DNA of 64,000 nucleotides, taken from positions 968,900-1,032,899 of the forward strand of contig CAVORL010000006.1 of NCBI GenBank assembly GCA_963698595.1, written 5' to 3'. The position numbers were made by a program, and so were the translations under genes. The stretch comes from an uncultured Chloroflexia bacterium. Its GTDB lineage: Bacteria; Chloroflexota; Limnocylindria; Limnocylindrales; CSP1-4. This document shows positions 1 to 64,000 of the stretch, one piece after another. The notes under the pieces were generated by a model, which saw nothing but the letters and a program-made list of their open reading frames with translations, ran no database searches and was not told the origin of the DNA. Every line of letters begins with the position of its first letter. Positions within the stretch are counted from its first letter, which is position 1.

Positions 1-62
1 CCGAGCCGGGCTTCGGCGCGCATTCGCCGCAGGCGCTCGATGCGCTCCTCGCTGGTCGGCAC
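1..62 (-). CDS. partial CDS, first 20 codons only (gene continues left of window)
   Basis: GTG at 62-60 with a GAGGAGG RBS (complement of 68-74) 5 nt upstream. It reads VPTSEERIERLRRMRAEARLG with GC-rich third positions. From memory the N-terminus resembles acyl-CoA carboxylase carboxyltransferase beta subunits, but 20 aa is too little to call. Confidence 0.4.
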   Translation of the reverse strand, partial: MPTSEERIERLRRMRAEARL

Positions 63-293
63 GTGGACCTCCTCGCGGTGGCCGGCGAACCCGGAAGGGC
101 CGGCCGCGTGTCTTTGCGCACAGACGGGACGTCAGTTGCAGCTGGGTCGCCCCACATCATAGGCACGCCCGGGCGAACGCGAAACGCGGACGCTCGCCGG
201 GGCGGCCGCACCACCTCCCCTCCCCCACGCTCCTGTCACGTCGGCCCGCCACGCCGGGGCGGACTCCGCTCGTATCGTGCCGCGAGCCCTGCG

Positions 294-335
294 TTATCCA
301 CAAAATCGTGAACAACCCGGCTTTCGTGTGGAAAA
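294..335. promoter_or_regulatory. two inverted DnaA-box 9-mers upstream of parA
   Basis: TTATCCACA at 294-302 is a perfect match to the canonical DnaA box. TGTGGAAAA at 327-335 is the reverse complement of TTTTCCACA (8/9). Both lie in the 367-bp divergent intergenic region. Confidence 0.55.
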
Positions 336-429
336 CCGGAGCTCGCAACCGTTGCCGGTGGAGTAGGATCATGGACCGCACCGAACCGCGGCTTGCATCC
401 CACGTCACGACCAGCGAGGTGGAAACCGG

Positions 430-1206
430 GTGGCTACGGTCATCGCAATCGCGAACCAGAAGGGCGGAGTCGGAAAGACCACGACGGCGATCAATCTGGC
501 AGGCGCGCTTGCCGAGCAGGGCCTTCGCGTCCTCGCGGTGGACATGGATCCGCAGGCCAACCTCACGGTGGGGCTCGGGATCAACCTCGGGCTCGTCGAG
601 AGGTCCATTGCCAACGTGCTCGACGACTCGGGCGTGTCGCTCGCGTCGATCATCATCACCTCCGCCACGGAGGGAATCGACGTCGCGCCGTCGACGCTCG
701 AGCTGGCCTCCACCGAGGTCGAGCTGTTCAGCGCGATCGGCCGGGAGTACACACTGCGTGAGGCGATCGCCGCCGATTCGGTCCGCGACGCATACGACTA
801 CATCCTGATCGACAGCCCGCCGACGCTGGGCCTCCTCACGATCAACAGCCTCGTCGCCGCCGACGGGGTCATCATCCCGGTGCAGACGCAGTACTACGCC
901 CTCAAGGGCCTCACGGCGCTCGTCAAGGTGATCAACACGATCCGTGTCAAGCTGAACCGCGACCTGCGCGTGCTCGGCCTCCTGCCGACCTTCTACGACG
1001 GCCGCACCGTCCTGGCCCGCGAGATGCTCGAGGAGCTCCGCGAGCTGGGCGACCACCATGTCTTCGAGAGCATCATCCGCACGACCGTCAAGCTCGGGGA
1101 GGCTCCCCTCACCGGCCGGCCGATCACAGCCTACGCCCGGCACTCCGATGCCGCCCGGACGTTCCGAGAGCTCGCGAAGGAGGTCGTTGAACTTGGCCAG
1201 GCCTGA
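430..1206 (+). CDS. parA: chromosome partitioning ATPase ParA/Soj
   Basis: 258-aa ORF with the deviant Walker A motif [18 protein letters not shown] and the DMDPQANLT and LIDSPPTLG motifs. It sits immediately upstream of parB. Confidence 0.95.
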
Positions 1207-2182
1207 CTTCCGCGCCGTCGCCGCGCGCCGTCTCTCGGAGGAGCGTGAGCTCTCCCCGTCCGTCATCAGCCTGCTCTCCGCCGAGGGAGCGAGGTCGCTC
1301 GGCATCCGCCACGTCCCCATCGATCGGATCGAGCCCAACCCGGAGAACCCTCGACTGCTCTTCGAGGAGTCCGCGCTCGATGAGCTGGCGGCCTCGATCC
1401 GCGAGCACGGCGTGCTTCAGCCGATCCTCGTGCGCCCGCGGGGCGGCGACCAGTACCAGCTCGTCGCCGGCGAGCGCCGCTGGCGAGCAGCCCGCCGGGC
1501 GGGGTTGCCCACGGTCCCAGCGCTCGTCGAGGAGCTCGACGACGAAGCTGCCCTCGAGATCGCGGTCATCGAGAACCTCCAGCGCGAGGATCTCTCGCCG
1601 CTTGAAGAGGCGGCGATGTACGAGAAGATGGTCGGCGAGCACGGCTACAGCATCCGCAAGCTGGCCCAGAAGCTCGGCAAGGACAAGGGCTACCTGGAGA
1701 ACCGCCTGCGCCTGGCCGGGGCGCCCGAGGAGGTGCGGGCCCTGGTGTCCGTACGCAAAGACACTCTGTCACACGCGTACGAGCTCATGAAGGTGGACGA
1801 CCCGAAGAAGCGCAAGCGACTGGCTGCCCAGGTCGCCAGCGGCCAACTCTCGCTCGTCAAGCTTCGTGAGCGGATCGAGGGACGACCCCGGCGGGCGGTT
1901 GCCGAAGCTGCCGAGCCTCCCGACCAGTGGTCCGCGGCCGAGGACGAGGTCGAGCGTCAGAGGCTGCCGGTGCCGGCCACGATCCCGACCGGTGACGACG
2001 CGCTGCTCGAGGCGAAGGCCCAGTTCCAGGAGGCACTCGCGGAGCTGATCGCCGTCCTGCGGAGCGACGAGTTCGTGCGCTCGGCGAACCCGGTTGATCG
2101 GCACAATCTCGCCAAGTACCTGACCATCTCCAAGCTGACGCTCGAGAACGTCATCACGGTCGTCCGCGGCAGCGGCGACTGA
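1187..2182 (+). CDS. parB: chromosome partitioning protein ParB (start uncertain: TTG 1187 or 1193)
   Basis: The frame of ORF 1058..2182 carries [25 protein letters not shown] and [16 protein letters not shown] (ParB box) plus an HTH region. The part upstream of 1187 overlaps parA and is Arg/Ser-rich noise. Confidence 0.9.
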
Positions 2183-2236
2183 AGCGAGCGGTCCCGCGGC
2201 CCGGCGGTGTGGCCGGGACTCGGCGTGCCGGGTCCC

Positions 2237-3088
2237 CTACCCCGCCAGGAGGCCCGCCCCGGCGAGCCCGCCGGCCCAGCCGGCCGCAAGCAGGGCCAGC
2301 CCGACCGCCTGAACCTCCCAGGCGCGCTGGCGTGCCTTGCGCCCGCTCAGCCAGCCGAGCCCGACGCCCAGCACGGTGAGCGCGGCGCCGACGGCCCCGA
2401 GCGCGATGCCCGCCGGATCTGCGCCGAGCGCCACCGCCGACCCCAGCGTCGTCCCGACCACCACCCCCTGCAGCAGGGCGCCGACGCGGCGGGCGCGGGC
2501 GAGTCCCAGGCTCGTCGCCACGGTCGGCACGCCGGCCTGGCGGTCGCGCTCCAGGTCGGCGAGGGCGTTCGCGATCGCCAGCCCCGCCCCGGCGACCATG
2601 GCGACCGGGATCAACACACTGAACGCCGCCGGCACACGGCCTGTCGCGCCCACCCAGGCGAACACCGGCAGCAGCGGGATCCCGACGGCGTACGGGAGCC
2701 ACGACCACGGGGTCCCTTTGAGGCGCAGGTTGTACGCCATCCCCGTGGCCAGGCCAACCACCGCGATCGCGAGCGGCATGGCGCCGACGAGCGCGGCGAG
2801 CACGAGGCCCGTCCCCGCGAGCGCGACGGCTGTCCATGCCGCGGCTGCGCGCGCCACGAGGCCCGCGGGCACCGGCTTGTCGGGTCGCGAGGCTGCGTCG
2901 AGGGGGGCGTCCGCCCAGTCGTTGGCGGCCCCGATACCGAGCTGGAGGGCGAGCATCGCCATCCCCAGGAGGGCGATCCGCAGCCCCTCGGCTCCCGCGA
3001 CGGCTGCGAGGACGACGACGACGGCTGCGTCGAGGAGCGATGGGAACGGGTGGACGAGCCGGAGCAGGCCGACGAGGCGAGCGGTCAG
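2237..3088 (-). CDS. UbiA-family prenyltransferase (5-prime end unresolved; canonical-start ORF begins only at 2962)
   Basis: Polytopic membrane protein with the Asp-rich motif GAANDWADAPLD and a second motif NALADLERD. An in-frame extension (LTARLVGLLRLVHPFPSLLDAAVVVVLAAV) is needed for the first TM helices, but it has no ATG/GTG/TTG between the upstream stop (3194-3196) and 2962. CTG at 3088 is the candidate start. Confidence 0.75.
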   Translation of the reverse strand: MTARLVGLLRLVHPFPSLLDAAVVVVLAAVAGAEGLRIALLGMAMLALQLGIGAANDWADAPLDAASRPDKPVPAGLVARAAAAWTAVALAGTGLVLAALVGAMPLAIAVVGLATGMAYNLRLKGTPWSWLPYAVGIPLLPVFAWVGATGRVPAAFSVLIPVAMVAGAGLAIANALADLERDRQAGVPTVATSLGLARARRVGALLQGVVVGTTLGSAVALGADPAGIALGAVGAALTVLGVGLGWLSGRKARQRAWEVQAVGLALLAAGWAGGLAGAGLLAG

Positions 3089-3107
3089 CCGGTCGCGGGG
3101 CCCACCC

Positions 3108-3512
3108 TCAGACGTAGACGAGCTCCCCGAAGCTCTCCACGAGGTAGTCGACGAGCATCTCGCGGGATCCCGGGACGATCGCCCGGAGACCCTTCACGAA
3201 GCAGTGGAGCGTGCTCGCGGGCACGAGCATCTGCCCGTCCGCGTCGCGACCCACGACGGCCGGTGGCCCTCCGCCGGCGGCGAAGACCCTCTCGAGCTCG
3301 CGATCCTGAAGCCGGGTCGCCGTGCGCAGGTCGCGCAGGACCACGAGGACGCCCTGCCGTATGGAGATGTCGCGCACCGCCTCTGCCGCCCAGGCGTCGA
3401 GCTGGTCGTCCGGCTGCTCCAGCAGCCGGCGCCGGTATTCGGCGGGGTCCGTGGCGAGTCCGGTCGCGCCCATGCGATCGCCTGCCTCCCTCGTGCTGCG
3501 CTTCGTGCGCAC
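3108..3512 (-). CDS. hypothetical protein (alternative start ATG 3473)
   Basis: 134-aa ORF with GC-rich third positions, co-directional and tightly packed between plsC and the UbiA gene. I recognise no motif. Confidence 0.55.
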   Translation of the reverse strand: MRTKRSTREAGDRMGATGLATDPAEYRRRLLEQPDDQLDAWAAEAVRDISIRQGVLVVLRDLRTATRLQDRELERVFAAGGGPPAVVGRDADGQMLVPASTLHCFVKGLRAIVPGSREMLVDYLVESFGELVYV

Positions 3513-3589
3513 GGACGAAGTATCGCAGAACAGGTGGCCGACTCACCTGCCCGCGTCGCGCCATCGCGGGAACGATGGGAACGTCTGTG

Positions 3590-4336
3590 CTATTTCTGCC
3601 CCCCGATCGGCGGCCGGGATCCTTCCGGCCAGTCCTGGAACGCCTCCGTCAGCCAGCGCCCGAAGCGACCGGGCGGCTCCCGGTCTCGGCCATCGGCCAC
3701 GAGGTCAAGGAGCGCCCGGCGCGTCGCCTCCGTCATCTCGGCCACGGCCGACTTCGTGGGGCGGCCGGCGGCCGGGATTGGAGCCCCAACGCGGACTCGG
3801 ACCGTGCCTCCGAAGCGGAGCCAGCCGACGCCGGTGATCCCGACCGGGACGATCGGCACGCCGCCGCGCAGGGCGAAGAATGCAACACCCTCGTCGAGGG
3901 GCAGAACGACCTGCTCCCCGGCATGGATCCGACCTTCCGGCGCGATCGCGAGGCGATCGCCACGCTCGAAGACCGCCTGGACGCGGCGAGCGACCTCCAC
4001 GAGGCCACGTTTGTCGGGCCGGAACGGGACGTCGCGCTGAGACCAGCTGATCAGGCGGTTCTTGAAGCCGACGCGCATGTCGGCCTCGCGCGGGCCGAAG
4101 AAGAGGATGCCGGGACGCCCGGGCAGCGCCGCGATGATGAAGAAGGGATCGGCCCAGCTCTGGTGGTTGAAGCACAGCATCACCGGCCCCGCGGGCAGAC
4201 GCTCGATGCCCTCCACGCGGAGACGCACGTAGAGCCGCACGCCGAGCCATAGGAACCCAAAGGTCAGCCAGTAGCGGACACGGCCCGGGCGCCCGGTGAC
4301 CGGTGGGGCGCCGTGGACGCTCGTCGTCAGCCCCAT
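3590..4336 (-). CDS. plsC: 1-acyl-sn-glycerol-3-phosphate acyltransferase family (PlsC-like)
   Basis: The C-terminal 248 aa of ORF 3590..4933 carry the acyltransferase HX4D motif (NHQSWADP) and the downstream APEGRI motif. The ATG at 4336 overlaps the upstream HAD gene by 10 bp. Confidence 0.85.
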   Translation of the reverse strand: MGLTTSVHGAPPVTGRPGRVRYWLTFGFLWLGVRLYVRLRVEGIERLPAGPVMLCFNHQSWADPFFIIAALPGRPGILFFGPREADMRVGFKNRLISWSQRDVPFRPDKRGLVEVARRVQAVFERGDRLAIAPEGRIHAGEQVVLPLDEGVAFFALRGGVPIVPVGITGVGWLRFGGTVRVRVGAPIPAAGRPTKSAVAEMTEATRRALLDLVADGRDREPPGRFGRWLTEAFQDWPEGSRPPIGGQK

Positions 4337-5040
4337 CCCGCAAACCACGATCCGCTCGTCCGGAGATCGTCGAGGCGCTCGAGGACCAGGTCGGCCGCCT
4401 CCGCGGCGCCCCGCCCCGGGGGGACGCTTGCGTTCGGGACGAGGACGACGCGCATGCCGGCGGCCCGACCCGCGAGCACGCCGTTTCGGGAGTCCTCGAC
4501 CACCAGGCAGCGGGCCGGCGGGACGCCGAGCCGCCGGGCTGCCTCGAGGTAGACGTCCGGCGCAGGCTTGCCGGCCGGGACGTCGTCCGAGGACACCACG
4601 GTGCCGAAGACGGCGGCGAGGCCCGCCGCGTCTAGCGCCGAGGCGATCACGGCAGGGTGCGCGGACGACGCGATGGCGACGGGGAATTGCGCCGCGATGC
4701 GCCTCGCGGCCTCTGGTGCCCCCGCCACGACCGGAACGGCTTCGCGAGCGTAGCGCCGCACCAGCCCGTCGACGATGTCGCGTTCGATCCTCGCCGGGGC
4801 GTCGTGGATCCGCAAGCGCTCTTGCATGATCGCCGACCACTCCCGCGAGTTGCGGCCCATGCAGGCGTGGCTGTCTTCCACGCTCCAGGTCAGCCCGCGG
4901 ACGGCCGCCCACGCGACGCGGACCTCGTGCCACCAGGGCTCGGTGTCGACGAGGACACCGTCGAGATCGAAGATGACAGCGCCGATCGTGTCGGCATCAT
5001 CCTCCCGGGCGCGCCCCTCCTCCCGGACCCCCGCGCTCAT
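4327..5040 (-). CDS. HAD-superfamily hydrolase, subfamily IA (phosphatase/beta-phosphoglucomutase-like)
   Basis: DxD motif FDLDGVLVDT, later IASSA, and LVVEDSRNGVLAGRAAGM (motifs III/IV). Start taken at the internal ATG 5040; ORF-track start is 5067. Confidence 0.85.
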   Translation of the reverse strand: MSAGVREEGRAREDDADTIGAVIFDLDGVLVDTEPWWHEVRVAWAAVRGLTWSVEDSHACMGRNSREWSAIMQERLRIHDAPARIERDIVDGLVRRYAREAVPVVAGAPEAARRIAAQFPVAIASSAHPAVIASALDAAGLAAVFGTVVSSDDVPAGKPAPDVYLEAARRLGVPPARCLVVEDSRNGVLAGRAAGMRVVLVPNASVPPGRGAAEAADLVLERLDDLRTSGSWFAGWG

Positions 5041-5176
5041 GGGGTGGCCTCGAGCCGCACCGTCCATTCCTCCCGGCTGTGATGTGCCGTCCGTCCATCG
5101 CCGAGGCTACCACGCGACCTGTCGCGGACCCACGCCGCGGGCGTATCCTCGGGTCACCGCACGTGGAGGGCACGCC

Positions 5177-6199
5177 TTGTCCATCGATCGACGCCTGCTC
5201 AGCTGGGGCGTCTTCCTGGTGCTCCTGGGAGCCGTGCCACTGGCCGTGACCCAGGGGTGGATACCGCGCGACACGGTGGCTCGCGCCTGGGAGCTCTGGC
5301 CGCTCGTTCTCATCGGCGCCGGGATCGGCCTCATCCTCAGCCGCACCGCCCTGAGCGCGATCGGCGGGATCGTCGTCGCCGCCACGTTCGGGGTCATGCT
5401 GGGGGCATTGATCTCCGTGGGGTTCGGCGGCCTCACGTTCGGGAACCTCGGCTGCGGTGGCGCGGTAGCGGGGGCGCCGCAGATCATCGACGAGCGCGGG
5501 AGCTTCGACGGGAGCACGGAAGGCGAGCCCGGCGATCGCCTGGTCACCGGGAGCGTCACGCTCACCGCGAACTGTGCGAACGTCGAGGTGTCCACGGTGC
5601 CCGGCGCGGGCTGGGGCGTCTCGGTCACCGGGGCCGAGAACGCCCGTCCCACCGTGGAGCAGTCCGGCGACCGGCTCGTCGTCCGCTCACCGCAGGCACC
5701 CATCGTCTTCCCGTTCACGACGCAGCGCTCGACCTGGCGGGTCGACCTCGGGACCGACCCGCGGCTCGACCTCGAGATCACCCTCAACGCCGGCGCCGCG
5801 ACCGTGGACCTCGGGGCGGCGACCATCAGCCGCCTCGTCTTCCACGGCAACGCGGTCGGCGACACGCGCCTTGATCTCTCCCAGGCAACCGTCGAGCGTC
5901 TCGACGCCACGATCAACGCCGCCGATGTCGCCATTCGGCTCCCGGAGGCCGCCGACCTGGTGGGCGCCGTTCAGGCCAACGCGTCCTCGGTCGACCTGTG
6001 CGCCTCCGCCCGCGTGGGACTGCGCCTGCTCGTCGAGGACAACATCACCGCCAGCGACAACTTCGGCGACCGCGGCCTGGTCCGAAATGGCAGGGCGTGG
6101 GAGACGCCCGGCTACGCCGGCGCCGCGACACAGGTGGAGCTGCTCCTGGCCGGCAGCGCGGTGAGCTTCAGCCTCGAACTGGAGGGTGGCTGCCGATGA
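5177..6199 (+). CDS. membrane protein with N-terminal TM segments and a beta-rich C-terminal domain (LiaF/DUF4097-like, tentative)
   Basis: TTG at 5177 is preceded by GGAGGG (5165-5170). Four predicted TM helices are followed by a repetitive beta-type region. The stop overlaps the start of the PspC-domain gene (ATGA at 6196-6199). Confidence 0.65.
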   Translation: MSIDRRLLSWGVFLVLLGAVPLAVTQGWIPRDTVARAWELWPLVLIGAGIGLILSRTALSAIGGIVVAATFGVMLGALISVGFGGLTFGNLGCGGAVAGAPQIIDERGSFDGSTEGEPGDRLVTGSVTLTANCANVEVSTVPGAGWGVSVTGAENARPTVEQSGDRLVVRSPQAPIVFPFTTQRSTWRVDLGTDPRLDLEITLNAGAATVDLGAATISRLVFHGNAVGDTRLDLSQATVERLDATINAADVAIRLPEAADLVGAVQANASSVDLCASARVGLRLLVEDNITASDNFGDRGLVRNGRAWETPGYAGAATQVELLLAGSAVSFSLELEGGCR

Positions 6200-6756
6200 A
6201 CGACCGCCTGTACCGCACGGTGGACGACCGGGTCGTGGCCGGCGTGTGCGGCGGGCTCGCGGCCCGCCTCGAGATCGACCCGAGCCTCATCCGCATCGCC
6301 TACGCGGTGGCTGCACTCCTGACGGGGTTGTTCCCGCTCATCGTGATCTACGTGATCATGGCGGCTGTCATCCCCGAGGAGCCAACCGGGTTCGCTGGCC
6401 GTGCTCCGGGCACGAGGCTCGCCCCGCCGGGTCCGAACGCCATCCCCGGCTGGACGCCGCCCGGCACAACGGACGCCATGCCGGACGTGATGCCGACGCC
6501 GGGAGCCTCGCCCTCGGGGAGCACCCCGGCAGGAGGTCCGCCGTGGACGACGCCGGCATGGACGACGGGCGAGCGGCGTACCCCGCGCCCCTCCAGTCCC
6601 GTGCCCGCCGTCATCGGCGGGATCGTCCTCGTCGCCCTCGGCGCCTCCTTCCTCATTCGCGATCAGATCAATGTCGACTGGGGCGTCGTCTGGGCGACCG
6701 GGCTCGTCGCGCTCGGCGTCGTCATCGTCGCAGCCGCGTTCCTGCCACGTCGCTGA
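6196..6756 (+). CDS. PspC-domain membrane protein
   Basis: The N-terminus MNDRLYRTVDDRVVAGVCGGLAARLEIDPSLIRIAYAV is a typical PspC domain. It is followed by a Pro/Thr-rich linker and C-terminal TM helices, and is translationally coupled to the preceding gene. Confidence 0.85.
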   Translation: MNDRLYRTVDDRVVAGVCGGLAARLEIDPSLIRIAYAVAALLTGLFPLIVIYVIMAAVIPEEPTGFAGRAPGTRLAPPGPNAIPGWTPPGTTDAMPDVMPTPGASPSGSTPAGGPPWTTPAWTTGERRTPRPSSPVPAVIGGIVLVALGASFLIRDQINVDWGVVWATGLVALGVVIVAAAFLPRR

Positions 6757-6923
6757 GCCGAAGCCGCAGCGTCCGGGCCGGGTGGCGACGCTCGCCGTCC
6801 GCAACAATTTCCCGTCGTCGGAACGATCGAGGTTGACCCGCGTCTCGCCATGTCGGCCCACAACGAAACCGGGGCACTAGACTGGCGCGGGACCGGTCGG
6901 GGGATCGGGCCGCGAACGAGGAG

Positions 6924-7787
6924 GTGATGGCCGACTTGAGCGTCATCGAGGGACCGGCCGCCCCGTCCGTGCTCACCGGCCGCGCCGGCCTTGTCCGGCG
7001 CGCCAGCGACGTCGCCGGACCGGCGGTCGCACCCACGCTCGTGCTGCTCCACGGGACGCGCCGGACCCGGGACATGTGGCGCCACCAGGTCGCGGACCTC
7101 TCCGACACGCTGCGGGTGGTGGCCCCGGACCTGCCCGGCCACGGCACTCTCGCCGATACCGCCTTCACCCTCCGGGGCGCCTCGGACTTCGTCGTCGACG
7201 TGATCGAGGAGATAGCCGGCGGGCGGGCCATCATCGTCGGCCAGTCGCTCGGCGGGTACGTCGGGATGCATCTGGCGGCCCGGCTCCCCCGCCTGGTCGC
7301 GGGGCTCGTCATCGCGAACGCCTCCGCAGAGCCGCGCGCCGTCGCGCGGCGAGCGCCACGGACGGTCGGCTCGTATCTGCTGGTCGCCGCGACCGATCTG
7401 CTGCGCCGGCCGGCACTGCGGCCGAAGAGCGGGGACGGCGTCGATCCAGGCGGGCCGGGCGATGACGGCGACGGGTCCGAGCCACCGGCCACGAATGGCT
7501 GGCTGTTCAAGGGTGGGACCCGCGCCCTCGTCTCGGCGCTGCGCGAAGCGTTCGTCCCGCAGCTCGCCCGCTACCCGGGGCCAACGCTCCTGCTCAACGG
7601 CGCCGACGATGTCCTCTTCCGGCGCAGCGAGCAGGAGTTCCTCGCCGCCGCGGCCCACGGGCGGCTCGAGGTGATCGCCGGCTGCGGGCATCTCGTCAAC
7701 GAGGAGCAGCCCGAGGCCTTCAACGCGGCTTTGCGACGGTTCGCGGCGGAGGTTGCGGCCCGCGACGCCCAGGCCGGCCTCGCCTAG
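6924..7787 (+). CDS. alpha/beta-fold hydrolase
   Basis: LVLLHG oxyanion region, nucleophile elbow GQSLGG, and a C-terminal GHLVNEEQPEAF (catalytic His region). Confidence 0.85.
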   Translation: MMADLSVIEGPAAPSVLTGRAGLVRRASDVAGPAVAPTLVLLHGTRRTRDMWRHQVADLSDTLRVVAPDLPGHGTLADTAFTLRGASDFVVDVIEEIAGGRAIIVGQSLGGYVGMHLAARLPRLVAGLVIANASAEPRAVARRAPRTVGSYLLVAATDLLRRPALRPKSGDGVDPGGPGDDGDGSEPPATNGWLFKGGTRALVSALREAFVPQLARYPGPTLLLNGADDVLFRRSEQEFLAAAAHGRLEVIAGCGHLVNEEQPEAFNAALRRFAAEVAARDAQAGLA

Positions 7788-7927
7788 GAGCCTGGTGCGG
7801 CACGGCCTCATGACCCACGGCGACCCGCGCGAGACCGCGAACCTGGCGGCCGCCGCGAGGGATTGGGAGGCGGCCACGGTGAGGAGCTTGCGTACGCGGA
7901 TCGAGGCCCGCCCGCCGCGGACATGAG

Positions 7928-7961
7928 GACGCCCGGGCGCGGTGATCCACGCCCGGGCGTC
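7928..7961. terminator. GC-rich hairpin between convergent genes (possible bidirectional terminator)
   Basis: GACGCCCGGGCG (7928-7939) and CGCCCGGGCGTC (7950-7961) form a perfect 12-bp stem with a 10-nt loop. There is no U-tract. Confidence 0.45.
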
Positions 7962-7983
7962 GCGCCCGCCTGAACGGCTGCTG

Positions 7984-9066
7984 CTAGCCGCTGGTGCCGC
8001 TGCCGGCGGGCGCCGTGGACGGCGCCGGCGAGGCGCCCGGGACGCTCGGGCCCACACCGTCGCCCTTGCCCGGCATCCGGCCGAAGCCGTCGCCGCCCAT
8101 GCGCGGACCGCCGCGACCCTGGCCGCCCATCCCGGGGCCGCCAAGCTCACCGGCCGCCCGGGACTGCACCACGGTCGCCGTCAGCGAGCCGTCGGCGTCG
8201 CGGGTGCCGCCGGCCGTGACGACGTCTCCAACCTTGACGTCGGCGAGCGTCGGCGAGGTGATCCCACCGACCCGATAGGTCGTCGAGGAGGTCACCTTGA
8301 CGACGACAGTCGTCCCGTCGCGCTGCGTGAGCGTGATCGAGTCGGCGCCCTTCTCGGCGACGGTACCGGCCGCCGCAGCCGGCGCGATCTGCACCGACGT
8401 CGCCGTGAGCGTTCCGTCACTGTCGAGCGCCCCGCGCGCCACGATCCGGGCCCCGGCCACGACCGCGTCCTTGGTCGCGTCCTGGCCCGCGAGCTGATAG
8501 GTCGTCGAGCTCGTGACCTCCACCTTCTGGGTTGTCCCGTCGCGAAGCGTCAGGGTGATCGTCGTGCCGGAGACCGAGGCGACGGTGCCCGCTGCGCTGG
8601 GCTGGATCACGTCGATCGCCGTGATCGTGTACGTGCCGTCGTCGTTGCGGGTCTCACGGAAGACGATCCCGTCGCCGACCTTCAGCGTCGAGACCTCGAC
8701 CGCTGCCCCGTCCTTCGTGACGGTGGCGCCGGCCGCCTCGATCGTGCGCGTCCAGCCGTTGTCGGTCGTGAGCGAGAGCTTCGTGCCATCGACGGCCGTG
8801 ATCGAGATCGCGGAGCGGTCGAGACCGCCGCGGACTCCGCGCCCGTCGAGTTCGTCCGTCCGGATCCTCGTGGCGCCATCCGGCGATGTCCACGCGGCTT
8901 CGGCGCCGACGGCCGGAGCCGCGGCACGCGCGGCGGGGGCCAGGTCGGACGGAGCGGCGGCGGTTGCTGCGATCCCGATCGCCATCGCGCCGATGCCGAT
9001 CGCTCCTGCGAGGGCCGCGAGGCCGAGGGTCCGGCGGCGCGGCGTGCTCGTGGTGGGTTCCTGCAT
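7984..9066 (-). CDS. secreted repeat protein (three DUF5666-like modules, Tat-like signal, Gly/Met-rich tail)
   Basis: The N-terminus TPRRRTLGLAALAGAIGIGAMA resembles a twin-arginine signal. Internal repeats include GTVASVSGTTITLTLRDGTTQKVEVTSSTTYQ and GTVAEKGADSITLTQRDGTTVVVKVTSSTTYR. The tail reads GGPGMGGQGRGGPRMGGDGFGRMPG. Confidence 0.75.
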   Translation of the reverse strand: MQEPTTSTPRRRTLGLAALAGAIGIGAMAIGIAATAAAPSDLAPAARAAAPAVGAEAAWTSPDGATRIRTDELDGRGVRGGLDRSAISITAVDGTKLSLTTDNGWTRTIEAAGATVTKDGAAVEVSTLKVGDGIVFRETRNDDGTYTITAIDVIQPSAAGTVASVSGTTITLTLRDGTTQKVEVTSSTTYQLAGQDATKDAVVAGARIVARGALDSDGTLTATSVQIAPAAAAGTVAEKGADSITLTQRDGTTVVVKVTSSTTYRVGGITSPTLADVKVGDVVTAGGTRDADGSLTATVVQSRAAGELGGPGMGGQGRGGPRMGGDGFGRMPGKGDGVGPSVPGASPAPSTAPAGSGTSG

Positions 9067-9159
9067 CTGGTATCTCCTGGAGCCCTCCGTGTCTTCATGG
9101 TGCGACGCCCGGCGCGGGGAGGGCCACCCCGGGCGTTGTTGACCGGTATGGCCGATCGA

Positions 9160-9176
9160 CCTGAAGGTGTCCTGAA
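9160..9176 (-). promoter_or_regulatory. phased direct repeat TTCAGG-N5-TTCAGG (minus-strand reading), candidate OmpR-type response-regulator site
   Basis: CCTGAAggtgtCCTGAA on the plus strand, about 95-110 bp upstream of the minus-strand gene starting at 9066. The architecture matches the sites at 9272 and 12152. Confidence 0.5.
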
Positions 9177-9271
9177 TGGGCCCCGCCGCGACACCTCACG
9201 GCACCTCGCGCGGGAAGGTGCTTCGTGCGCCCGCGGCGGGTTTCGGCGGGCGCCTGCCACGACGGGACGTC

Positions 9272-9288
9272 TTCAGGTTCGCTTCAGG
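9272..9288 (+). promoter_or_regulatory. phased direct repeat TTCAGG-N5-TTCAGG, candidate response-regulator site
   Basis: cTTCAGGttcgcTTCAGGcg lies 64 bp upstream of the ferric-reductase gene start (9352). The 11-bp phasing is as in OmpR/PhoB-type sites. Confidence 0.5.
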
Positions 9289-9351
9289 CGGTCCGGCGAC
9301 CATCCTTCCTCGTCGTGCCGCCCGGCCCGATGCACCACACAGGGTCACGTC

Positions 9352-10773
9352 ATGCTCGACACGCTCCAACCCGTCGCCACCGGTCAGCGTGCGCTGGGGA
9401 CCGTGGCATCTGGGCATCCGGCGCGGCCGCCCTTGCCGCGCCGCTGGGCGCTCCGTACCTCCGACCTCGCGGCGATCGGGGTGGGGATCGCGGTCCTCAT
9501 CGTGCTCATGTGGGCGCGCCACGGTGGAACGGCGGAGCTCGCGTCGCCAGCCGGAGTCCTGACCGCCGGGGGCCAGCTCACGGCACTCCTGGGGACCTAC
9601 ATCGCGCTGGTCCAGCTGGTCCTCATGTCACGAAGCCCATTCCTCGACCAGGTCGTCGGGCCCGATCGGCTCGCCTGGCTACACCGCTGGCTCGGGTTCG
9701 CGTGCGTCTCGCTCGTCGTTGGTCACGTCCTCCTCACGACCGCCGGCTACGCTGCGAGCGCCGGGCGCGGCCTCGTCGAGCAGGCCCTGACCTTCGTGCT
9801 CACCTACCCCTTCGTGCTGGCAGCCGCCGCCGGCCTCGGCCTCTTCCTCCTGGTCGCCCTCAGCTCGGTGCGGGCCGCACGGCGCCGGATGGCATACGAG
9901 ACCTGGTTCGGCCTCCACCTCTACGCCTACCTCGGGATCGCCCTGGCGTTCGCCCATCAGCTCGCCGTCGGCGCCGACTTCGTCGGCGACCCCGTCGCGG
10001 TTGCCTTCTGGATCGCGCTCTATGCCACGACGGCCGCGCTCGTGCTCGTCTTCCGCTTCGGCCAGCCGCTGGCGTTGTCGTTGCACCACCGCTTCGAGGT
10101 CTCCAACGTCGTCGCCGAGGGCCCAGGCGTGGTCTCGGTCTACGTCACCGGCCGCAGGCTCGACCGTCTCGCGGTGCGAGCCGGCCAGTACTTCAACATC
10201 CGCCTGCTGACCGCGGACGGCTGGTGGCGCGCGCATCCCTTTTCGCTGTCCGCGGCCCCCAACGGCCGGTTCCTTCGCTTCACCATCAAGAACCTGGGCG
10301 ACTGGAGCGGCGGACGCCTGCAGCAGGTCCGCCTCGGGACGAAGCTCATCCTCGAAGGGCCGTACGGCACGTTGACCGGCGCTCGACGGCTTCGGCGACG
10401 CGTCCTTCTCGTCGCCGGCGGCGTGGGCATCACGCCGCTGCGGGCGCTTCTCGAGGCCCTGCCGGCGGAGCCGGGCGACCTGACCCTCGTCTACCGCGCA
10501 CGCAGCGCGGATGACATCGTCTTCCGCGATGAGCTCCAGGCGATCGCCAAGGTGCGCGGAGCCACGCTCCACTTCGTGGTCGGGCGGCGCGGAAGCTCCG
10601 CGGTCGGCGACGACCCTCTTGGCCCGGATGCCCTCGTGGCCCTGGCCCCGGACTCCCTGCAGAGCGATGTCTACGTCTGCGGCCCGAGCTCGATGATGGA
10701 AGCGACCGTGGCGTCGCTCCGTGCCCTGGGGGTCCCGCGCGACCAGGTTCACCTCGAGCGCTTCAACCACTGA
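9352..10773 (+). CDS. ferric reductase-like transmembrane protein with FAD- and NAD-binding domains
   Basis: The C-terminal 473 aa of ORF 7942..10773 have six TM helices with conserved His residues, then HPFSLS (FAD site), GPYG and VAGGVGITP (NAD site). The upstream part of the long ORF is antisense to the repeat-protein gene. Confidence 0.85.
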   Translation: MLDTLQPVATGQRALGTVASGHPARPPLPRRWALRTSDLAAIGVGIAVLIVLMWARHGGTAELASPAGVLTAGGQLTALLGTYIALVQLVLMSRSPFLDQVVGPDRLAWLHRWLGFACVSLVVGHVLLTTAGYAASAGRGLVEQALTFVLTYPFVLAAAAGLGLFLLVALSSVRAARRRMAYETWFGLHLYAYLGIALAFAHQLAVGADFVGDPVAVAFWIALYATTAALVLVFRFGQPLALSLHHRFEVSNVVAEGPGVVSVYVTGRRLDRLAVRAGQYFNIRLLTADGWWRAHPFSLSAAPNGRFLRFTIKNLGDWSGGRLQQVRLGTKLILEGPYGTLTGARRLRRRVLLVAGGVGITPLRALLEALPAEPGDLTLVYRARSADDIVFRDELQAIAKVRGATLHFVVGRRGSSAVGDDPLGPDALVALAPDSLQSDVYVCGPSSMMEATVASLRALGVPRDQVHLERFNH

Positions 10774-10787
10774 CAGCGGAGTCATCG

Positions 10788-11339
10788 ATGCCGAAACGCG
10801 GAGCCGTCGCGCTCCTTCTGACCACCTGCGCCCTCGCTCTCCTTCTCTCCTTCAAGACCCCGAGCGAGCTGCCCACCCAGGTCGACGCCATCGGTGGCGC
10901 CGGCGGCATCGCCCCGGCAGCACCCGCGTCGAGCCTGCCGGCTGCCGACGCCACGCCGGCAGCCGGCACCGGCGAAGCGGCAACACCCGACGGGATTCCC
11001 CAGCCGAGCACTGCTCCTGCGCCAGCCGCGACGCCGGCGTCACCCGGAGCGGCCGCCTACCGCAATGGAACGGTCGATGGCTTGGTCGTGGAGACCCGCT
11101 GGGGCGCTGTCCAGGTGCAGGTCACGATCGCGGGCGGCGTGATCACCGACGTCACGGCGCTCCAGCTGCCGTCCGGAGACCGCCACTCCCTGGACATCAG
11201 CCACCGCGTCGAGCCGGTGCTCCGCAGCGCCGCCCTCGCCTCCCAGAGCGCTCGGATCGACGTCCTCTCCGGTGCCACCTACACGAGCACCGCGTACGCC
11301 CGGTCGCTCCAGGCGGCGCTCGACGCGGCCCGGGCCTGA
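10788..11339 (+). CDS. FMN-binding domain protein (membrane anchored)
   Basis: N-terminal TM anchor, Ala/Pro linker, then a C-terminal FMN_bind-type domain ending IDVLSGATYTSTAY, which carries the flavinylation-type S/T motif. Confidence 0.8.
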   Translation: MPKRGAVALLLTTCALALLLSFKTPSELPTQVDAIGGAGGIAPAAPASSLPAADATPAAGTGEAATPDGIPQPSTAPAPAATPASPGAAAYRNGTVDGLVVETRWGAVQVQVTIAGGVITDVTALQLPSGDRHSLDISHRVEPVLRSAALASQSARIDVLSGATYTSTAYARSLQAALDAARA

Positions 11340-11342
11340 CCG

Positions 11343-12104
11343 ATGGGCGTTCGCGTCGACGCCGTGATGGGGACCGTGGTCTCGATCGACGTGCGGGACC
11401 CCGGCCTGAGCACCCCGGCAATCGCCGTGGGGGTGGACGCTGCCATCGCGTGGCTGCACGCTGTGGACGCGCGATTCAGCCCGTACCGCGAGACGAGCGA
11501 GATCTGCCGCCTGGACCGCGGCGAGCTGGCCTTCGACGACTGCCACCCGGACGTGCGGCACGTCCTGCGGGCGTGCGACGATCTCCGGCGCGCGACCGAT
11601 GGAGCCTTCGATGCCCGTGGTCACCGTCCGGACGGCGGCTTCGACCCTTCGGGCTACGTCAAGGGATGGGCCGTCGACGAGGCCGCCGACGTCCTCGTCG
11701 CTGCGGGCGCCCGCAGCTTCGCCATCAACGCCGGCGGCGACGTCCTGGTCCGCGGCGAACCATCGATGGGCCGCCCCTGGCGGGTAGGCGTCCGATCCCC
11801 GGACGAGCCCGGCCGCGTGGCGGCCGTGTTGGCCGTGCGCGACGCGGCGATCGCAACAAGCGGGCTCTACGAACGAGGGCCTCACATCCGTGACCCACGC
11901 TCGGGCGCGACCCCGCGCTCCTTCGCCAGCATCACGGTCATGGGTCCCCGCCTGGCGATCGCCGACGCGGTCGCCACCGCGGCGTTCGCAATGGGGCAGT
12001 CCGGACCCGGGTGGGTCGCCGGCCAGGCGGGGTTGGGGGTGCTCGCGATCGACGCGGCCGGCGTCGGTCACTGGTCCGATCTCGTCGCCGCCGTCCTCGC
12101 GTGA
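11343..12104 (+). CDS. apbE: FAD:protein FMN transferase (ApbE family)
   Basis: MGTVVSIDV, FSPYRETSEI, GFDPSGYVKGWAVD, AINAGGDV and TSGLYERG are typical ApbE blocks. It directly follows its likely FMN-binding substrate protein. Confidence 0.85.
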   Translation: MGVRVDAVMGTVVSIDVRDPGLSTPAIAVGVDAAIAWLHAVDARFSPYRETSEICRLDRGELAFDDCHPDVRHVLRACDDLRRATDGAFDARGHRPDGGFDPSGYVKGWAVDEAADVLVAAGARSFAINAGGDVLVRGEPSMGRPWRVGVRSPDEPGRVAAVLAVRDAAIATSGLYERGPHIRDPRSGATPRSFASITVMGPRLAIADAVATAAFAMGQSGPGWVAGQAGLGVLAIDAAGVGHWSDLVAAVLA

Positions 12105-12151
12105 ACGGAGTGGCTGAGTCCTCCGTCGTCGTCCGGCACCTGCACCCTCGC

Positions 12152-12168
12152 TTCAGGCACGATTCAGG
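12152..12168 (+). promoter_or_regulatory. phased direct repeat TTCAGG-N5-TTCAGG upstream of the protease/two-component operon
   Basis: cTTCAGGcacgaTTCAGGaa lies 58 bp upstream of ATG 12226. It has the same hexamer and spacing as the sites at 9160 and 9272. Confidence 0.5.
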
Positions 12169-12225
12169 AATTCCGGGTACAACCACCTTCGAAGGGGGCG
12201 TCCCGTCGCCCCGCCGGAGACGCCG

Positions 12226-13143
12226 ATGACCCTGGATCAGCACCCGTGGCCGGGAGAAGAGACCGTCGCGCCCGCCCCGGCGACCGCGCGTGGGCACGCG
12301 CCGGGCCCTGCTGGTCCGTCCGTGCCCGCTCCCAGGCCGACGGATCGCGGTCGCGGTGGTCGTTGGCCCGGGGTGCGGGTGGTGGTCGCTGCCTCCATCC
12401 TCTCCGCGGTTCTCGCGAGCGGCGGCACCACGGCAATCCTGCTCGGGGGCGTCCCGGCCGCCGCGTCGCCGGCTGCGTCCACGGCGATCCCGAGTCGAAC
12501 GCCCGCCGCGGCAACGCTCACCGGGCTCGATGCCGAGTCAGGCGTGGCCGCGGTGGCGGCGGCCATCGAGCCGTCGGTCGTCACGATTTCGGCGACGGGT
12601 GGCGGTCGCTCCGCGAGCGCGGGTGGCTCGGGCATCGTCGTCTCGGTGGACGGGCTCATCCTCACGACAACGGTCGCCGTCCCGAGCGACGCGAGCTACA
12701 CGGTCCTCTTCTCCAACGAGCGCGAGGGCACGGCCCGCGTCGTCGCGAGCGACCCGAGCCTGGGGCTCGTCCTCTTGCGAGCCGACGCCACCGGTCTCGT
12801 GCCGGCGAGCCTCACGAATGCCGACATGCTCACGGTCGGCCAGGTGGTGATCGCGGTCGGCAGCCCACTCGGCGAGTTCACCGACACCGTCACGGCCGGG
12901 ATCGTCTCCGGGCTCGATCGGTCGGTCGACCTTCGCGACCCGTCGACCCGCCAACGGGTCACGCTCGACGGTCTGATCCAGACCGACGCAGCCGTAAACA
13001 CGGGGAGCAGCGGGGGCCCGCTCCTCGACACGGGAGGCAGGGTCGTGGGCATCATCGCGACGTCCGCGGGCAACGGCCAGGGCATCGGCTTCGCGATCCC
13101 CGCCAGCTTCGCCCGGGATCTCCTCGCGGGCGCGCTTCCCTGA
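12226..13143 (+). CDS. trypsin-like serine protease (HtrA/S1C-like, no PDZ domain visible)
   Basis: N-terminal TM anchor, with the catalytic Ser in NTGSSGGPLLD and the upstream GSGIVV/DLVLL-type blocks. Confidence 0.8.
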   Translation: MTLDQHPWPGEETVAPAPATARGHAPGPAGPSVPAPRPTDRGRGGRWPGVRVVVAASILSAVLASGGTTAILLGGVPAAASPAASTAIPSRTPAAATLTGLDAESGVAAVAAAIEPSVVTISATGGGRSASAGGSGIVVSVDGLILTTTVAVPSDASYTVLFSNEREGTARVVASDPSLGLVLLRADATGLVPASLTNADMLTVGQVVIAVGSPLGEFTDTVTAGIVSGLDRSVDLRDPSTRQRVTLDGLIQTDAAVNTGSSGGPLLDTGGRVVGIIATSAGNGQGIGFAIPASFARDLLAGALP

Positions 13144-13166
13144 TGCAGGCCGGGTAGGAGGATCGC

Positions 13167-13835
13167 GTGCATCTGCTCCTCGTCGAGGACGACCCTCGCC
13201 TCGTGCGACTGCTGACCCGCCTCCTCTCGCAGGACCGCCACGTGGTGGACTCCGCCACCACGGCAGCCGAGGGCCTCGAGCTCGCGTCGGTCGCCGAGCT
13301 CGACGCGGTCATCCTCGACGTCGGCCTCCCCGACGGCTCCGGCTTCGACATCGCCCGGACCCTGCGGAAACAAGGATCGGCCGTGCCGATCCTCATGCTC
13401 ACCGCGCGGGACGCAGTCTCGGCGCGCGTGGAGGGGCTCGACGCCGGGGCAGACGATTACCTGGTGAAGCCGTTCGCCTACGAGGAGCTGCTGGCGCGCC
13501 TGCGGGCGCTCGGCAGGCGACCGCCGCCCCGCCGAGGGCTGACCCTCAAGGCGGGACCGATCCGTCTCGAGGAGACCGAGCGCAGGGTGACCGTTGCCGG
13601 GCGACCGGTCGATTTGAGCCAGCGGGAGTACGCGATCCTGGAGTGCCTGCTGCGCCGCCCCGGCCAGGTCCTCTCGCGGGATCAGCTGCTGGACCAGGCC
13701 TGGCCGTATGGCGCCGCCCTGACTCCGAACACGGTCGAGGCCTACATCCACCTTCTGCGCACGAAGCTCGGGCCGGACGGCGGCGCCTGGATCGAGACCG
13801 TTCGCGGCGTCGGCTACCGGATCCGTGGCTCCTGA
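13167..13835 (+). CDS. OmpR/PhoB-family response regulator
   Basis: Receiver domain (LLLVEDD, ILDVGLPDGSG, LMLTA, KPF) plus a winged-helix trans_reg_C domain (REYAILECL, VGYRI). Confidence 0.9.
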   Translation: MHLLLVEDDPRLVRLLTRLLSQDRHVVDSATTAAEGLELASVAELDAVILDVGLPDGSGFDIARTLRKQGSAVPILMLTARDAVSARVEGLDAGADDYLVKPFAYEELLARLRALGRRPPPRRGLTLKAGPIRLEETERRVTVAGRPVDLSQREYAILECLLRRPGQVLSRDQLLDQAWPYGAALTPNTVEAYIHLLRTKLGPDGGAWIETVRGVGYRIRGS

Positions 13836-15159
13836 CGGCGGCCGCCCGGATCTCACGGGAACCGGCCGCGGTGACGCCGGCGGCGATGCCGCGCTCCTGC
13901 GGCGGACACGCCTGCGCCTCATCGCCTGGAGCGGCGGCCTGACCCTGATCATCCTCCTGGCGCTGGGGGCGCTGGTCAACACGGCCGTCTCCCGGGAGCT
14001 CGCGGATCGCGGCACGGCCATCCTCGAGGAACGCGCCCAGGAGGTCGCCCAGGTCATCGGCCGGCGCGGCCAGCTCCCGGACCGCCCACCCTTCGGGTTC
14101 ACCTTCGGCGGCGAGCAGTCCGGGACGCTGACGCTGGCGATCCAGCCGGACGGCTCCGTGCTCGGCCGGCTGGACCAGGTGATCGGGCTCCCGATCGAGC
14201 CATCCGTCGAGGCCGCGCTGGCGGGTGGCAGCGACACCCGCACGATGATGCTGGACGACACCCCGATCCGGGTCTACTCGGTCACCGTGCCGCGGGCGGA
14301 CGGCGACTGGGTCGTCCAGGTGATCGGCGAGCGCGTCTCCGAGCAGCGGCTCCTCGCGGCGCTCCTCTCGGTCCTCATCGCGGGAAGCATTGCGGCGGCG
14401 GCCCTGGCGATCGCGGGCGGGTGGGTCTATGCGGGCCGGGCCCTCGTGCCGATCCGGTCAGCCATCGACCGGCGCGAGGCCGCGCTGCGCCGCCAGCGCG
14501 AGTTCGCCGCCAACGCGAGCCACGAGCTGCGGACGCCGCTGACGGTGATCCGGGCCAGCGTGACCGACCTGCGCCGCAACCAGGACCAGCCCGTCGGCCA
14601 GGTGGGCGCCGCGCTGGAGGACATCGAGGCCGAGACCACCCACCTAGCCGCGCTCGTCGACGACCTGCTCCTGCTCGCCCGAACGGACGCAGGGACCGTC
14701 GAGATCGAGCGGGCGCCCCTTGACCTCGCCGACGTTGCGGTGGAGGCCGCAGCGCCGCTCACCGTGATCGCTTCGCAGCGGGGTGTGACGCTCGTCGTCG
14801 AGCCGCTGCCCTCCGAAGTGGAGGGCGACGCGTTGCGGCTGCGCCAGCTCGTCACGATCCTGGTCGACAACGCGATCGCCCACAGTCCCTCCGGCGGCGG
14901 GGTCGCGGTGCGGGTGCGCCCGGAGAACGCGATGGCGGTCCTGCGGGTGGACGACGACGGACCAGGCATCCGGGACGATGATCGGGAGCGCGTCTTCGAG
15001 CGCTTCTGGCGGGCCGACGGGGCGCCCGCCGGCGGGACGGGCCTGGGGCTCGCGATCGCGCGCTGGATCGTGGAGCGGCACGGCGGCCGGGTCGATGTGG
15101 CCAACCGCCCCGAGGGCGGCGCCCGCTTCGAGGCCCGGATCCCGCTGCGCCGGGCTTAG
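13825..15159 (+). CDS. sensor histidine kinase (two TM, HAMP, HisKA, HATPase_c)
   Basis: H-box FAANASHELRTPLT, N-box LVDNAIAHS, and G-boxes DDGPGI and GTGLGLAIA. It overlaps the regulator gene by 11 bp. Confidence 0.9.
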   Translation: MAPDGGRPDLTGTGRGDAGGDAALLRRTRLRLIAWSGGLTLIILLALGALVNTAVSRELADRGTAILEERAQEVAQVIGRRGQLPDRPPFGFTFGGEQSGTLTLAIQPDGSVLGRLDQVIGLPIEPSVEAALAGGSDTRTMMLDDTPIRVYSVTVPRADGDWVVQVIGERVSEQRLLAALLSVLIAGSIAAAALAIAGGWVYAGRALVPIRSAIDRREAALRRQREFAANASHELRTPLTVIRASVTDLRRNQDQPVGQVGAALEDIEAETTHLAALVDDLLLLARTDAGTVEIERAPLDLADVAVEAAAPLTVIASQRGVTLVVEPLPSEVEGDALRLRQLVTILVDNAIAHSPSGGGVAVRVRPENAMAVLRVDDDGPGIRDDDRERVFERFWRADGAPAGGTGLGLAIARWIVERHGGRVDVANRPEGGARFEARIPLRRA

Positions 15160-15228
15160 GCCGCGCCCGCGTCAGGGCGGTCGCCACGGACGCCCGGGCC
15201 CGGCGGCCACCGGGACTGGCCGTTGCGG

Positions 15229-16428
15229 CTACTCTCGGCCGCGACGAAGGCGGGCGCCCAGCACCTGCAGTCCGAGTCGGGCACAGGGGCCCATGTCATC
15301 CCGGGCCACGTAGACCGTCTCCTGCACGCCGCGCAGCGATGCGGCCCACTGTCGCGGCGTCAGTCTCCCGTCGCGCAGGTAGCGGAGGCTCGAGGCGAAG
15401 TCATGCTCGTCCAGCCACCTCCGGCCCTCCACCATCGTGTCGGCCGGCACTGGCTGGCCGGTCATGTCGAGGTACATCGCGCGTACGACGTCGAGGCCGT
15501 TGCGCCCGACGAAGAGCCGGAAGGTGCTGCCGATGCGCGGGTTCACGTCGAGGACCTTGTACTGCCCGTCGCGCGCGTCGTAGCGATAGCCCATGTCGAG
15601 CATCCCGCGATACCCGAGCGCCTTCATCCAGCGCCGTGTCATCCGGTCCACGGTCTCGTTGGGCCTGCAGACACCCAGGCTCGTGGTGCCGGCGTACGCG
15701 GGTGTCTGGCGCAGCTTCTGGCCCGTCAGGCCGAACAGGCACTCCGAGTCACGATCGAAGTAGCCGTTGAACATCCAGACGGTGTCGTCGCCGCCGGGGA
15801 TGAACTCCTGGAGCATGAGGTTCGGGCTGCCCGGATCCTCGACCTCACCGTACAGCCGGACGAGGTCCTCCGGCCGCTCCGCGATGAAGAGCGTCCGACC
15901 GGCGCGCTCGTGGAGACGGTTCCCGAAGATGCCCTTGATCATCACCGGGAACGTGGCGCCGGCCGAGAACGCGTGGACATCGTCGACGCTGGCGGGGAAT
16001 ACAGCCTGCGGGGTCGGCACGCCGTGCTCGACGGCGAGCCGGTGCATCTCCCGCTTGCTGGCGAGGGAGCGGGCCAGGCCGTCCGGCTGGTCGGGCAGCA
16101 GGAAGTGCTCGTGCAGTGCCGGATAGGCGTCGGCGACCAGCATCGCGATGTCGTCCCAGGTTGGGATCAGGATCGCCCGGGTGCCGAGTCGTCGTCCCGC
16201 CAGGAGCAGGCGCTCCACGGCCTCCTCGGGTGAGGCGCCCACGATGTCGAACACGAACCGACGCCCGAGAAACCGCGAGGACGACGATGGGCCGCGCGGA
16301 TTCGAGTCGAGCGTGTGGACCGGGATCCCCAGGCGCCCCAGGCTGCGCAGGATCCCCAGGGCGCTGTGGGGCGCCCGGCGGACCCGCGGGGAGGCCGTGA
16401 GGACGAGGGCCGGCGTGCTCGTGTCCAT
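15229..16428 (-). CDS. ATP-grasp domain protein (carboxylate-amine ligase-like, substrate unknown)
   Basis: The 399-aa C-terminal part of ORF 15229..16878 starts at ATG 16428 (MDTSTPALVL). It has the ATP-grasp blocks FPVMIKG, LMLQEFIPG and YKVLDVNPRIG. Confidence 0.75.
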   Translation of the reverse strand: MDTSTPALVLTASPRVRRAPHSALGILRSLGRLGIPVHTLDSNPRGPSSSSRFLGRRFVFDIVGASPEEAVERLLLAGRRLGTRAILIPTWDDIAMLVADAYPALHEHFLLPDQPDGLARSLASKREMHRLAVEHGVPTPQAVFPASVDDVHAFSAGATFPVMIKGIFGNRLHERAGRTLFIAERPEDLVRLYGEVEDPGSPNLMLQEFIPGGDDTVWMFNGYFDRDSECLFGLTGQKLRQTPAYAGTTSLGVCRPNETVDRMTRRWMKALGYRGMLDMGYRYDARDGQYKVLDVNPRIGSTFRLFVGRNGLDVVRAMYLDMTGQPVPADTMVEGRRWLDEHDFASSLRYLRDGRLTPRQWAASLRGVQETVYVARDDMGPCARLGLQVLGARLRRGRE

Positions 16429-16517
16429 CCCCTCGAAGGCGGCCCCGCGGGCAGCGCTCGAGGGGTCGCCGCCGGCCTCGGACGCGATCAGGCGTGAGGC
16501 GGTCCGCGGCGTCACGG

Positions 16518-17558
16518 CTAGAACCACATCGGAGACTTCCACAGAGACAGCGGCGTGCCGAGGCCCATCGCCGTCGCGGTCTCGAAGACCATGGAGGCCA
16601 CGGCGACGTCGTTGACCCCGAGGCCGATCGCCGCGAAGTGGATGAGCTCGTCGGGCGATTCCCGGCCCGCCTTCTTCCCGGTGACGATCTCCCCAAGGTC
16701 CGCGTAGATCTGGCTGTCCTCCAGCAAACCCTGCTGGTGCATCACCGCGGGCGTCGTGATCCCGCGGTGCTTGACCGTCTCCCACTCGTCGCAGACGAGC
16801 TTCTGCGCGCGACGAATCACCTCGAAGTCGCACTCGTGTCCCGAGAACTGGACGCTCAGCATGCCGGGGGAGAGCCACGCTCCTTCCATGAGCGGCTGGT
16901 GAGCGGTCGTCGCGACCAGGGCAAGATCAAGGCCTCGAACGGCGTCTGCGGGACTGTCCACGACCGTGATCCGTTTGCCCGTTCTCGATTCCATCTCCGT
17001 CGCGAACCGGATCGCCGTCTCCCGCGTCCGGTTATAGACCTTGACCTCGCTGATGTGCTCGAGAGCCGCGCACAGCGCCAGAAGCTGGGTTCGCGCCTGG
17101 ACCCCGGTTCCAATGATGCCGACGGACGACGTGTCCTTCCTCGCGAGGTACTTCGCGGCGACACCTGTCATCGCCCCGGTCCGGGCCGCGCTGATGATGC
17201 TGCCCTCCATGAGCGCGACCGGGACTCCCGTGATCGGATCGTTCAGGATGATCAGCGCCGTGGCCCGCGGTATCCCCCGGTCGCGGTTTGCTGGAAAGCT
17301 GCCGACCCACTTCATCCCGACGGAGTCGATGTCACCGCCGAGGTAGGCCGACAGGAAGTTGATCCGACCTCGAACGCTCTCCATCTCGGGGTCCTCGCTC
17401 CACCGAAGGACCGACTTCGGCGGATCGACGACATCGCCGGTCTCCAGAAGCGACAGGGCGAGCTCGACCCGCTCGATGACCCTGGCCATGTCGAGCGCGC
17501 CCGCCCGAATCACCTCTTCCTGGTCGAGATAGATGAACGTACCAGGCTCGGATCCCAT
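16518..17558 (-). CDS. ornithine cyclodeaminase/mu-crystallin family protein
   Basis: From ATG 17558 (MGSEPGTFIYLD). It has SIISAARTGAMTGVAAKYLA and the Rossmann motif VGIIGTGVQA typical of the OCD/mu-crystallin family. Confidence 0.8.
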   Translation of the reverse strand: MGSEPGTFIYLDQEEVIRAGALDMARVIERVELALSLLETGDVVDPPKSVLRWSEDPEMESVRGRINFLSAYLGGDIDSVGMKWVGSFPANRDRGIPRATALIILNDPITGVPVALMEGSIISAARTGAMTGVAAKYLARKDTSSVGIIGTGVQARTQLLALCAALEHISEVKVYNRTRETAIRFATEMESRTGKRITVVDSPADAVRGLDLALVATTAHQPLMEGAWLSPGMLSVQFSGHECDFEVIRRAQKLVCDEWETVKHRGITTPAVMHQQGLLEDSQIYADLGEIVTGKKAGRESPDELIHFAAIGLGVNDVAVASMVFETATAMGLGTPLSLWKSPMWF

Positions 17559-18179
17559 CCCTGTCTCCCCCACCCGCAGAGCCGCGACCGAAGGGTGCAC
17601 CGTACCACCGCGAACCCCCGCCGGCCGAAGCTCGCCCGCCGGCTCGTCATCGACCGGCGGCACGCCGGACGTCCACTCCGATCAGCGCCACACGATCCTC
17701 TGCACGGCAACCCGGGCACAGGGTCCATCCTGACCAGGGACGTGTCAACTGCCTCAGGTGGTTCCGCAGGGTCTGTGTCGCAAGCCTTCGCCGTAGCGCC
17801 CGGATCCCTGCGCCAGGCATCGGGCCGCGCCTGCATCAGGCCGGTCGTGAGCGACGACGGGCTCCCGCCAGTCCTCCTCGCCCGCGCAGGCCGCGTGTCG
17901 CGGACCTTCGAATTCGCGGGCGAGACGAGCGCCACGGCCCGTCCCTCGGCCGCGAGAACGGGTCGGTGACCAGGTTCGCGGAGCTGCTCGGGATGCGCCT
18001 GGAGGGTTGGGCGGGAGCCAGGCGCTCGAGAACCTCGGCCCATCGCCAGGTCAACCAGCCGGGCAGCCCGTCGTCCCGTCTGCAAGACGAATGGCAGACG
18101 GTCCGGGCACCGGACCGCGAGACGTCGGGGGTCGACCGGTGCGGGACCACTGGGGGGGTGGGGCTCGAACGAAGTGGAG

Positions 18180-18254
18180 TGGCTCCGGCGGTAGGATTCG
18201 AACCTACGACCAAGTGATTAACAGTCACCCGCTCTACCACTGAGCTACGCCGGA
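18180..18254 (-). tRNA. tRNA-Asn (anticodon GTT), CCA encoded
   Basis: The reverse complement reads TCCGGCG-TA-GCTC-AGTGGTA-GAGC-G-GGTGA-CTGTTAA-TCACT-TGGTC-GTAGG-TTCGAAT-CCTAC-CGCCGGA-G-CCA. This gives a full cloverleaf with a TTCGAAT T-loop. Confidence 0.93.
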
Positions 18255-18401
18255 GCGAGGGCGCCGCCGCCGTGGGCGGGGGGCGCTGGGCGGCCGGAGC
18301 CGCGCCGGTCGGAAGGATAGCACGGCCCCCATCGGACCCGCCGCGACGCCGGGCGCGCCGGGGCGCTCGCCACGCCGCTCCTCGATGCCATACTCCGGCA
18401 G

Positions 18402-19274
18402 GTGAGCCTCATCGCCGCGGCCGACCTTGCCGCGACTCTCCACGACCCCGACCTGCGGATCGCCGACGTGCGCTGGTCGCTCGCCGACCCGGCTGCCGGA
18501 CGCGCGGCCTACGCAGACGTGCACCTGCCGGGTGCGATCTTCGTCGATCTCGACACGGTGCTGACCGCGGCAGCTGGGCCCGGGCGCCACCCGCTCCCCG
18601 ACCCGGCAGCCTTCATCGCAGCGCTGGACGCGCTCGGCATCGGGCGCGTCCACCGGGTCGTGGCCTACGATGACGCGGGCGGGACGGTCGCCGCACGACT
18701 GTGGTGGATGCTCGACGTGCTGGGCCACCCCGCCGTCGCAGTGCTGGACGGAGGGATCGAGGCCTGGCGGGACGCCGGCCTCCCGCTGACTGCCGACGTG
18801 CCGGCCTTCCCGGCTGCCGCCGCATGGACCGACGCGCCGGCCGCCTGGCCCCGAACGGTGTCCCGCGAGGAGCTGGTATCGCACCTTGGGCCGCGGACGA
18901 CGCTCCTGGACGCCCGGGCCCCCGAGCGCTACCGGGGCGAGATCGAGCCGATCGACCCGGTCGCCGGGCACATCCCGACGGCGATCAATGCCCCGACCGC
19001 GACCTTCCTGGGCGCCGACGGGCGCTTCCTCGACGCGCACGCGCTGCAGGAGCGGTTCGCGGAGCTCGGGGCGGGCCCCGGGCGCCCCGTGATCGTTGCC
19101 TGCGGGAGCGGGGTCAACGCCTGCCAGATCGCCCTGGCCCGCCGCGCGGCCGGCCTTCCCGATCCCCTCCTCTACCCGGGGTCGTACTCGGACTGGAGCC
19201 AATCCGGGATGCCGATCGCCACCGGCGTGGATCCGGGCGAGATGCCCCAGGACCTGGGCGCTCCCCGCCGCTGA
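18402..19274 (+). CDS. thiosulfate/3-mercaptopyruvate sulfurtransferase (tandem rhodanese)
   Basis: Two rhodanese domains. The active-site loop is VACGSGVNA, with ERYRGE and GHIPTAIN motifs. Confidence 0.85.
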   Translation: MSLIAAADLAATLHDPDLRIADVRWSLADPAAGRAAYADVHLPGAIFVDLDTVLTAAAGPGRHPLPDPAAFIAALDALGIGRVHRVVAYDDAGGTVAARLWWMLDVLGHPAVAVLDGGIEAWRDAGLPLTADVPAFPAAAAWTDAPAAWPRTVSREELVSHLGPRTTLLDARAPERYRGEIEPIDPVAGHIPTAINAPTATFLGADGRFLDAHALQERFAELGAGPGRPVIVACGSGVNACQIALARRAAGLPDPLLYPGSYSDWSQSGMPIATGVDPGEMPQDLGAPRR

Positions 19275-19384
19275 AGCATCGGGGCCGAAGGAGGCAGGCG
19301 GGCATTCCGGGGTGAATGGACGCACGATCCGGCCGTGGTTCAGGGGAGGCCGCGGCTGGGGTCGCCCCCGTCTGGGGGGCCGGG

Positions 19385-19894
19385 TCAGCCGGCGTGCACA
19401 CGCTCCAGCTCGGCGATGTCGAGCTTCTTCATCACGAGAAAGGCCTCCGTCACCCGGCGGGCCTTCTCCGGGTCGGGGTCGCCGAGCAGTCTCCCGAGCG
19501 CCGTGGGAACGACCTGCCACGAGAGACCGAACCGGTCCTTCAGCCAGCCACATTGCTGCGCGGCAGGGTCGCCGCCCGCCGAGAGCTTGTCCCAGTAGTG
19601 GTCGACCTCGGCCTGGGTCTCGCAGGAGATGACGAAGGAGACCGCCTCGGTGAAGCGGAACAGCGGCCCCCCGTTGAGCGCGGTGAAGCGCTGGCCGTCG
19701 AGCTCGAACGCCACGGTCATCACCGACCCGGGGGCGCCGCCCGTCACCTCCTGGCCGGCGTCGCCGTAGCGGCTGATGCTGACGATCCGTGAGCCCGGGA
19801 AGATCGAGGTGTAGAGCTTGGCCGCCTCCTCGGCTTGGTCGTCGAACCACAGGAAGGGCGTGATCGGGTGGGGTGCGCGGGGATGGGCGGCCAT
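19385..19894 (-). CDS. VOC/glyoxalase-fold protein (PhnB / 3-demethylubiquinone methyltransferase-like family)
   Basis: From ATG 19894. ITPFLWFDDQAEEAAKLYTSIF and CGWLKDRFGLSWQVVP are characteristic of this family. Confidence 0.75.
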   Translation of the reverse strand: MAAHPRAPHPITPFLWFDDQAEEAAKLYTSIFPGSRIVSISRYGDAGQEVTGGAPGSVMTVAFELDGQRFTALNGGPLFRFTEAVSFVISCETQAEVDHYWDKLSAGGDPAAQQCGWLKDRFGLSWQVVPTALGRLLGDPDPEKARRVTEAFLVMKKLDIAELERVHAG

Positions 19895-20191
19895 GAGAGC
19901 TCCTCGGTGCGTCGTGGTCCGGGAAGGATGCACGAGAGGCCTGCCTCGCGCCTCCGCGCGAGAAGCTGCATGGACGGCGCCGGGGGCGCCGGCTCGCTGC
20001 TCGCGCGATTGCCGTGCCGCCTCCTGCCACCGGGCACGGGCCTGCCGTGAGCCGACCCATGGCTCGCGCCGACGGGACGAACGGCCCCGGCAGCACGACC
20101 CGGCTACCCTGATGATGGGCCTGGTTGCGGATTCCGGTCCCCGTGGCCCGGTTCAGGTTGGGCACCGCGGCCCCGTGAAGTGTGAGGAGCC

Positions 20192-21226
20192 ATGGACCTC
20201 GGGCTCGTCGGCTGGATCACCGTGTTCGCCGTGGCCGCGACCGTGATCGTCGCGGCCGGGTACGTGCTGGCACGCGCCGGCGACACGATCGCCGAGGAGA
20301 CCGGCCTTGGGCGGATGACCGTCGGCCTGCTCCTCCTGGCCCTGGCGACGTCCCTCCCCGAGATCGCCACGGACGTCAGCGCCTCCCTTGCCGGCGCACC
20401 CGACCTGGCCGTCGGTGACCTGTTCGGGAGCAGCATGGCCAACATGGCAATCCTGGCGATCGTCGACCTCGTCGCCCGACGGCGGGTCTTCACGGTGACG
20501 GAGATGCGCCAGGCGCGCCTGGCCATCGGTGCCATCATGCTCACGGCGCTCGCGATCCTCGGGATCGTGGTGGCGAACCCCCTGCGCGTGGGGTGGATCG
20601 GTGCAGATACGATCCTGGTCGCCGGCGCCTACTTCGCCATGGTGGCATGGCTCCAGCGCGCCCCCGCCCACGTCCGGGGGACCGGCCCGACTCCCGGCAT
20701 CCCCGCCCCGGGGGTGGCCCGCGCAGCCGAACCCCGCACCCGCGACATGCGGCGCCTGTGGCGGGCCGTTGCGGCATTCGGCGCCGGGGCCGCGGTCGTC
20801 ACGGTCGCGGCGCCCGTCATCGCGATCGCGGGCAAGGAGCTCGCGGAGATTGCCGGGATCGGTCAGACTTTCGTCGGCGCCGCGCTTCTCGCCATCACGA
20901 CGTCGCTGCCGGAGCTGGCGGCGTCGTTGGCGGCTGTCCGCATCGGCGCCGTCGACCTCGCCGTTGGCAACCTCTTCGGGAGCAATGCGTTCAACATGAG
21001 CATCCTGGTTCTCGCCGACGCGGCCTACACGCCGGGCCCGATCCTGGGAGCCGTGAGCACCGCAGCCCTGGTGCCGGGACTGGGGGCAATCCTGCTGACG
21101 GGGCTTGGGCTCGCGGCAGTCCTCCACGGGACGGAGGCCCGCGTATGGCGCCTCGAGCCGGACGCCGTCCTCATCCTCGTCGCGTACGGTCTCCTCCTGG
21201 CGGCCACGGCCGTGGCTGTCGGGTGA
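20192..21226 (+). CDS. Ca2+/cation antiporter (CaCA family, YrbG-like)
   Basis: Two alpha-repeat regions (GLLLLALATSLPEIATD and GAALLAITTSLPELAAS) and about 10 TM helices. Confidence 0.85.
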   Translation: MDLGLVGWITVFAVAATVIVAAGYVLARAGDTIAEETGLGRMTVGLLLLALATSLPEIATDVSASLAGAPDLAVGDLFGSSMANMAILAIVDLVARRRVFTVTEMRQARLAIGAIMLTALAILGIVVANPLRVGWIGADTILVAGAYFAMVAWLQRAPAHVRGTGPTPGIPAPGVARAAEPRTRDMRRLWRAVAAFGAGAAVVTVAAPVIAIAGKELAEIAGIGQTFVGAALLAITTSLPELAASLAAVRIGAVDLAVGNLFGSNAFNMSILVLADAAYTPGPILGAVSTAALVPGLGAILLTGLGLAAVLHGTEARVWRLEPDAVLILVAYGLLLAATAVAVG

Positions 21227-23904
21227 CCAGCCAGGCCGCACCCACCAGGCCCTGGACGGTAGACGCCGCCGACGTCGCGGCCGCGCTTGGCACCGACCTC
21301 GAACGGGGCCTGGGTGCCGTCGAGGCCGCCGCCCGGCTCGAGCTCTACGGACGCAACGAGCTTGTCGAGCGCGGGAGGAAACCGACGTGGCGCCTCCTGG
21401 TCGAACAGTTCACCAACGCGATGATCGTGGTCCTCCTGGCAGCGGCGGTCATCACCGCCCTCCTCGGCGATCTCAAGGACACGATCGTGATCCTCGCCAT
21501 CGTCATGCTCAACGGGATTGTCGGCTTCATCCAGGAGTACCGTGCCGAGCAGGCGCTCGACGCCCTCAAGCGGATGACGAGCCCGACGGCGCGGGTCGTC
21601 CGAGACGGACAGACGGTCCTCGTCCCGGCCCCCGACGTCGTACCGGGCGATCTCGTACGGCTTGACGCAGGCGATGTCGTGACCGCGGACCTGCGCCTCG
21701 TCGAGGCGCGGGCGCTGCGCATCAACGAGGCCGCGCTGACGGGCGAGTCGGAGCCGGCTGAGAAGACCGTCGAGCCGCTTCCCGACGTGCCCGAGGGGAT
21801 CCTCGCCGACCAGCGCAACATCGCCTTCAACGGGACCGCCGTGGTGTACGGGCGCGGCCTCGGTGTCATCACCAGCACCGGGATGTCGACCGCCCTCGGG
21901 CACGTCGCCGAGCTGATCCAGGCCCACGCTGGCGGCCAGACTCCGCTCCAGCGCCGGCTCTCGTCCCTCGGCAAGGCGCTCGCGGTCCTGGCCTTGATCG
22001 TGTGCGCTCTCGTGTTCGCGGCGGGTGTCGCTCGCGGCGAATCCGTCGAGACGATGTTTCTCGTCGCCGTCAGCCTCGCGGTGGCCGCGATCCCGGAGGG
22101 CCTGCCCGCGGTCGTGACGGTGGCCCTTGCCCTCGGCGCCCGGCGGATGGCCCGCCGCAACTCCCTGGTGCGCAAGCTCCCGGCCGTCGAGACGCTCGGG
22201 TCGGTGACCGTCATCTGCTCCGACAAGACGGGGACGCTGACTGAGAACCGGATGCTCGTCGAGCGGGCCTGGACGCCTGCCGGCGCATTCGTCGTGGGCG
22301 GGAACGGCTACGAGCCGGAAGGCGCCATGACGCGCGACGCCGAGCCCGGGGCACTCGACGACGCGGCGGTGGCCGCGCTCGACCGCATGGCCCGGATCGC
22401 CGCGGCGTGCAACGACGCCACGCTTCGTGCCCCCGAACATGCGGGCGGAGCGTGGACCATCACGGGCGACCCGACGGAGGGGGCGCTCCTCGCCTTCGCC
22501 GGAAAGCGCGGCATCTTCGCCTCGGAGCTCCTTGCCCGGCACCCACGGACCGAGGAGCTGACGTTCGACTCCGCGCGGCGCCGGATGACCACCCTGCACG
22601 CGGGGGCCGAACGCACGTGGGTCGCCTGCAAAGGGGCGCTCGAGGCGCTCGCGCCGCTGCTCGTTCCCGAGGACCGACCGCTCCTCGCCACCGCCGAGGA
22701 CGCCGCGCGGCGGTACGCCGCCGAGGGCTACCGCGTCCTGGCGCTGGCCGAGCGGGAGATCAGCGCGATCCCCGAGGACCTCGAGACCGTCGAATCGAAC
22801 CTCCGGCTGACCGGGATCGTGGCGATGGCCGATCCACCGCGGGCCGCCTCGGCCGACGCGATCGCAGCCTGTCGCGCGGCCGGCGTGATCCCGATCATGA
22901 TCACCGGGGACCATGCCCTCACCGCCGCGGCAATCGCCCGCCGGATCGGGATCCTCCTTCCGGATGGCGAGGCGATCACCGGTGCCGAGCTCGATACCCT
23001 CGACGACGAGGCGTTTGCAGCGCGCGTCGAACGGATCGCCGTGTACGCACGAATGAATCCCGAGCAGAAGCTGCGCATCGTCAAGGCGTGGCGGGACCGG
23101 AGCGCGGTCGTGGCGATGACCGGCGACGGCGTGAATGATGCACCGGCGCTGCGCCTGGCCGACATCGGCGTCGCGATGGGGATCACCGGGACCGAGGTGA
23201 GCAAGGAAGCCGCGGACATGGTCCTGGCCGACGACGACTTCGCGACCATCGTCCACGCAGTGGAGGAAGGCCGCCGGATCTACGACAACATCCGGCGCTT
23301 CGTCCGCTACCTCCTCACGACGAACTCGGCAGAGGTCTGGGTCATGTTCCTGGCCCCCTTCCTCGGCCTCCCGATCCCGCTCCTCGCCGTCCAGATCCTG
23401 TGGATCAACCTCGTGACCGACGGGCTGCCGGCGCTCGCCCTCGGGGTCGAGCCGGTCGAGCGAGACGCGATGCGACGGCCCCCGCGCTCGCCGAAGGAGT
23501 CGATCCTCGGGCGCGGCCTGTGGCAGCACGCGATGTGGGTCGGGATCCTCATGGCGGCGGTCGTGCTCGGGATCCAGGCTGTCGCGATCGAGGCAGGCTG
23601 GCACTGGCAGACGATGGTCTTCACGACGCTCTCGCTCCTCCAGCTGGGCCATGCCCTCGCGATCCGCTCCGAGCGGACGAGCACCTTCACCCTGGGCCTC
23701 CGGACGAACCTGCCGCTCGCCCTCGCGGTCGGCGGGACCCTCGTGATCCAGCTCGCCCTGGTGTACGTCCCGGCGCTGCAGCCGATCTTCGTGACCGAGG
23801 CCCTGGGCGTCACGGAACTCGTCATCGTGGCTATTGCCTCGACGACGGCGTTCGTTGCCGTGGAGCTTGAGAAGGCGTTCTTCCGCCGGCGCGGCGCCCG
23901 CTGA
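21223..23904 (+). CDS. P-type ATPase, P2 (Ca2+-transporting) type
   Basis: GTG 21223 overlaps the antiporter stop (GTGA). Motifs are TGESEP, IPEGLP, ICSDKTGTLTENRM, MITGD and MTGDGVNDAPAL. Only the C-terminal 893 aa of ORF 20593..23904 are real. Confidence 0.9.
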   Translation: MTSQAAPTRPWTVDAADVAAALGTDLERGLGAVEAAARLELYGRNELVERGRKPTWRLLVEQFTNAMIVVLLAAAVITALLGDLKDTIVILAIVMLNGIVGFIQEYRAEQALDALKRMTSPTARVVRDGQTVLVPAPDVVPGDLVRLDAGDVVTADLRLVEARALRINEAALTGESEPAEKTVEPLPDVPEGILADQRNIAFNGTAVVYGRGLGVITSTGMSTALGHVAELIQAHAGGQTPLQRRLSSLGKALAVLALIVCALVFAAGVARGESVETMFLVAVSLAVAAIPEGLPAVVTVALALGARRMARRNSLVRKLPAVETLGSVTVICSDKTGTLTENRMLVERAWTPAGAFVVGGNGYEPEGAMTRDAEPGALDDAAVAALDRMARIAAACNDATLRAPEHAGGAWTITGDPTEGALLAFAGKRGIFASELLARHPRTEELTFDSARRRMTTLHAGAERTWVACKGALEALAPLLVPEDRPLLATAEDAARRYAAEGYRVLALAEREISAIPEDLETVESNLRLTGIVAMADPPRAASADAIAACRAAGVIPIMITGDHALTAAAIARRIGILLPDGEAITGAELDTLDDEAFAARVERIAVYARMNPEQKLRIVKAWRDRSAVVAMTGDGVNDAPALRLADIGVAMGITGTEVSKEAADMVLADDDFATIVHAVEEGRRIYDNIRRFVRYLLTTNSAEVWVMFLAPFLGLPIPLLAVQILWINLVTDGLPALALGVEPVERDAMRRPPRSPKESILGRGLWQHAMWVGILMAAVVLGIQAVAIEAGWHWQTMVFTTLSLLQLGHALAIRSERTSTFTLGLRTNLPLALAVGGTLVIQLALVYVPALQPIFVTEALGVTELVIVAIASTTAFVAVELEKAFFRRRGAR

Positions 23905-23944
23905 GAACCTGGCGGACCGCGGGGCGCACGCCCGCGCAGCGCCG

Positions 23945-25234
23945 TCAGAACATCGTCGCGCACCACGGGGTGCGGTCTGCCGCGAAGAGAACGTCTGCGC
24001 GCCGCAGGGCTCCGTGCGTCCGCTCCTCCAGCCGGCCGGCGACCGCCAGGTCCGACGGGCGATGGGCGCCGAGGTAGACAGCCGCCAGGTCCGAAGTGTC
24101 GAGGACGAGGTCCGGCGCCGCCTCGGTCAGCGTCACGGCGGCTTCCGCCGCCCCCTGGCCACCGCTCGTCGCCAGGCGCCAGCGCCCGACGTTCCAGGGG
24201 CAGAACGCGTCCGTCACCTCGAGAACGAGCTCGTCGGCCGTGCCGTAGCGCCGCGCCGCCATGGCCACCGGCAGGTCGACGAGCCGGACCCAAGCGCCGT
24301 CGCCGACGACGAGGCCGATGGCGCGCGGCTCGGCGAGCAGCTGCTGGAGTGGGTTCGGTACCGGGAGCCGGCCGGCGCGGACGGACCGCACGAGATCCAC
24401 CTCGAACAGGAAGCGCCACACGTCGCGCAGGGCCCGGGGGGTCAGGGTGACCGTCTCGTCCACCTCGAGCCTGCTCTTGGACCCGCGATGGTCCCACTCG
24501 CTGCGCACGCGGTACATGGCGTACCCCTCGGCCGCGCCGTCGGCCTCATAGAGGTAGCGCAGCTTGGGCCCGGCGCCTCGCCGGGCATACTCCGGGTCGG
24601 CGATCGGGCCGCTGCGCCACCAGGCGTCCGTGCGCGAGAGGGCCCCGGGCGTGACCCGGCGCATCGCGTCGTAGACGGGCGGGAAGGCGACGAGCGCCTC
24701 CTTCTCGGCCAGCAGCCGCAGGCGACCCTCGGGCGGGGCCGGGCGGGCGTACGCGGTCCGCGCCGGGTCCACTTCGAGGGTGCCGCTCTGGGTAGCCATC
24801 CCATAGCCGAAGCGCTGGTAGATTGCGCCCTCGGATGCCCACAGCACGGCCAGTGGCTCGCCGCGAGCCCGGATGTCGTCGAGCTGGTGGCGCATGAGGG
24901 CCCGCAGGATCCCACGGCGATGGTGGTCCGGACGGACTCCGACGGCCGTCACCCCCGCGGTGGCGGCCTCGCCGCCGGGCACGCTCATGCGGAACGTGTA
25001 GGCGCCGGCCGTTCCGAGTGGTTCGCCTCCGTCGGGGCCATCGAACGCCGAGACGAGGCGATCGGGCTCGATCGTCTGCAGCCACGCCTCCAGCTCCGGC
25101 GGCGTCAGCTCCTCCGAGAAGGCGGCCGCGAGCGGACCGAGGAAGCTGGCGACGTCGCCGGTGGCGGCAGTCCGGATGTCCCAGGCCGTGTCCCGGCCGG
25201 GCTCCGCGTGGGGCCGGCCCCGATCCGTGTCCAT
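23945..25234 (-). CDS. GNAT acetyltransferase, Eis-like (GNAT + SCP2-like C-terminus)
   Basis: The acetyl-CoA site VRPDHHRRGILRALM sits in a protein of about 430 aa with the Eis-type tripartite length. Start taken at ATG 25234; ORF-track start is 25276. Confidence 0.75.
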   Translation of the reverse strand: MDTDRGRPHAEPGRDTAWDIRTAATGDVASFLGPLAAAFSEELTPPELEAWLQTIEPDRLVSAFDGPDGGEPLGTAGAYTFRMSVPGGEAATAGVTAVGVRPDHHRRGILRALMRHQLDDIRARGEPLAVLWASEGAIYQRFGYGMATQSGTLEVDPARTAYARPAPPEGRLRLLAEKEALVAFPPVYDAMRRVTPGALSRTDAWWRSGPIADPEYARRGAGPKLRYLYEADGAAEGYAMYRVRSEWDHRGSKSRLEVDETVTLTPRALRDVWRFLFEVDLVRSVRAGRLPVPNPLQQLLAEPRAIGLVVGDGAWVRLVDLPVAMAARRYGTADELVLEVTDAFCPWNVGRWRLATSGGQGAAEAAVTLTEAAPDLVLDTSDLAAVYLGAHRPSDLAVAGRLEERTHGALRRADVLFAADRTPWCATMF

Positions 25235-25418
25235 GGCGCCATCGTGCCATGCCGCGCGGCGGCCGGCGAGGCGCACACGCCGGGGTACGACCCGAGCGGC
25301 TGCCGGCGGGTCGAAACCACCCGGCGCCGAACCGTCTGGGGCCTCATCGCCAGCTCCAGCTTGGCCCGCCTCGCTAGACTCGCAGGGTGACAGCCGCCTC
25401 GCAGCTCACGCCGCCCTG

Positions 25419-26849
25419 GTGACACAGCTTCGGGGTCGTCTCCCGGGCGACCGTCGCGTCAGGATCGAGCGCACGAAGCCGCAGCAGCTCAGCGTCGGCG
25501 CGCCCCGGCGCATGCGCCCCCCGCCACCACCCGGCCTCCTGCTCATCGCCGGGTTCGTCATCGCGATCGTTACCGGCACGGCGCTCCTGATGCTCCCGTT
25601 CGCCTCCTCCGACGGCACCTGGACCGATCCGCTGACCGCCCTGTTCACCGCGACGTCGGCCGTCTGCGTGACCGGTCTCGTCGTGGTCGACACCGCGACG
25701 CACTGGAGCGGGGCCGGCCAGGTCGTGATCCTGGCCCTCATCCAGGCGGGTGGGTTTGGCATCATGACCGGCTCCACGCTCCTCCTCTTCCTCGTCGTGC
25801 GGGGCCGGACCCGCCTGCGCGACCGGGTCCTCGTTCAGGAGTCGACCGGCACCCCGCAGCTCGGCGACGTCGTGGCCGTGGTGCGCCGGGTGGCCGTGTT
25901 CACGGTTGTCGCCGAGCTGGCCGGGGCGGCGATCCTCGCGCCGGCCTTCTATGTTGGCGCCGACGTGGGCAGCCCCCTCGATGCCGCCTGGTGGGGCCTG
26001 TTCCACGCGGTCTCGGCCTTCAACAACGCCGGGTTCGACCTCACCGGGGGGTTTCGGAGTCTCGCTCCATTCGCCGACGACTGGGTCGTCCTCGGCGTGA
26101 TCGGGACGCTCATCGTCGTGGGCGGCCTGGGCTTCGCGATCGTCGGCGACGCGGTCGTCAAGCGGCGGTGGTCGACCATGGGGCTCGAGACCAAGGTCGT
26201 CCTGCTGACGAGCGCCCTTCTGCTCGCCGTCGGGGCAGCGGGTATCGCCGCCTTCGAGTGGAACAACCCGGCCACGCTGGGCGCCCTCCCGGAACCGCAG
26301 CGTCTCCTCAACGCGACGTTCGAGTCGATCTCTCTCCGGACCGCCGGCTTCAGCTCCATGAACGTCAATGCCTACGTCGACGGCACGCTCCTCCTCGTCA
26401 TCGTCCTGATGTTCATCGGCGGGGCGTCCGGGTCCACGGCCGGTGGGATCAAGGTCAACACATTCAGCACGCTCTTCATCGTCATCGCCTCCCTGGCCCG
26501 CGGGAGGACCTCCGCGGAGGCATTCGGACGGCGGATCTCCCAGGCGGTCGTCTACCGAGCCATGGCCGTGGCGCTCCTCTCGGTCGCCTTCGTCTTCGTC
26601 GTGGCACTCAGCCTGACGATCCCTGGCGACCTGCGCTTCGTCGAGGTCCTCTTCGAGGCTGTGTCCGCCTTCGGCACGAACGGCACGACGACGGGGATCA
26701 CCCGCGAGCTCGGCGCCACGAGCCAGCTCATCGTCATCGTCACGATGTTCATCGGCCGTCTCGGGCCGCTGACCCTCGTCCTCGTCCTGGCCGCCCGGGC
26801 GCGGCCGTCCAGGTATCGCCCGGCAGCTGAGTCGATGCGCATCGGCTGA
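25419..26849 (+). CDS. trkH: TrkH/KtrB-family potassium transporter membrane subunit (start GTG 25419 or ATG 25512)
   Basis: LMLPFASS, TATSAVCVTGL, IQAGGFGIMT, FNNAGF and IGGASGSTAGGIK are repeated selectivity-filter-like P-loops of the Trk/Ktr family. Confidence 0.88.
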   Translation: MTQLRGRLPGDRRVRIERTKPQQLSVGAPRRMRPPPPPGLLLIAGFVIAIVTGTALLMLPFASSDGTWTDPLTALFTATSAVCVTGLVVVDTATHWSGAGQVVILALIQAGGFGIMTGSTLLLFLVVRGRTRLRDRVLVQESTGTPQLGDVVAVVRRVAVFTVVAELAGAAILAPAFYVGADVGSPLDAAWWGLFHAVSAFNNAGFDLTGGFRSLAPFADDWVVLGVIGTLIVVGGLGFAIVGDAVVKRRWSTMGLETKVVLLTSALLLAVGAAGIAAFEWNNPATLGALPEPQRLLNATFESISLRTAGFSSMNVNAYVDGTLLLVIVLMFIGGASGSTAGGIKVNTFSTLFIVIASLARGRTSAEAFGRRISQAVVYRAMAVALLSVAFVFVVALSLTIPGDLRFVEVLFEAVSAFGTNGTTTGITRELGATSQLIVIVTMFIGRLGPLTLVLVLAARARPSRYRPAAESMRIG

Positions 26850-26911
26850 CCCCGGCGGCGCGCCGTCGAGCGCGAGGCCCCCGGGAGCCGCCACCCCATC
26901 CAGGAGGCACC

Positions 26912-27559
26912 ATGAAGCACCAGGTCATCGTCGTCGGGCTCGGGAGGTTCGGATCCGCCGCCGCCCGCGAGCTTCACAAGGTCGGGCACGAGGTCCTTGC
27001 CGTCGACCGGGATGAGGCGACGGTCAACGACATCGCCCGGGATGTGACCCACGCCGTCCAGCTCGACGCGAGCGACGAGGCGGCCCTGGCTGCCGTCGGT
27101 GCGCGCGACTTCGGGGCCGCGATCATCGCCATCGGCTCCTCGGCGGAGGCCAGCATCTTCGCCACGATGGCCCTCAAGAAGCTGGGCGTGCCAATCGTCG
27201 TGGCCAAGGCTTCTTCCCCGCTCCACGGGGCAATCCTCGAACGGGTCGGGGCCGACCGCGTCGTCTACCCGGAACAGGAGACCGGGACCCGGGTGGCGCA
27301 CTCGTTCGCGATCCCGAACATCGTCGACTACTTCGACATCGCCCCGCACTTCGGCATCGAGCGAATCCGTCCGCCGCGGAGCTTCACGGGCCGGTCGCTC
27401 CGCGAGATCGACCTCCAGGGCCGCCTCAAGCTCACCCCGATCGCCCTGCGGCGGGGTAACAACGTGATCGTCAACCCGCACCATGACGAGCGCATCCACG
27501 AGACGGACGAGCTCATCCTCATCGGCCGCGACGACAACCTGGAGAAGCTCGCGGATTAG
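26912..27559 (+). CDS. trkA: Trk/Ktr system NAD-binding regulatory subunit (RCK N + C domains)
   Basis: The Rossmann motif VIVVGLGRFGSAAA is followed by a C-terminal TrkA_C domain. An AGGAGG RBS precedes ATG 26912. Confidence 0.9.
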   Translation: MKHQVIVVGLGRFGSAAARELHKVGHEVLAVDRDEATVNDIARDVTHAVQLDASDEAALAAVGARDFGAAIIAIGSSAEASIFATMALKKLGVPIVVAKASSPLHGAILERVGADRVVYPEQETGTRVAHSFAIPNIVDYFDIAPHFGIERIRPPRSFTGRSLREIDLQGRLKLTPIALRRGNNVIVNPHHDERIHETDELILIGRDDNLEKLAD

Positions 27560-27642
27560 GCGGGCGACGCACCGGACAAACGCGTGGACGCGCTCGGCAC
27601 CGGCCGCCAGGGGCGGCAGCCGCCGGAACGTGGGCGGGTCCG

Positions 27643-28416
27643 TCAGGTCGACGGGAGGAGCGTCACCTCGTCGCCGACCGCGATCGTGCCCGGCTCCTCC
27701 ACGTCGCCGTACACGCCGAAGTCGAGGGCCCCGTCTGCGCCGCGGCCACGATACCCGTCGATGACCTTCAGCACCTCGAGGTCGCGGGCGCCCGTGTCCG
27801 GGTGCTGCTGGGTGACCACGCAGCGCGGCACCGGGCCCTCGATCCGCGCGATCGCCGTCCCGACACGCACGAGTCGCCCGGTCCAGGTGTCCTCCTCGTG
27901 GGGCCCCGGGCCCTCGAGCTCCAGGAGCATCCGGAAGCGCCGGGGATCGACGGCGTCCCGCCCGGCATGCCGCGCCAGCTCGCGGACGGAGCCCGTCGAG
28001 ATGAAGGTCAGCGCGTGGTCGTCCGTGCCACCGCTGTCCTCCCCCGCGCGAACGAGATGGACGGGCTCGCCCAGAAAGGCCGAGAGTGGCGACGTCCAGG
28101 GCCCGTCCAGGACTCGACCGCCGGTCGGGCGTCCCCAGAAGTCCACGCTGATGGGCTCCCCGACCGTGACGGCGCTCCCGGCGGCGACGGACCCGTCGGG
28201 GAAGCGCAGCGCAAGCTGCTCCCGTTCGGGCTTGTAGACCGCCCTGACCTGCACGAGCTCGGGATGCCGCGACCCGTTGATCAGCCTGCCGTGCGCGTCC
28301 ACGAGGAAGAACCGACGGTTCTCCGCCACGCCGTGCGGGCCGACGTGGATCCGTCCGGGGTGATGGAGCGCCGTCGACTTCACCGGCGTGACGGAGAGAC
28401 GGGCGACTCGGAACAT
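27643..28416 (-). CDS. MOSC domain-containing protein
   Basis: A MOSC_N-like beta barrel is followed by a MOSC domain with the conserved Cys in GPVPRCVVT. Confidence 0.8.
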   Translation of the reverse strand: MFRVARLSVTPVKSTALHHPGRIHVGPHGVAENRRFFLVDAHGRLINGSRHPELVQVRAVYKPEREQLALRFPDGSVAAGSAVTVGEPISVDFWGRPTGGRVLDGPWTSPLSAFLGEPVHLVRAGEDSGGTDDHALTFISTGSVRELARHAGRDAVDPRRFRMLLELEGPGPHEEDTWTGRLVRVGTAIARIEGPVPRCVVTQQHPDTGARDLEVLKVIDGYRGRGADGALDFGVYGDVEEPGTIAVGDEVTLLPST

Positions 28417-28473
28417 GGCGCACTCCGCTCCGGCTCGGGCGACGTTGCCGACGCCGGCCAGGCGCGAAGACCC

Positions 28474-30234
28474 CTACTCCAGGTAGTCCTTCAGCTTGCG
28501 GCTGCGGGACGGGTGGCGGAGCTTCCGGAGCGCCTTCGCCTCGATCTGGCGAATCCGCTCGCGGGTCACGTTGAACTCGCGACCAACCTCCTCGAGCGTC
28601 CGAGCCCGGCCGTCCTCCAGGCCGAAGCGGAGCTGGAGGACCCGCCGCTCGCGACCCGTCAGGGAGTCGAGCACAGCTTCCACCTGCTCCTTGAGGAGCT
28701 GGTGCGAGGCCGCCTCGGCCGGCGCCAGCGCGCCCCGGTCCTCAATGAAGTCGCCGAGGTGGGAATCCTCCTCCTCGCCGATCGGCGTCTCGAGGCTCAC
28801 CGGCTCCTGCGAGACCTTCATGATCTCGCGGACCTTCTCCGGCGTGACGACTACCTCCTGGCCCTTGGACATCGACTCGGCGATCTCCTCGACCGTCGGC
28901 TCGCGCCCTAGCTCCTGGAGGAGCTGGCGGCTCACCCGGATCAGACGGTTGATCGTCTCGACCATGTGGACCGGGATGCGGATCGTGCGAGCCTGGTCGG
29001 CGATGGCGCGCGTGATCGCCTGCCGGATCCACCACGTGGCGTAGGTGGAGAACTTGAAGCCCTTCTCGTAGTCGAACTTCTCCACCGCCCGGATCAGGCC
29101 GATGTTGCCTTCCTGGATCAAGTCCAGGAACGACATCCCCCGCCCGATGTACTTCTTGGCGATCGAGACCACCAGGCGCAGGTTCGCGGACGTCAGCTGC
29201 TCGCGCGCGTCGCGCCCGATGCGCACGATCTCACCCTTGCGGTGGGCGAGCTTCGTGGTGAGCGGGACCTCGGGGTCGAAGCCCATCCGCTTGAGCAGGT
29301 CGGCGTCCCGGCCTCCGTCGACCCAGCGCTCCAGGGCCGGGAACGCGACGCCGTCGCGGGTCCAGTCGTAGATCGCCCGCAGGCCCGGGTTGTCGCGGGA
29401 GTCGAGGTCCCCGTTGTGGACCGCGAGGTAGGCCCAGTCGAGCAGCGTGACGAACGCCTCCGGCGAGAGCGTCTCGTTGTAGGCGGCGAGGAGCTTGCGC
29501 GCCTCCCTGAGGAGCTCCTTCGTCCCCTCCGACTGGACGTCGCGGCCGGCCTTGATGAGGTGGAAGTCCGGGTGCGGAAGCAGGAGGTCCAGGGCGCCCT
29601 CGTCGGCGATCGCCACGCCGACCATCCGGTGGGCCTCGTCGCCGAAGGGCAGCCGGTGCTGCGGCTTGGCCGTCCTCGTCTTGCGCTCGGTGTCGTGGAG
29701 CGTCCACTCGTGGAGGCTGACCAGCGCCTTTGCCGGGGCCTCGACCATCCACTCGCCGAGCTCGATGGCCTTGGCCAGGACGACCTCCTCCTCGGCGGTC
29801 AGGAGAGCGACCTTCCCGATCTCCTTGAGGTACATCCGGACCGGGTCGTCGATCCCGATCATGTCCGCCGAGAGTGCTTCGAGCTCCTCGGCCGTCGGCT
29901 CCTCGAGCTTCTTCCCGTCGAGCTTGTCCGGGGCGTCGCCTCCGGTGACGGCATCCTTCTCGTCCGTGACAAGCCCGGGGACGATGATGGTCGCCGTCTC
30001 GGCCGGATCGTCGCCGGACTCCGCGTCGTCGTCGAGCCCGGCCTCGTCCGGCTGGCTCCCCTCCGGGTCGGCCCTGCCGCGCTGGGGCGACTTGACCGTG
30101 CTGGCCGTCGCGGCGCGCGAGGCGGCCTTGACTTCGCGCGCCTCGGCGGCAGCCGCCTTGCGACGGCCCGGCGTAGCCGTGAGCACGGCCTCGACTAGCG
30201 CTGCGTCGGCGGGATCGGTGGTCGTCACGGTCAT
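28474..30234 (-). CDS. rpoD: principal RNA polymerase sigma factor (RpoD/SigA), 586 aa
   Basis: Region 1.2 is [11 protein letters not shown], 2.x is [12 protein letters not shown]...[37 protein letters not shown], region 3 follows, and 4.2 is [20 protein letters not shown]. An AGGAGG RBS precedes ATG 30234, which overlaps the dnaG stop (ATGA). Confidence 0.95.
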
Positions 30235-32177
30235 CCTCCTGCTTGGCGCGCCAGCGGCTTCGCGAGCAGGCTGGCCTGCTCGAGGCGCCGGTGCAGCGCG
30301 CGGCGATTCTCGTTGTGATGGGAGATCTCGGTCATCAGTCGATCGACGGCGGCCCGGTCGCCGGCCCGCTCGGCCTCGGCGAGCTCGACGCGGGTGAACT
30401 GGTCGCGTTCGGCGAGGCGCCCAAGGTCCAGGCGAAGAAGGCATTGCTCAACGCCCTGCTCGGCCAGGGCGGCAGCCGGTCGCCCGGTGCCGCCGGCGAT
30501 GGCCGAGACGCTCGTCCCGCCGAGGAGCGCGGCCATGAGCGCCTGTGTTTCGGGGTCCAAGCGGGCGTAGACCGCCTCGGACGTGTACGCCCCTGCCTCG
30601 CGGACGGCGAGGACGGCCGACCAGAGCTCGCGGGCCAGTGTCGAGGGCAGGTCGGCCGGGGCCAGCCGCTCGGCCGTCTCGACCTGCAGCTCGGGTGCCA
30701 GGAGGAGGAAGCGCAGCAGCTCGCGCTCGACCGGGCCGATCGAGCGGAGAACCGCGCGCGGGTCGAAGGCGTCCGGCGACGACATGACCGAGTCGGCCGA
30801 GATGCGGCCGCCGTCGGGCGCACCGCCGGGCCCGCCACGACCACCATCCGGCGCGCGATGGAGGGCCTCGAGGAGCACCCGCTCCTCCACCCCCGACACC
30901 TGGCGCAGGGTCTGCAGGTAGCCGTCGCGGAGGACCGGGTTGCGGACCGTCCGGAGGGTCGGGAGGATGGCGTCGACGAAGCGCGCCCGCCCGCCGGTCG
31001 TGCGCAGGTCGGCACCCCGGGCGTGGAAGTCGATCAGGTACTCGACGATCGGGAGGGCCGTCCGGATCGCCTCGCGCCAGGCGTCGGGGCTCTCGCGGAT
31101 CACCTCGTCGGGGTCCTTGCCCTCGGGCAGGCGCGCAACGCGGACCTCGTCGAGCTCGACGTCCGTGTTGGACGCGGCAAGCTGCCGGGTCAGGCCCTCG
31201 AGGGCCGTGACGCCGAGCGTACCGGCCTTCTCGCCGGCCGGATCGACGTCGTACGCCAGGACGATCTTCTTCGCAGCGTATCGGATGAGCAGCGCGACCT
31301 GGCCAGGCGTCAGCGCCGTGCCCAGGCTGGCGACGACGTTCGTGAGCCCTGCCTGGTGGGCCATGAGCGCGTCCGTGTAGCCCTCGACGATGACGGCGGT
31401 TCCGGACTTGCGGATCTGTGCCTTCGCCCGGTCGAGCAGGTACAGGGTGCGGCTCTTGTCGAAGAGCGGGGTCGCCGGGGAGTTGAGGTACTTCGGCCCC
31501 TCCGGATCGGTCCCGTCCTCGCTCTTCAGGACGCGCCCGCCGAGCCCGGTGGCGTTCCCCGTCGCGTCCCGGATGGGGAAGATCACGCGGGCCCGGAAGC
31601 GGTCGTAGGCGCCGTTGCCGCCCCGCCGCGCCGTCGCGAGGCCGGCCTCGACGAGGTCCGCCGAGCCGATCTGGCGGCGCTTCGCCAGCGTCCGCCCGAG
31701 GGCGTCCCAGTCGGGCGGGGCCCAGCCCAGGTTCGCCCACTCGATCGTCTCGTCGCTGAAGCCCCGCGCGCGGAGGTACGCGAGGGCACGCTCGCCCGTC
31801 GGCGACTTCGTGAGGACCGCGTAGTAGAAGGCGATCGCCGATTCGACGACATCGTGGAGGTGCTTCCGTCGGGCGTCCTCGCGGGATGTTCGCTCGTCGA
31901 TCTCGACGCCCGCGCGGGCCGCGAGGATCCGGAGCGCCTCCGGGAAGGCGAGGCCGTCCCGGCGCATGACGAAGCTGAAGATGTCCCCTCCCTCCCCGCA
32001 ACCGAAGCAGTGCCAGCTCTCGCGCCCGGGCGTGACGATGAAGCTGGGCGTCTTCTCCCCGTGGAACGGGCAGAGGCCCTTGAAGGTGGTGCCCGCCTTC
32101 TTCAGGGCAACCGTCTCCCCGACGACGTCGAGGACGGTCAGCTTGCCCTTCACCTCGGCTGCGATACCGACCGCCAA
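30231..32177 (-). CDS. dnaG: DNA primase DnaG (start TTG 32177 preferred; ATG 32300 alternative)
   Basis: Zinc ribbon [33 protein letters not shown]-polymerase domain, and TOPRIM ([26 protein letters not shown]). Confidence 0.92.
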
Positions 32178-32303
32178 ACGCTGCTCCTGCGTGGCGGGAG
32201 CAGCGGCGCGCTGCGGGTGGCGCCGTCGAGCTCCCTGGGTTCTCCCGCCCGGCCGAAGCCCCGTCGCTCCCCACGCGCCGTCACGGCGCCGGACGTGCAT
32301 ACG

Positions 32304-32326
32304 GGCGTGTCAAGTCTTGACACGCC
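32304..32326. promoter_or_regulatory. perfect 23-bp palindrome GGCGTGTCAAG-T-CTTGACACGCC upstream of dnaG
   Basis: Read directly: 11-bp arms around a single central T. It contains TTGACA on both strands. Two more TGTCAA hexamers lie at 32350-32355 and 32362-32367. Confidence 0.5.
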
Positions 32327-32520
32327 AGCAGAGGTGAATGATGCGCGCTTGTCAACCCTTCTGTCAATACTGGGTGGCAGTATGTGGAATGGCGCGCGCA
32401 CACGCCCGCTGCCGGCGCACGGGGATCTGCCCGACCGGACCGGGCGGGCCATGACGGGACCGGCCGCTGCTGCTGCTGCACACCCGGAGACGAGGGGCGT
32501 CGTGGTCCTGGTCCCCTCGC

Positions 32521-32567
32521 CGGGTTCGCGCGTGCGGGTTCGCGCGTGCGGGTTCGCGCGTGCGGGT
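32521..32567. repeat. 14-bp tandem repeat CGGGTTCGCGCGTG x3.3
   Basis: Three perfect units (32521-32534, 32535-32548, 32549-32562) plus the partial CGGGT. It is intergenic, about 70 bp upstream of the rhodanese gene start. Confidence 0.9.
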
Positions 32568-32634
32568 CACCCGCTCTATCCTTCGCAGCGGCGTCCCCAC
32601 GAACCGTCGGATGCCGCACGCACCGGAGGGACAA

Positions 32635-32976
32635 GTGCTTTCGTTCCTGCGCCGCCTCATGGCGGGCACACCCTCGATCGATGTCGTGGAGCTCGACGCC
32701 CGGCTTGCCGACGGCTCGGTTCGCGTCCTCGACGTGCGGGAGGACCACGAGTTCAAGCGCGGCCACGTGGCAGGCTCGATCCACGTCCCTGGCAAGCGGC
32801 TCTCCGCCCGTGTCGACAGGCTCAAGCGGGATAGGCCGTACGCGGTGATCTGTGAGTCCGGGAACCGCAGCCGGGGAGCGACCCGCTACCTGCTCGACCA
32901 TGGCTTCGAAGGGACGGTCTCGGTCCGCGGCGGGACCGGGGCATGGGCCCGGAGCGGGCGCCCGCTGGTGGACTGA
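32635..32976 (+). CDS. single-domain rhodanese-like sulfurtransferase
   Basis: GTG 32635 with a GGAGGG RBS 4 nt upstream. It has LDVREDHEFKRGHVAGSIHVP and the active-site loop CESGNRS. Confidence 0.8.
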   Translation: MLSFLRRLMAGTPSIDVVELDARLADGSVRVLDVREDHEFKRGHVAGSIHVPGKRLSARVDRLKRDRPYAVICESGNRSRGATRYLLDHGFEGTVSVRGGTGAWARSGRPLVD

Positions 32977-33167
32977 CCGCGCGCCGCCCCCCGGCCGGCG
33001 ATGCGGCCGTCGCATGTGACCGTCGGTCCAGGATCCACCGGCCCACTGGCCCTCACCGCCACGCTCCGCCTCCCGCACGATCCTCGCACGGGAGGCGCAG
33101 GCCGCCGGTCGACGGGCCCCCCGCGCGCATCCCGCGAGACTCCGATCCCGGCACGAAGGAGCACTCC

Positions 33168-34643
33168 ATGACCGACGCCAGCCGATCCAGTGGGCGCCGC
33201 GGCCTCCCGATCGCTGTCGTCGTCGCCGCGGCCGTCGGCCTGGGCTGGGCCTGGCTCATGCCGCGCGGCCCGATCACCACGGAGCAGGCACTCGCGTCGC
33301 TCGGACTCGGTCTTTCGGTCGGCGTCCTCGCCGGAATCGCCTCGGAGAGCCGCTGGAGCGCTCTCCTGGCGCCGCTCGCGTTCGCCACCGGATACGAGGT
33401 CATGCGCCTCGGCATCCTGGGCCTGGCTGGCCCGACCGTCGATGGCATTCACCTTGGATCGACGTACGGCGTCATCGCGTTCGTCGTCGGGCGCGGCTTC
33501 TCCGCCGTCCTGCTGCTGGCCCCGATCTGCGTCGGCGTCTTCCTCGGCGTCGCCGTTGCCGCGCGCCGCGGGCGCCCCGGGGCGAGACGGCTGGGGCGGC
33601 CGGGCTGGGCCTTCGCCGGTCTGGGGATGCTGGGGATCCTTGGGATGGGCGCCCTCGTGGCTGCTCCGGCCTCGACCGCGCCGATCGTCGGCTCCGACGG
33701 GCACCCCGTCGCGGGCAGCGTCGCCGAGATCGCCGACGTTCCGATCGGCGGGCACGACCAGAGCCTGATGATCCGGGGCCGGAGCGAGGACAGCCCGGTC
33801 CTGCTCTACCTCGCCGGGGGACCCGGCGGCACCGACCTGGGCGCAATGCGCGTCGACACGGGGCTGGAGCAGGACTTCGTCGTTGCCACATGGGAGCAGC
33901 GCGGCGCCGGCAAGTCGTACGCGGCGCTCGACCCGGCGGACACGCTCACGCTGGATCGGGCGGTGTCCGACACGCTCGAGGTCGCGGACTACCTGCGCGA
34001 GCGCTTCGGACAGGAGCGGATCTATCTCGCCGGCAATTCCTGGGGGACCATCGCCGGCGTGCTCGCGGTGCAGCGCCAGCCGGACCGCTTTCACGCCTTC
34101 ATCGGGACGGGCCAGATGGTGAGCCCGCGCGAGACGGACCAGATGTTCTGGGAGGACACGCTCGCCTGGGCCGAGACCACCGGCGATGCAGCGCTGCTGG
34201 TGACGCTTCGCGAGAACGGCCCCCCGCCCTACGCCGACCTGCTCGACTATGAGCCGGCCATCTCCCACGAGCACGACTGGAATCCATACCCGGAGCTGAA
34301 CCTGGATCGCGAAATGCCGGCGATCTTGTTCGTTCCGGAGAACAGCTTCATGGACCGGGTCAACGGGCTCCGCTCGTTCCTCGACACGTTCTCCGTGCTC
34401 TACCCGCAGATCCAGGAGGTCGACCTCCGGCGCGACGCTTCCGCGCTCGAGGTCCCGGTCTACATGGTGATCGGGGCCCACGAGGCGCGCGGGCGCGCGA
34501 TCCTGGCGAACGAATGGTTCGAGGTGCTCCGGGCGCCGGCGAAGGAGCGGGTGGTCTTCGAGCACTCCGGGCACCGGCCCCTCTTCGAGGAGCCCGCCGA
34601 GTTCGCGAAGCTCATGCGCCGGGTGCTGGCCGAGACGAGCTGA
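33168..34643 (+). CDS. membrane-anchored alpha/beta hydrolase (proline iminopeptidase/S33-like)
   Basis: An N-terminal section of about 170 aa has several TM helices. It is followed by LLYLAGGPGG, the nucleophile elbow GNSWGT, and a C-terminal SGHRPLFEEP. Confidence 0.8.
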   Translation: MTDASRSSGRRGLPIAVVVAAAVGLGWAWLMPRGPITTEQALASLGLGLSVGVLAGIASESRWSALLAPLAFATGYEVMRLGILGLAGPTVDGIHLGSTYGVIAFVVGRGFSAVLLLAPICVGVFLGVAVAARRGRPGARRLGRPGWAFAGLGMLGILGMGALVAAPASTAPIVGSDGHPVAGSVAEIADVPIGGHDQSLMIRGRSEDSPVLLYLAGGPGGTDLGAMRVDTGLEQDFVVATWEQRGAGKSYAALDPADTLTLDRAVSDTLEVADYLRERFGQERIYLAGNSWGTIAGVLAVQRQPDRFHAFIGTGQMVSPRETDQMFWEDTLAWAETTGDAALLVTLRENGPPPYADLLDYEPAISHEHDWNPYPELNLDREMPAILFVPENSFMDRVNGLRSFLDTFSVLYPQIQEVDLRRDASALEVPVYMVIGAHEARGRAILANEWFEVLRAPAKERVVFEHSGHRPLFEEPAEFAKLMRRVLAETS

Positions 34644-34745
34644 CTCCTGCGTTTCGTGACGCCGGAGCGGACCGTGGTCCGGGAGGCCGCATGGGTGCCG
34701 GGCGCGGCGCGGTGGCACCCGGCGCGGGCCGGCGTCCGCGCCCGG

Positions 34746-35339
34746 CTACGGCGCCCCGTCGCGGATGGCCCGGCAGATCGCCGCCTGCTCGCGGGCGTCG
34801 TCCAGGGCGCCGTGCGTGTGAAGCACCGCGATGTCATATCGCCGCTTCACGTGCTCCTTCGTCGTCGCGCCCCAGGCGTCGACGGCCCCGAGATGCCGCC
34901 CGAGGTAGAGCGCCTTGAGGTCGAGGGCGCTGATGCCGAACGGATTGCCCCCGAGATGGCGCCATGCGGCGTCGGCCACGAACATCCAGTCGAACGGCGC
35001 GTTGAAGCCGACGAAGACCGGGCGGGTCCCCGGCCGGACCGTACGCTCCAGCCACCCGACGAGCAGGCCCATCGCCTCGGCCACCGGCATGCCGTCGCGG
35101 GCAAGGCGCTCGCGGGATAGCCCGTGGATCGTCTCGGCGGCGTCGCTCCAGGGAAGCGCCGGGTCGGGCAGGACGAGCAGCTCGATCCCCTCCTCGGGCC
35201 GGTCGACGAGACAGGCGCCGATCGCGAGCAGGCTCCCGAGAACGGGCGTCGGGCCGGACGTCTCCACGTCGACGCTGACCCACGTCTCGGTCGGCTGCGG
35301 CGCCGCCGGAGTGGTGGCGCCGGTGGTGTCCGCGTCCAT
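34746..35339 (-). CDS. DEDDh 3-prime-5-prime exonuclease (DnaQ-like)
   Basis: ExoI is VSVDVETSG, ExoII is FVGFNAPFDWMFV and ExoIII is HGALDDAREQA. Confidence 0.8.
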   Translation of the reverse strand: MDADTTGATTPAAPQPTETWVSVDVETSGPTPVLGSLLAIGACLVDRPEEGIELLVLPDPALPWSDAAETIHGLSRERLARDGMPVAEAMGLLVGWLERTVRPGTRPVFVGFNAPFDWMFVADAAWRHLGGNPFGISALDLKALYLGRHLGAVDAWGATTKEHVKRRYDIAVLHTHGALDDAREQAAICRAIRDGAP

Positions 35340-35399
35340 GGCCCTCTCTCTCGGTTCGATCGGCCGATACTAGACTGACGCAGCGTGAAAGGGGAATGC

Positions 35400-36764
35400 A
35401 TGGGCAGGGACAGGATCGACGGGCCGGGCGAGGCTGTCGAGGGCGTGGGGGTCGCCCTCGACAGCGTGATCGACTCCGCCAGGCGCCTGGGCGTCGAGCT
35501 CGACGCGGCGGAGGCCGCCGAGTGGGTGGCCGCACTCGAATCGGAGGCGGAGGGCGGCGAGATCGTCGTGGACGTCGACTCCGGGATCTACGGGCACCGC
35601 GTCTCCATGCTCGACTTCACGACCCGCGACTTGGCCCGCTTCCGCGCGATCGGCGAGATCGTCGGATTCCCCGATCGGCCCCCGGTGGTGCTGACAGCGC
35701 TGGCGCTCTCCGGGTCGGCGGCCCAGGACAAGGTCCAGTCGTATCCGGGCGACTGCGACTACTTCGAGCGGGTCCACATCACGGCACCCACGCGCGAGGA
35801 GGCCTGTGCCATCCTCGCCGACGTCATCCGGGAGAAAGCCCTCGCGACCCTGGTGGGCCCGACGCACCGACTTTGGGAGGTGAAGTTCGGGAGCTATCCG
35901 GTCGATGCGGAGCGCGACGGGCGCCACGTGCGAGCCGGGACCCCGATCTCGTGGACGGCGGACGAGGTCGCGTCCGGGAGGATCGAGGTCGTCCGCGACG
36001 GGCGGCCGGAGGAGCTCACCTGGGAGCAGGCGGCGGTCGACCCGGGCTGGTGCAAGCTGGACTGGATCGTGGCCGACCCGGCCCGGCGGGCGCTGGCCAA
36101 CGCCAGCAACATGCTCGACGTCACATGGGAGGCTCCCGACGGCTCCATCACCCCGCTCGATGGCTTCATCGACCCATACTTCCAGGAGGTCTACCTGGAA
36201 GCGGAGTCGCTCCCCCTCTTCAACCGACTCGTGGAGGAGCTGTCCGCCGATGCCGTCGACGAATACGTGGATCAGCTGGAGCACGAGGTCCTCAAGTACA
36301 CGCTGAACGACCCGAACTACGGCAAGGCGGCGCGGCGGATGTACAACATCTTCCGTCTCACCGGCCGCTACGCGGAGGCCGCCTACCTGCGTGAGCTCTT
36401 CGACGAGCCGACGACGGTCCTCTACCAGGTCGCGGCGCAGATCCGCACGCTCGACGAGGCGGACCGGCCGGGCGCCGAGTTCGACCACGAGACCTTCCTC
36501 AAGCAGACCGACTCGCTCATCATGTCGGCCATCGCGGCCCTCGACGGCCGCTCCGAGGCGGAGATGGTGCGGCATCTCCTCGCGGTTCGGAACAACCTGC
36601 GGAGCCGCCGCGGCACCGTCGACCGGAGCACCGAGGTGGACGAGGTGAAGAACGAGGCGCTTCGCGCCGTCAACGTCTACTTCGAGGAGCGCCTCGTTGC
36701 GGTCCCCTCCATCAAGGCGTACCTGGACGACTTGGCAGCCCCGGGGCGAAGCGCCCTGGCGTAA
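35400..36764 (+). CDS. hypothetical protein with a Pol-beta-type nucleotidyltransferase signature (alternative start GTG 35385)
   Basis: LSGS-x11-DCDYF (nt 35712-35759) fits the hG[GS]x9-13Dh[DE]h pattern. A candidate third acidic residue lies in CKLDWIVAD about 100 aa later, and the C-terminal half is long and helical. An AAGGGGA RBS precedes ATG 35400. Confidence 0.6.
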   Translation: MGRDRIDGPGEAVEGVGVALDSVIDSARRLGVELDAAEAAEWVAALESEAEGGEIVVDVDSGIYGHRVSMLDFTTRDLARFRAIGEIVGFPDRPPVVLTALALSGSAAQDKVQSYPGDCDYFERVHITAPTREEACAILADVIREKALATLVGPTHRLWEVKFGSYPVDAERDGRHVRAGTPISWTADEVASGRIEVVRDGRPEELTWEQAAVDPGWCKLDWIVADPARRALANASNMLDVTWEAPDGSITPLDGFIDPYFQEVYLEAESLPLFNRLVEELSADAVDEYVDQLEHEVLKYTLNDPNYGKAARRMYNIFRLTGRYAEAAYLRELFDEPTTVLYQVAAQIRTLDEADRPGAEFDHETFLKQTDSLIMSAIAALDGRSEAEMVRHLLAVRNNLRSRRGTVDRSTEVDEVKNEALRAVNVYFEERLVAVPSIKAYLDDLAAPGRSALA

Positions 36765-37002
36765 GCTCCGCGGCCGACCGCGAAACAGGCGCACCGAGCC
36801 GAGCGACCGGCCCCGCCTCTGCTTCCCCGCCAACTCGGTGGCCGGGTCCGCCCTCCTTGCCCCTGCCTTCGGCGTCGACGACGGGCGACCCCTGTCGCCG
36901 TGACGCTGCTCGCCGCGCTCGCCGTGGGCGCCGTCGGGCTCTGCCGCCTGCCTGGCCCGCGCCGCCTGTTCTGAAGTCGCACGTCCTGCAGCGGCACGCG
37001 GC

Positions 37003-37716
37003 CTACCGGGGGCCCGCCGCTGCCGCTGCCATGTCGGCGAACGTCGCCATGTCGGGGGCGACCAGGTCCGGGGTGGCGGACGCGGGCGGGGTCGCGCCAC
37101 TTCCGGGCTGGTCGTGGCGCCGGTCGATCCAGGCCGTCGTCAGACCCAGCTCCTTTGCCGGGACATGGTCGTGGAAGAGGCTCTGGGCGACATGAAGGAT
37201 TCGGTCGCGGGGGACGCCGATCCGCTCGAACGCGAACTCGAAGTTGCGGCGGCTCGGCTTGTAGCTTCCGACCTGCTGGGCCGTGATCACCCAGTCGAAC
37301 GTCACGCCCAGCCGACGGTTCGACGCGGCGAACAGGTCGTCGTCGCAGTTCGTGATGACTGCGAGCCTGTAGCGCTCCTGGAGTCGGGCGAGCGCGGGCG
37401 GAGAGTCCGGGAAGGCGGGCCATTCCCCGACGGAGCCGCCGAACGCCGCGGCCTCGTCATCGGACGGCACGATCCCGAACTCCGCGCAGACGCCCCGCAG
37501 GGCGCGTGCCAGGATTTCCCGGTACCGGAGGTAGCCGGCGGCCTCGATCGCCTCCTCGTGGCGGGCGTAGCGCTCGAGGAGGGCGTCGTCATCGGCCACC
37601 ACCCCCCGCGGATCGAGGACGCGCCGGATTCCAGCGACGATCCCCGTTTCCCAGTCGATGAGGGTCCCGTAGCAGTCGAACGTGAGCACCTCGAGCCGAT
37701 CGAAGTCGATGGACAT
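37003..37716 (-). CDS. haloacid dehalogenase type II-like HAD hydrolase
   Basis: FDCYGTLIDWE (nucleophile Asp motif), ITNCDD, SYKPSRRNFE and a C-terminal HDHVPA block. Confidence 0.8.
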   Translation of the reverse strand: MSIDFDRLEVLTFDCYGTLIDWETGIVAGIRRVLDPRGVVADDDALLERYARHEEAIEAAGYLRYREILARALRGVCAEFGIVPSDDEAAAFGGSVGEWPAFPDSPPALARLQERYRLAVITNCDDDLFAASNRRLGVTFDWVITAQQVGSYKPSRRNFEFAFERIGVPRDRILHVAQSLFHDHVPAKELGLTTAWIDRRHDQPGSGATPPASATPDLVAPDMATFADMAAAAAGPR

Positions 37717-37918
37717 GCGCCAGCCTCCTGAGGTAACGGGTCGGAGGAACCGCGACGGGCGCCGGCGAGCCCATCACCCGATCGCGAACGAGGTAGCCAG
37801 GGCGTGCCGGAGCTGCTGACCCCGCGTTCCAGGGCGTTGCCGTTGCGGCGGGGTCGCGCCACGCTCGGCTGGGCGACCTACCTCTTCCGTCTTGCGGGCT
37901 CAAGCCCCAGCCGCCGGG

Positions 37919-38260
37919 TCAGGAGCGGGCGGCGGCCGTCCGGCGGGCGCGGGGTGTTGGCACGCGCACACCCATGCGCCCAAGGGCCTCGGTGGCGTGG
38001 CGCTTCGTGTCGTCGTGCGAGCTGGCGACGAGGACCTTGAGAGCTGCCACGACCGACGGGCGGGCCTCCTCGTCCCTGTTCGCCAGGACCTCGAGCCAGG
38101 CCGTCACCGAAGGTCCCAGCTCGGGCTCTACCGCGACGAGGTCGGAGAGGGGGGCAACGGCGTCGGGCCCGTGGGCCAGGATCGGCTCCCGGAGATCGAT
38201 CCGCTTGGACGGGGCGCACTTCGCAAGCTCCCCGAGCAGCGTCTTGAGCAATTTCGCCAT
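37919..38260 (-). CDS. hypothetical helical protein (113 aa)
   Basis: ATG 38260 is preceded by AGGAGG. It is the last gene of the csp operon-like trio. I recognise no motif. Confidence 0.5.
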   Translation of the reverse strand: MAKLLKTLLGELAKCAPSKRIDLREPILAHGPDAVAPLSDLVAVEPELGPSVTAWLEVLANRDEEARPSVVAALKVLVASSHDDTKRHATEALGRMGVRVPTPRARRTAAARS

Positions 38261-38274
38261 GGCCACCTCCTGGG

Positions 38275-38532
38275 TCACGCCCCGGGCTTGTCTGATCCCG
38301 TGTCGGGTCCCCGCGGCGCGACGGTCCGAGGCTGTGACCGGATCCCGAAGCGGAACGCGTAACTCTCCCACTCCGGATCGGCGGCGGTCCAGGACCGCGC
38401 GACGGAGCCGTCTTGAGCGAGCAGGTCGATGGAGCCGTCCTGGTTCAGGACGAGGGCGGTCCCGTCAGCCTGGCCGAACTCCCGGCGCCGGCGACGGGAT
38501 GCCCGGGCCTTTGAGCCCGCGCCGTGTGCCAT
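38275..38532 (-). CDS. small hypothetical protein (85 aa)
   Basis: ATG 38532 lies within the frame of ORF 38275..38769. It has GC-rich third positions and fills the gap between csp and the next gene. This is a weak call. Confidence 0.35.
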   Translation of the reverse strand: MAHGAGSKARASRRRRREFGQADGTALVLNQDGSIDLLAQDGSVARSWTAADPEWESYAFRFGIRSQPRTVAPRGPDTGSDKPGA

Positions 38533-38602
38533 GTCGTCCTCGTGCCCCGAAGGGCGGAGTCGAGGTCGCCCGCGACGCGGACGACCTCGCACTTGCATGC
38601 CT

Positions 38603-38806
38603 TCAGGCAGCGCGCACCCGGACGGCGCGCGGCCCCTTCGGGCTCTGCTCGACCTCGAACTCGACGCGCTCGCCTCCGACCAGACGGTCGAAGTCGAGGC
38701 TGGCGTCGAGGCCGCCTCGATGGAAGAAATACTCCTTCGTGTCCTCGGCGGTGATGAAGCCGAAGCCACGGTCGGAGATGACCTTCTTGACGGTGCCGGT
38801 GGCCAC
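38603..38806 (-). CDS. cspA: cold-shock protein (CspA family)
   Basis: 67 aa: MATGTVKKVISDRGFGFITAEDTKEYFFH contains the RNP1 (GFGFI) and RNP2-like motifs. Confidence 0.93.
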   Translation of the reverse strand: MATGTVKKVISDRGFGFITAEDTKEYFFHRGGLDASLDFDRLVGGERVEFEVEQSPKGPRAVRVRAA

Positions 38807-38930
38807 GTGGGACCTCCAATCCTTCCCGAACTGGGAAAGCCGAACGCACGGTCTGTTCGAGAAGGGAGTCGACCACGCGGAGCGCCGCGAACTGCGACAC
38901 CGTCAACCCTAACACACGGCCGGGGTTACC

Positions 38931-39974
38931 TCAGGCAGGCTGACCTTCGGCCGGCCGGAGGGCAGCCCGCACGGCGGGGGCGACCTCGCCCCCGAACAGC
39001 TCGATCGAGCGCAGGACCTGCACGTGGGGCATCCCGCCCCCGATCACCTGGAGCAGGAAGCGCTCGTGACCGAAGATCTCGTGCTGGAAGAGGATCTTCT
39101 CGACCACCTCCTGCGGGCTCCCCACGAAGTTGGCGCCGCGGATCGTCCGGGAAGCGTCGAACGCCTCGCGGTCGAGGGGGGCGAAGCCGCGCTCGCGGGC
39201 GATCCGGTTCATGAGCACGGCCAGAGGGGGGAACGCCTCGTCGGCGGCCTGCTGCGATGTGGCGGCCACGTAGCCGTGCGAGGCGATCGCCAGGGGCAGC
39301 CCGGCGTGGCCGGCGTCCGCAGCCGCCTGGCGGAAGAGACCCGCGAACGGGCCGAACCGCTCGGGCATGCCCCCGATGATCGCGAGCGCCATCGGGAGGC
39401 CCAGCCTGCCGGCGCGGACCGCGGACTCGGGCGTGCCGCCCACGGCGATCCAGACCGGAAGCGGGTCCTGGGCCGGGCGCGGGTAGACGCCGCGGTCGGC
39501 AATGGCGGCCCGGTGGCCGCCCGGCCAGGTCACCTGCTCCGCCGCCCGGATCTGCAGGAGGAGCTCCAGCTTCTCCTCGAAGAGCGCGTCGTAGTCCCTC
39601 AGGTCGTAGCCGAACAGCGGGAACGACTCGGTGAACGAACCCCGGCCGGCCATGATCTCGGCTCGCCCGCCCGACAGGAGGTCGAGCGTCGCGAACTCCT
39701 GGAAGACGCGGACCGGGTCGGCAGAGCTGATCACGCTCACGGCGCTGGTGAGGCGGATCCGCGTCGTGCGCTCGGCACCGGCCGCGAGAACCACGGCGGG
39801 TGCGGAGACGGCGAAGTCGGGCCGGTGGTGCTCTCCCAACCCGAACACGTCGAGCCCGACCTGGTCGGCTAGCGAGATCTCCTCGAGGAGCTCCCGCAGG
39901 CGCTGGCCCGGGCTCGTCCGGCCGGTGGCAGGGTCCGGCGCCAGCTCCCCGAACGTGTAGAGGCCGATTTCCAT
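38931..39974 (-). CDS. LLM-class (luciferase-like) flavin-dependent oxidoreductase
   Basis: From ATG 39974 ([11 protein letters not shown]). It has the blocks [15 protein letters not shown] and [11 protein letters not shown] of the luciferase-like monooxygenase family. Confidence 0.8.
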
Positions 39975-40269
39975 ACACCCGGAGTATGCCCCTGGACCGC
40001 GAGAAACGGCTCCACCCACCTCCGGGCCGCAGCGCCCCCGGCGAAATGGCCCCCGAGCAGGGGCCGAACGGCCCTGCGGGGCGCGTACCGCATCGGGCAT
40101 CCTATTGCTGCGCGTACCGGTCGATCCCCCCTCCCCGGTGCGCCATCATGCAGCGCCCTCGGCCTCTCCCCCCACCCTTGGCCGGGGGCGCTGCGATTCT
40201 CCGGCCCCGTGAGCGCCGGAACCCAGGGCTCGTGCGACCGGAAGCCGCTGGCACCGCGATCTGCCGGCC

Positions 40270-41499
40270 TCAGCGTCGCTCGCGGAGAACCTCGACCAGG
40301 TGCGCAGCGGCCGCCACCGCCGCGCGGAAGCGACCGTGCGGTCCGTGCTGGAAGAGGCGCAGGTCCAGAACGCGGAACCAACCCCCGTCGGCGGCCGCGG
40401 CCGCCGCCCGGAGCAGCGTCCGCGCACCGTCGGTCTCGGCCACGAGCGCGAGCCCGACCTCGGCCCCGGCCTCGCGCGCCACCGCCGCGGCCTCCTCTTC
40501 GACCGGCCACGCGGCGACACCGCGGTCCTCGAGCGGGCCCAGCGCGACGCTGCGCTGGAGGGCGGGCACGTCCGCGAGCAGCGCCCCGAGCGCGCCGCGC
40601 GTCCCCGCTTCGACGATCGCGAACCGGACACCCGCCCGCGCGGCCTCCTGGGTGACGAGGTCGGCCCAGCTCGTCTCGCCCTCGGCGAGGACGAACCCCT
40701 CGAGCAGATCGCGGACGGCCGCCGCGGTCGCCTCGAGCACCTCGGCCGCCTGCCGTGTCACCCGCCCCGCCGCGTCGTGCTCGTCCACCGCGGAGATGCG
40801 AACGTCGAGCCAGTCCGCCCGCGCGTAGGTCGCCACGACGGGATTCGCGGCGCGGAGCAGCGGCTCTCCCAGCAGCTCGGCCACGTGCGACTCGCCGATC
40901 CCGTACGTCCGCAGCGTCCGCACCAGCCGGCCGTCCCCGAGGCCCCGCTCGCACAGCCGCGGCAGCACCCAGTCGGCCCACATCGGCCGGAGCTCGCGAG
41001 GTGGCCCCGGCAGGAGAACCGCGACCTTCCCGTCCGGGCGATCGACCCACCAGCCGGGCGCCGTTCCGTTCGGGTTCGGTATCGCCGTCGCCGACGGGAT
41101 CAGCCAGGCCTGCTTCAGGTTGACCTCCGGGAGCGCGATCCCCCGGCGGGCGAAGAGGTCCCGCAACCACGCCTCCTGCGCTGCATCCACCATCGGCACC
41201 TCCCCCACCGCCGCCGCCAGCGCCTCGCGCGTCAGGTCGTCGGGTGTGGGTCCCAGGCCGCCTGTCGCCACCACGAGGTCCACTGCGGCCAGGGCCTCCC
41301 CAATGGCGCTCGTGACGAGCGCCAGGTTGTCCGGGAGGGCGAGCACTCCGCGGACACCGACGCCGTGCAACGAGAGCGAGCGCGCAAGCTCCCCGCCGTT
41401 CGTCTCGCGGGTCTCGCCGTTCGTGAGCTCGCTCCCGACCGCCAGGAGCTCGGCGGTGCCGAGGACGCGGGACTGCAGAGGCTGAGGCTCGCTGGACAT
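40270..41499 (-). CDS. cinA: CinA family protein (MoCF-type domain + NMN deamidase-like C-terminal domain)
   Basis: From ATG 41499. It has AELLAVGSELTNGETRETNG, VVATGGLGPTPDDLTREA and NPNGTAPG. Confidence 0.85.
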   Translation of the reverse strand: MSSEPQPLQSRVLGTAELLAVGSELTNGETRETNGGELARSLSLHGVGVRGVLALPDNLALVTSAIGEALAAVDLVVATGGLGPTPDDLTREALAAAVGEVPMVDAAQEAWLRDLFARRGIALPEVNLKQAWLIPSATAIPNPNGTAPGWWVDRPDGKVAVLLPGPPRELRPMWADWVLPRLCERGLGDGRLVRTLRTYGIGESHVAELLGEPLLRAANPVVATYARADWLDVRISAVDEHDAAGRVTRQAAEVLEATAAAVRDLLEGFVLAEGETSWADLVTQEAARAGVRFAIVEAGTRGALGALLADVPALQRSVALGPLEDRGVAAWPVEEEAAAVAREAGAEVGLALVAETDGARTLLRAAAAAADGGWFRVLDLRLFQHGPHGRFRAAVAAAAHLVEVLRERR

Positions 41500-41614
41500 G
41501 GTCAGCGGAGCGTACGTCCTCCGCTGGTCGGCGGTGGGCGGCGCGCCCCGAGGCTTCCTCCACGGGCGTGGGAGCAGCCACTGCGGGCGCTGGGCACCTG
41601 CGAGAGCCCCGCCG

Positions 41615-41657
41615 TTGACCGAGCGCCGCGCGAGGCGTATTCTCGATAATCGATCAT
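41615..41657 (+). promoter_or_regulatory. sigma70-like promoter TTGACC-17-TATTCT abutting an AT-rich operator (ATAATCGATCAT)
   Basis: -35 at 41615-41620 and -10 at 41638-41643. The operator 12-mer at 41646-41657 matches the palindrome ATAATCGATTAT at 11/12 and lies 76 bp upstream of the SDR gene. Confidence 0.6.
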
Positions 41658-41732
41658 CCCCACTCACGGGCACGTCGGGGGAGCATATCCAGCAGGGCCA
41701 CGACGGGATGCGGATCCCGGGAGGGAGCACGA

Positions 41733-42518
41733 ATGAACCAGCCTGATCTCTTCCGCCTCGACGGCCGGGTGGCCCTCGTCCCCGGCGGCGGAGGGGCCAT
41801 CGGCTCCGCAGTCGCGGCGGCCCTTGCCCAAGCGGGCGCCCGGGTCACCGTGGTCGACGTGACCGACGAGCGCGCCGAGGCCGCGGCAGCGACGATCCGG
41901 GATGCTGCTCCGGAGGTCCTGGCCCTCGGGGCGGATGCCACGAGCGAGGCCGATTGCGAGAGGATCGTCGCGGCCACCGTCGAGAGGTTCGGCCGGCTCG
42001 ACATTGTCGTCAACTGCGTCGGCGGGGGCGCGGGCAAGGTCCTCTTCGACGCCGAGGAGTACCCGCGAGACGCCTGGGACTGGATCTACGAGCTCAATGT
42101 CCGGAGCACACTCCTCGCCACGCAGGCCGCGGTCAAGGCGATGAAGGCCGGTGGGCACGGTGGGCGCGTGGTCAACATCTCGTCCGTCCGCGCGGCGCTT
42201 GGCATCAACGCTGGCTACTCGGCGTACGTGGCTGCGAAGGGCGCGATCAGCTCCCTCACCCGCCAGTGGGCCACTGAGTGGGCGAAGCACGGCATCACGG
42301 TCAACGCGATCGCCCCGACCTTCGTGGACACCCCGCAGGTGGCGATGCTCCTCGGCGACCCCGCCTTCAAAGCCGGCCTCGTCAGCCGCATCCCGCTCGG
42401 CCGCGTCGGCGGGACATCGGACCTCACCGGGGCCGTCATCTTCTTCTGCTCCGACGCCTCGTCGTTCGTCACTGGCCAGATCCTCGGGATCGACGGCGGC
42501 CTGACGGCGACGCAGTAG
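41733..42518 (+). CDS. short-chain dehydrogenase/reductase (SDR)
   Basis: Glycine-rich ALVPGGGGAIGSA, NCVG, and the catalytic YSAYVAAKGA (YxxxK). Confidence 0.88.
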   Translation: MNQPDLFRLDGRVALVPGGGGAIGSAVAAALAQAGARVTVVDVTDERAEAAAATIRDAAPEVLALGADATSEADCERIVAATVERFGRLDIVVNCVGGGAGKVLFDAEEYPRDAWDWIYELNVRSTLLATQAAVKAMKAGGHGGRVVNISSVRAALGINAGYSAYVAAKGAISSLTRQWATEWAKHGITVNAIAPTFVDTPQVAMLLGDPAFKAGLVSRIPLGRVGGTSDLTGAVIFFCSDASSFVTGQILGIDGGLTATQ

Positions 42519-42533
42519 AAAGGAACGTTCGCC

Positions 42534-43469
42534 TTGACCACCGAAGCCCTCTCCTCGCAGGCCGGGTCCATCGTGATGGAGCGCGTGACCGCCAACGTCT
42601 TCACGAACACCAAGCTCCGCGGCTGCAACCCGAGCTTCGTCACCACGTCGGACGGCGTCGTCGTCATCGACACCCCGCAGCTTCCGACGAAGGCGGTGGC
42701 GATGCGCCGCGAGGCCGAGTCCCACGGCCCGATCCGGTACCTCGTCAACACCGAGCACCACGTCGACCACATCTTCGGCAACTACTTCTTCAAGGGCGCG
42801 GGGACGGTCGTCAATCACCAGGGCGTGGACGAGCGCTTCATGGTGGTCTACCCGGAGCTCGACCCGTACGCCTATGCCTACGAATCGGTCCCGGGAGACA
42901 ACCCGAAGGGAACCGACCTCGACGAACCCGAAGGGGTCGCGCTCTGGCCCGACCGCGACGTCTACTACGCCGATCCGAACAAGGCCACGATCGTGTTCAC
43001 CGGTGACCTGACCCTCCGCGTCGGCGACCACACGTTCAACCTCCTGCACACGCCCGGCCACACGCCCGGCCAGCTCACCGTGCACGTCCCGGAGGAAGGT
43101 GTCGTCTTCACCGGCGACACGATCTTCTCCGGCTGCCAGACGTGGCTGATGACCTCGAACGTGGAGCAGTGGCTGGCCGCCATCGAGCGCATCCGTGGCC
43201 TCGAGTTCGACCGGATCGTCCCGGGCCACGGGCCGGTGGTCCCCAAGTCGTACCTCGACGTCCAGCGCTCGCACCTCATGGAGTGGAAGTCGGCAATCGC
43301 GGCGGCGGTCGCGAATGGCTGGACCCGAGACGAGACGGTCGCCCGGGTGAGCTTCAAGGACCGCTTCGGGCCGGTCGACGTCGGCCAGGGCTACATGCTG
43401 GAGTACATCCAGAACCTCAACGCCGCGACCCTGTACGACAAGCTCACCGGAGCCATCCCGGGAGCCTGA
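42534..43469 (+). CDS. MBL-fold metallo-hydrolase
   Basis: HxHxDH motif NTEHHVDHIFG, plus TPGHTPGQ and VPGHGP. Confidence 0.85.
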   Translation: MTTEALSSQAGSIVMERVTANVFTNTKLRGCNPSFVTTSDGVVVIDTPQLPTKAVAMRREAESHGPIRYLVNTEHHVDHIFGNYFFKGAGTVVNHQGVDERFMVVYPELDPYAYAYESVPGDNPKGTDLDEPEGVALWPDRDVYYADPNKATIVFTGDLTLRVGDHTFNLLHTPGHTPGQLTVHVPEEGVVFTGDTIFSGCQTWLMTSNVEQWLAAIERIRGLEFDRIVPGHGPVVPKSYLDVQRSHLMEWKSAIAAAVANGWTRDETVARVSFKDRFGPVDVGQGYMLEYIQNLNAATLYDKLTGAIPGA

Positions 43470-43551
43470 GTTACGAGGGGCGCCCTACGCGGCCGCCCTG
43501 CCGCAGCGGACGCCCCCCCGACCGCCGTTCCCCCGCCTGGGAGGCCACACG

Positions 43552-44607
43552 ATGCCCGAGACCATGCAGGCGCTTGTCGTCCTGGAGCCCGGTCGTCTCG
43601 AGATCCGCGAGGTGCCGGTCCCCCACCCCGGCCCCAACGAGGTCCTGGCGCGGGTGCGCGCCGTGTCGATCTGCGGCACGGACGCGCACCTGATCCGTGG
43701 CGACTACCCGGGATTCTGGCCCCCCGCGTTCCCGTTCATCCCGGGCCACGAGTGGGCCGGCGAGATCGCGGCGTTGGGCCCCGGCGCCGAGCTGTACGGG
43801 TGGAGGTTGGGCGACCGCGTCGCCGGCACCTCCCACGACGCGTGCGGCGTCTGCCGGGAGTGCGTGGAGGGCCGCTACAACCTCTGCGAGAACTACGGGA
43901 GGGAAGGTCTCCACCGCCAGTACGGGCACAACGTCCAGGGTGCTGACGCCACGTTCGTGGTGCAGGGCGTCAAGACGATCTTCCCCCTGCCGGACGCTCT
44001 CTCCTTCGAGGATGGCGCCCTCATCGATCCCGCCTCAATCGCCCTCCACGTCGCGAATCGTGGCAACGTCACCCCGGGCGACACCGTGGCGATCACGGGC
44101 GCAGGGGCGATCGGGCTCCTGGCCGGCGACGCGGCGCGCATCCGCGGAGCGGGCCGGGTCATCGTCGTCGGCCGCGGCTCGCGCCTGGCGAAGGCCGCGG
44201 CGCTCGGCTTCGAGACCGTCAACACGGCGGCCGGCGACCCCGTGGGGTCCGTCCGGCGCATGACCGGAGGCCTCGGGGCCGACGTCGTCCTCGAGTGCGC
44301 CGGCGTGCCCGAGATGGTGGAGCGGGCGCTCGAGATGCTGCACCGGGGCGGCCGCTGCGCCGCCGTCGGCATTCCCACGGTCGGGGTGGAGATCGCGATG
44401 CAGCGTCTCGTCCTCGATGAGCTGGAGCTGGTGGGCTCGCGCGCATCGGCCGGCGAGATGCGGCGGGTCATGCCCCACGTCGAAGCGGGTCGGATGCGGG
44501 TCAGGGAGATGGTCACCCATCGCTTCGCGCTGGCCGACTATGCGGAGGCGCTGGCCACCTTCAGCGACCGGTCCAGCGGGGCGGTCAAGATCATCGTGGC
44601 GCCCTGA
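43552..44607 (+). CDS. zinc-dependent medium-chain alcohol/polyol dehydrogenase (paralog A)
   Basis: SICGTDAH, GHEWAGEI, the structural-zinc cluster CGVCRECVEGRYNLC and ITGAGAIGL. About 80% identical by eye to the gene at 48243..49289. Confidence 0.9.
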   Translation: MPETMQALVVLEPGRLEIREVPVPHPGPNEVLARVRAVSICGTDAHLIRGDYPGFWPPAFPFIPGHEWAGEIAALGPGAELYGWRLGDRVAGTSHDACGVCRECVEGRYNLCENYGREGLHRQYGHNVQGADATFVVQGVKTIFPLPDALSFEDGALIDPASIALHVANRGNVTPGDTVAITGAGAIGLLAGDAARIRGAGRVIVVGRGSRLAKAAALGFETVNTAAGDPVGSVRRMTGGLGADVVLECAGVPEMVERALEMLHRGGRCAAVGIPTVGVEIAMQRLVLDELELVGSRASAGEMRRVMPHVEAGRMRVREMVTHRFALADYAEALATFSDRSSGAVKIIVAP

Positions 44608-44622
44608 GTCGCGAGGATCAGC

Positions 44623-45135
44623 ATGTCGCTCGAAGCCAGTTCCCGACCCGGGAGTCAGATCGTCTATCGATCGCGCGTTGATGTCGTGCCCGGCCTGGAG
44701 AAGTCCAAGCTCGTCTACCTGCCGGCCGAGCAGGACCCGGTCCTGATGGGGTTTCATGGCGACCTCGCGCCCCGCTTCGGGCTGGTCGAAGGCGCGTACA
44801 CGCCCAGGGCCTCGACCCTCGACTACATCGTTGGCGCCACCGCCGGCTGCATGACGGGCGTCCTCGCGGCGGCGCTCACCGCCCGGAAGATCGCCGTCCG
44901 CGACGGTCGCCTGAAGGTCGAGGCCGTCGGCGACGTGGAGCTCGACGATGGCATCCTGGTCCTGCGGCGGATCCATCTCCTGGCCCATCTGCTCGCCGAT
45001 GAGTCGCACCGCGCGGCCGCCGAGCGCGTCGCCGCGACGTTCGAGCGCCAATGTCCCGTCTACCGGTCGCTCCACGCGGCGATCGAGATCACGTCGGAGC
45101 TGGACTTCCAGCCGATCCGCCCGCCGACGGACTGA
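44623..45135 (+). CDS. OsmC/Ohr-family protein
   Basis: 170 aa with the paired conserved Cys contexts (ATAGCMTG and ERQCPVY) typical of the OsmC fold. Confidence 0.7.
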   Translation: MSLEASSRPGSQIVYRSRVDVVPGLEKSKLVYLPAEQDPVLMGFHGDLAPRFGLVEGAYTPRASTLDYIVGATAGCMTGVLAAALTARKIAVRDGRLKVEAVGDVELDDGILVLRRIHLLAHLLADESHRAAAERVAATFERQCPVYRSLHAAIEITSELDFQPIRPPTD

Positions 45136-45149
45136 CGGCGCCCCACGCG

Positions 45150-45923
45150 TCAGGAGGGGTCCGCCGCCCCCAGGACATAACCGCCATCCACGTCGATCAC
45201 GGCGCCGGTCACGAAGCGCCCGCCGGGACCGCACAGCCAGGCGATCGCCTCGGCGACGTCGGCCGGCTCGCCGACCGTCGAGAGCGCCTGGCGACCGAAG
45301 GCGAGGCCCGTCGCGAACTTCGCGCGCTCCTCCGCCTCGGACAGGCCGCGCAGCTCCGACGGGATGATGCCCGGGCGAATGACGTTGACCCGGATCCCGT
45401 CGCGCCCGAGGTCCAGGGCGAGGGCCCGACTCATGGCCTCCACGGCGCCCTTGCTGGCCACGTAGCCGAAGCGGCCGCGCGGCGGCCGGGCAACCACGGT
45501 GGATCCCAGGTTGATCACGACCCCGCGGCTCCTCCGGAGCTCCACGAGCGCGGCCCGCGTGCAGCGAAAGACGCTCACGACGTTGGCCCGGAGCATCCCC
45601 TCGAAGTCCTCGTCCTCGAGGGTGTCGAGGGGGCCCTGGACCTCGCTTCCAGCGTTGTTCACGAGGGCGTCGAGACCCCCGAATGCCGACACGGCCGCGA
45701 GGATCATGGCCCGGGCGTCGGCCTCGAGGGTGACGTCGGCACGCTGGATGACGACCCGGCCGGGGGCACCGGCAAGGTCGTCCGCGAGGCGTTCCAGCCG
45801 GTCTTGCCGTCGCGCGACCGCCAGCACGCTGGCGCCACGCTCCACGAGGTGACGCACGGCGTGTGCCCCCAGGCCGCTCGACGCGCCGGTGATGATGATC
45901 CGGCAGCCCTCCAGCGAGGTCAC
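45150..45923 (-). CDS. short-chain dehydrogenase/reductase (SDR)
   Basis: ITGASSGLGA, NNAG and YVASKGA (YxxxK). Confidence 0.88.
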   Translation of the reverse strand: MTSLEGCRIIITGASSGLGAHAVRHLVERGASVLAVARRQDRLERLADDLAGAPGRVVIQRADVTLEADARAMILAAVSAFGGLDALVNNAGSEVQGPLDTLEDEDFEGMLRANVVSVFRCTRAALVELRRSRGVVINLGSTVVARPPRGRFGYVASKGAVEAMSRALALDLGRDGIRVNVIRPGIIPSELRGLSEAEERAKFATGLAFGRQALSTVGEPADVAEAIAWLCGPGGRFVTGAVIDVDGGYVLGAADPS

Positions 45924-45954
45924 CCGTCGCTCCCCCGCCCGTTGCCGGTCGTCA

Positions 45955-48183
45955 TCAGGCCCGCCCGGCCGCCACCTCGTCGGCGCGGCTCCGACCGGCG
46001 AGCAGGATCAGGTCCTCGTGCAGCTCGAACCAGACGCCGTGGTAGCTGTCGACGCGCGGCGAGGCGACGTAGCGATGATCGCCCCCGGCTGCTGCCTCGG
46101 CCGCCCGGTCGAGGCGCCCCAGGTAGCCCGCGAGACGCGGCAGGCCGTCGATGAGCGGCTGCAGCCACGCGCACGCGTCTCCGTGGAGGGCGGCCAGGTC
46201 AGCGAGGACCCTCGCGTCGTAGTCCGGGTCGGTGTGGTCGTTGAAGGCCTGCGCTCCGTTGCTCTCGCGCATCTGCCAGGCCGTGACCGTCGTCTTCATC
46301 CGCTGGTCGAGGGCGATGAACCCGTCGAGGGCGGCTGCGGCACGCTCCGGGCCCCAGGCCAGACGGTCCTCGGCGATCCTCGCGGCGCCAGCCGCCTTGC
46401 CGTCAGCGGTCAGCCGGAACGCGCTCGCGGCGACTTCCGCCATGCCGTCCGCCACGAGGCGGTCCAGCAGCGCGCTCGCATCTTCGGCCGTCGTCAGGAG
46501 CGCCGCCGCCGCGGCTTCGGGCGTCGAGTAGCCCTTCACCGCGAGCGCCCGGAGCATGCTCTCGGTCGTGGCCGTCGTGGCGACTTCGGTTGCCGTGGCG
46601 ACTTCGGTTGCCGTGGCGACCCCGGTTGCCGTGGCGACCCCGGTTGCCGTGGCGACCCCGGTTGCCGTGGCGACCCCGGTTGGTGTGGCGGCGGCCGATG
46701 TCGCTGCGGGCGTCGCAGGGGCGCCGATCTCGATCCCCAGCTCGCGCGCCCAGTCAAGGAGCGTGGCGGCTTCTGGAACGATGGTCGCCGCGCCGACGAC
46801 CGCGCCGGCAAAGATCTCGCCGGTCGCCCCGTCGATCGTGATCGTGTCGCCAACGGCGAACGTCCGGCCGCCGATGACGACCACGCCGTCCGTGACGCGC
46901 ACCGACGCCGCCCCGACGACTGCGGGGATCCCCCAGCCGCGCGCCACAACGGCCGCATGACTCGCCAGGCCGCCGGTGGAGGTCAGGATCCCGACTGCGC
47001 TCGCCATACCGTGGACGTCATCGGGCGACGTCTCGGCCCGAACGAGGATGACCGCACGCCCGGATGCCGTGGCGGAGACGGCTGCGTCGGGCGTCGTGAC
47101 GATCTCACCCGACGCCACGCCGGGGGACGCGGGCAGCCCCGTGGCAACGGTCGGGCCGACGTCTCCACGGTTTACCACCGTCGTCGGCGGGTCTGCCAGC
47201 AGGCCGGCCACGCGTCGCACGGCCTCCTCGCGCGAGAGAGGGAACTCAGGGTCCTCAGCCATGTCGACGGCGATCCGCAGCGCCGCCTGCGGGCTTCGCT
47301 TCCCCACCCGGCACTGGAGCATCCAGAGCCGGCCATGCTCGATCGTGAACTCGATGTCGCAGAGATCGGCGTGGTGGCGCTCCAGGCGCGCGGCATACTC
47401 GCGGAGCTGGCGCCCCACGGCCGGAATCCTCTCGTCCAGAGCGCCGATCGGTTCGGTCTGGTGGGTGCCGGCGACGACATCCTCGCCCTGGGCGTTGAAG
47501 ATCACATCGCCGTAGACGACCGGATCGCCGGTGGCCGGGTTCCGGGTGAACAGGACCCCGGACCCCGACTCAACGCTCCGGTTGCCGAAGACCATGGCCT
47601 GGACGGTGACCGCCGTCCCCAGGTCGCGTGGAATCCCTTCACGTTCGCGATATGCCCGTGCCCGGTCGCTGTTCCACGAGCGGAAGACCGCCTCGACTGC
47701 GGCGCGCAGCTGGTCCCATGGGTTCACGGGAATGCTGTCGCCGCCGACGATGTCGCGAAACGCCGCCTCGAAGCGCAGTTGACAGTTCGCGGCGAACTTC
47801 GGGCTGCCCGACGACGCTGCGAGACCGGCCGTCGTGGCGTCATTGATGCCGAGATTGAGGATCGTGTCCATCATCCCGGGCATCGACACCGGCGCTCCGG
47901 ATCGGACGCTCACGAGAAGTGGGTTGTCCGCGTCCCCGAAGCCGTGGCCAACGAGCTCCTCGATGCGTGCCATGTGCTCGCGGAGCTCCCCGTCGAGCGC
48001 GGCCGGCCATCCTCGAGCGAGATACTCGCTGCAGGCTGCGGTCGAGATCGTGAAGGCGGGCGGCACCGGGAGGCCGAGGTCGAGCGCCATCACGGCGAGG
48101 TTCGCGGCCTTGCCCCCCAGCAGCCGCTTGACCTCCGGCTGGGGAAGGTCGAGGCGCTGGTCGCAGTCGTAGACGTAGGTCAC
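45955..48183 (-). CDS. pyruvate-phosphate-dikinase-like protein lacking the C-terminal TIM barrel; carries a repeat linker and an unknown C-terminal domain
   Basis: The N-terminus GGKAANLAVM...GLPVPPAFTIST is a PPDK_N ATP-grasp. The central swivel domain is TSTGGLASHAAVVARGWGIPAVVG. After ITIDGATGEIFAG comes (TGVATA)n and then about 250 aa with no PEP/pyruvate-binding motifs. Confidence 0.8.
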   Translation of the reverse strand: MTYVYDCDQRLDLPQPEVKRLLGGKAANLAVMALDLGLPVPPAFTISTAACSEYLARGWPAALDGELREHMARIEELVGHGFGDADNPLLVSVRSGAPVSMPGMMDTILNLGINDATTAGLAASSGSPKFAANCQLRFEAAFRDIVGGDSIPVNPWDQLRAAVEAVFRSWNSDRARAYREREGIPRDLGTAVTVQAMVFGNRSVESGSGVLFTRNPATGDPVVYGDVIFNAQGEDVVAGTHQTEPIGALDERIPAVGRQLREYAARLERHHADLCDIEFTIEHGRLWMLQCRVGKRSPQAALRIAVDMAEDPEFPLSREEAVRRVAGLLADPPTTVVNRGDVGPTVATGLPASPGVASGEIVTTPDAAVSATASGRAVILVRAETSPDDVHGMASAVGILTSTGGLASHAAVVARGWGIPAVVGAASVRVTDGVVVIGGRTFAVGDTITIDGATGEIFAGAVVGAATIVPEAATLLDWARELGIEIGAPATPAATSAAATPTGVATATGVATATGVATATGVATATEVATATEVATTATTESMLRALAVKGYSTPEAAAAALLTTAEDASALLDRLVADGMAEVAASAFRLTADGKAAGAARIAEDRLAWGPERAAAALDGFIALDQRMKTTVTAWQMRESNGAQAFNDHTDPDYDARVLADLAALHGDACAWLQPLIDGLPRLAGYLGRLDRAAEAAAGGDHRYVASPRVDSYHGVWFELHEDLILLAGRSRADEVAAGRA
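46571..46696. repeat. 18-bp in-frame tandem repeat (about 7 units) inside the PPDK-like gene
   Basis: The unit GTTGCCGTGGCGACCCCG occurs four times perfectly (46607-46678). Two units carry ...CTTCG and degenerate copies flank them. It encodes TGVATA/TEVATA hexapeptides on the minus strand. Confidence 0.95.
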
Positions 48184-48242
48184 GGAGCGGCTCCTTGAGT
48201 GCCCTCGGCCTGCCGCGCGCTGGGGGACGCGCGGCCGGCCAC

Positions 48243-49289
48243 TCAGGGCGCGACGATGATCTTGATGGCCCCGCTCGCGGGGTCGTTGAAGGTGGCGAGA
48301 GCCTGCCCGAACTCGGACAGGCTGAAGTGGTGCGTCGTGACGTCACGAACCCGCATCCTGCCTTGCTCCACGAGCGGCATGACGCGCCGCATCTCGCCCG
48401 CGGAGGCCCGCGAGCCGACGAGCTCCAGCTCGTCGAGGACGAGGCGCTGCATCGCGATCTCGACACCGACCGTGGGAATCCCGACGGCGGCACACCGACC
48501 GCCGCGGCGGAGCATGCCCAGCGCCTGCTGGACGGTCTCCGGGACGCCGGCGCACTCGAGGACGACGTCGACCCCGAAGCCGCCGGTCATCTCGCGAACC
48601 GCCGCGACGGGGTCGCCCACCGTCGCGTCGACGGTCTCGAAACCCATCGCCGCCGCCTTGGCGAGGCGCTTCGCGTTGCGCTCGATGAGGATCACCCGGG
48701 CGGCTCCACGGATCAGCGCGGCGTCGCCGCCGAGGAGGCCGATGGCGCCGGCGCCCGTGATCGCGACGGCATCGCCGGGGGCGATGTTGCCGCGGTTGGC
48801 GACGTGGAGGGCGATGGAGGCCGGGTCGATGACCGCCCCGTCGTCGAACGACAGCGCGTCCGGGAGCGGGAAGATCGTCTTGACGCCCTGCACCACGTAG
48901 GTCGCGTCGGCGCCCTGGACGCTGTGGCCGTATTGCTTGTGGAGCCCCTCGCGGCCGTAGTTCTCGCACAGGTTGTAACGGCCCTCGACGCACTTCTGGC
49001 AGACGCCGCACGCGTCGTGCGACGTGCCGGCGACGCGGTCTCCGACCCGCCATCCGTAGCGCTCGGCACCCGGACCGAGCTCCACGATCTCGCCGGCCCA
49101 CTCGTGGCCCGGGATGAACGGGAAGGCCGGGGGCCAGAAGCCCGGGTAGTCGCCCCGCACGATGTGGGCGTCCGTGCCGCAGATGGAGACCGCCCGCACG
49201 CGCGCCAGGACCTCACCCGGTCCGGGTACCGGCACCGGGACTTCCTGGATCTCGAAACGGCTCGGCTCGAGGACGACGAGCGCCTCCAT
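48243..49289 (-). CDS. zinc-dependent medium-chain alcohol/polyol dehydrogenase (paralog B)
   Basis: From ATG 49289 (MEALVVLEP). It has the same motif set as paralog A (SICGTDAH, GHEWAGEI, CGVCQKCVEGRYNLC). It lies in inverted orientation relative to 43552..44607. Confidence 0.9.
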   Translation of the reverse strand: MEALVVLEPSRFEIQEVPVPVPGPGEVLARVRAVSICGTDAHIVRGDYPGFWPPAFPFIPGHEWAGEIVELGPGAERYGWRVGDRVAGTSHDACGVCQKCVEGRYNLCENYGREGLHKQYGHSVQGADATYVVQGVKTIFPLPDALSFDDGAVIDPASIALHVANRGNIAPGDAVAITGAGAIGLLGGDAALIRGAARVILIERNAKRLAKAAAMGFETVDATVGDPVAAVREMTGGFGVDVVLECAGVPETVQQALGMLRRGGRCAAVGIPTVGVEIAMQRLVLDELELVGSRASAGEMRRVMPLVEQGRMRVRDVTTHHFSLSEFGQALATFNDPASGAIKIIVAP

Positions 49290-49312
49290 GGTTGCGGGCA
49301 CGGGAACCTCCT

Positions 49313-50203
49313 TCAGATGACGGCGACCGGGTCGACCATCGACCCGGTCGCGCCACGGATCTTGAGTGGCAGGGCAACGAACAGGAACTCGTAGATCCGC
49401 TCGCGAGCGAGCGCCTCGAGATCCAGGCTTTCCATGATGTAGATCCCGTTCTGGATCAGCAGGAGCGTGTGGACCGGCTGCGGGTTGCCGGTGGGTCCGG
49501 GGTCCGGGGCGGGCTGGACCTCGTACGTCTCCGTGTCCGTGCCGGTCGCGACCACGCCCCGCCCAAGGAGCCAGCGCGCGGCGGAGATGTCGGGTCCTGG
49601 CGTCTTGTGGGCGGCCATCGCCTCGGCGTCGGGCCACAGGCTCATGTATCCGGTTCGGATCGCGACGACGTCACCGGCGCGGACGTCGACACGCTGCGCC
49701 ACGCAGATCGCCTCGAGCTCCGCGGCGTCGATCGGCGAGCCCTTCGGGAGGCAGGGGACCTGCCGGTGGCCCGCGGCGTCGAGGAGGACACCGCGGGTGA
49801 AGAACGGCGGCAGCATGGCCGCATCGAGGTGCGTCGGGCCGAAGTCCGTGAGGTGCTCGTCGGCGTTCCCGCCTCCGTACCAGTGCATGTCGTCGCCCAC
49901 CGTCATGTGGGCCAGCGCGTCGATGTGGGCGCCGGAGTGCGACGTCGCCATGACGTACTCGGCCATGTAGCCGAGCCCAGCGTCGTTCACGGGTCCCCAG
50001 GGCTGGGCGCCGGTGACACGGATCCCTCGCGGGGTCCGGTAGTTGAGGACCTGAAACGGCGGGTGGCCGGGAAAGAGCGGCATCCCCGGGTAGCGGACGG
50101 CCGCCATGGGGATCATCCGCCCCTGGCGGACGAGCCCGGCCGCGCGAACCACCTCGTCGGGTGTCTGCTTGCCGATGGGTCCGATGTCAGATGGCGTGGT
50201 CAT
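49313..50203 (-). CDS. cyclase-family protein (arylformamidase/KynB-like fold)
   Basis: SHSGAHIDALAH fits the HxGTHxDxPxH metal-binding motif of the putative cyclase family. Confidence 0.75.
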   Translation of the reverse strand: MTTPSDIGPIGKQTPDEVVRAAGLVRQGRMIPMAAVRYPGMPLFPGHPPFQVLNYRTPRGIRVTGAQPWGPVNDAGLGYMAEYVMATSHSGAHIDALAHMTVGDDMHWYGGGNADEHLTDFGPTHLDAAMLPPFFTRGVLLDAAGHRQVPCLPKGSPIDAAELEAICVAQRVDVRAGDVVAIRTGYMSLWPDAEAMAAHKTPGPDISAARWLLGRGVVATGTDTETYEVQPAPDPGPTGNPQPVHTLLLIQNGIYIMESLDLEALARERIYEFLFVALPLKIRGATGSMVDPVAVI

Positions 50204-50228
50204 TTCCGGCCCTCCCTGGTCGAGGTGC

Positions 50229-52481
50229 TCATGGGCGATCCCGCAGGGCCCGCCAGACGCGTTCCGGCGTGAGGGGCAGATCGCGGATGATCGCGCCCGT
50301 GGCGTCGCGCACGGCCGCGGCGACGGCCGGCGCGACGCACAGCAGCGCCCCCTCGCTCATGCCCTTCGACCCGTAGGGACCCGGCCCATCCTCGTTCTCG
50401 ACGATCTCGCTCACCATCTCGAGGGGCAGGTCCATGCTCGTCGGGATCCGGTAGTCGATCGCCCCCAGGTTCCGGATCCGACCGCCGTCGTCGAAGAGGT
50501 AGTGCTCCATGAGGGTGTGCCCGAGGCCCTGGATCGCCGCGCCCTCGTCCTGCATCCGCACCTGGAGCGGGTTGATCGCCTTGCCGACGTCCGACACCGT
50601 GACGTGGCGCACGAGGGTGATGTCCCCGGTCTCCTCGTCGACTTCCGCCTCGATCGCCGTGCAGTTGAACTCGAAGAACGCCGCCCGGCCCTGGAGCGGA
50701 TGATCGGGCTCCGCCTCCTTGCGCATCTCACCGACCCCGATGATCTCCCCGCCCAGCCGGCCGAGGCCGACCTCGAGGACATCGCGGATCGTGACCTCGC
50801 CCTCCGGGAGCCGCACGACGCCGCGGTCGACGACCACGGACGCCTCGTCGACTTCGTGGACACGGGCAGCCAGCGCCCGAAGCTTGCCCTGGATCTCGCG
50901 GCAGGCTGCCAGCACCGAGTTGCCCATGAGGACGGTCGAGCGGCTGGCCGATGTCTGCTGGTCGTACGGGACGACCGCGGTGTCGCCCATGACGACCGTG
51001 ACCCAGTCCAGCGGGGCGCCGAGCTCCTGGCCGGCAATCTGGGCGAAGACGGTGCGGGCTCCCTGGCCCATGTCGGACGTGCCCGCGTAGACCACGACGC
51101 TCCCGTCACCCAGCAGGCGCACCGTCGAATACGACAGGCCCGTGGTCGGCCCTGACTTGATGCCGATGGCGATCCCACGCCCGCGGCCGGCCGGCGTCGG
51201 AGTCCCCCACCCGATCAGCTCGGCAGCACGCCGAACCGTCTGCTCCCAGTCGCCGTCAGCCGGGGTGTCCCACGGGATGAAGGCCTCCCCCTTGCGGGCG
51301 AGGTTGCGCAGGCGGAGCTCGAGGCGGTCGATCCCGAGCGCCCGAGCGCCCTCGTCGAGGTTCGATTCGACGGCCCAGTTCACCTGCGGGTTGCCGAAGC
51401 CGCGGAAGGCGGTGGACGGCAGCGTGTGCGAGAGGACGGCACGAGCCAGGACGCGGACGTGGGGGATGCGGTACGGGCCCGCCCCCAGGTAGCTCCCCTT
51501 GGCGACGACCCGATCGGCGATGTCCGCGTACGCGCCGATCAGATAGTTCGCCTCGACGTCCTGGAACGCCAGCGTCCCATCTGTCCGGAAGCCGGTCCGG
51601 ACGCGGACCTCCGAGGCAGCCCGGCGCGCCGCCTGGAACGTCTCCTCGAGGGTGAGCACGAGACGCACCGGCCGGTCGGCCCGCAGCGCCATGAGCGCGA
51701 CGAGGGGTTCGTACTTCGCGTGCTGCTTGCCGCCGAAGCCGCCGCCGGGATCGGGCGCGTAGACTCGCACCTTCGACAGCGGCAGCCCGAGGAGCGTGGC
51801 GAGGATCTTCTGGAGCCAGTTCGGATGCTGGATGGAGCTCCAGCAGGCGATCCCGTCGCCGTCGGGCGCCGCCATGAACGCGTGGGGCTCGATCGCGAAG
51901 TGGGTCACGATCGGGAAGTCGTAGCGATGCTCCACGACGAGGTCGGCGGTCGCGGTGTCCACGTCGCCCCAGCCCACGCGGTGCTCGCGCAGGACGTTGC
52001 TGCTCGCGAGCGGATCGCCCGGCCGGAGCAGCGAGTCCTGGACGAGGGGTGCGCCCGGGTCGAGCGCCGCCGCGATGGTCACGACGGCCGGGAGCTCCTC
52101 GTACTCGACCCGCACGAGTCGAGCCCCCTCCTCGGCCGCATCCTTCGTGTCGGCGGCGACGGCGGCGACGGGGTCGCCGTGGTACTTCGTCTCGCCGACC
52201 GCGAGCACGGGCCGGTCCTGGAACTGGGGCCCGAAACGCGGGACGGGCTGCGGCAGGTCGGCGGCGGTCGTGACGAGGCGCACCCCCGGAACCTGCAGGG
52301 CGGCGCTCGTGTCGATGGCGAGGATCCGGCCGCGCGCGACGGGGATCGTGACGAGCTTCGCGTGGAGCTCGTCGGCCAGGTGGATGTCCGCAACGTAGCG
52401 CTGCAGGCCGGTCACGCGGTCGCGGCCCCCGACACGCTGGGGCGACTCGCCCACCCGGGCCGGACGGATCGCGGCACTCAC
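50229..52481 (-). CDS. molybdopterin-dependent hydroxylase large subunit (xanthine dehydrogenase/CoxL family)
   Basis: GTG 52481 overlaps the small-subunit stop (GTGA). It has the blocks GGGFGGK and AFRGFGNPQ, and shows no CODH-type AYxCSFR motif. Confidence 0.88.
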   Translation of the reverse strand: MSAAIRPARVGESPQRVGGRDRVTGLQRYVADIHLADELHAKLVTIPVARGRILAIDTSAALQVPGVRLVTTAADLPQPVPRFGPQFQDRPVLAVGETKYHGDPVAAVAADTKDAAEEGARLVRVEYEELPAVVTIAAALDPGAPLVQDSLLRPGDPLASSNVLREHRVGWGDVDTATADLVVEHRYDFPIVTHFAIEPHAFMAAPDGDGIACWSSIQHPNWLQKILATLLGLPLSKVRVYAPDPGGGFGGKQHAKYEPLVALMALRADRPVRLVLTLEETFQAARRAASEVRVRTGFRTDGTLAFQDVEANYLIGAYADIADRVVAKGSYLGAGPYRIPHVRVLARAVLSHTLPSTAFRGFGNPQVNWAVESNLDEGARALGIDRLELRLRNLARKGEAFIPWDTPADGDWEQTVRRAAELIGWGTPTPAGRGRGIAIGIKSGPTTGLSYSTVRLLGDGSVVVYAGTSDMGQGARTVFAQIAGQELGAPLDWVTVVMGDTAVVPYDQQTSASRSTVLMGNSVLAACREIQGKLRALAARVHEVDEASVVVDRGVVRLPEGEVTIRDVLEVGLGRLGGEIIGVGEMRKEAEPDHPLQGRAAFFEFNCTAIEAEVDEETGDITLVRHVTVSDVGKAINPLQVRMQDEGAAIQGLGHTLMEHYLFDDGGRIRNLGAIDYRIPTSMDLPLEMVSEIVENEDGPGPYGSKGMSEGALLCVAPAVAAAVRDATGAIIRDLPLTPERVWRALRDRP

Positions 52482-52954
52482 CGCCCGCCGTCCTCGGCGA
52501 TCGCGAGGACCGCCTCGCTGATCTGCCCGTAGCAGCCACAGCGGCACAGGTTGCCCGCCAGGCCCTCCTGGACCTCCTGGACCGTCGGGTGGGGGATCCG
52601 CGCGAGCAGGTCGTCCGCCGCCATCACCTGGCCGGGGATGCAGAAACCGCACTGAACGGCGCCCTTGTCGAGGAACGCCTCCTGGAGCGGGCTCAGGCGG
52701 CCCTCGGGTGCCAGGCCCTCCGCGGTTGTCACCTCGCCACCGTCGGCCTCGACCGCGAGGACGAGGCACGAGTCGACGATCCGGCCGTCGAGGCGCACGG
52801 TGCAGGCGCCGCACTCCCCCACGAGACAGCACTCCTTCGTGCCGGTGAGGTCGAGATCGTCGCGCAGGACTTCGAGCAGCGTGTGGTGCGCGGCGACCTC
52901 GAGCGCACGTCGGCGTCCGTTCACCGTCACCTGGATTGGGATCACCTGGGTCAT
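52478..52954 (-). CDS. (2Fe-2S)-binding small subunit (CoxS-like)
   Basis: CLVGECGACTV and the CGFCIPG...CRCGCY cysteine clusters. Confidence 0.9.
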   Translation of the reverse strand: MTQVIPIQVTVNGRRRALEVAAHHTLLEVLRDDLDLTGTKECCLVGECGACTVRLDGRIVDSCLVLAVEADGGEVTTAEGLAPEGRLSPLQEAFLDKGAVQCGFCIPGQVMAADDLLARIPHPTVQEVQEGLAGNLCRCGCYGQISEAVLAIAEDGGR

Positions 52955-52958
52955 CTCG

Positions 52959-53822
52959 TCACTCTCCCGTCGCCAGCCGCTGGATCGCCGTGCGCAGGGC
53001 GCGAACCCCGAGCACGCGGAGCATCGCCAGGCGGTATTCGGGGCTCGCGCGCATGGAGCGCGGCGACGGGCTGGCGGCTGCGAGCATCCGCTCGAGGATC
53101 GGCGCCTTCGCGGAGTCGGGCGCATCCGGGTCGGCCAGCACGCCGCTCTCGTCGACGGCGAGGACAGGCCGCGGCCCAACGCTGCCGTAGGCGAGCCGGG
53201 TGACACCTGCCGTGTCCACGCCGCAGCACAGCGTCACCGAGGCGAGGTCGTGGCCGCGCCGGCGGGTGCGTCGCACGTGGACGGCACCCATGGGACGCCC
53301 GGGCACCGGGAGCTCGATCGCTGTGACGAGCTCCCCTGCCGCCAGCGTGGTCTGACCCGAACGGACGAAGAAGTCCGCAACCGGGATCCGCCGGGTGCCC
53401 ACCGGCCCGACGGCGACCACCTCCGCGCCATAGACGAGCAGCGAGGGCGCGGCGTCGGCGGCGGGGGACGCATTGCACACATTCCCGGCGAGGGTCGCCC
53501 GGTTGCGGATCTGCACGGACCCCACCACGGCGGCCGCCTCGGCCAGCGCCACGAAATGCCGGTGCACGACCGGGTCGGCCGCGATGTCGGTCATCACGGT
53601 CGTGGCGCTGATCACGAGCCGCCCGTCCTCCTCGCGGATCGCGGGCTGCAGCTCCGCGATCCGCTTGAGGTCGACGACAAGCTCCGGCTTCAGCGTCCCG
53701 TCGCGGAGGCGGATGACGAGGTCGGTGCCCCCCGCCAGGACGCGGGCCGCTGCGCCGTGCTCGTGGAGCATGGCGACCGCCTCCGCAAGGGAGGTCGGGC
53801 GGGCGTAGGCAAACGGGTGCAT
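52959..53822 (-). CDS. FAD-binding medium subunit (CoxM-like)
   Basis: LAGGTDL and the ATLAGNVCNASPAAD FAD-binding blocks. Confidence 0.88.
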   Translation of the reverse strand: MHPFAYARPTSLAEAVAMLHEHGAAARVLAGGTDLVIRLRDGTLKPELVVDLKRIAELQPAIREEDGRLVISATTVMTDIAADPVVHRHFVALAEAAAVVGSVQIRNRATLAGNVCNASPAADAAPSLLVYGAEVVAVGPVGTRRIPVADFFVRSGQTTLAAGELVTAIELPVPGRPMGAVHVRRTRRRGHDLASVTLCCGVDTAGVTRLAYGSVGPRPVLAVDESGVLADPDAPDSAKAPILERMLAAASPSPRSMRASPEYRLAMLRVLGVRALRTAIQRLATGE

Positions 53823-53839
53823 GCTGGCGGCCTCTTCCC

Positions 53840-54727
53840 CTACAGGATCCGCTCGACCTCGTCCAGGAGGACCTGGGGGGTCGCAGCCCGGATGAAGTAG
53901 AAGGGCCGCTCGCAGAAACGGGCCACGAAGTCCGCGCGCCGCCGCCGCAGCTCGTCGTTGTCGACCATTGGCATGACGTGCCCGGGGGCGAGCAGCTCGT
54001 TCGTCAGGAAGTAGTTCTGCAGCGAGTGCAGGAACTGGAACTGCCGCTCGAACGGGATCAGCTCGTTGGTCGCAGGATCGAAGTTGCCGTCGATGGCCGG
54101 GACGATGACGAGGTCGATGTTCGGCTCGCCGTCGAACATCCCCCAGCTGGGCATCTCACCCCAGAACTTCTCGACCCCCCGGTTCGGGGCGGCCTTGTCG
54201 GACCGCTCCGTGCCCTCGGTCCGCTTGCGGAGGAAGGTGTCCACCGAGCCCATGACGGCCCGGCCGCTCTCGTCGATGACTGTCGTCTCCGAGGCCACCT
54301 GAAGGGCGCCCCGGACCCCGGCTTCGATGAGGCCCATCGACTTGCCGTGGTTCGACTCGCCGCCGAGGAAGACCAGCGTCTTCCCCCGGTAGTTGACCGC
54401 CGCGCTGTGAGACGGGTGGAGCCCGACGGCTTCCATGCGCAGCGCGAGGATGGCGACGATGACCTTCTGGATGGGACCTGCCGGCCACGGGCCGGTGAAG
54501 GTGACGACGCGCCCGTCGTAAGTGACCTCCTTCGCTCCATCTCGGTGCCAGACGATGTCGGGCGTCTCCAGCGTGATCTCCGGGGAGATGCGCACGTCGG
54601 CGAGGCGGTAGTTGAGGAAGGTCAGATCGTCGAGAACGTGCTCGCGCGGCTCGCCGCCGTGCACGTCCACTCGGAGGCGGGCCGTCCCGGCCGACATCTC
54701 TTCCGAAAGCTGGAGCTGGTCGTTCAT
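53840..54727 (-). CDS. hypothetical protein with an HPr-kinase-C-like P-loop
   Basis: From ATG 54727. LVFLGGESNHGKSMGLIEAGVRGALQVASETTVI (nt 54338-54364 for the P-loop) parallels the HprK motif G-x-S-G-x-GKS...L-[VI]-[AS]-D-D. Confidence 0.6.
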   Translation of the reverse strand: MNDQLQLSEEMSAGTARLRVDVHGGEPREHVLDDLTFLNYRLADVRISPEITLETPDIVWHRDGAKEVTYDGRVVTFTGPWPAGPIQKVIVAILALRMEAVGLHPSHSAAVNYRGKTLVFLGGESNHGKSMGLIEAGVRGALQVASETTVIDESGRAVMGSVDTFLRKRTEGTERSDKAAPNRGVEKFWGEMPSWGMFDGEPNIDLVIVPAIDGNFDPATNELIPFERQFQFLHSLQNYFLTNELLAPGHVMPMVDNDELRRRRADFVARFCERPFYFIRAATPQVLLDEVERIL

Positions 54728-54764
54728 GGTGTCCTTTCGCGTGGTGACTGAGAAGGTGAGGCAG

Positions 54765-55517
54765 TCATGAGCGTCGATCGCCGAGGGAGGCGGCCGCCGC
54801 GCCCGCCAGCGATGCGACCGTCGGGGACGCATCCGGGTCGATCCCGGAGGCCATGCCGCCGGCGGCCTCCCAGTGGGTGCCCAGCGTGTCCGCGGCCTGT
54901 GCGAAGTGGGCGTGGAAGACCTCGCCGACAAGCGAAGGGTCGCGCCGCCGGAGGGCGTCGAGAACCGGGACGTGCTCGTCCGCGATCCGGCGCCGGTCGG
55001 CGCCGGGCGTGACGATTGTGATGTAGGTGCGCGAGAACGGCTCCAGCGTACGCCAGACCCGTTCCAGGGTTGTGTTGCCAGCCAGCGCGACGACACGGCC
55101 GTGGAAGGCCGCGTCGGCGGTCGCCTCTGCGTACGTGTCGCCGGCGTCGGCCGCTCGCTGCATCTCCGTGACGAACCCCGCGAGCTCGTCGAGGTCGTCG
55201 TCGGTGAGGCGCGGGAGGGCCAGGCGGGCGGCGAGCGTCTCGAGCTCGGCGCGGATCACGAATGCCTCGAGGAGCTCGTCCGCCGACGGGCGGCGGACGC
55301 GAGCTCCCCGGAAGGCGGTGGTCTCCACGACCCCGAGGGCCTCGAGGTCGCGCAGCGCCTCCCGCACGGGTGCCTGGCTCGTGCCGAGCTCCCGGGCCAC
55401 CCGGGTCTCGACGATCCGGGCGCCGGGCGGGTAGCGACCGTCGAGGATCGCCTGCAGGAGACGATCCTTGACCTGGTCGCTGAGGACGCTGCGCGAGATC
55501 GCGGCTTCGCGAATCAT
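54765..55517 (-). CDS. GntR-family transcriptional regulator (FadR/FCD subfamily)
   Basis: From ATG 55517. The N-terminal wHTH is ETRVARELGTSQAPVREALRDLEALGVV, followed by an all-helical FCD-type C-terminal domain. Confidence 0.88.
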   Translation of the reverse strand: MIREAAISRSVLSDQVKDRLLQAILDGRYPPGARIVETRVARELGTSQAPVREALRDLEALGVVETTAFRGARVRRPSADELLEAFVIRAELETLAARLALPRLTDDDLDELAGFVTEMQRAADAGDTYAEATADAAFHGRVVALAGNTTLERVWRTLEPFSRTYITIVTPGADRRRIADEHVPVLDALRRRDPSLVGEVFHAHFAQAADTLGTHWEAAGGMASGIDPDASPTVASLAGAAAASLGDRRS

Positions 55518-55527
55518 GGTCCCGTCG

Positions 55528-57297
55528 CTAGCTTCCGATGATCGCGGGCGCGGGCGCGGTGCTCTCAAGGATCTCCACCACGCCGGCGTTGCCGTCGACG
55601 CGGATCCGATCCCCGGTCTTGATGGTCCACGTGCCGATCGAGGTGCCCACGACCGCCGGGATGCCGTACTCGCGCGCCAGGACGGCCGGGTGCGAGACGG
55701 TGCCGCCGGCGTCGGTCACCACGGCGATGATCTTGCCGTACAGGACCTGCCAGGCCGGGTTGGTCATCTGGCAGACGAGGATCTCGCCTTCCTGAAGGCT
55801 GTCGAACTCAGCCTCGGACGAGACGACGCGGGCGATGCCCTCGACGACGCCCGGCGAGCCGGCGATGCCCGGGACCTTGCCCTCCTCGTGATCGACCGAG
55901 CGGTAGAACTTGTCGGGGAATCCCCACAGGTTCAGGTACGGGAAGGCGAGCTGCGTCGCGGTACAGGTACCCACCCAGTCTTTGGGCTGGTACGCCTCCG
56001 CCTCGGCCCGCTTTGCCCGCGCCGCGGCTGCGATCGCACGCCCGTCCATGCCGGTCGGGTTGCCGACGAAGGCGCGCAGGTCGTTGTAGCGGAACATGAT
56101 GACGTCGTCCGGGGCGTCGAGGACGCCCATCTCCACGAGCTTCTCGCCGAGGGCGATCAGCACGAGGCGGACGTGGGCGTTGGCGCCCTGGTCGATGTAG
56201 AAGTGGTGGTCCGGCGTCAGCGGGGCCATCTTGAGGTTGATCTCGTTGGCGGCGCGCATCTCCTCGAGCGCCTCGCCCTGCAACCCCTCGAGGATCTGCT
56301 TCGCGGCGGCATCGATGTCGGCCTTGAGCGCCGCAACCTTCGACTGGTAGTCGTAGTCCGACGCGTACTGGTCGCGGACGAGCTGGATGATCGGGTTCAT
56401 GTCCTCCCGGAACGACGGGAAGATGAACTCGTGGCTCCAGACCGCGTGCCAGCCGAACTCCTTCTGGTAGGGCACGACCCGCTCGTCGATGAAGCGCCGG
56501 CCGCGCGCGGTCGCCTGGAGGGCGGGCAGGATCACCGCGGATGTGGTGCCGCCGAATGCCGTGGCCAGCTCGGCGTCGACCTTGATCTCCTCCTTCATCT
56601 CCCAGAGCGCACGGATCTTGTCCCAGTTCCGGTCGCTGGCCGAGTTCTGCAGCCGCCCGAGCAGGACCTCGTCGACCTTGCCATGGGTCTTCTCCATGAC
56701 GGCCCGGAGGTTGAGCGTGGCGCTGAGCTGCGCGAAGTTCAGCATCCAGTGGATCTTCCAGTGGCGGTCGTGCATGTCGATGGCGTCTTCGAGGAGGACG
56801 GCCACCTCGGCAAGGCTCAGCTGGTCCTTCTGGTCGAGCATCCCCTCGATGTAGTCGAAGTTCCGCTGCATCTCGGGCACGAACCTGGTGCGCCACCACT
56901 CGACGAACTTATGGCCGTAGACCGGCAGGACGGCGCCGAGGTAGGCCCCGATCTTGCCGGCATACTCCGGGTCCTCGGGCACGATCGGGTTCGTGCGGTA
57001 GTTGTACTCCTGGGTCTCGACGGTCAGGCCGGCCTCGGCGGGGATCGCGGCCGTGTACAGCCAGCCGTTGATGTTCTTGTAGATCCAGTCCGTCGCGAAG
57101 GGAGTGCCGAAGCGGCGGAACATGTGGTCGCAGGAGAGCCACCAGCCGCCGATGTCCTCGTACATCGGGCTGAGCGGCTTGGGGCAGTGCAGGTCGTCGT
57201 AGACCCAGAAGAGCAGCTTCTCGGTTTCGGACGCCCACTCGATCGGGAACGTCTCGTCACCGTGGAACTCGCCGAGGACTTCTTCCTTGAGGGGCAC
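55528..57297 (-). CDS. PEP-utilising-enzyme mobile-domain protein (phenylphosphate synthase alpha/PpsA-like architecture)
   Basis: The C-terminal swivel domain is LVCQMTNPAW...TDAGGTVSHPAVLAREYGIPAVVG. From memory, the N-terminal block LLFWVYDDLHCPKPLSP resembles the substrate-binding part of PpsA-like phosphotransferases. No ATP-grasp domain is present. Confidence 0.7.
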   Translation of the reverse strand: MPLKEEVLGEFHGDETFPIEWASETEKLLFWVYDDLHCPKPLSPMYEDIGGWWLSCDHMFRRFGTPFATDWIYKNINGWLYTAAIPAEAGLTVETQEYNYRTNPIVPEDPEYAGKIGAYLGAVLPVYGHKFVEWWRTRFVPEMQRNFDYIEGMLDQKDQLSLAEVAVLLEDAIDMHDRHWKIHWMLNFAQLSATLNLRAVMEKTHGKVDEVLLGRLQNSASDRNWDKIRALWEMKEEIKVDAELATAFGGTTSAVILPALQATARGRRFIDERVVPYQKEFGWHAVWSHEFIFPSFREDMNPIIQLVRDQYASDYDYQSKVAALKADIDAAAKQILEGLQGEALEEMRAANEINLKMAPLTPDHHFYIDQGANAHVRLVLIALGEKLVEMGVLDAPDDVIMFRYNDLRAFVGNPTGMDGRAIAAAARAKRAEAEAYQPKDWVGTCTATQLAFPYLNLWGFPDKFYRSVDHEEGKVPGIAGSPGVVEGIARVVSSEAEFDSLQEGEILVCQMTNPAWQVLYGKIIAVVTDAGGTVSHPAVLAREYGIPAVVGTSIGTWTIKTGDRIRVDGNAGVVEILESTAPAPAIIGS

Positions 57298-57345
57298 CGG
57301 TGCTTCCTCCTGTACCTGCCTGGTGTCGCCCGTGGCGACCTGGTC

Positions 57346-58182
57346 TCAGATGGCAGAGGTCGTGCGCGTGATTGCCTTGAAGCGCCGCATGTTCTCCGTG
57401 ATCGCCACCTCCGTCGGGAGCCGCTCCATGCTGGACGCGCCGAAGAAGCCGGCCACGCCTGTCGTGTGTTCGAGGATGTACTGGGCGTCCTCCGGCTCGG
57501 CGATGGGGCCGCCGTGGCAGAGGACGATGGCGTCGGGGTTGACCGCCGCGGCAGCGTCCCGGATCGCCTGGACGAGCTCGGCCGCCTGCACCATGGTGAC
57601 CGCCGTCGTGGCGCCGATGACACCCTTCGTCGTCAGCCCGATGTGGGCCACCACGACGTCGGCCCCTGCCGCGGCCATGTCGCGCGCCTGGTCGGGGTCG
57701 AAGACGTACGGAGTTGTCACGAGACCCGCTTCATGGGCTGCCCGGATCATGTCCACCTCGAGGCTGAAGCCCATGCCGGTCTCCTCGAGGTTCTGCCGGA
57801 ACCGGCCATCGATCAATCCCACGGTCGGGAAGTTCTGGACTCCGGAGAAGCCAACCCGTCGGACCTCCTCGAGGAAGACCGGCATGAGCCGGAACGGGTC
57901 GGTGCCGCAGACGCCCGCCATCACCGGTGTCACCTTCACGACGGGGAGGACCTCACCGGCCATCTCCATCACGATCGCGTTGGCGTCACCGTAGGGCATG
58001 CAGCCGGCCAACGAGCCACGGCCTGCCATGCGGTAGCGTCCCGAGTTGTAGATGATGATGAGGTCGGCGCCGCCCGCCTCCGCGCACTTGGCCGAGAGCC
58101 CAGTCCCGGCCCCGGAGCCCATGATCACGCCGCCCCCATCGAGCGTCCTGCGGAGGCGTGTCAGCACATCGTCCCTGTTCAT
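57346..58182 (-). CDS. PEP-hydrolase-like TIM-barrel protein (Tm-1 C-terminal-domain family)
   Basis: From ATG 58182. [47 protein letters not shown] is the hallmark N-terminal block of this family. The start overlaps the upstream stop (ATGA). Confidence 0.8.
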
Positions 58183-59429
58183 GCGCGCCCTCCTGCGTTC
58201 GCCGTCTGCCCCGTGGCCCACGCACGGTAATGCGCGTCGAGCCGCTCGGCCATCGCCGTCGCGAAGTCCGGGTCGTTGATGTCGGTTGCCATCACGACGA
58301 CCTCGACATCCGGCCGAAGCCCGGACCGCAGCTCCCGGATGAGGGCTGCATCGGCGGCCGGGTCGTGGAACGGGGCGCCGGGGACGTCAATCATCGAGAC
58401 CCCGCCGAGCGGGATGAAGACGCTCAGGGGTCCCGTCGCCTGGTTCAGCTTGCGGGCCATGATCCGCCCCAGCTCGGCGCACTCCTCCTCCGTCGTCCGC
58501 ATGAGCGTAACCGTCGCGTTGTGGACATAGAGGTTGCGGCCCCTGAACTCCGGGGGGACCGTCTCCTCGGGCCCGAAGTTGCACATGTCGAGGGCCCCGA
58601 GCGAGACGACCTGGGGGATGCCGAGGGAGCCCGCCATCTCGAGCCGTTCGGGTCCTGCGGAGAGGACCCCTCCGACCAGCTCGTCCACGAGCTCGGTGGT
58701 CGTGATGTCGAGCGACCCCGTGATGAAGCCGGCCTGCATGAGGGCTTCCATGGACCTCCCGCCGGAGCCCGTGGCGTGGAAGACGAGGACCTCGTAGCCG
58801 TGCGCTTCCAGCCACTCCCGGGCCACCGTGACGCTCGGGGTCGTCACCCCGAACATCGTGGCCCCGATGAGCGGTTTCGGCGGGATCTTCGAGACGAACG
58901 ACGCCGACGCCCTCGCCATCCCGGCGATCCCGACGGCCGCGTTGGTGAGGATCCTTTCCGAGAGGACGTTGATGCCGGCGATATCGACGACGGAGTACAT
59001 CATCGCGATATCGGAGGTACCGACGTAGGGGCGGGTGTCCCCGGAACCCATCGTCGAGACGATCATCTTGGGGACGCCGACCGGCAGGGCCTGCATCGCC
59101 GCGCAGACGATCGACGAGCCGCCCGACCCGCCCACGCCGAGGATCCCGTCGAGCTTGCCCTCCGCGTGGAGGCGCTTGACGATCTCGGTCGCGCCACGGC
59201 TCATGGCGAGGACGCCCGGCCCGCGGTCGCCGGCCGCGGCCAGGGCGGCGCGGCTCTCGCCGGCCGCCCCCGCGACCTCGTCGGCGGTGATGTCGCCCGG
59301 CGACGGGTCGCTCAGCACGCCCGCGTCGACGAGGATCACGTCACATCCGGTTTCGCGGACCCGATCGCGCAGGAACTCGTACTCGCTGCCCTTCGTGTCG
59401 AGGGTCCCGAGGAGCACGACGCTCGTCAT
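58179..59429 (-). CDS. UPF0261-family protein (Tm-1 N-terminal-domain family, nucleotide binding)
   Basis: From ATG 59429. It has [28 protein letters not shown] and MFGVTTP blocks. It is the first gene of the long minus-strand gene train. Confidence 0.8.
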
Positions 59430-59515
59430 GCGTGCGACCTCCTGCGACTCCGCCCGGGCGCCGGTGTGGGTGTGGGGGTTCCCTGGCGGCCGCAATGGGA
59501 GCCCGCATACACTCG

Positions 59516-59562
59516 ATAATCGATTACCGATAACGATAGGAACCGGCACCCGGTCCCGTCAA
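59516..59562 (-). promoter_or_regulatory. sigma70-like promoter (TTGACG-18-TATCGT, minus strand) followed by an AT-rich operator
   Basis: -35 is the complement of 59557-59562 and -10 the complement of 59533-59538. The operator 12-mer at 59516-59527 (ATAATCGATTAC, 11/12) lies 87 bp upstream of the UPF0261 gene start. Confidence 0.6.
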
Positions 59563-59736
59563 GCCCCAAACGGTCCTCGGACGGCTCTCGGGCACTGACC
59601 TGGGCCCGGGCGGCATGACCGTGCGGCCGGCGCGCGGCACGACGCGGGACGATTGAGCCCGTCATGGACGGGCTCGACGACCCGGTGATCTGGGCGGCCC
59701 GGCTCGACGATCCCCCGCCCCTCGCCGCGTGGCAGC

Positions 59737-59777
59737 TTGATTGCCCCCTTGCAGAACAAGCATCGATCATCGATTAT
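59737..59777 (+). promoter_or_regulatory. -35-like TTGATT plus an AT-rich operator upstream of the transaldolase gene
   Basis: The operator 12-mer ATCATCGATTAT at 59766-59777 matches at 11/12. TTGATT lies at 59737-59742. The -10 is not convincing (AAGCAT). Confidence 0.5.
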
Positions 59778-59850
59778 ATCCTCGACCGCAGACCGTTGCA
59801 CGGCCGAGGAAACGGATGCCGGCCCACACCGCCTTCGCCGAGGTGACTCC

Positions 59851-60945
59851 ATGCTGACCGCTGCGCCCCATAGCCCACTCCTGCGGATGACGCAGGAAAC
59901 CCCCACCCAGTACTGGAACGATTCCTGCGCGGTCGAGGAGCTCGCCTACGCGGTCGAGCGCGGCGCGACCGGCGCGACCTCGAATCCGAGCATCGTGCTC
60001 GAGGTCATGAAGAAGGAGCGGGCCCACTGGGTACCGCGCGTCCTCGAGATGGCCGCGGCCAACCCGACATGGTCGGAGGTCGAGCTGACCTGGGCGATCA
60101 TCGAGGAGATGGCCACCCGGGGCGCTGGGATCCTGGAGCCGGTCTTCGATCGGCTCGACGGCCGGGCCGGGCGGCTCTCCGTCCAGACAAACCCCGCGAA
60201 CCACAGGGATCCGACCCGCATGGTCGAGCAGGCGGTCCGCTTCGCCGGCCTTGCGCGGAACATGCAGGTCAAGTTCCCGGCCACCGCGGCCGGGATCACG
60301 GCGATCGAGGAGGCCACGTTTCGCGGCGTCAGCATCAACGCCACCGTGAGCTTCACCGTGCCGCAGGCGCTTGCCGCCGCTGAGGCCGTCGAGCGCGGTC
60401 TCGAGAGGCGTGTGGCCGCCGGCGGCGACGTCGCATCGATGACCCCGATAGTCACCATCATGATCGGCCGGCTCGACGACTGGATGAAGGTCCTCGTCGA
60501 GCGCGACGACCTGGCGGTCCACCCGGACGCACCGAACTGGGCCGGCATCGCCGCGTTCAAGCGAGCCTACGCCATCTTCCGGGAGCGCCGATACCGGTCG
60601 CGCTTGCTTGCCGCCGCCTACCGGCACCGGCTCCACTGGACGGAGCTCGTGGGTGGGGACGTGAGCATGACGCTCCCCTACCCCTGGCAGGTCCGCTTCA
60701 ACAAGAGCGGAATCGAGCCCGTGGCTCGGATGGAGGCTCCCGTCGATCCGGCACTCATCGCGGACCTCTACGATCGCATCCCCGACTTCCGGCGAGCGTA
60801 CGAACCCGACGGCCTCATGCCCGAGGAGTTCGAGGGCTTCGGGGCCAGCTCCCGGACCCTCCGCACGTTCGTGAAGTCCTACCACGACCTCCAGGCAGCC
60901 ATCCGCGACCTGGTCCTGCCCGACCCGGACGTCCGCCTGGCCTGA
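59851..60945 (+). CDS. transaldolase-family protein
   Basis: ATG 59851 has a GAGGTG RBS. It has TQYWNDSC, GATGATSNPSI and VQTNP, with the Schiff-base Lys context MQVKFPAT. Confidence 0.85.
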   Translation: MLTAAPHSPLLRMTQETPTQYWNDSCAVEELAYAVERGATGATSNPSIVLEVMKKERAHWVPRVLEMAAANPTWSEVELTWAIIEEMATRGAGILEPVFDRLDGRAGRLSVQTNPANHRDPTRMVEQAVRFAGLARNMQVKFPATAAGITAIEEATFRGVSINATVSFTVPQALAAAEAVERGLERRVAAGGDVASMTPIVTIMIGRLDDWMKVLVERDDLAVHPDAPNWAGIAAFKRAYAIFRERRYRSRLLAAAYRHRLHWTELVGGDVSMTLPYPWQVRFNKSGIEPVARMEAPVDPALIADLYDRIPDFRRAYEPDGLMPEEFEGFGASSRTLRTFVKSYHDLQAAIRDLVLPDPDVRLA

Positions 60946-60997
60946 TCCGCCCACCAGCGAACCCGACGAGAACGCTCCCAGAGGAGGCATCCCCACG

Positions 60998-62527
60998 ATG
61001 GTCATCGAGACCCCCGCGCAGCCCGCGACGCTGCCCATCCTGTCCCACTGGATCGCCGGCCGGCCGGTCGAGGTCCTGCCCGAGCAGACCGGCCCCATCT
61101 ACAACCCGGCCACCGGGCAGGTCATCGCCCGCGTCCCGCGCGGCGGGGCCGCCGAGGTCGAGGTCGCCGTGGCGGCCGCGAAGGCTGCCTTCCCGGCCTG
61201 GCGCGACACGCCCCTCATCGCCCGCAGCGGGATCTTCTTCGCCTGGCGCGAGCTGCTCTTCCGCCACCGCGAGGAGCTGGCCGCCCTCATCACCCGCGAC
61301 CACGGGAAGACGTTCCCCGACGCCTTCGCCGAGGTCATGCGGGGCCTCGAGACCGTGGAGTTCGCGGCGGGCCTGCCGGTCCACCTCGCCGGGATGATGA
61401 CGCCGAACGTCGCCACCAACGTCGACGCCTTCACGCTGCGCGCCCCGCTCGGGGTCACCGCCGCGATCACGCCCTTCAACTTCCCGGTCATGGTCCCCAT
61501 GTGGATCGTCCCGATCGCCCTCGCCTGCGGGAACACCGTCCTCCTCAAGCCCTCCAGCCACACCCCCGGCGCCACCCAGCTCCAGGCCGAGCTGTGGACG
61601 GAGGCCGGCGGGCCCGACGGCACGTTCAACGTGGTGTACGGCGGCCGGGAGGCCGTGACCGCCATCGTCGAGCATCCCGACATCCGGGCCATCCAGTTCG
61701 TCGGCTCCACCGCCGTCGGGCGCTACGTCTACGAGGAAGGCACCCGGCGCGGCAAGCGTGTCGGCGCCTACACCAGCGCCAAGAACGCGATGGTCGTCCT
61801 GCCCGACGCCGACATGGAGCTGACCGCCGACGCCGCCGTGGCATCCGGCTTCGGCTCCGCCGGCGAGCGCTGCATGGCCCAGACCCTCGTCATCGCCGTC
61901 GGCGACACCGCCGAGCGCCTGCGCCCGCTCATGCTCGAGCGGATCGCGAAGCTCAAGATCGGGCCCGGCATGGAGCAGGGCGTCGACATGGGCCCCATCT
62001 ACACCCGCGAGCACCGCGAGTCGGTGATCCGCTGGATCGACATCGGCGAGGCCGAGGGGGCCGAGCTCGTCGTCGACGGGCGGCCCTTCGTCCACCCGGA
62101 GCAGCCCGAGGGCTACTTCCTCGGCGTGTCGCTCTTCGACCACGTCACGCCGGACATGAAGATCTACCAGGAGGAGATCTTCGGGCCGGTCCTCGGCATC
62201 GTCCACGCCACCACGTACGACGAGGCGCTCGGCCTCATCAACGGCCACCAGTACGCCAACGGGACCGCGATCTTCACGACCGACGGCGGCGCCGCCCGGC
62301 GCTTCAAGCTCGAAGTCGACGTCCCGATGATCGGGGTCAACGTGCCGATCCCGGTGCCGGCCGGGTACCTCTCCTTCGGCGGCTCGAAGGAGTCGGCCCT
62401 CGGCGACCTCGCCATGCGCGGCGAGGACGGGATCCGCTTCTTCACCCAGCAGAAGATGGTCACCGAGCGCTGGCCGGAGCCCGGCCGCCGCGGCGCCCTC
62501 TCCCTCGTCTTCCCCGGCAACAGCTGA
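60998..62527 (+). CDS. mmsA: CoA-acylating methylmalonate-semialdehyde dehydrogenase (MmsA/IolA type)
   Basis: ITPFNFP, LKPS, FVGST, GERCMA (catalytic Cys) and IGVNVPIPVPAGYLSFGGSKES, which is typical of MMSDH rather than generic ALDH. Confidence 0.85.
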   Translation: MVIETPAQPATLPILSHWIAGRPVEVLPEQTGPIYNPATGQVIARVPRGGAAEVEVAVAAAKAAFPAWRDTPLIARSGIFFAWRELLFRHREELAALITRDHGKTFPDAFAEVMRGLETVEFAAGLPVHLAGMMTPNVATNVDAFTLRAPLGVTAAITPFNFPVMVPMWIVPIALACGNTVLLKPSSHTPGATQLQAELWTEAGGPDGTFNVVYGGREAVTAIVEHPDIRAIQFVGSTAVGRYVYEEGTRRGKRVGAYTSAKNAMVVLPDADMELTADAAVASGFGSAGERCMAQTLVIAVGDTAERLRPLMLERIAKLKIGPGMEQGVDMGPIYTREHRESVIRWIDIGEAEGAELVVDGRPFVHPEQPEGYFLGVSLFDHVTPDMKIYQEEIFGPVLGIVHATTYDEALGLINGHQYANGTAIFTTDGGAARRFKLEVDVPMIGVNVPIPVPAGYLSFGGSKESALGDLAMRGEDGIRFFTQQKMVTERWPEPGRRGALSLVFPGNS

Positions 62528-62568
62528 GACCGCCTCCCGGCGGCGAGCCCGCCGGGCCACGACCACGC

Positions 62569-62600
62569 GAAGGGGCCCCTCCCGGAGGAGGGGCCCCTTC
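62569..62600 (+). terminator. intrinsic terminator hairpin after mmsA
   Basis: GAAGGGGCCCCTCC-CGGA-GGAGGGGCCCCTTC forms a perfect 14-bp stem with a 4-nt loop, followed by GATTCTGTT. Confidence 0.75.
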
Positions 62601-62653
62601 GATTCTGTTCCGGGTGGGGACGGCCCCGTCACGCGACCCACCGGCCCGCGGGG

Positions 62654-62696
62654 TTGACCGGGCATCGCACCGGGCGTAACATCGATAATCGATTAT
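62654..62696 (+). promoter_or_regulatory. sigma70-like promoter TTGACC-17-TAACAT abutting the perfect palindromic operator ATAATCGATTAT
   Basis: -35 at 62654-62659, -10 at 62677-62682 and the operator at 62685-62696 (perfect 12-bp palindrome), 47 bp upstream of the cupin gene ATG. Confidence 0.65.
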
Positions 62697-62742
62697 GCGC
62701 CGCACTCCCCCGGCGCATCATGACCCCAGGCGAGGTGCTCGG

Positions 62743-63111
62743 ATGATCAAACGGGTCGCGAGGTCCGAGGCGGAGCTCTTCCCGCTCCCGGGTCGCAGCT
62801 GGTACACGTACGTCGGGCCCCAAAACACCCCGACAGAGCGGATCTCGATGGGGGTCTCGATCTTCCCCCCGGGCTCGAAGCCGGCCGGGCACGTCCACGA
62901 CAGTCAGGAGGAGACGATCTACTGCGCGGCCGGGCGTGGACGAATCGTCACGCCGGAGGCCACCGCCGAGATCGAGCCGGGCGTGACCGTGTGGGTACCC
63001 GTCGGCACCTTCCACGCGACCGAGTCTGACGGGCCCGACCCCCTCGAGCTCGTCTGCTTCTTCTCGCCGCCGGTGGTCCCGGGCTCCTACGAGAAGAAGG
63101 CCGCTTCATGA
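62743..63111 (+). CDS. cupin-domain protein
   Basis: ATG 62743. Cupin motif 1 is GHVHDSQEETIYCAAG and motif 2 is GVTVWVPVGTFHATES. The stop overlaps the next start (ATGA). Confidence 0.8.
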   Translation: MIKRVARSEAELFPLPGRSWYTYVGPQNTPTERISMGVSIFPPGSKPAGHVHDSQEETIYCAAGRGRIVTPEATAEIEPGVTVWVPVGTFHATESDGPDPLELVCFFSPPVVPGSYEKKAAS

Positions 63112-64000
63112 GCGGTGTCAGCGTCACCCCGGCCGGCCTCGCCGATGCCGCCGAGATCGCCCGTCTCGAGGCAATGGCGCGGCGCATCCGCGTCGAGGTC
63201 ATCAAGGCCGTCAACCACGCCCGGGCCGGGCACCTCGGCGGTCCCCTCTCGGCTGCCGACCTGCTCGCGGCCCTCTACTTCCGGGTCCTCCGGATCCGAC
63301 CGGAGGAGCCATCCTGGCCGGACCGCGACAGGTTCGTTCTCTCGAAGGGTCATTCCTCGATCGGCCTCTACGCGGCGATGGCCCTGCGCGGCTACTTCCC
63401 GGTCGACGAGCTGGCCACCTTCGACGCCGCCCACTCCCGCCTGCAGGGCCACCCGGATATGACCCGCCTCCCGGGGCTCGACATGTCGACCGGGTCGCTC
63501 GGAATGGGCATCTCCGCCGCCATGGGGATGGCGCTGGGCGCCCGCCTCACCGGCCGCGACCTGCGCGCCTACGTGATGCTCGGCGACGGGGAGTGCCAGG
63601 AAGGTGAAGTCTGGGAGGCGGCCATGTCGGCCGCCCGCTACGGCCTCGACAACCTGGTCGCGATCGTCGACCACAACAAGCTGCAGCAGTACGGCTGGCC
63701 CGGCGACGGGCCCGACGGACGGATCCCTCCCCAGATCCCGGGAGAGCTCGTCGCCAAGTGGGGCGCCTTCGGGTGGCGTGTGATCGAGACGGATGGTCAC
63801 GACATGGCCGCGATCGTGCGCGCTCTCGACGAGGCGGCGCAGGGCGACGGGCGCCCCGTCGTCGTCATCGCCCACACGGTGAAGGGAAAGGGCGTCTCCT
63901 TCATGGAGGGCCACTACTTCTGGCACACCCGGGCGATCAAGCCGGAGGAGTTCGCGACGGCGATGGCCGAGCTCGGCGAACCCCTCCCGGAGACGGACGG
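63108..64000 (+). CDS. transketolase, N-terminal (thiamine-diphosphate-binding) subunit of a split transketolase; 3-prime end beyond window
   Basis: It is absent from the ORF track because there is no stop in the window. My own translation from ATG 63108 reads AGHLGGPLSAADLLAALYF, DRFVLSKGHSSIGLYA, LQGHPD, GSLGMGIS, GDGECQEGEVWEA and DHNKLQ. Confidence 0.85.
   Translation, partial: MSGVSVTPAGLADAAEIARLEAMARRIRVEVIKAVNHARAGHLGGPLSAADLLAALYFRVLRIRPEEPSWPDRDRFVLSKGHSSIGLYAAMALRGYFPVDELATFDAAHSRLQGHPDMTRLPGLDMSTGSLGMGISAAMGMALGARLTGRDLRAYVMLGDGECQEGEVWEAAMSAARYGLDNLVAIVDHNKLQQYGWPGDGPDGRIPPQIPGELVAKWGAFGWRVIETDGHDMAAIVRALDEAAQGDGRPVVVIAHTVKGKGVSFMEGHYFWHTRAIKPEEFATAMAELGEPLPETD

Follow-up and report, generated by a model that had tools for sequence, protein, structure and literature searches.

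A UPF0261/TIM-barrel gene pair, a swivel-histidine protein and a molybdenum hydroxylase in one operon: evidence for a putative two-protein kinase with a facultative module

Organization of the operon

The 64-kb stretch of DNA analysed here (the window) contains three consecutive minus-strand genes, encoding a UPF0261 protein, a PEP-hydrolase-like TIM barrel and a protein with a swivel histidine, here called the swivel protein, which open a 12-gene operon of approximately 14.3 kb (59429 to 45150, minus strand). Packing is tight, with neighbouring genes overlapping or separated by at most 60 nt (Table 1). An earlier inspection of the letters alone (the sequence-only reading) had located the trio there, with the first two genes translationally coupled, and had named the three families; the coordinates were confirmed, and HMM and structure searches agreed with all three family assignments. 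Codon-position GC backs the reading frames of the trio (GC3 0.89-0.95) and disfavours the long antisense ORFs. The UPF0261 gene starts with an ATG with GGAGG ahead of it, and the swivel gene with a GTG with GGAGGA upstream. The TGA of the UPF0261 gene and the ATG of the TIM-barrel gene share the sequence ATGA (58182-58179), and since the identical 4-nt overlap occurs in a related locus (L117), translational coupling of the two genes is plausible.

Table 1 Features of the operon and its flanks, in window coordinates.
Feature	Coordinates	Strand	Basis
Short-chain dehydrogenase, final operon gene	45150..45923	-	PF13561, PF00106
Truncated PPDK-like protein, 742 aa	45955..48183	-	PF01326, PF00391, NF004531
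Zn-dependent alcohol dehydrogenase	48243..49301	-	PF08240, PF00107
Cyclase-family metal hydrolase	49313..50203	-	PF04199; kept in both cluster clades
Molybdopterin-binding large subunit, ~750 aa	50229..52481	-	PF01315, PF02738, PF20256
[2Fe-2S] subunit, 158 aa	52478..52954	-	L001 orthologue PF00111 + PF01799; tblastn conservation
FAD-binding subunit, xanthine-dehydrogenase-family hydroxylase	52959..53822	-	PF00941, PF03450
Conserved 295-aa protein, P-loop-like motif LVFLGGESNHGKS	53840..54727	-	No family match
GntR/FCD transcriptional regulator, 250 aa	54765..55517	-	PF00392, PF07729
PpsA/CreH/HpeH-type dikinase component, 589 aa: RIF-binding-like substrate domain + swivel domain with His536 (swivel protein)	55528..57297	-	
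PEP-hydrolase-like TIM barrel, Tm-1 C-half-like partner, 278 aa	57346..58182	-	PF09370, PDB 2p10
UPF0261 / Tm-1 N-half-like protein, 416 aa	58179..59429	-	PF06792, PF23189, NF002674, PDB matches
TAATCGATTA palindrome, probable GntR/FCD operator	59517..59526	.	Motif enrichment, related loci
Sigma-70-like promoter (TTGACG, 18-nt spacer, TATCGT), upstream of UPF0261	59533..59562	-	Consensus match only
Divergent TAL/FSA-like aldolase, CoA-acylating methylmalonate-semialdehyde dehydrogenase, cupin	59851..63111	+	TIGR01722 613 bits

The promoter-like site ahead of the UPF0261 gene is the sole one between 54500 and 60000, against a mean of 0.3 in shuffled sequences. The motif TAATCGAT occurs six times in the window (0.18 expected), and operator copies also lie near the divergent genes (59769-59776 and 62686-62695), which are themselves syntenic in many related loci. 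In related loci AATCGATT is usually found upstream of the first gene of the operon, that is, ahead of the swivel gene where the UPF0261/TIM pair is missing and ahead of the UPF0261 gene in most loci that carry the pair. In most related loci the swivel gene is followed by the GntR gene, whose GntR/FCD product is the candidate operator-binding protein, a repressor that probably controls the operon at TAATCGATTA.

Among the remaining products, the large hydroxylase subunit was closest in NCBIfam to the 4-hydroxybenzoyl-CoA reductase alpha and XdhA models, scoring under the cut-off of both. The 295-aa protein had no Pfam or NCBIfam match, and a local alignment of its sequence with the ATP-PEPCK P-loop region was non-significant (E 0.65); it is found in most loci of the Chloroflexota clade described below (clade 1) and in three further loci (L102, L112, L158).

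The swivel protein and its probable ATP-grasp partner

Pfam placed a PEP-utilisers mobile domain at residues 502-572 of the swivel protein (1e-21), with the motif TDAGGTVSH(536)PAV, and gave no PPDK_N/ATP-grasp match, confirming that the protein carries a C-terminal swivel histidine and no ATP-grasp domain of its own. The N-terminal ~450 aa had no match in the local Pfam copy and are covered by a precomputed family assignment, PF27448 (Rph_4th). The suggestion that this region resembles the alpha subunit of phenylphosphate synthase was borne out by alignments over nearly the full length, both to PpsA of the Azoarcus pps-ppc cluster (25% identity, residues 23-578, E 2e-35) and to a CreH-type protein of a Rhodococcus cre-like cluster (27% identity, residues 16-579, E 2e-39). 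The NCBIfam RedH model matched residues 160-578 (5.7e-40), and in Foldseek RPH (~1e-13) was the only structure matched over more than 450 columns. His536 is kept in every full-length homologue, as the sequence-only reading had expected of a phospho-carrier, and no other product of the cluster is as well conserved as the swivel protein. On the strength of its full-length alignment with authentic PpsA and CreH, it is assigned as the substrate-binding/swivel half of a two-component small-molecule dikinase of the known kind (PpsAB, CreHI, AcvAB, HpeHI).

The probable nucleotide-binding partner, favoured by comparative genomics, is the truncated PPDK-like protein, which is encoded by the only PPDK_N-type gene within the window. 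It comprises an ATP-grasp domain, a swivel histidine of its own (GGLASH) that is kept in 54/54 cases, an (ATGVAT)n linker and a C-terminal domain of ~200 aa. It scored 493 bits with NF004531 (cut-off 456) and aligned with Clostridium PPDK over residues 17-480 (419 bits), a comparison that revealed no PEP/pyruvate domain. PpsB, CreI and HpeI, by comparison, are proteins of ~340-375 aa; given the additional swivel histidine and C-terminal domain, the phosphotransfer route could differ from that of the PpsB/CreI/HpeI systems, or the PPDK-like protein could be regulatory. Its gene lies 9 kb from the swivel gene and is not adjacent to it.

The UPF0261 protein and the TIM barrel

The UPF0261 protein was identified by Pfam (PF06792, 2e-62; PF23189, 1e-92) and NCBIfam (NF002674, 552 bits; cut-off 335), and its nearest solved structures are Tm-1 (7.7e-89) and MarK (9MPY, 4e-67). 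The TIM barrel matched PF09370 (1.3e-129) and Mll9387 (PDB 2p10, 6e-102). The two genes thus correspond to the fused UPF0261 and TIM halves of plant Tm-1 and Tm-1-like proteins (PMC5028733), as had been proposed, and adjacency is the norm for Tm-1-like gene pairs in bacteria. In contrast to Tm-1, known for inhibiting viral replicase and not as an enzyme, the halves in the window are separate, overlapping genes, plausibly coupled in translation, within a catabolic operon.

The sequence-only reading had described the bacterial function of the pair as unknown; a stand-alone UPF0261 protein has since been given a catalytic function, MarK, characterised in 2025, being a phenol kinase that acts alone and yields ADP (PMC12624787). 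MarK (Saro_1862) and the window protein are both UPF0261 two-domain proteins (230 bits), and the ATP-site D14-T15-K16 and the phenol-site G195, H219 and H304 of MarK correspond to D11-T12-K13, G194, H218 and H303; these motifs are kept in 27-31 of 33 cluster-linked homologues. Judged by these residues, the UPF0261 protein is a probable MarK-type ADP-forming kinase. In the window H348 of MarK is replaced by I347, so MarK's own substrates are unlikely, and the protein is nearer to the N-half of Tm-1 (302 bits) than to MarK, which is a stand-alone homodimer encoded in an acetovanillone carboxylase operon, with no TIM-barrel partner. A profile search with the TIM barrel gave 2p10 as the only strong match, with weak matches to FMN and TIM barrels; it detected no relationship to the PEP-binding domain of PPDK or Enzyme I, a result that argues against the proposal that the phosphate comes from a PEP-like donor bound in the barrel.

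Co-occurrence across related loci

About 160 related loci were compared, co-occurrence being counted in those with enough flanking sequence, and presence or absence of the pair being scored at the locus, as distinct from copies elsewhere in the same genomes. Clade 1 consists of Chloroflexota MAGs (66-89% identity). The molybdenum subunit is encoded at 58/59 of these loci, and at 50/52 together with the PPDK-like gene; this co-occurrence and the shared operon support the second choice of the sequence-only reading for a donor, namely the PPDK-like protein. A PpsB-type ATP-grasp gene, whose product shows 40% identity to Azoarcus PpsB, takes the place of the PPDK-like gene in Thermomicrobium roseum (46% identity) and in a soil clade (50-58%); ATP-grasp and molybdenum subunit genes are both present in 39/47 loci. 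All six plasmid-borne PpsA/HpeH-like genes inspected had an ATP-grasp gene in their cluster.

The UPF0261 and TIM-barrel genes were much less constant. One or both were present in 38/118 informative loci (about a third). Mapped on the swivel-protein tree, this distribution implies at least 17 gains or losses, and swivel proteins as closely related as 85% identity occur without the pair, which is missing from roughly two thirds of the operons that are conserved in other respects. Conversely, among plasmid records TIM-barrel homologues were found on 234 and a swivel-protein match on 16, T. roseum being the only organism on both lists for which clustering of the two is known. No swivel protein was present in four other contexts of the pair that were inspected: Rhizobium and Azospirillum have the pair without it, and Haloferax and Serratia have just the TIM barrel. 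The pair nevertheless recurs in at least three cluster architectures, across Limnocylindria-type MAGs, Thermomicrobium and the soil clades, and in seven genomes UPF0261 alone lies directly next to the swivel gene. Two or more lineages of TIM/UPF0261 seem to have joined such clusters independently, which suggests a link tighter than mere co-regulation.

Relation to characterised systems

The swivel protein shares with PpsAB, CreHI, AcvAB and HpeHI (PMC12167813) the N-terminal EK..FW.YD.LH.P.PL signature within the full-length alignment, the C-terminal T/SxxGGxxxH swivel motif and an ATP-grasp domain on a separate polypeptide of the same operon. It is, however, only 25-27% identical to PpsA and CreH, compared with ~45% among HpeH, CreH and PpsA, and its partner in this clade is of the larger, non-adjacent PPDK type. 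Where those systems have a carboxylase or P450 downstream, the window cluster has a molybdenum hydroxylase, and it shows no obvious phosphatase of the HD, HAD or metallophosphoesterase type. RPH and PigC/RedH likewise combine substrate-binding and swivel domains, but each of them is a single chain to which an N-terminal ATP-grasp domain is fused as well.

Split swivel dikinases, including one working with a molybdenum hydroxylase, are already known (HpeHI, PMC12167813; 3hpd cluster, below), a point on which the sequence-only reading is out of date. The window operon resembles the 3-hydroxypyridine (3hpd) cluster of Ensifer adhaerens HP1. The published description of that cluster (bioRxiv 10.1101/2020.01.08.898148), on which, rather than on sequence, the comparison of orf9/orf10 with the window rests, lists a xanthine-dehydrogenase-family hydroxylase and a GntR regulator together with orf9, called a 'pyruvate-phosphate dikinase', and orf10, called a 'PEP-utilising protein mobile subunit', and reports that hydroxylation in vivo needs both orf9 and orf10. 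As described there, 3hpd includes an SRPBCC subunit and maleamate-pathway genes that are missing from the window, which instead encodes the cyclase, alcohol dehydrogenase, short-chain dehydrogenase, TAL-like aldolase, methylmalonate-semialdehyde dehydrogenase and 295-aa protein; the portion of the text consulted mentions no UPF0261/TIM pair.

Discussion

The sequence-only reading held that UPF0261 (with ATP), the TIM barrel (with a PEP-like donor), or both, charge His536 in a split PEP-synthase/PPDK-like machine. The trio is probably not such a three-part machine, and we regard this mechanism as improbable. UPF0261-TIM-swivel or UPF0261-swivel genes are immediately adjacent in several architectures; one locus (L004) holds the trio and a GntR gene with no hydroxylase or ATP-grasp gene within 10 kb; the crystal structure of MarK places its sites for ATP and phenol ~25 A apart and does not resolve the transfer path (PMC12624787); and top conservation would suit a swivel protein with many docking partners. 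Against this, the pair is absent from most otherwise intact operons, including those of close relatives of the swivel protein, and is widespread without swivel proteins, whereas an ATP-grasp gene, PPDK-type or PpsB-type according to clade, is nearly always there. MarK works without a partner and forms ADP, whereas swivel-His enzymes receive their phosphate from ATP-grasp or PEP-utilisers_C domains, and the TIM-barrel profile is unlike PEP-binding domains. The idea of the pair as integral donor or acceptor modules is thus not borne out.

An indirect coupling, in which UPF0261 (with the TIM barrel) and the dikinase handle consecutive or alternative intermediates, or draw on a common phospho-aryl pool, seems to us rather unlikely. 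UPF0261 might, for example, make an aryl phosphate cheaply (ATP to ADP), whose phosphate the swivel protein would then pass on to a different acceptor through reversible transphosphorylation by way of its His; HpeH alone transfers phosphate from 4-phosphoacetophenone to acetovanillone (PMC12167813), and ~25% of aromatic-kinase genomes contain both MarK and AcvAB/HpeHI homologues (PMC12624787). The common operator, the apparent independent recruitment of distinct lineages and the UPF0261-only variants adjoining the swivel gene fit such a scheme; the dispensability of the pair in most operons and the loss of the ketone-oxygen ligand H348 do not. That the pair are functionally unrelated passengers at the 5' end of the operon we consider very improbable: their facultative presence, many gains and losses and occurrence in many unrelated contexts are countered by the recurrence in several architectures, the recruitment of divergent lineages, an insertion point downstream of the shared operator and the membership of UPF0261 in a family of hydroxy-aromatic kinases, whose chemistry is that of the dikinase.

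We favour, with some reservation, a reading in which the swivel protein is one half of a two-protein kinase serving the molybdenum hydroxylase, and UPF0261/TIM is a facultative module of the operon. Points that weigh against it are the PPDK type and the 9-kb distance of the ATP-grasp partner, locus L004, the seven genomes with UPF0261 alone next to the swivel gene, the apparent independent recruitment of TIM/UPF0261 lineages and the lack of the SRPBCC subunit and maleamate-pathway genes of 3hpd. The families of the proteins, the layout of the operon, the pattern of co-occurrence and the conserved residues are observed, whereas we infer every catalytic step of this scheme, the substrate class and the identity of the operator-binding protein. 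The conserved core would consist of the hydroxylase (FAD, 2Fe-2S and molybdenum subunits) and a two-component small-molecule dikinase, in which the swivel protein binds the substrate and provides His536 and the PPDK-like protein presents ATP. By analogy with PpsAB, CreHI, HpeHI and the 3-hydroxypyridine orf9/orf10 proteins, His536 would be charged from ATP with release of AMP, and the phosphoryl group passed to the hydroxyl of a phenolic or hydroxy-N-heteroaromatic compound, which would next be hydroxylated and then broken down by the remaining operon enzymes. UPF0261 and the TIM barrel would form a module inserted between operator and swivel gene, UPF0261 most likely being a solo MarK-like ADP-forming kinase of the same or a related hydroxy-aromatic, and the TIM barrel may act on the phospho-ester that it makes. 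The claim that the locus provides a biochemical context for the pair survives in this weaker form, not as parts of one machine: repeated recruitment under the same operator indicates that the pair probably shares the pathway of the operon.

Organization and predicted regulation of the operon

A run of genes on the minus strand from 59429 to 45150 was picked out by codon-position GC (window G+C content about 71%). It begins with the three genes described by the sequence-only reading, all of which were borne out: a UPF0261 protein (protein i), a PEP-hydrolase-like TIM barrel (protein ii) and a swivel-His protein (protein iii). Nine more genes follow protein iii in the same orientation, either overlapping or no more than 60 nt apart. 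The first two encode a GntR/FCD regulator and a 295-aa protein that is conserved but has no family match. Next come the FAD, [2Fe-2S] and molybdopterin (Mo) subunits of a hydroxylase of the xanthine-dehydrogenase family, then a hydrolase of the cyclase family, an alcohol dehydrogenase (Zn-dependent), the PPDK-like protein of 742 aa, and a short-chain dehydrogenase.

Features of the locus and of the related cluster in Thermomicrobium roseum
Feature	Position	Strand	Remarks
Operator-motif copy	62686-62695		precedes cupin gene
Cupin gene	62695-63111
Operator-motif copy	59769-59776		precedes divergent TAL-like gene
Sigma-70-like promoter	59562-59533	-	upstream of UPF0261 gene
Perfect palindrome TAATCGATTA (core AATCGATT)	59517-59526		upstream of UPF0261 gene
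UPF0261 protein i, 416 aa	59429-58179	-	GGAGG precedes ATG
TIM-barrel protein ii, 278 aa	58182-57346	-	own ATG overlaps the UPF0261 TGA as ATGA
Swivel-His protein iii, 589 aa	57297-55528	-	GGAGGA within the 48-nt gap 5' of the gene
295-aa protein	53840-54727	-	P-loop-like motif LVFLGGESNHGKS
PPDK-like protein, 742 aa	45955-48183	-
Tandem repeat, 18 bp x 6.4	46576-46690		encodes (ATGVAT)n of the PPDK-like protein
Operator-motif copy	41647-41654		precedes SDR gene at 41733
T. roseum cluster (L085)	NC_011961.1, ~56100-72500		megaplasmid of cultured T. roseum DSM 5159; whole set in one cluster

The AATCGATT octamer occurs six times in the window against 0.18 matches expected, and the GntR/FCD regulator probably uses the palindrome that contains it as its operator; it would then govern a small regulon. 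In related loci (L001-L084) the octamer usually lies 5' of the first gene of the operon: this is the swivel gene in loci without the UPF0261/TIM pair, and the UPF0261 gene in most loci that have it. The pair has thus been inserted within the same transcription and regulatory unit.

The 295-aa protein belongs to no Pfam or NCBIfam family, gave nothing significant with the local Pfam copy, and had as its best PDB match a local, non-significant one (E 0.65) to the part of ATP-dependent PEP carboxykinase that binds nucleotide; it may be a kinase or phosphorylase of the HprK/PEPCK fold. Its gene lies between the GntR and hydroxylase genes in most loci of clade 1 (Chloroflexota MAG loci with swivel proteins 66-89% identical), and is also present in L102, L112 and L158.

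Protein iii and its ATP-grasp partners

Residues 502-572 of protein iii match the PEP-utilisers mobile domain (PF00391, 1e-21) and carry the motif TDAGGTVSH536, in which the T/SxxGGxxxH swivel signature with its catalytic His, a feature of PpsA/CreH/HpeH-type proteins, is recognizable. The conservation of this His, set as a test of the earlier proposal, holds in every full-length homologue, with AGD..AH replacing AGG..SH in one subclade. As had also been noted, the protein lacks an ATP-grasp domain of its own, no ATP-grasp/PPDK_N match being found in the Pfam scan. Its N-terminal 450 residues gave nothing significant with the local Pfam copy; residues ~140-580 align with the NCBIfam models RedH, PigC, RPH-like "PEP synthase" and PRK08296, and the precomputed database annotation is PF27448 (Rph_4th). 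BLASTP comparison with the phenylphosphate synthase/carboxylase cluster of Azoarcus sp. KH32C and the cre-type cluster of Rhodococcus oxybenzonivorans aligned residues 23-578 with PpsA (E 2e-35) and residues 16-579 with the CreH-type protein (E 2e-39), both in the range of 25-27% identity. Since this similarity extends from about residue 20 to the C-terminus, the proposed resemblance of the N-terminal part to PpsA was right, and this part is assigned as a helical, RIF-binding-like substrate domain. Rifampin phosphotransferase (RPH) was the only PDB structure to match over more than 450 columns in a Foldseek search with a low-confidence AlphaFold2 model (pLDDT 57.7; shallow alignment of 25 sequences, 84-94% identity), which was used only for this long match; HpeH likewise has been reported to match rifampin phosphotransferase (PMC12167813).

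Protein iii is strongly conserved, with more than 120 protein clusters at 83-94% identity. No other protein of the cluster is as well conserved (mean pairwise distance 0.24 versus 0.36 for the PPDK-like protein), and its gene has a GC3 of 0.95.

HpeHI, CreHI and PpsAB constitute a subfamily of two-component small-molecule dikinases, in which the swivel and the RIF-binding-like domain both belong to HpeH and the ATP-grasp to HpeI (PMC12167813). By analogy, the predicted family activity of protein iii is to phosphorylate a phenolic hydroxyl via phospho-His, with ATP consumed and AMP formed.

A separate ATP-grasp subunit, of PPDK type and with its own swivel domain, is encoded in the same operon; no other PPDK_N-type gene lies within the 64 kb of the window. 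Residues 17-480 of this PPDK-like protein align with Clostridium PPDK (419 bits), covering the ATP-grasp and central His domains; the PEP/pyruvate domain is missing. The swivel His is kept in 54 of 54 orthologues, so that the operon encodes two swivel-His carriers. The protein continues through the (ATGVAT)n linker into a C-terminal domain of about 200 aa with a weak MarR-type winged-helix match and nothing significant in the local Pfam copy; it could be regulatory as well as catalytic. In other clades a PpsB-type gene stands in for the PPDK-like gene, as in T. roseum, whose ATP-grasp protein of 323 aa shares 40% identity with Azoarcus PpsB and 27% with the PPDK-like protein of the window. Six annotated plasmid clusters that contain a PpsA/HpeH-like gene (Azoarcus, Rhodococcus, Rhizobium, Haladaptatus, Natribaculum and T. 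roseum) all carried an ATP-grasp gene, adjacent in five. On the Haladaptatus and Natribaculum plasmids (L173, L174) the PpsA/PpsB-like genes adjoin genes for a Rieske ring-hydroxylating dioxygenase, an aldehyde dehydrogenase and a metallophosphoesterase, a gene set that suggests phosphorylation-initiated aromatic catabolism in archaea.

A precedent for the association with a hydroxylase is the 3-hydroxypyridine (3hpd) cluster of Ensifer adhaerens HP1, where a four-component xanthine-dehydrogenase-family 3-hydroxypyridine dehydrogenase is active in vivo only together with orf9, a "pyruvate-phosphate dikinase", and orf10, a "PEP-utilising protein mobile subunit", and where a GntR gene also lies within the cluster (bioRxiv 10.1101/2020.01.08.898148). 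Compared by gene description, the window shares with this system the Mo, 2Fe-2S and FAD subunits, the PPDK-like gene and the PEP-utiliser, whereas the separate SRPBCC subunit (HpdA3) and the maleamate-pathway genes (hpdBCDE) are absent: among 20 ORFs at 38931-63111 ([2Fe-2S] gene left out), none encodes an SRPBCC protein, 2,5-dihydroxypyridine dioxygenase, deformylase, amidase or maleate isomerase. Orthology with 3hpd was therefore rejected.

Family relationships of the UPF0261 and TIM-barrel proteins

All three family assignments of the sequence-only reading proved correct. The UPF0261 protein matches PF06792 (2e-62), PF23189 (1e-92) and, above cut-off, NF002674, and has tomato Tm-1 and MarK (PDB 9MPY) as solved relatives. 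Within UPF0261, catalysis was first established for MarK (Saro_1862), a homodimer that needs no partner to phosphorylate acetovanillone and related compounds at their phenolic OH; it forms ADP and functionally replaces the AcvAB/HpeHI dikinase (PMC12624787). Residues D11-T12-K13 of the window protein align with the MarK ATP-site residues D14-T15-K16, and the motif G[TS]LDTK recurs in 28 of the 33 UPF0261 homologues linked to such clusters. Furthermore, G194, H218 and H303 correspond to the MarK phenol-site residues G195, H219 and H304, while MarK H348, a ligand of the ketone oxygen (PMC12624787), is replaced by I347. The equivalents of G194, H218 and H303 are also kept in Tm-1; the Gly/His/His set is thus family-wide and not substrate-specific.

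The TIM barrel matches PF09370 (1e-129) and the Mll9387 structure 2p10 (6e-102). A PDB search with its profile returned, besides 2p10, weak matches to triose-phosphate isomerase and to FMN-dependent barrels; no PEP-binding domain and no PEP-utilisers_C was retrieved, and the only Pfam match beyond its own family was a weak one to NMO. The Pfam name is consequently no evidence of PEP binding. A single-sequence AlphaFold2 model reached a pLDDT of 38.9, and literature searches yielded no work on the function of this PEP-hydrolase-like barrel.

Gene content of related loci

Related loci, most of them MAG or metagenome contigs, were compared over flanks of up to 10 kb, those of the genome scan by tblastn of the window proteins. 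A scan of one genome per species yielded at least 591 loci, the best 80 of which were nearly all from Chloroflexota (Limnocylindria-type) MAGs; a metagenome scan seeded with the T. roseum swivel protein yielded at least 586, of which the best 80 were examined. Among the best 80 of the genome scan, clade-1 loci with enough flank had the Mo subunit downstream in 58 of 59 cases and both the Mo subunit and the PPDK-like gene in 50 of 52. The dominant order in soil loci is swivel, GntR, cyclase, PpsB-type ATP-grasp, FAD, Mo, 2Fe-2S, FAH and ABM, and an ATP-grasp gene and the Mo subunit were both found in 39 of 47 metagenome loci (among the best 80 of at least 586). Judged by this gene content, the conserved unit is the swivel component with an ATP-grasp protein and a molybdenum hydroxylase.

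The occurrence of the UPF0261 and TIM genes is patchy. Among 64 clade-1 loci with at least 2.6 kb of upstream flank, 36 had neither gene, 17 both, 10 UPF0261 only and one TIM only; in 7 of the 10 UPF0261-only loci the UPF0261 gene stands right next to the swivel gene, the TIM gene being absent (confirmed for L015 by ORF inspection). Neither gene was detected in 41 of 51 metagenome loci (again among the best 80 of at least 586), and UPF0261-TIM lies immediately 5' of the swivel gene in four (L100, L117, L128, L131) and partially, at a contig edge, in L130 and L158. Mirror-tree correlations with the swivel protein were not discriminating (UPF0261 0.54, TIM 0.51, PPDK-like 0.39, Mo 0.68). In a neighbour-joining tree with few outgroups, the TIM barrels of L004 and L038 split from the main cluster clade and stand beside a Haloferax sequence, and the UPF0261 proteins of L102 and L112, which have no TIM partner, are very divergent; given the few outgroups, this is only suggestive of more than one recruitment of UPF0261/TIM lineages.

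L004 (ENA contig_9324, 1.56 Mb) carries swivel, GntR, UPF0261 and TIM genes and no hydroxylase or ATP-grasp gene within 10 kb. Its swivel protein is 85% identical to that of the window, and its GntR, UPF0261 and TIM proteins are 56-62% identical. Genes around it appear to be broken up (those for seryl-tRNA synthetase and ETF are split), suggesting frameshift errors in the long-read assembly.

On the T. roseum megaplasmid the swivel homologue (46% identity) belongs to a cluster (TRD_RS09580-09650) with the order ABC transporter, UPF0261, TIM, GntR, cyclase, PpsB-type ATP-grasp, hypothetical protein, FAD subunit, FAH-family protein, ABM monooxygenase, swivel, Mo and 2Fe-2S. A 205-aa protein of T. 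roseum was considered as an HD-domain phosphohydrolase and rejected, Pfam giving only a weak DUF4202 match.

TIM-barrel homologues of 35-77% identity were found on 234 plasmid records, mostly of rhizobia and haloarchaea, and swivel-protein matches on 16; a clustering of the two is known from the T. roseum record only. Inspection of four neighbourhoods of the pair or the TIM gene (Rhizobium leguminosarum, Azospirillum argentinense, Haloferax volcanii pHV3 and a Serratia plasmid) showed no PEP-utiliser. In the unrelated H. volcanii (pHV3, L087) and R. leguminosarum (pRL1, L088) a small cupin gene adjoins the TIM-barrel gene, and the window has a cupin gene within the operator-marked regulon; the cupin-TIM-barrel association may be recurrent.

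Relationship between the UPF0261/TIM pair and the dikinase

The sequence-only reading had proposed that UPF0261, TIM barrel and swivel protein together form a PEP-synthase/PPDK-like machine. Its idea of a split dikinase stands for protein iii, which with its separate PPDK-like partner (50 of 52 loci) fits such a predicted enzyme, and falls for UPF0261 and TIM as parts of it. Obligate co-conservation fails, with the pair or UPF0261 alone at 38 of 118 informative loci from both scans (flanks of up to 10 kb), at least 17 gains or losses of UPF0261/TIM on the swivel-protein tree, and neither gene in more than half of the clade-1 loci; the many plasmid records of the TIM barrel, against few with a swivel match, further undercut the proposal. 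Nor does the swivel protein want for a conventional nucleotide-binding donor, as the machine would imply, an ATP-grasp gene accompanying it in the clade-1, metagenome and plasmid clusters alike. The type of ATP-grasp protein varies by clade (PpsB or truncated PPDK) yet one is almost always present, which argues that the swivel His is charged conventionally. Because UPF0261 and TIM are dispensable at these loci, often lost and self-sufficient elsewhere, an obligate donor role is unlikely, and the three-protein machine is not supported.

The recurrence of UPF0261/TIM is nevertheless, on comparative grounds, not random: it falls inside the regulon, in several architectures and apparently from more than one lineage. 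Together with the one activity known in the UPF0261 family, phosphorylation of phenolic hydroxyls and so the same chemistry as that of the dikinase, this leads us to read the pair as an accessory module, which would be an ADP-forming kinase module serving the same pathway as the dikinase; the two-component dikinase, in turn, would feed or assist the hydroxylase, as in 3hpd. The most interesting alternative is that UPF0261 and the swivel protein are linked indirectly, by drawing on one pool of aryl phosphates. In such a coupled phosphoryl economy, UPF0261/TIM would load an aryl or enol acceptor (ATP to ADP), and His536 would take over this phosphate, from the small-molecule phospho-donor or directly at the surface of UPF0261/TIM, and pass it on to the substrate of the hydroxylase. 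Aryl phosphate-to-aryl phosphate transfer is possible with HpeH alone (PMC12167813). We consider the coupled scheme improbable. If true, it would represent a new way of charging a swivel His, without an ATP-grasp or PEP-binding domain, and would for the first time give the widespread PEP-hydrolase-like TIM barrel a function.

The 3-hydroxypyridine-type "phosphorylate, then hydroxylate" arrangement is here extended to a large and very conserved family of soil Chloroflexota (at least 591 genome and 586 metagenome loci), in part of which a truncated PPDK takes the place of the usual PpsB-type subunit. The Tm-1-like UPF0261/TIM pair is found in bacteria, archaea, fungi and plants, with that of MarK, one stand-alone kinase from a bacterium, as the only assigned activity. 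The repeated and apparently independent recruitment of the pair into operons with a hydroxy-aromatic dikinase and a molybdenum hydroxylase as their core, under the same operator, places it in aryl-phosphate chemistry. The locus thereby provides a useful, testable context for the pair, and T. roseum, a cultivable organism, offers a practical system in which this context can be tested.
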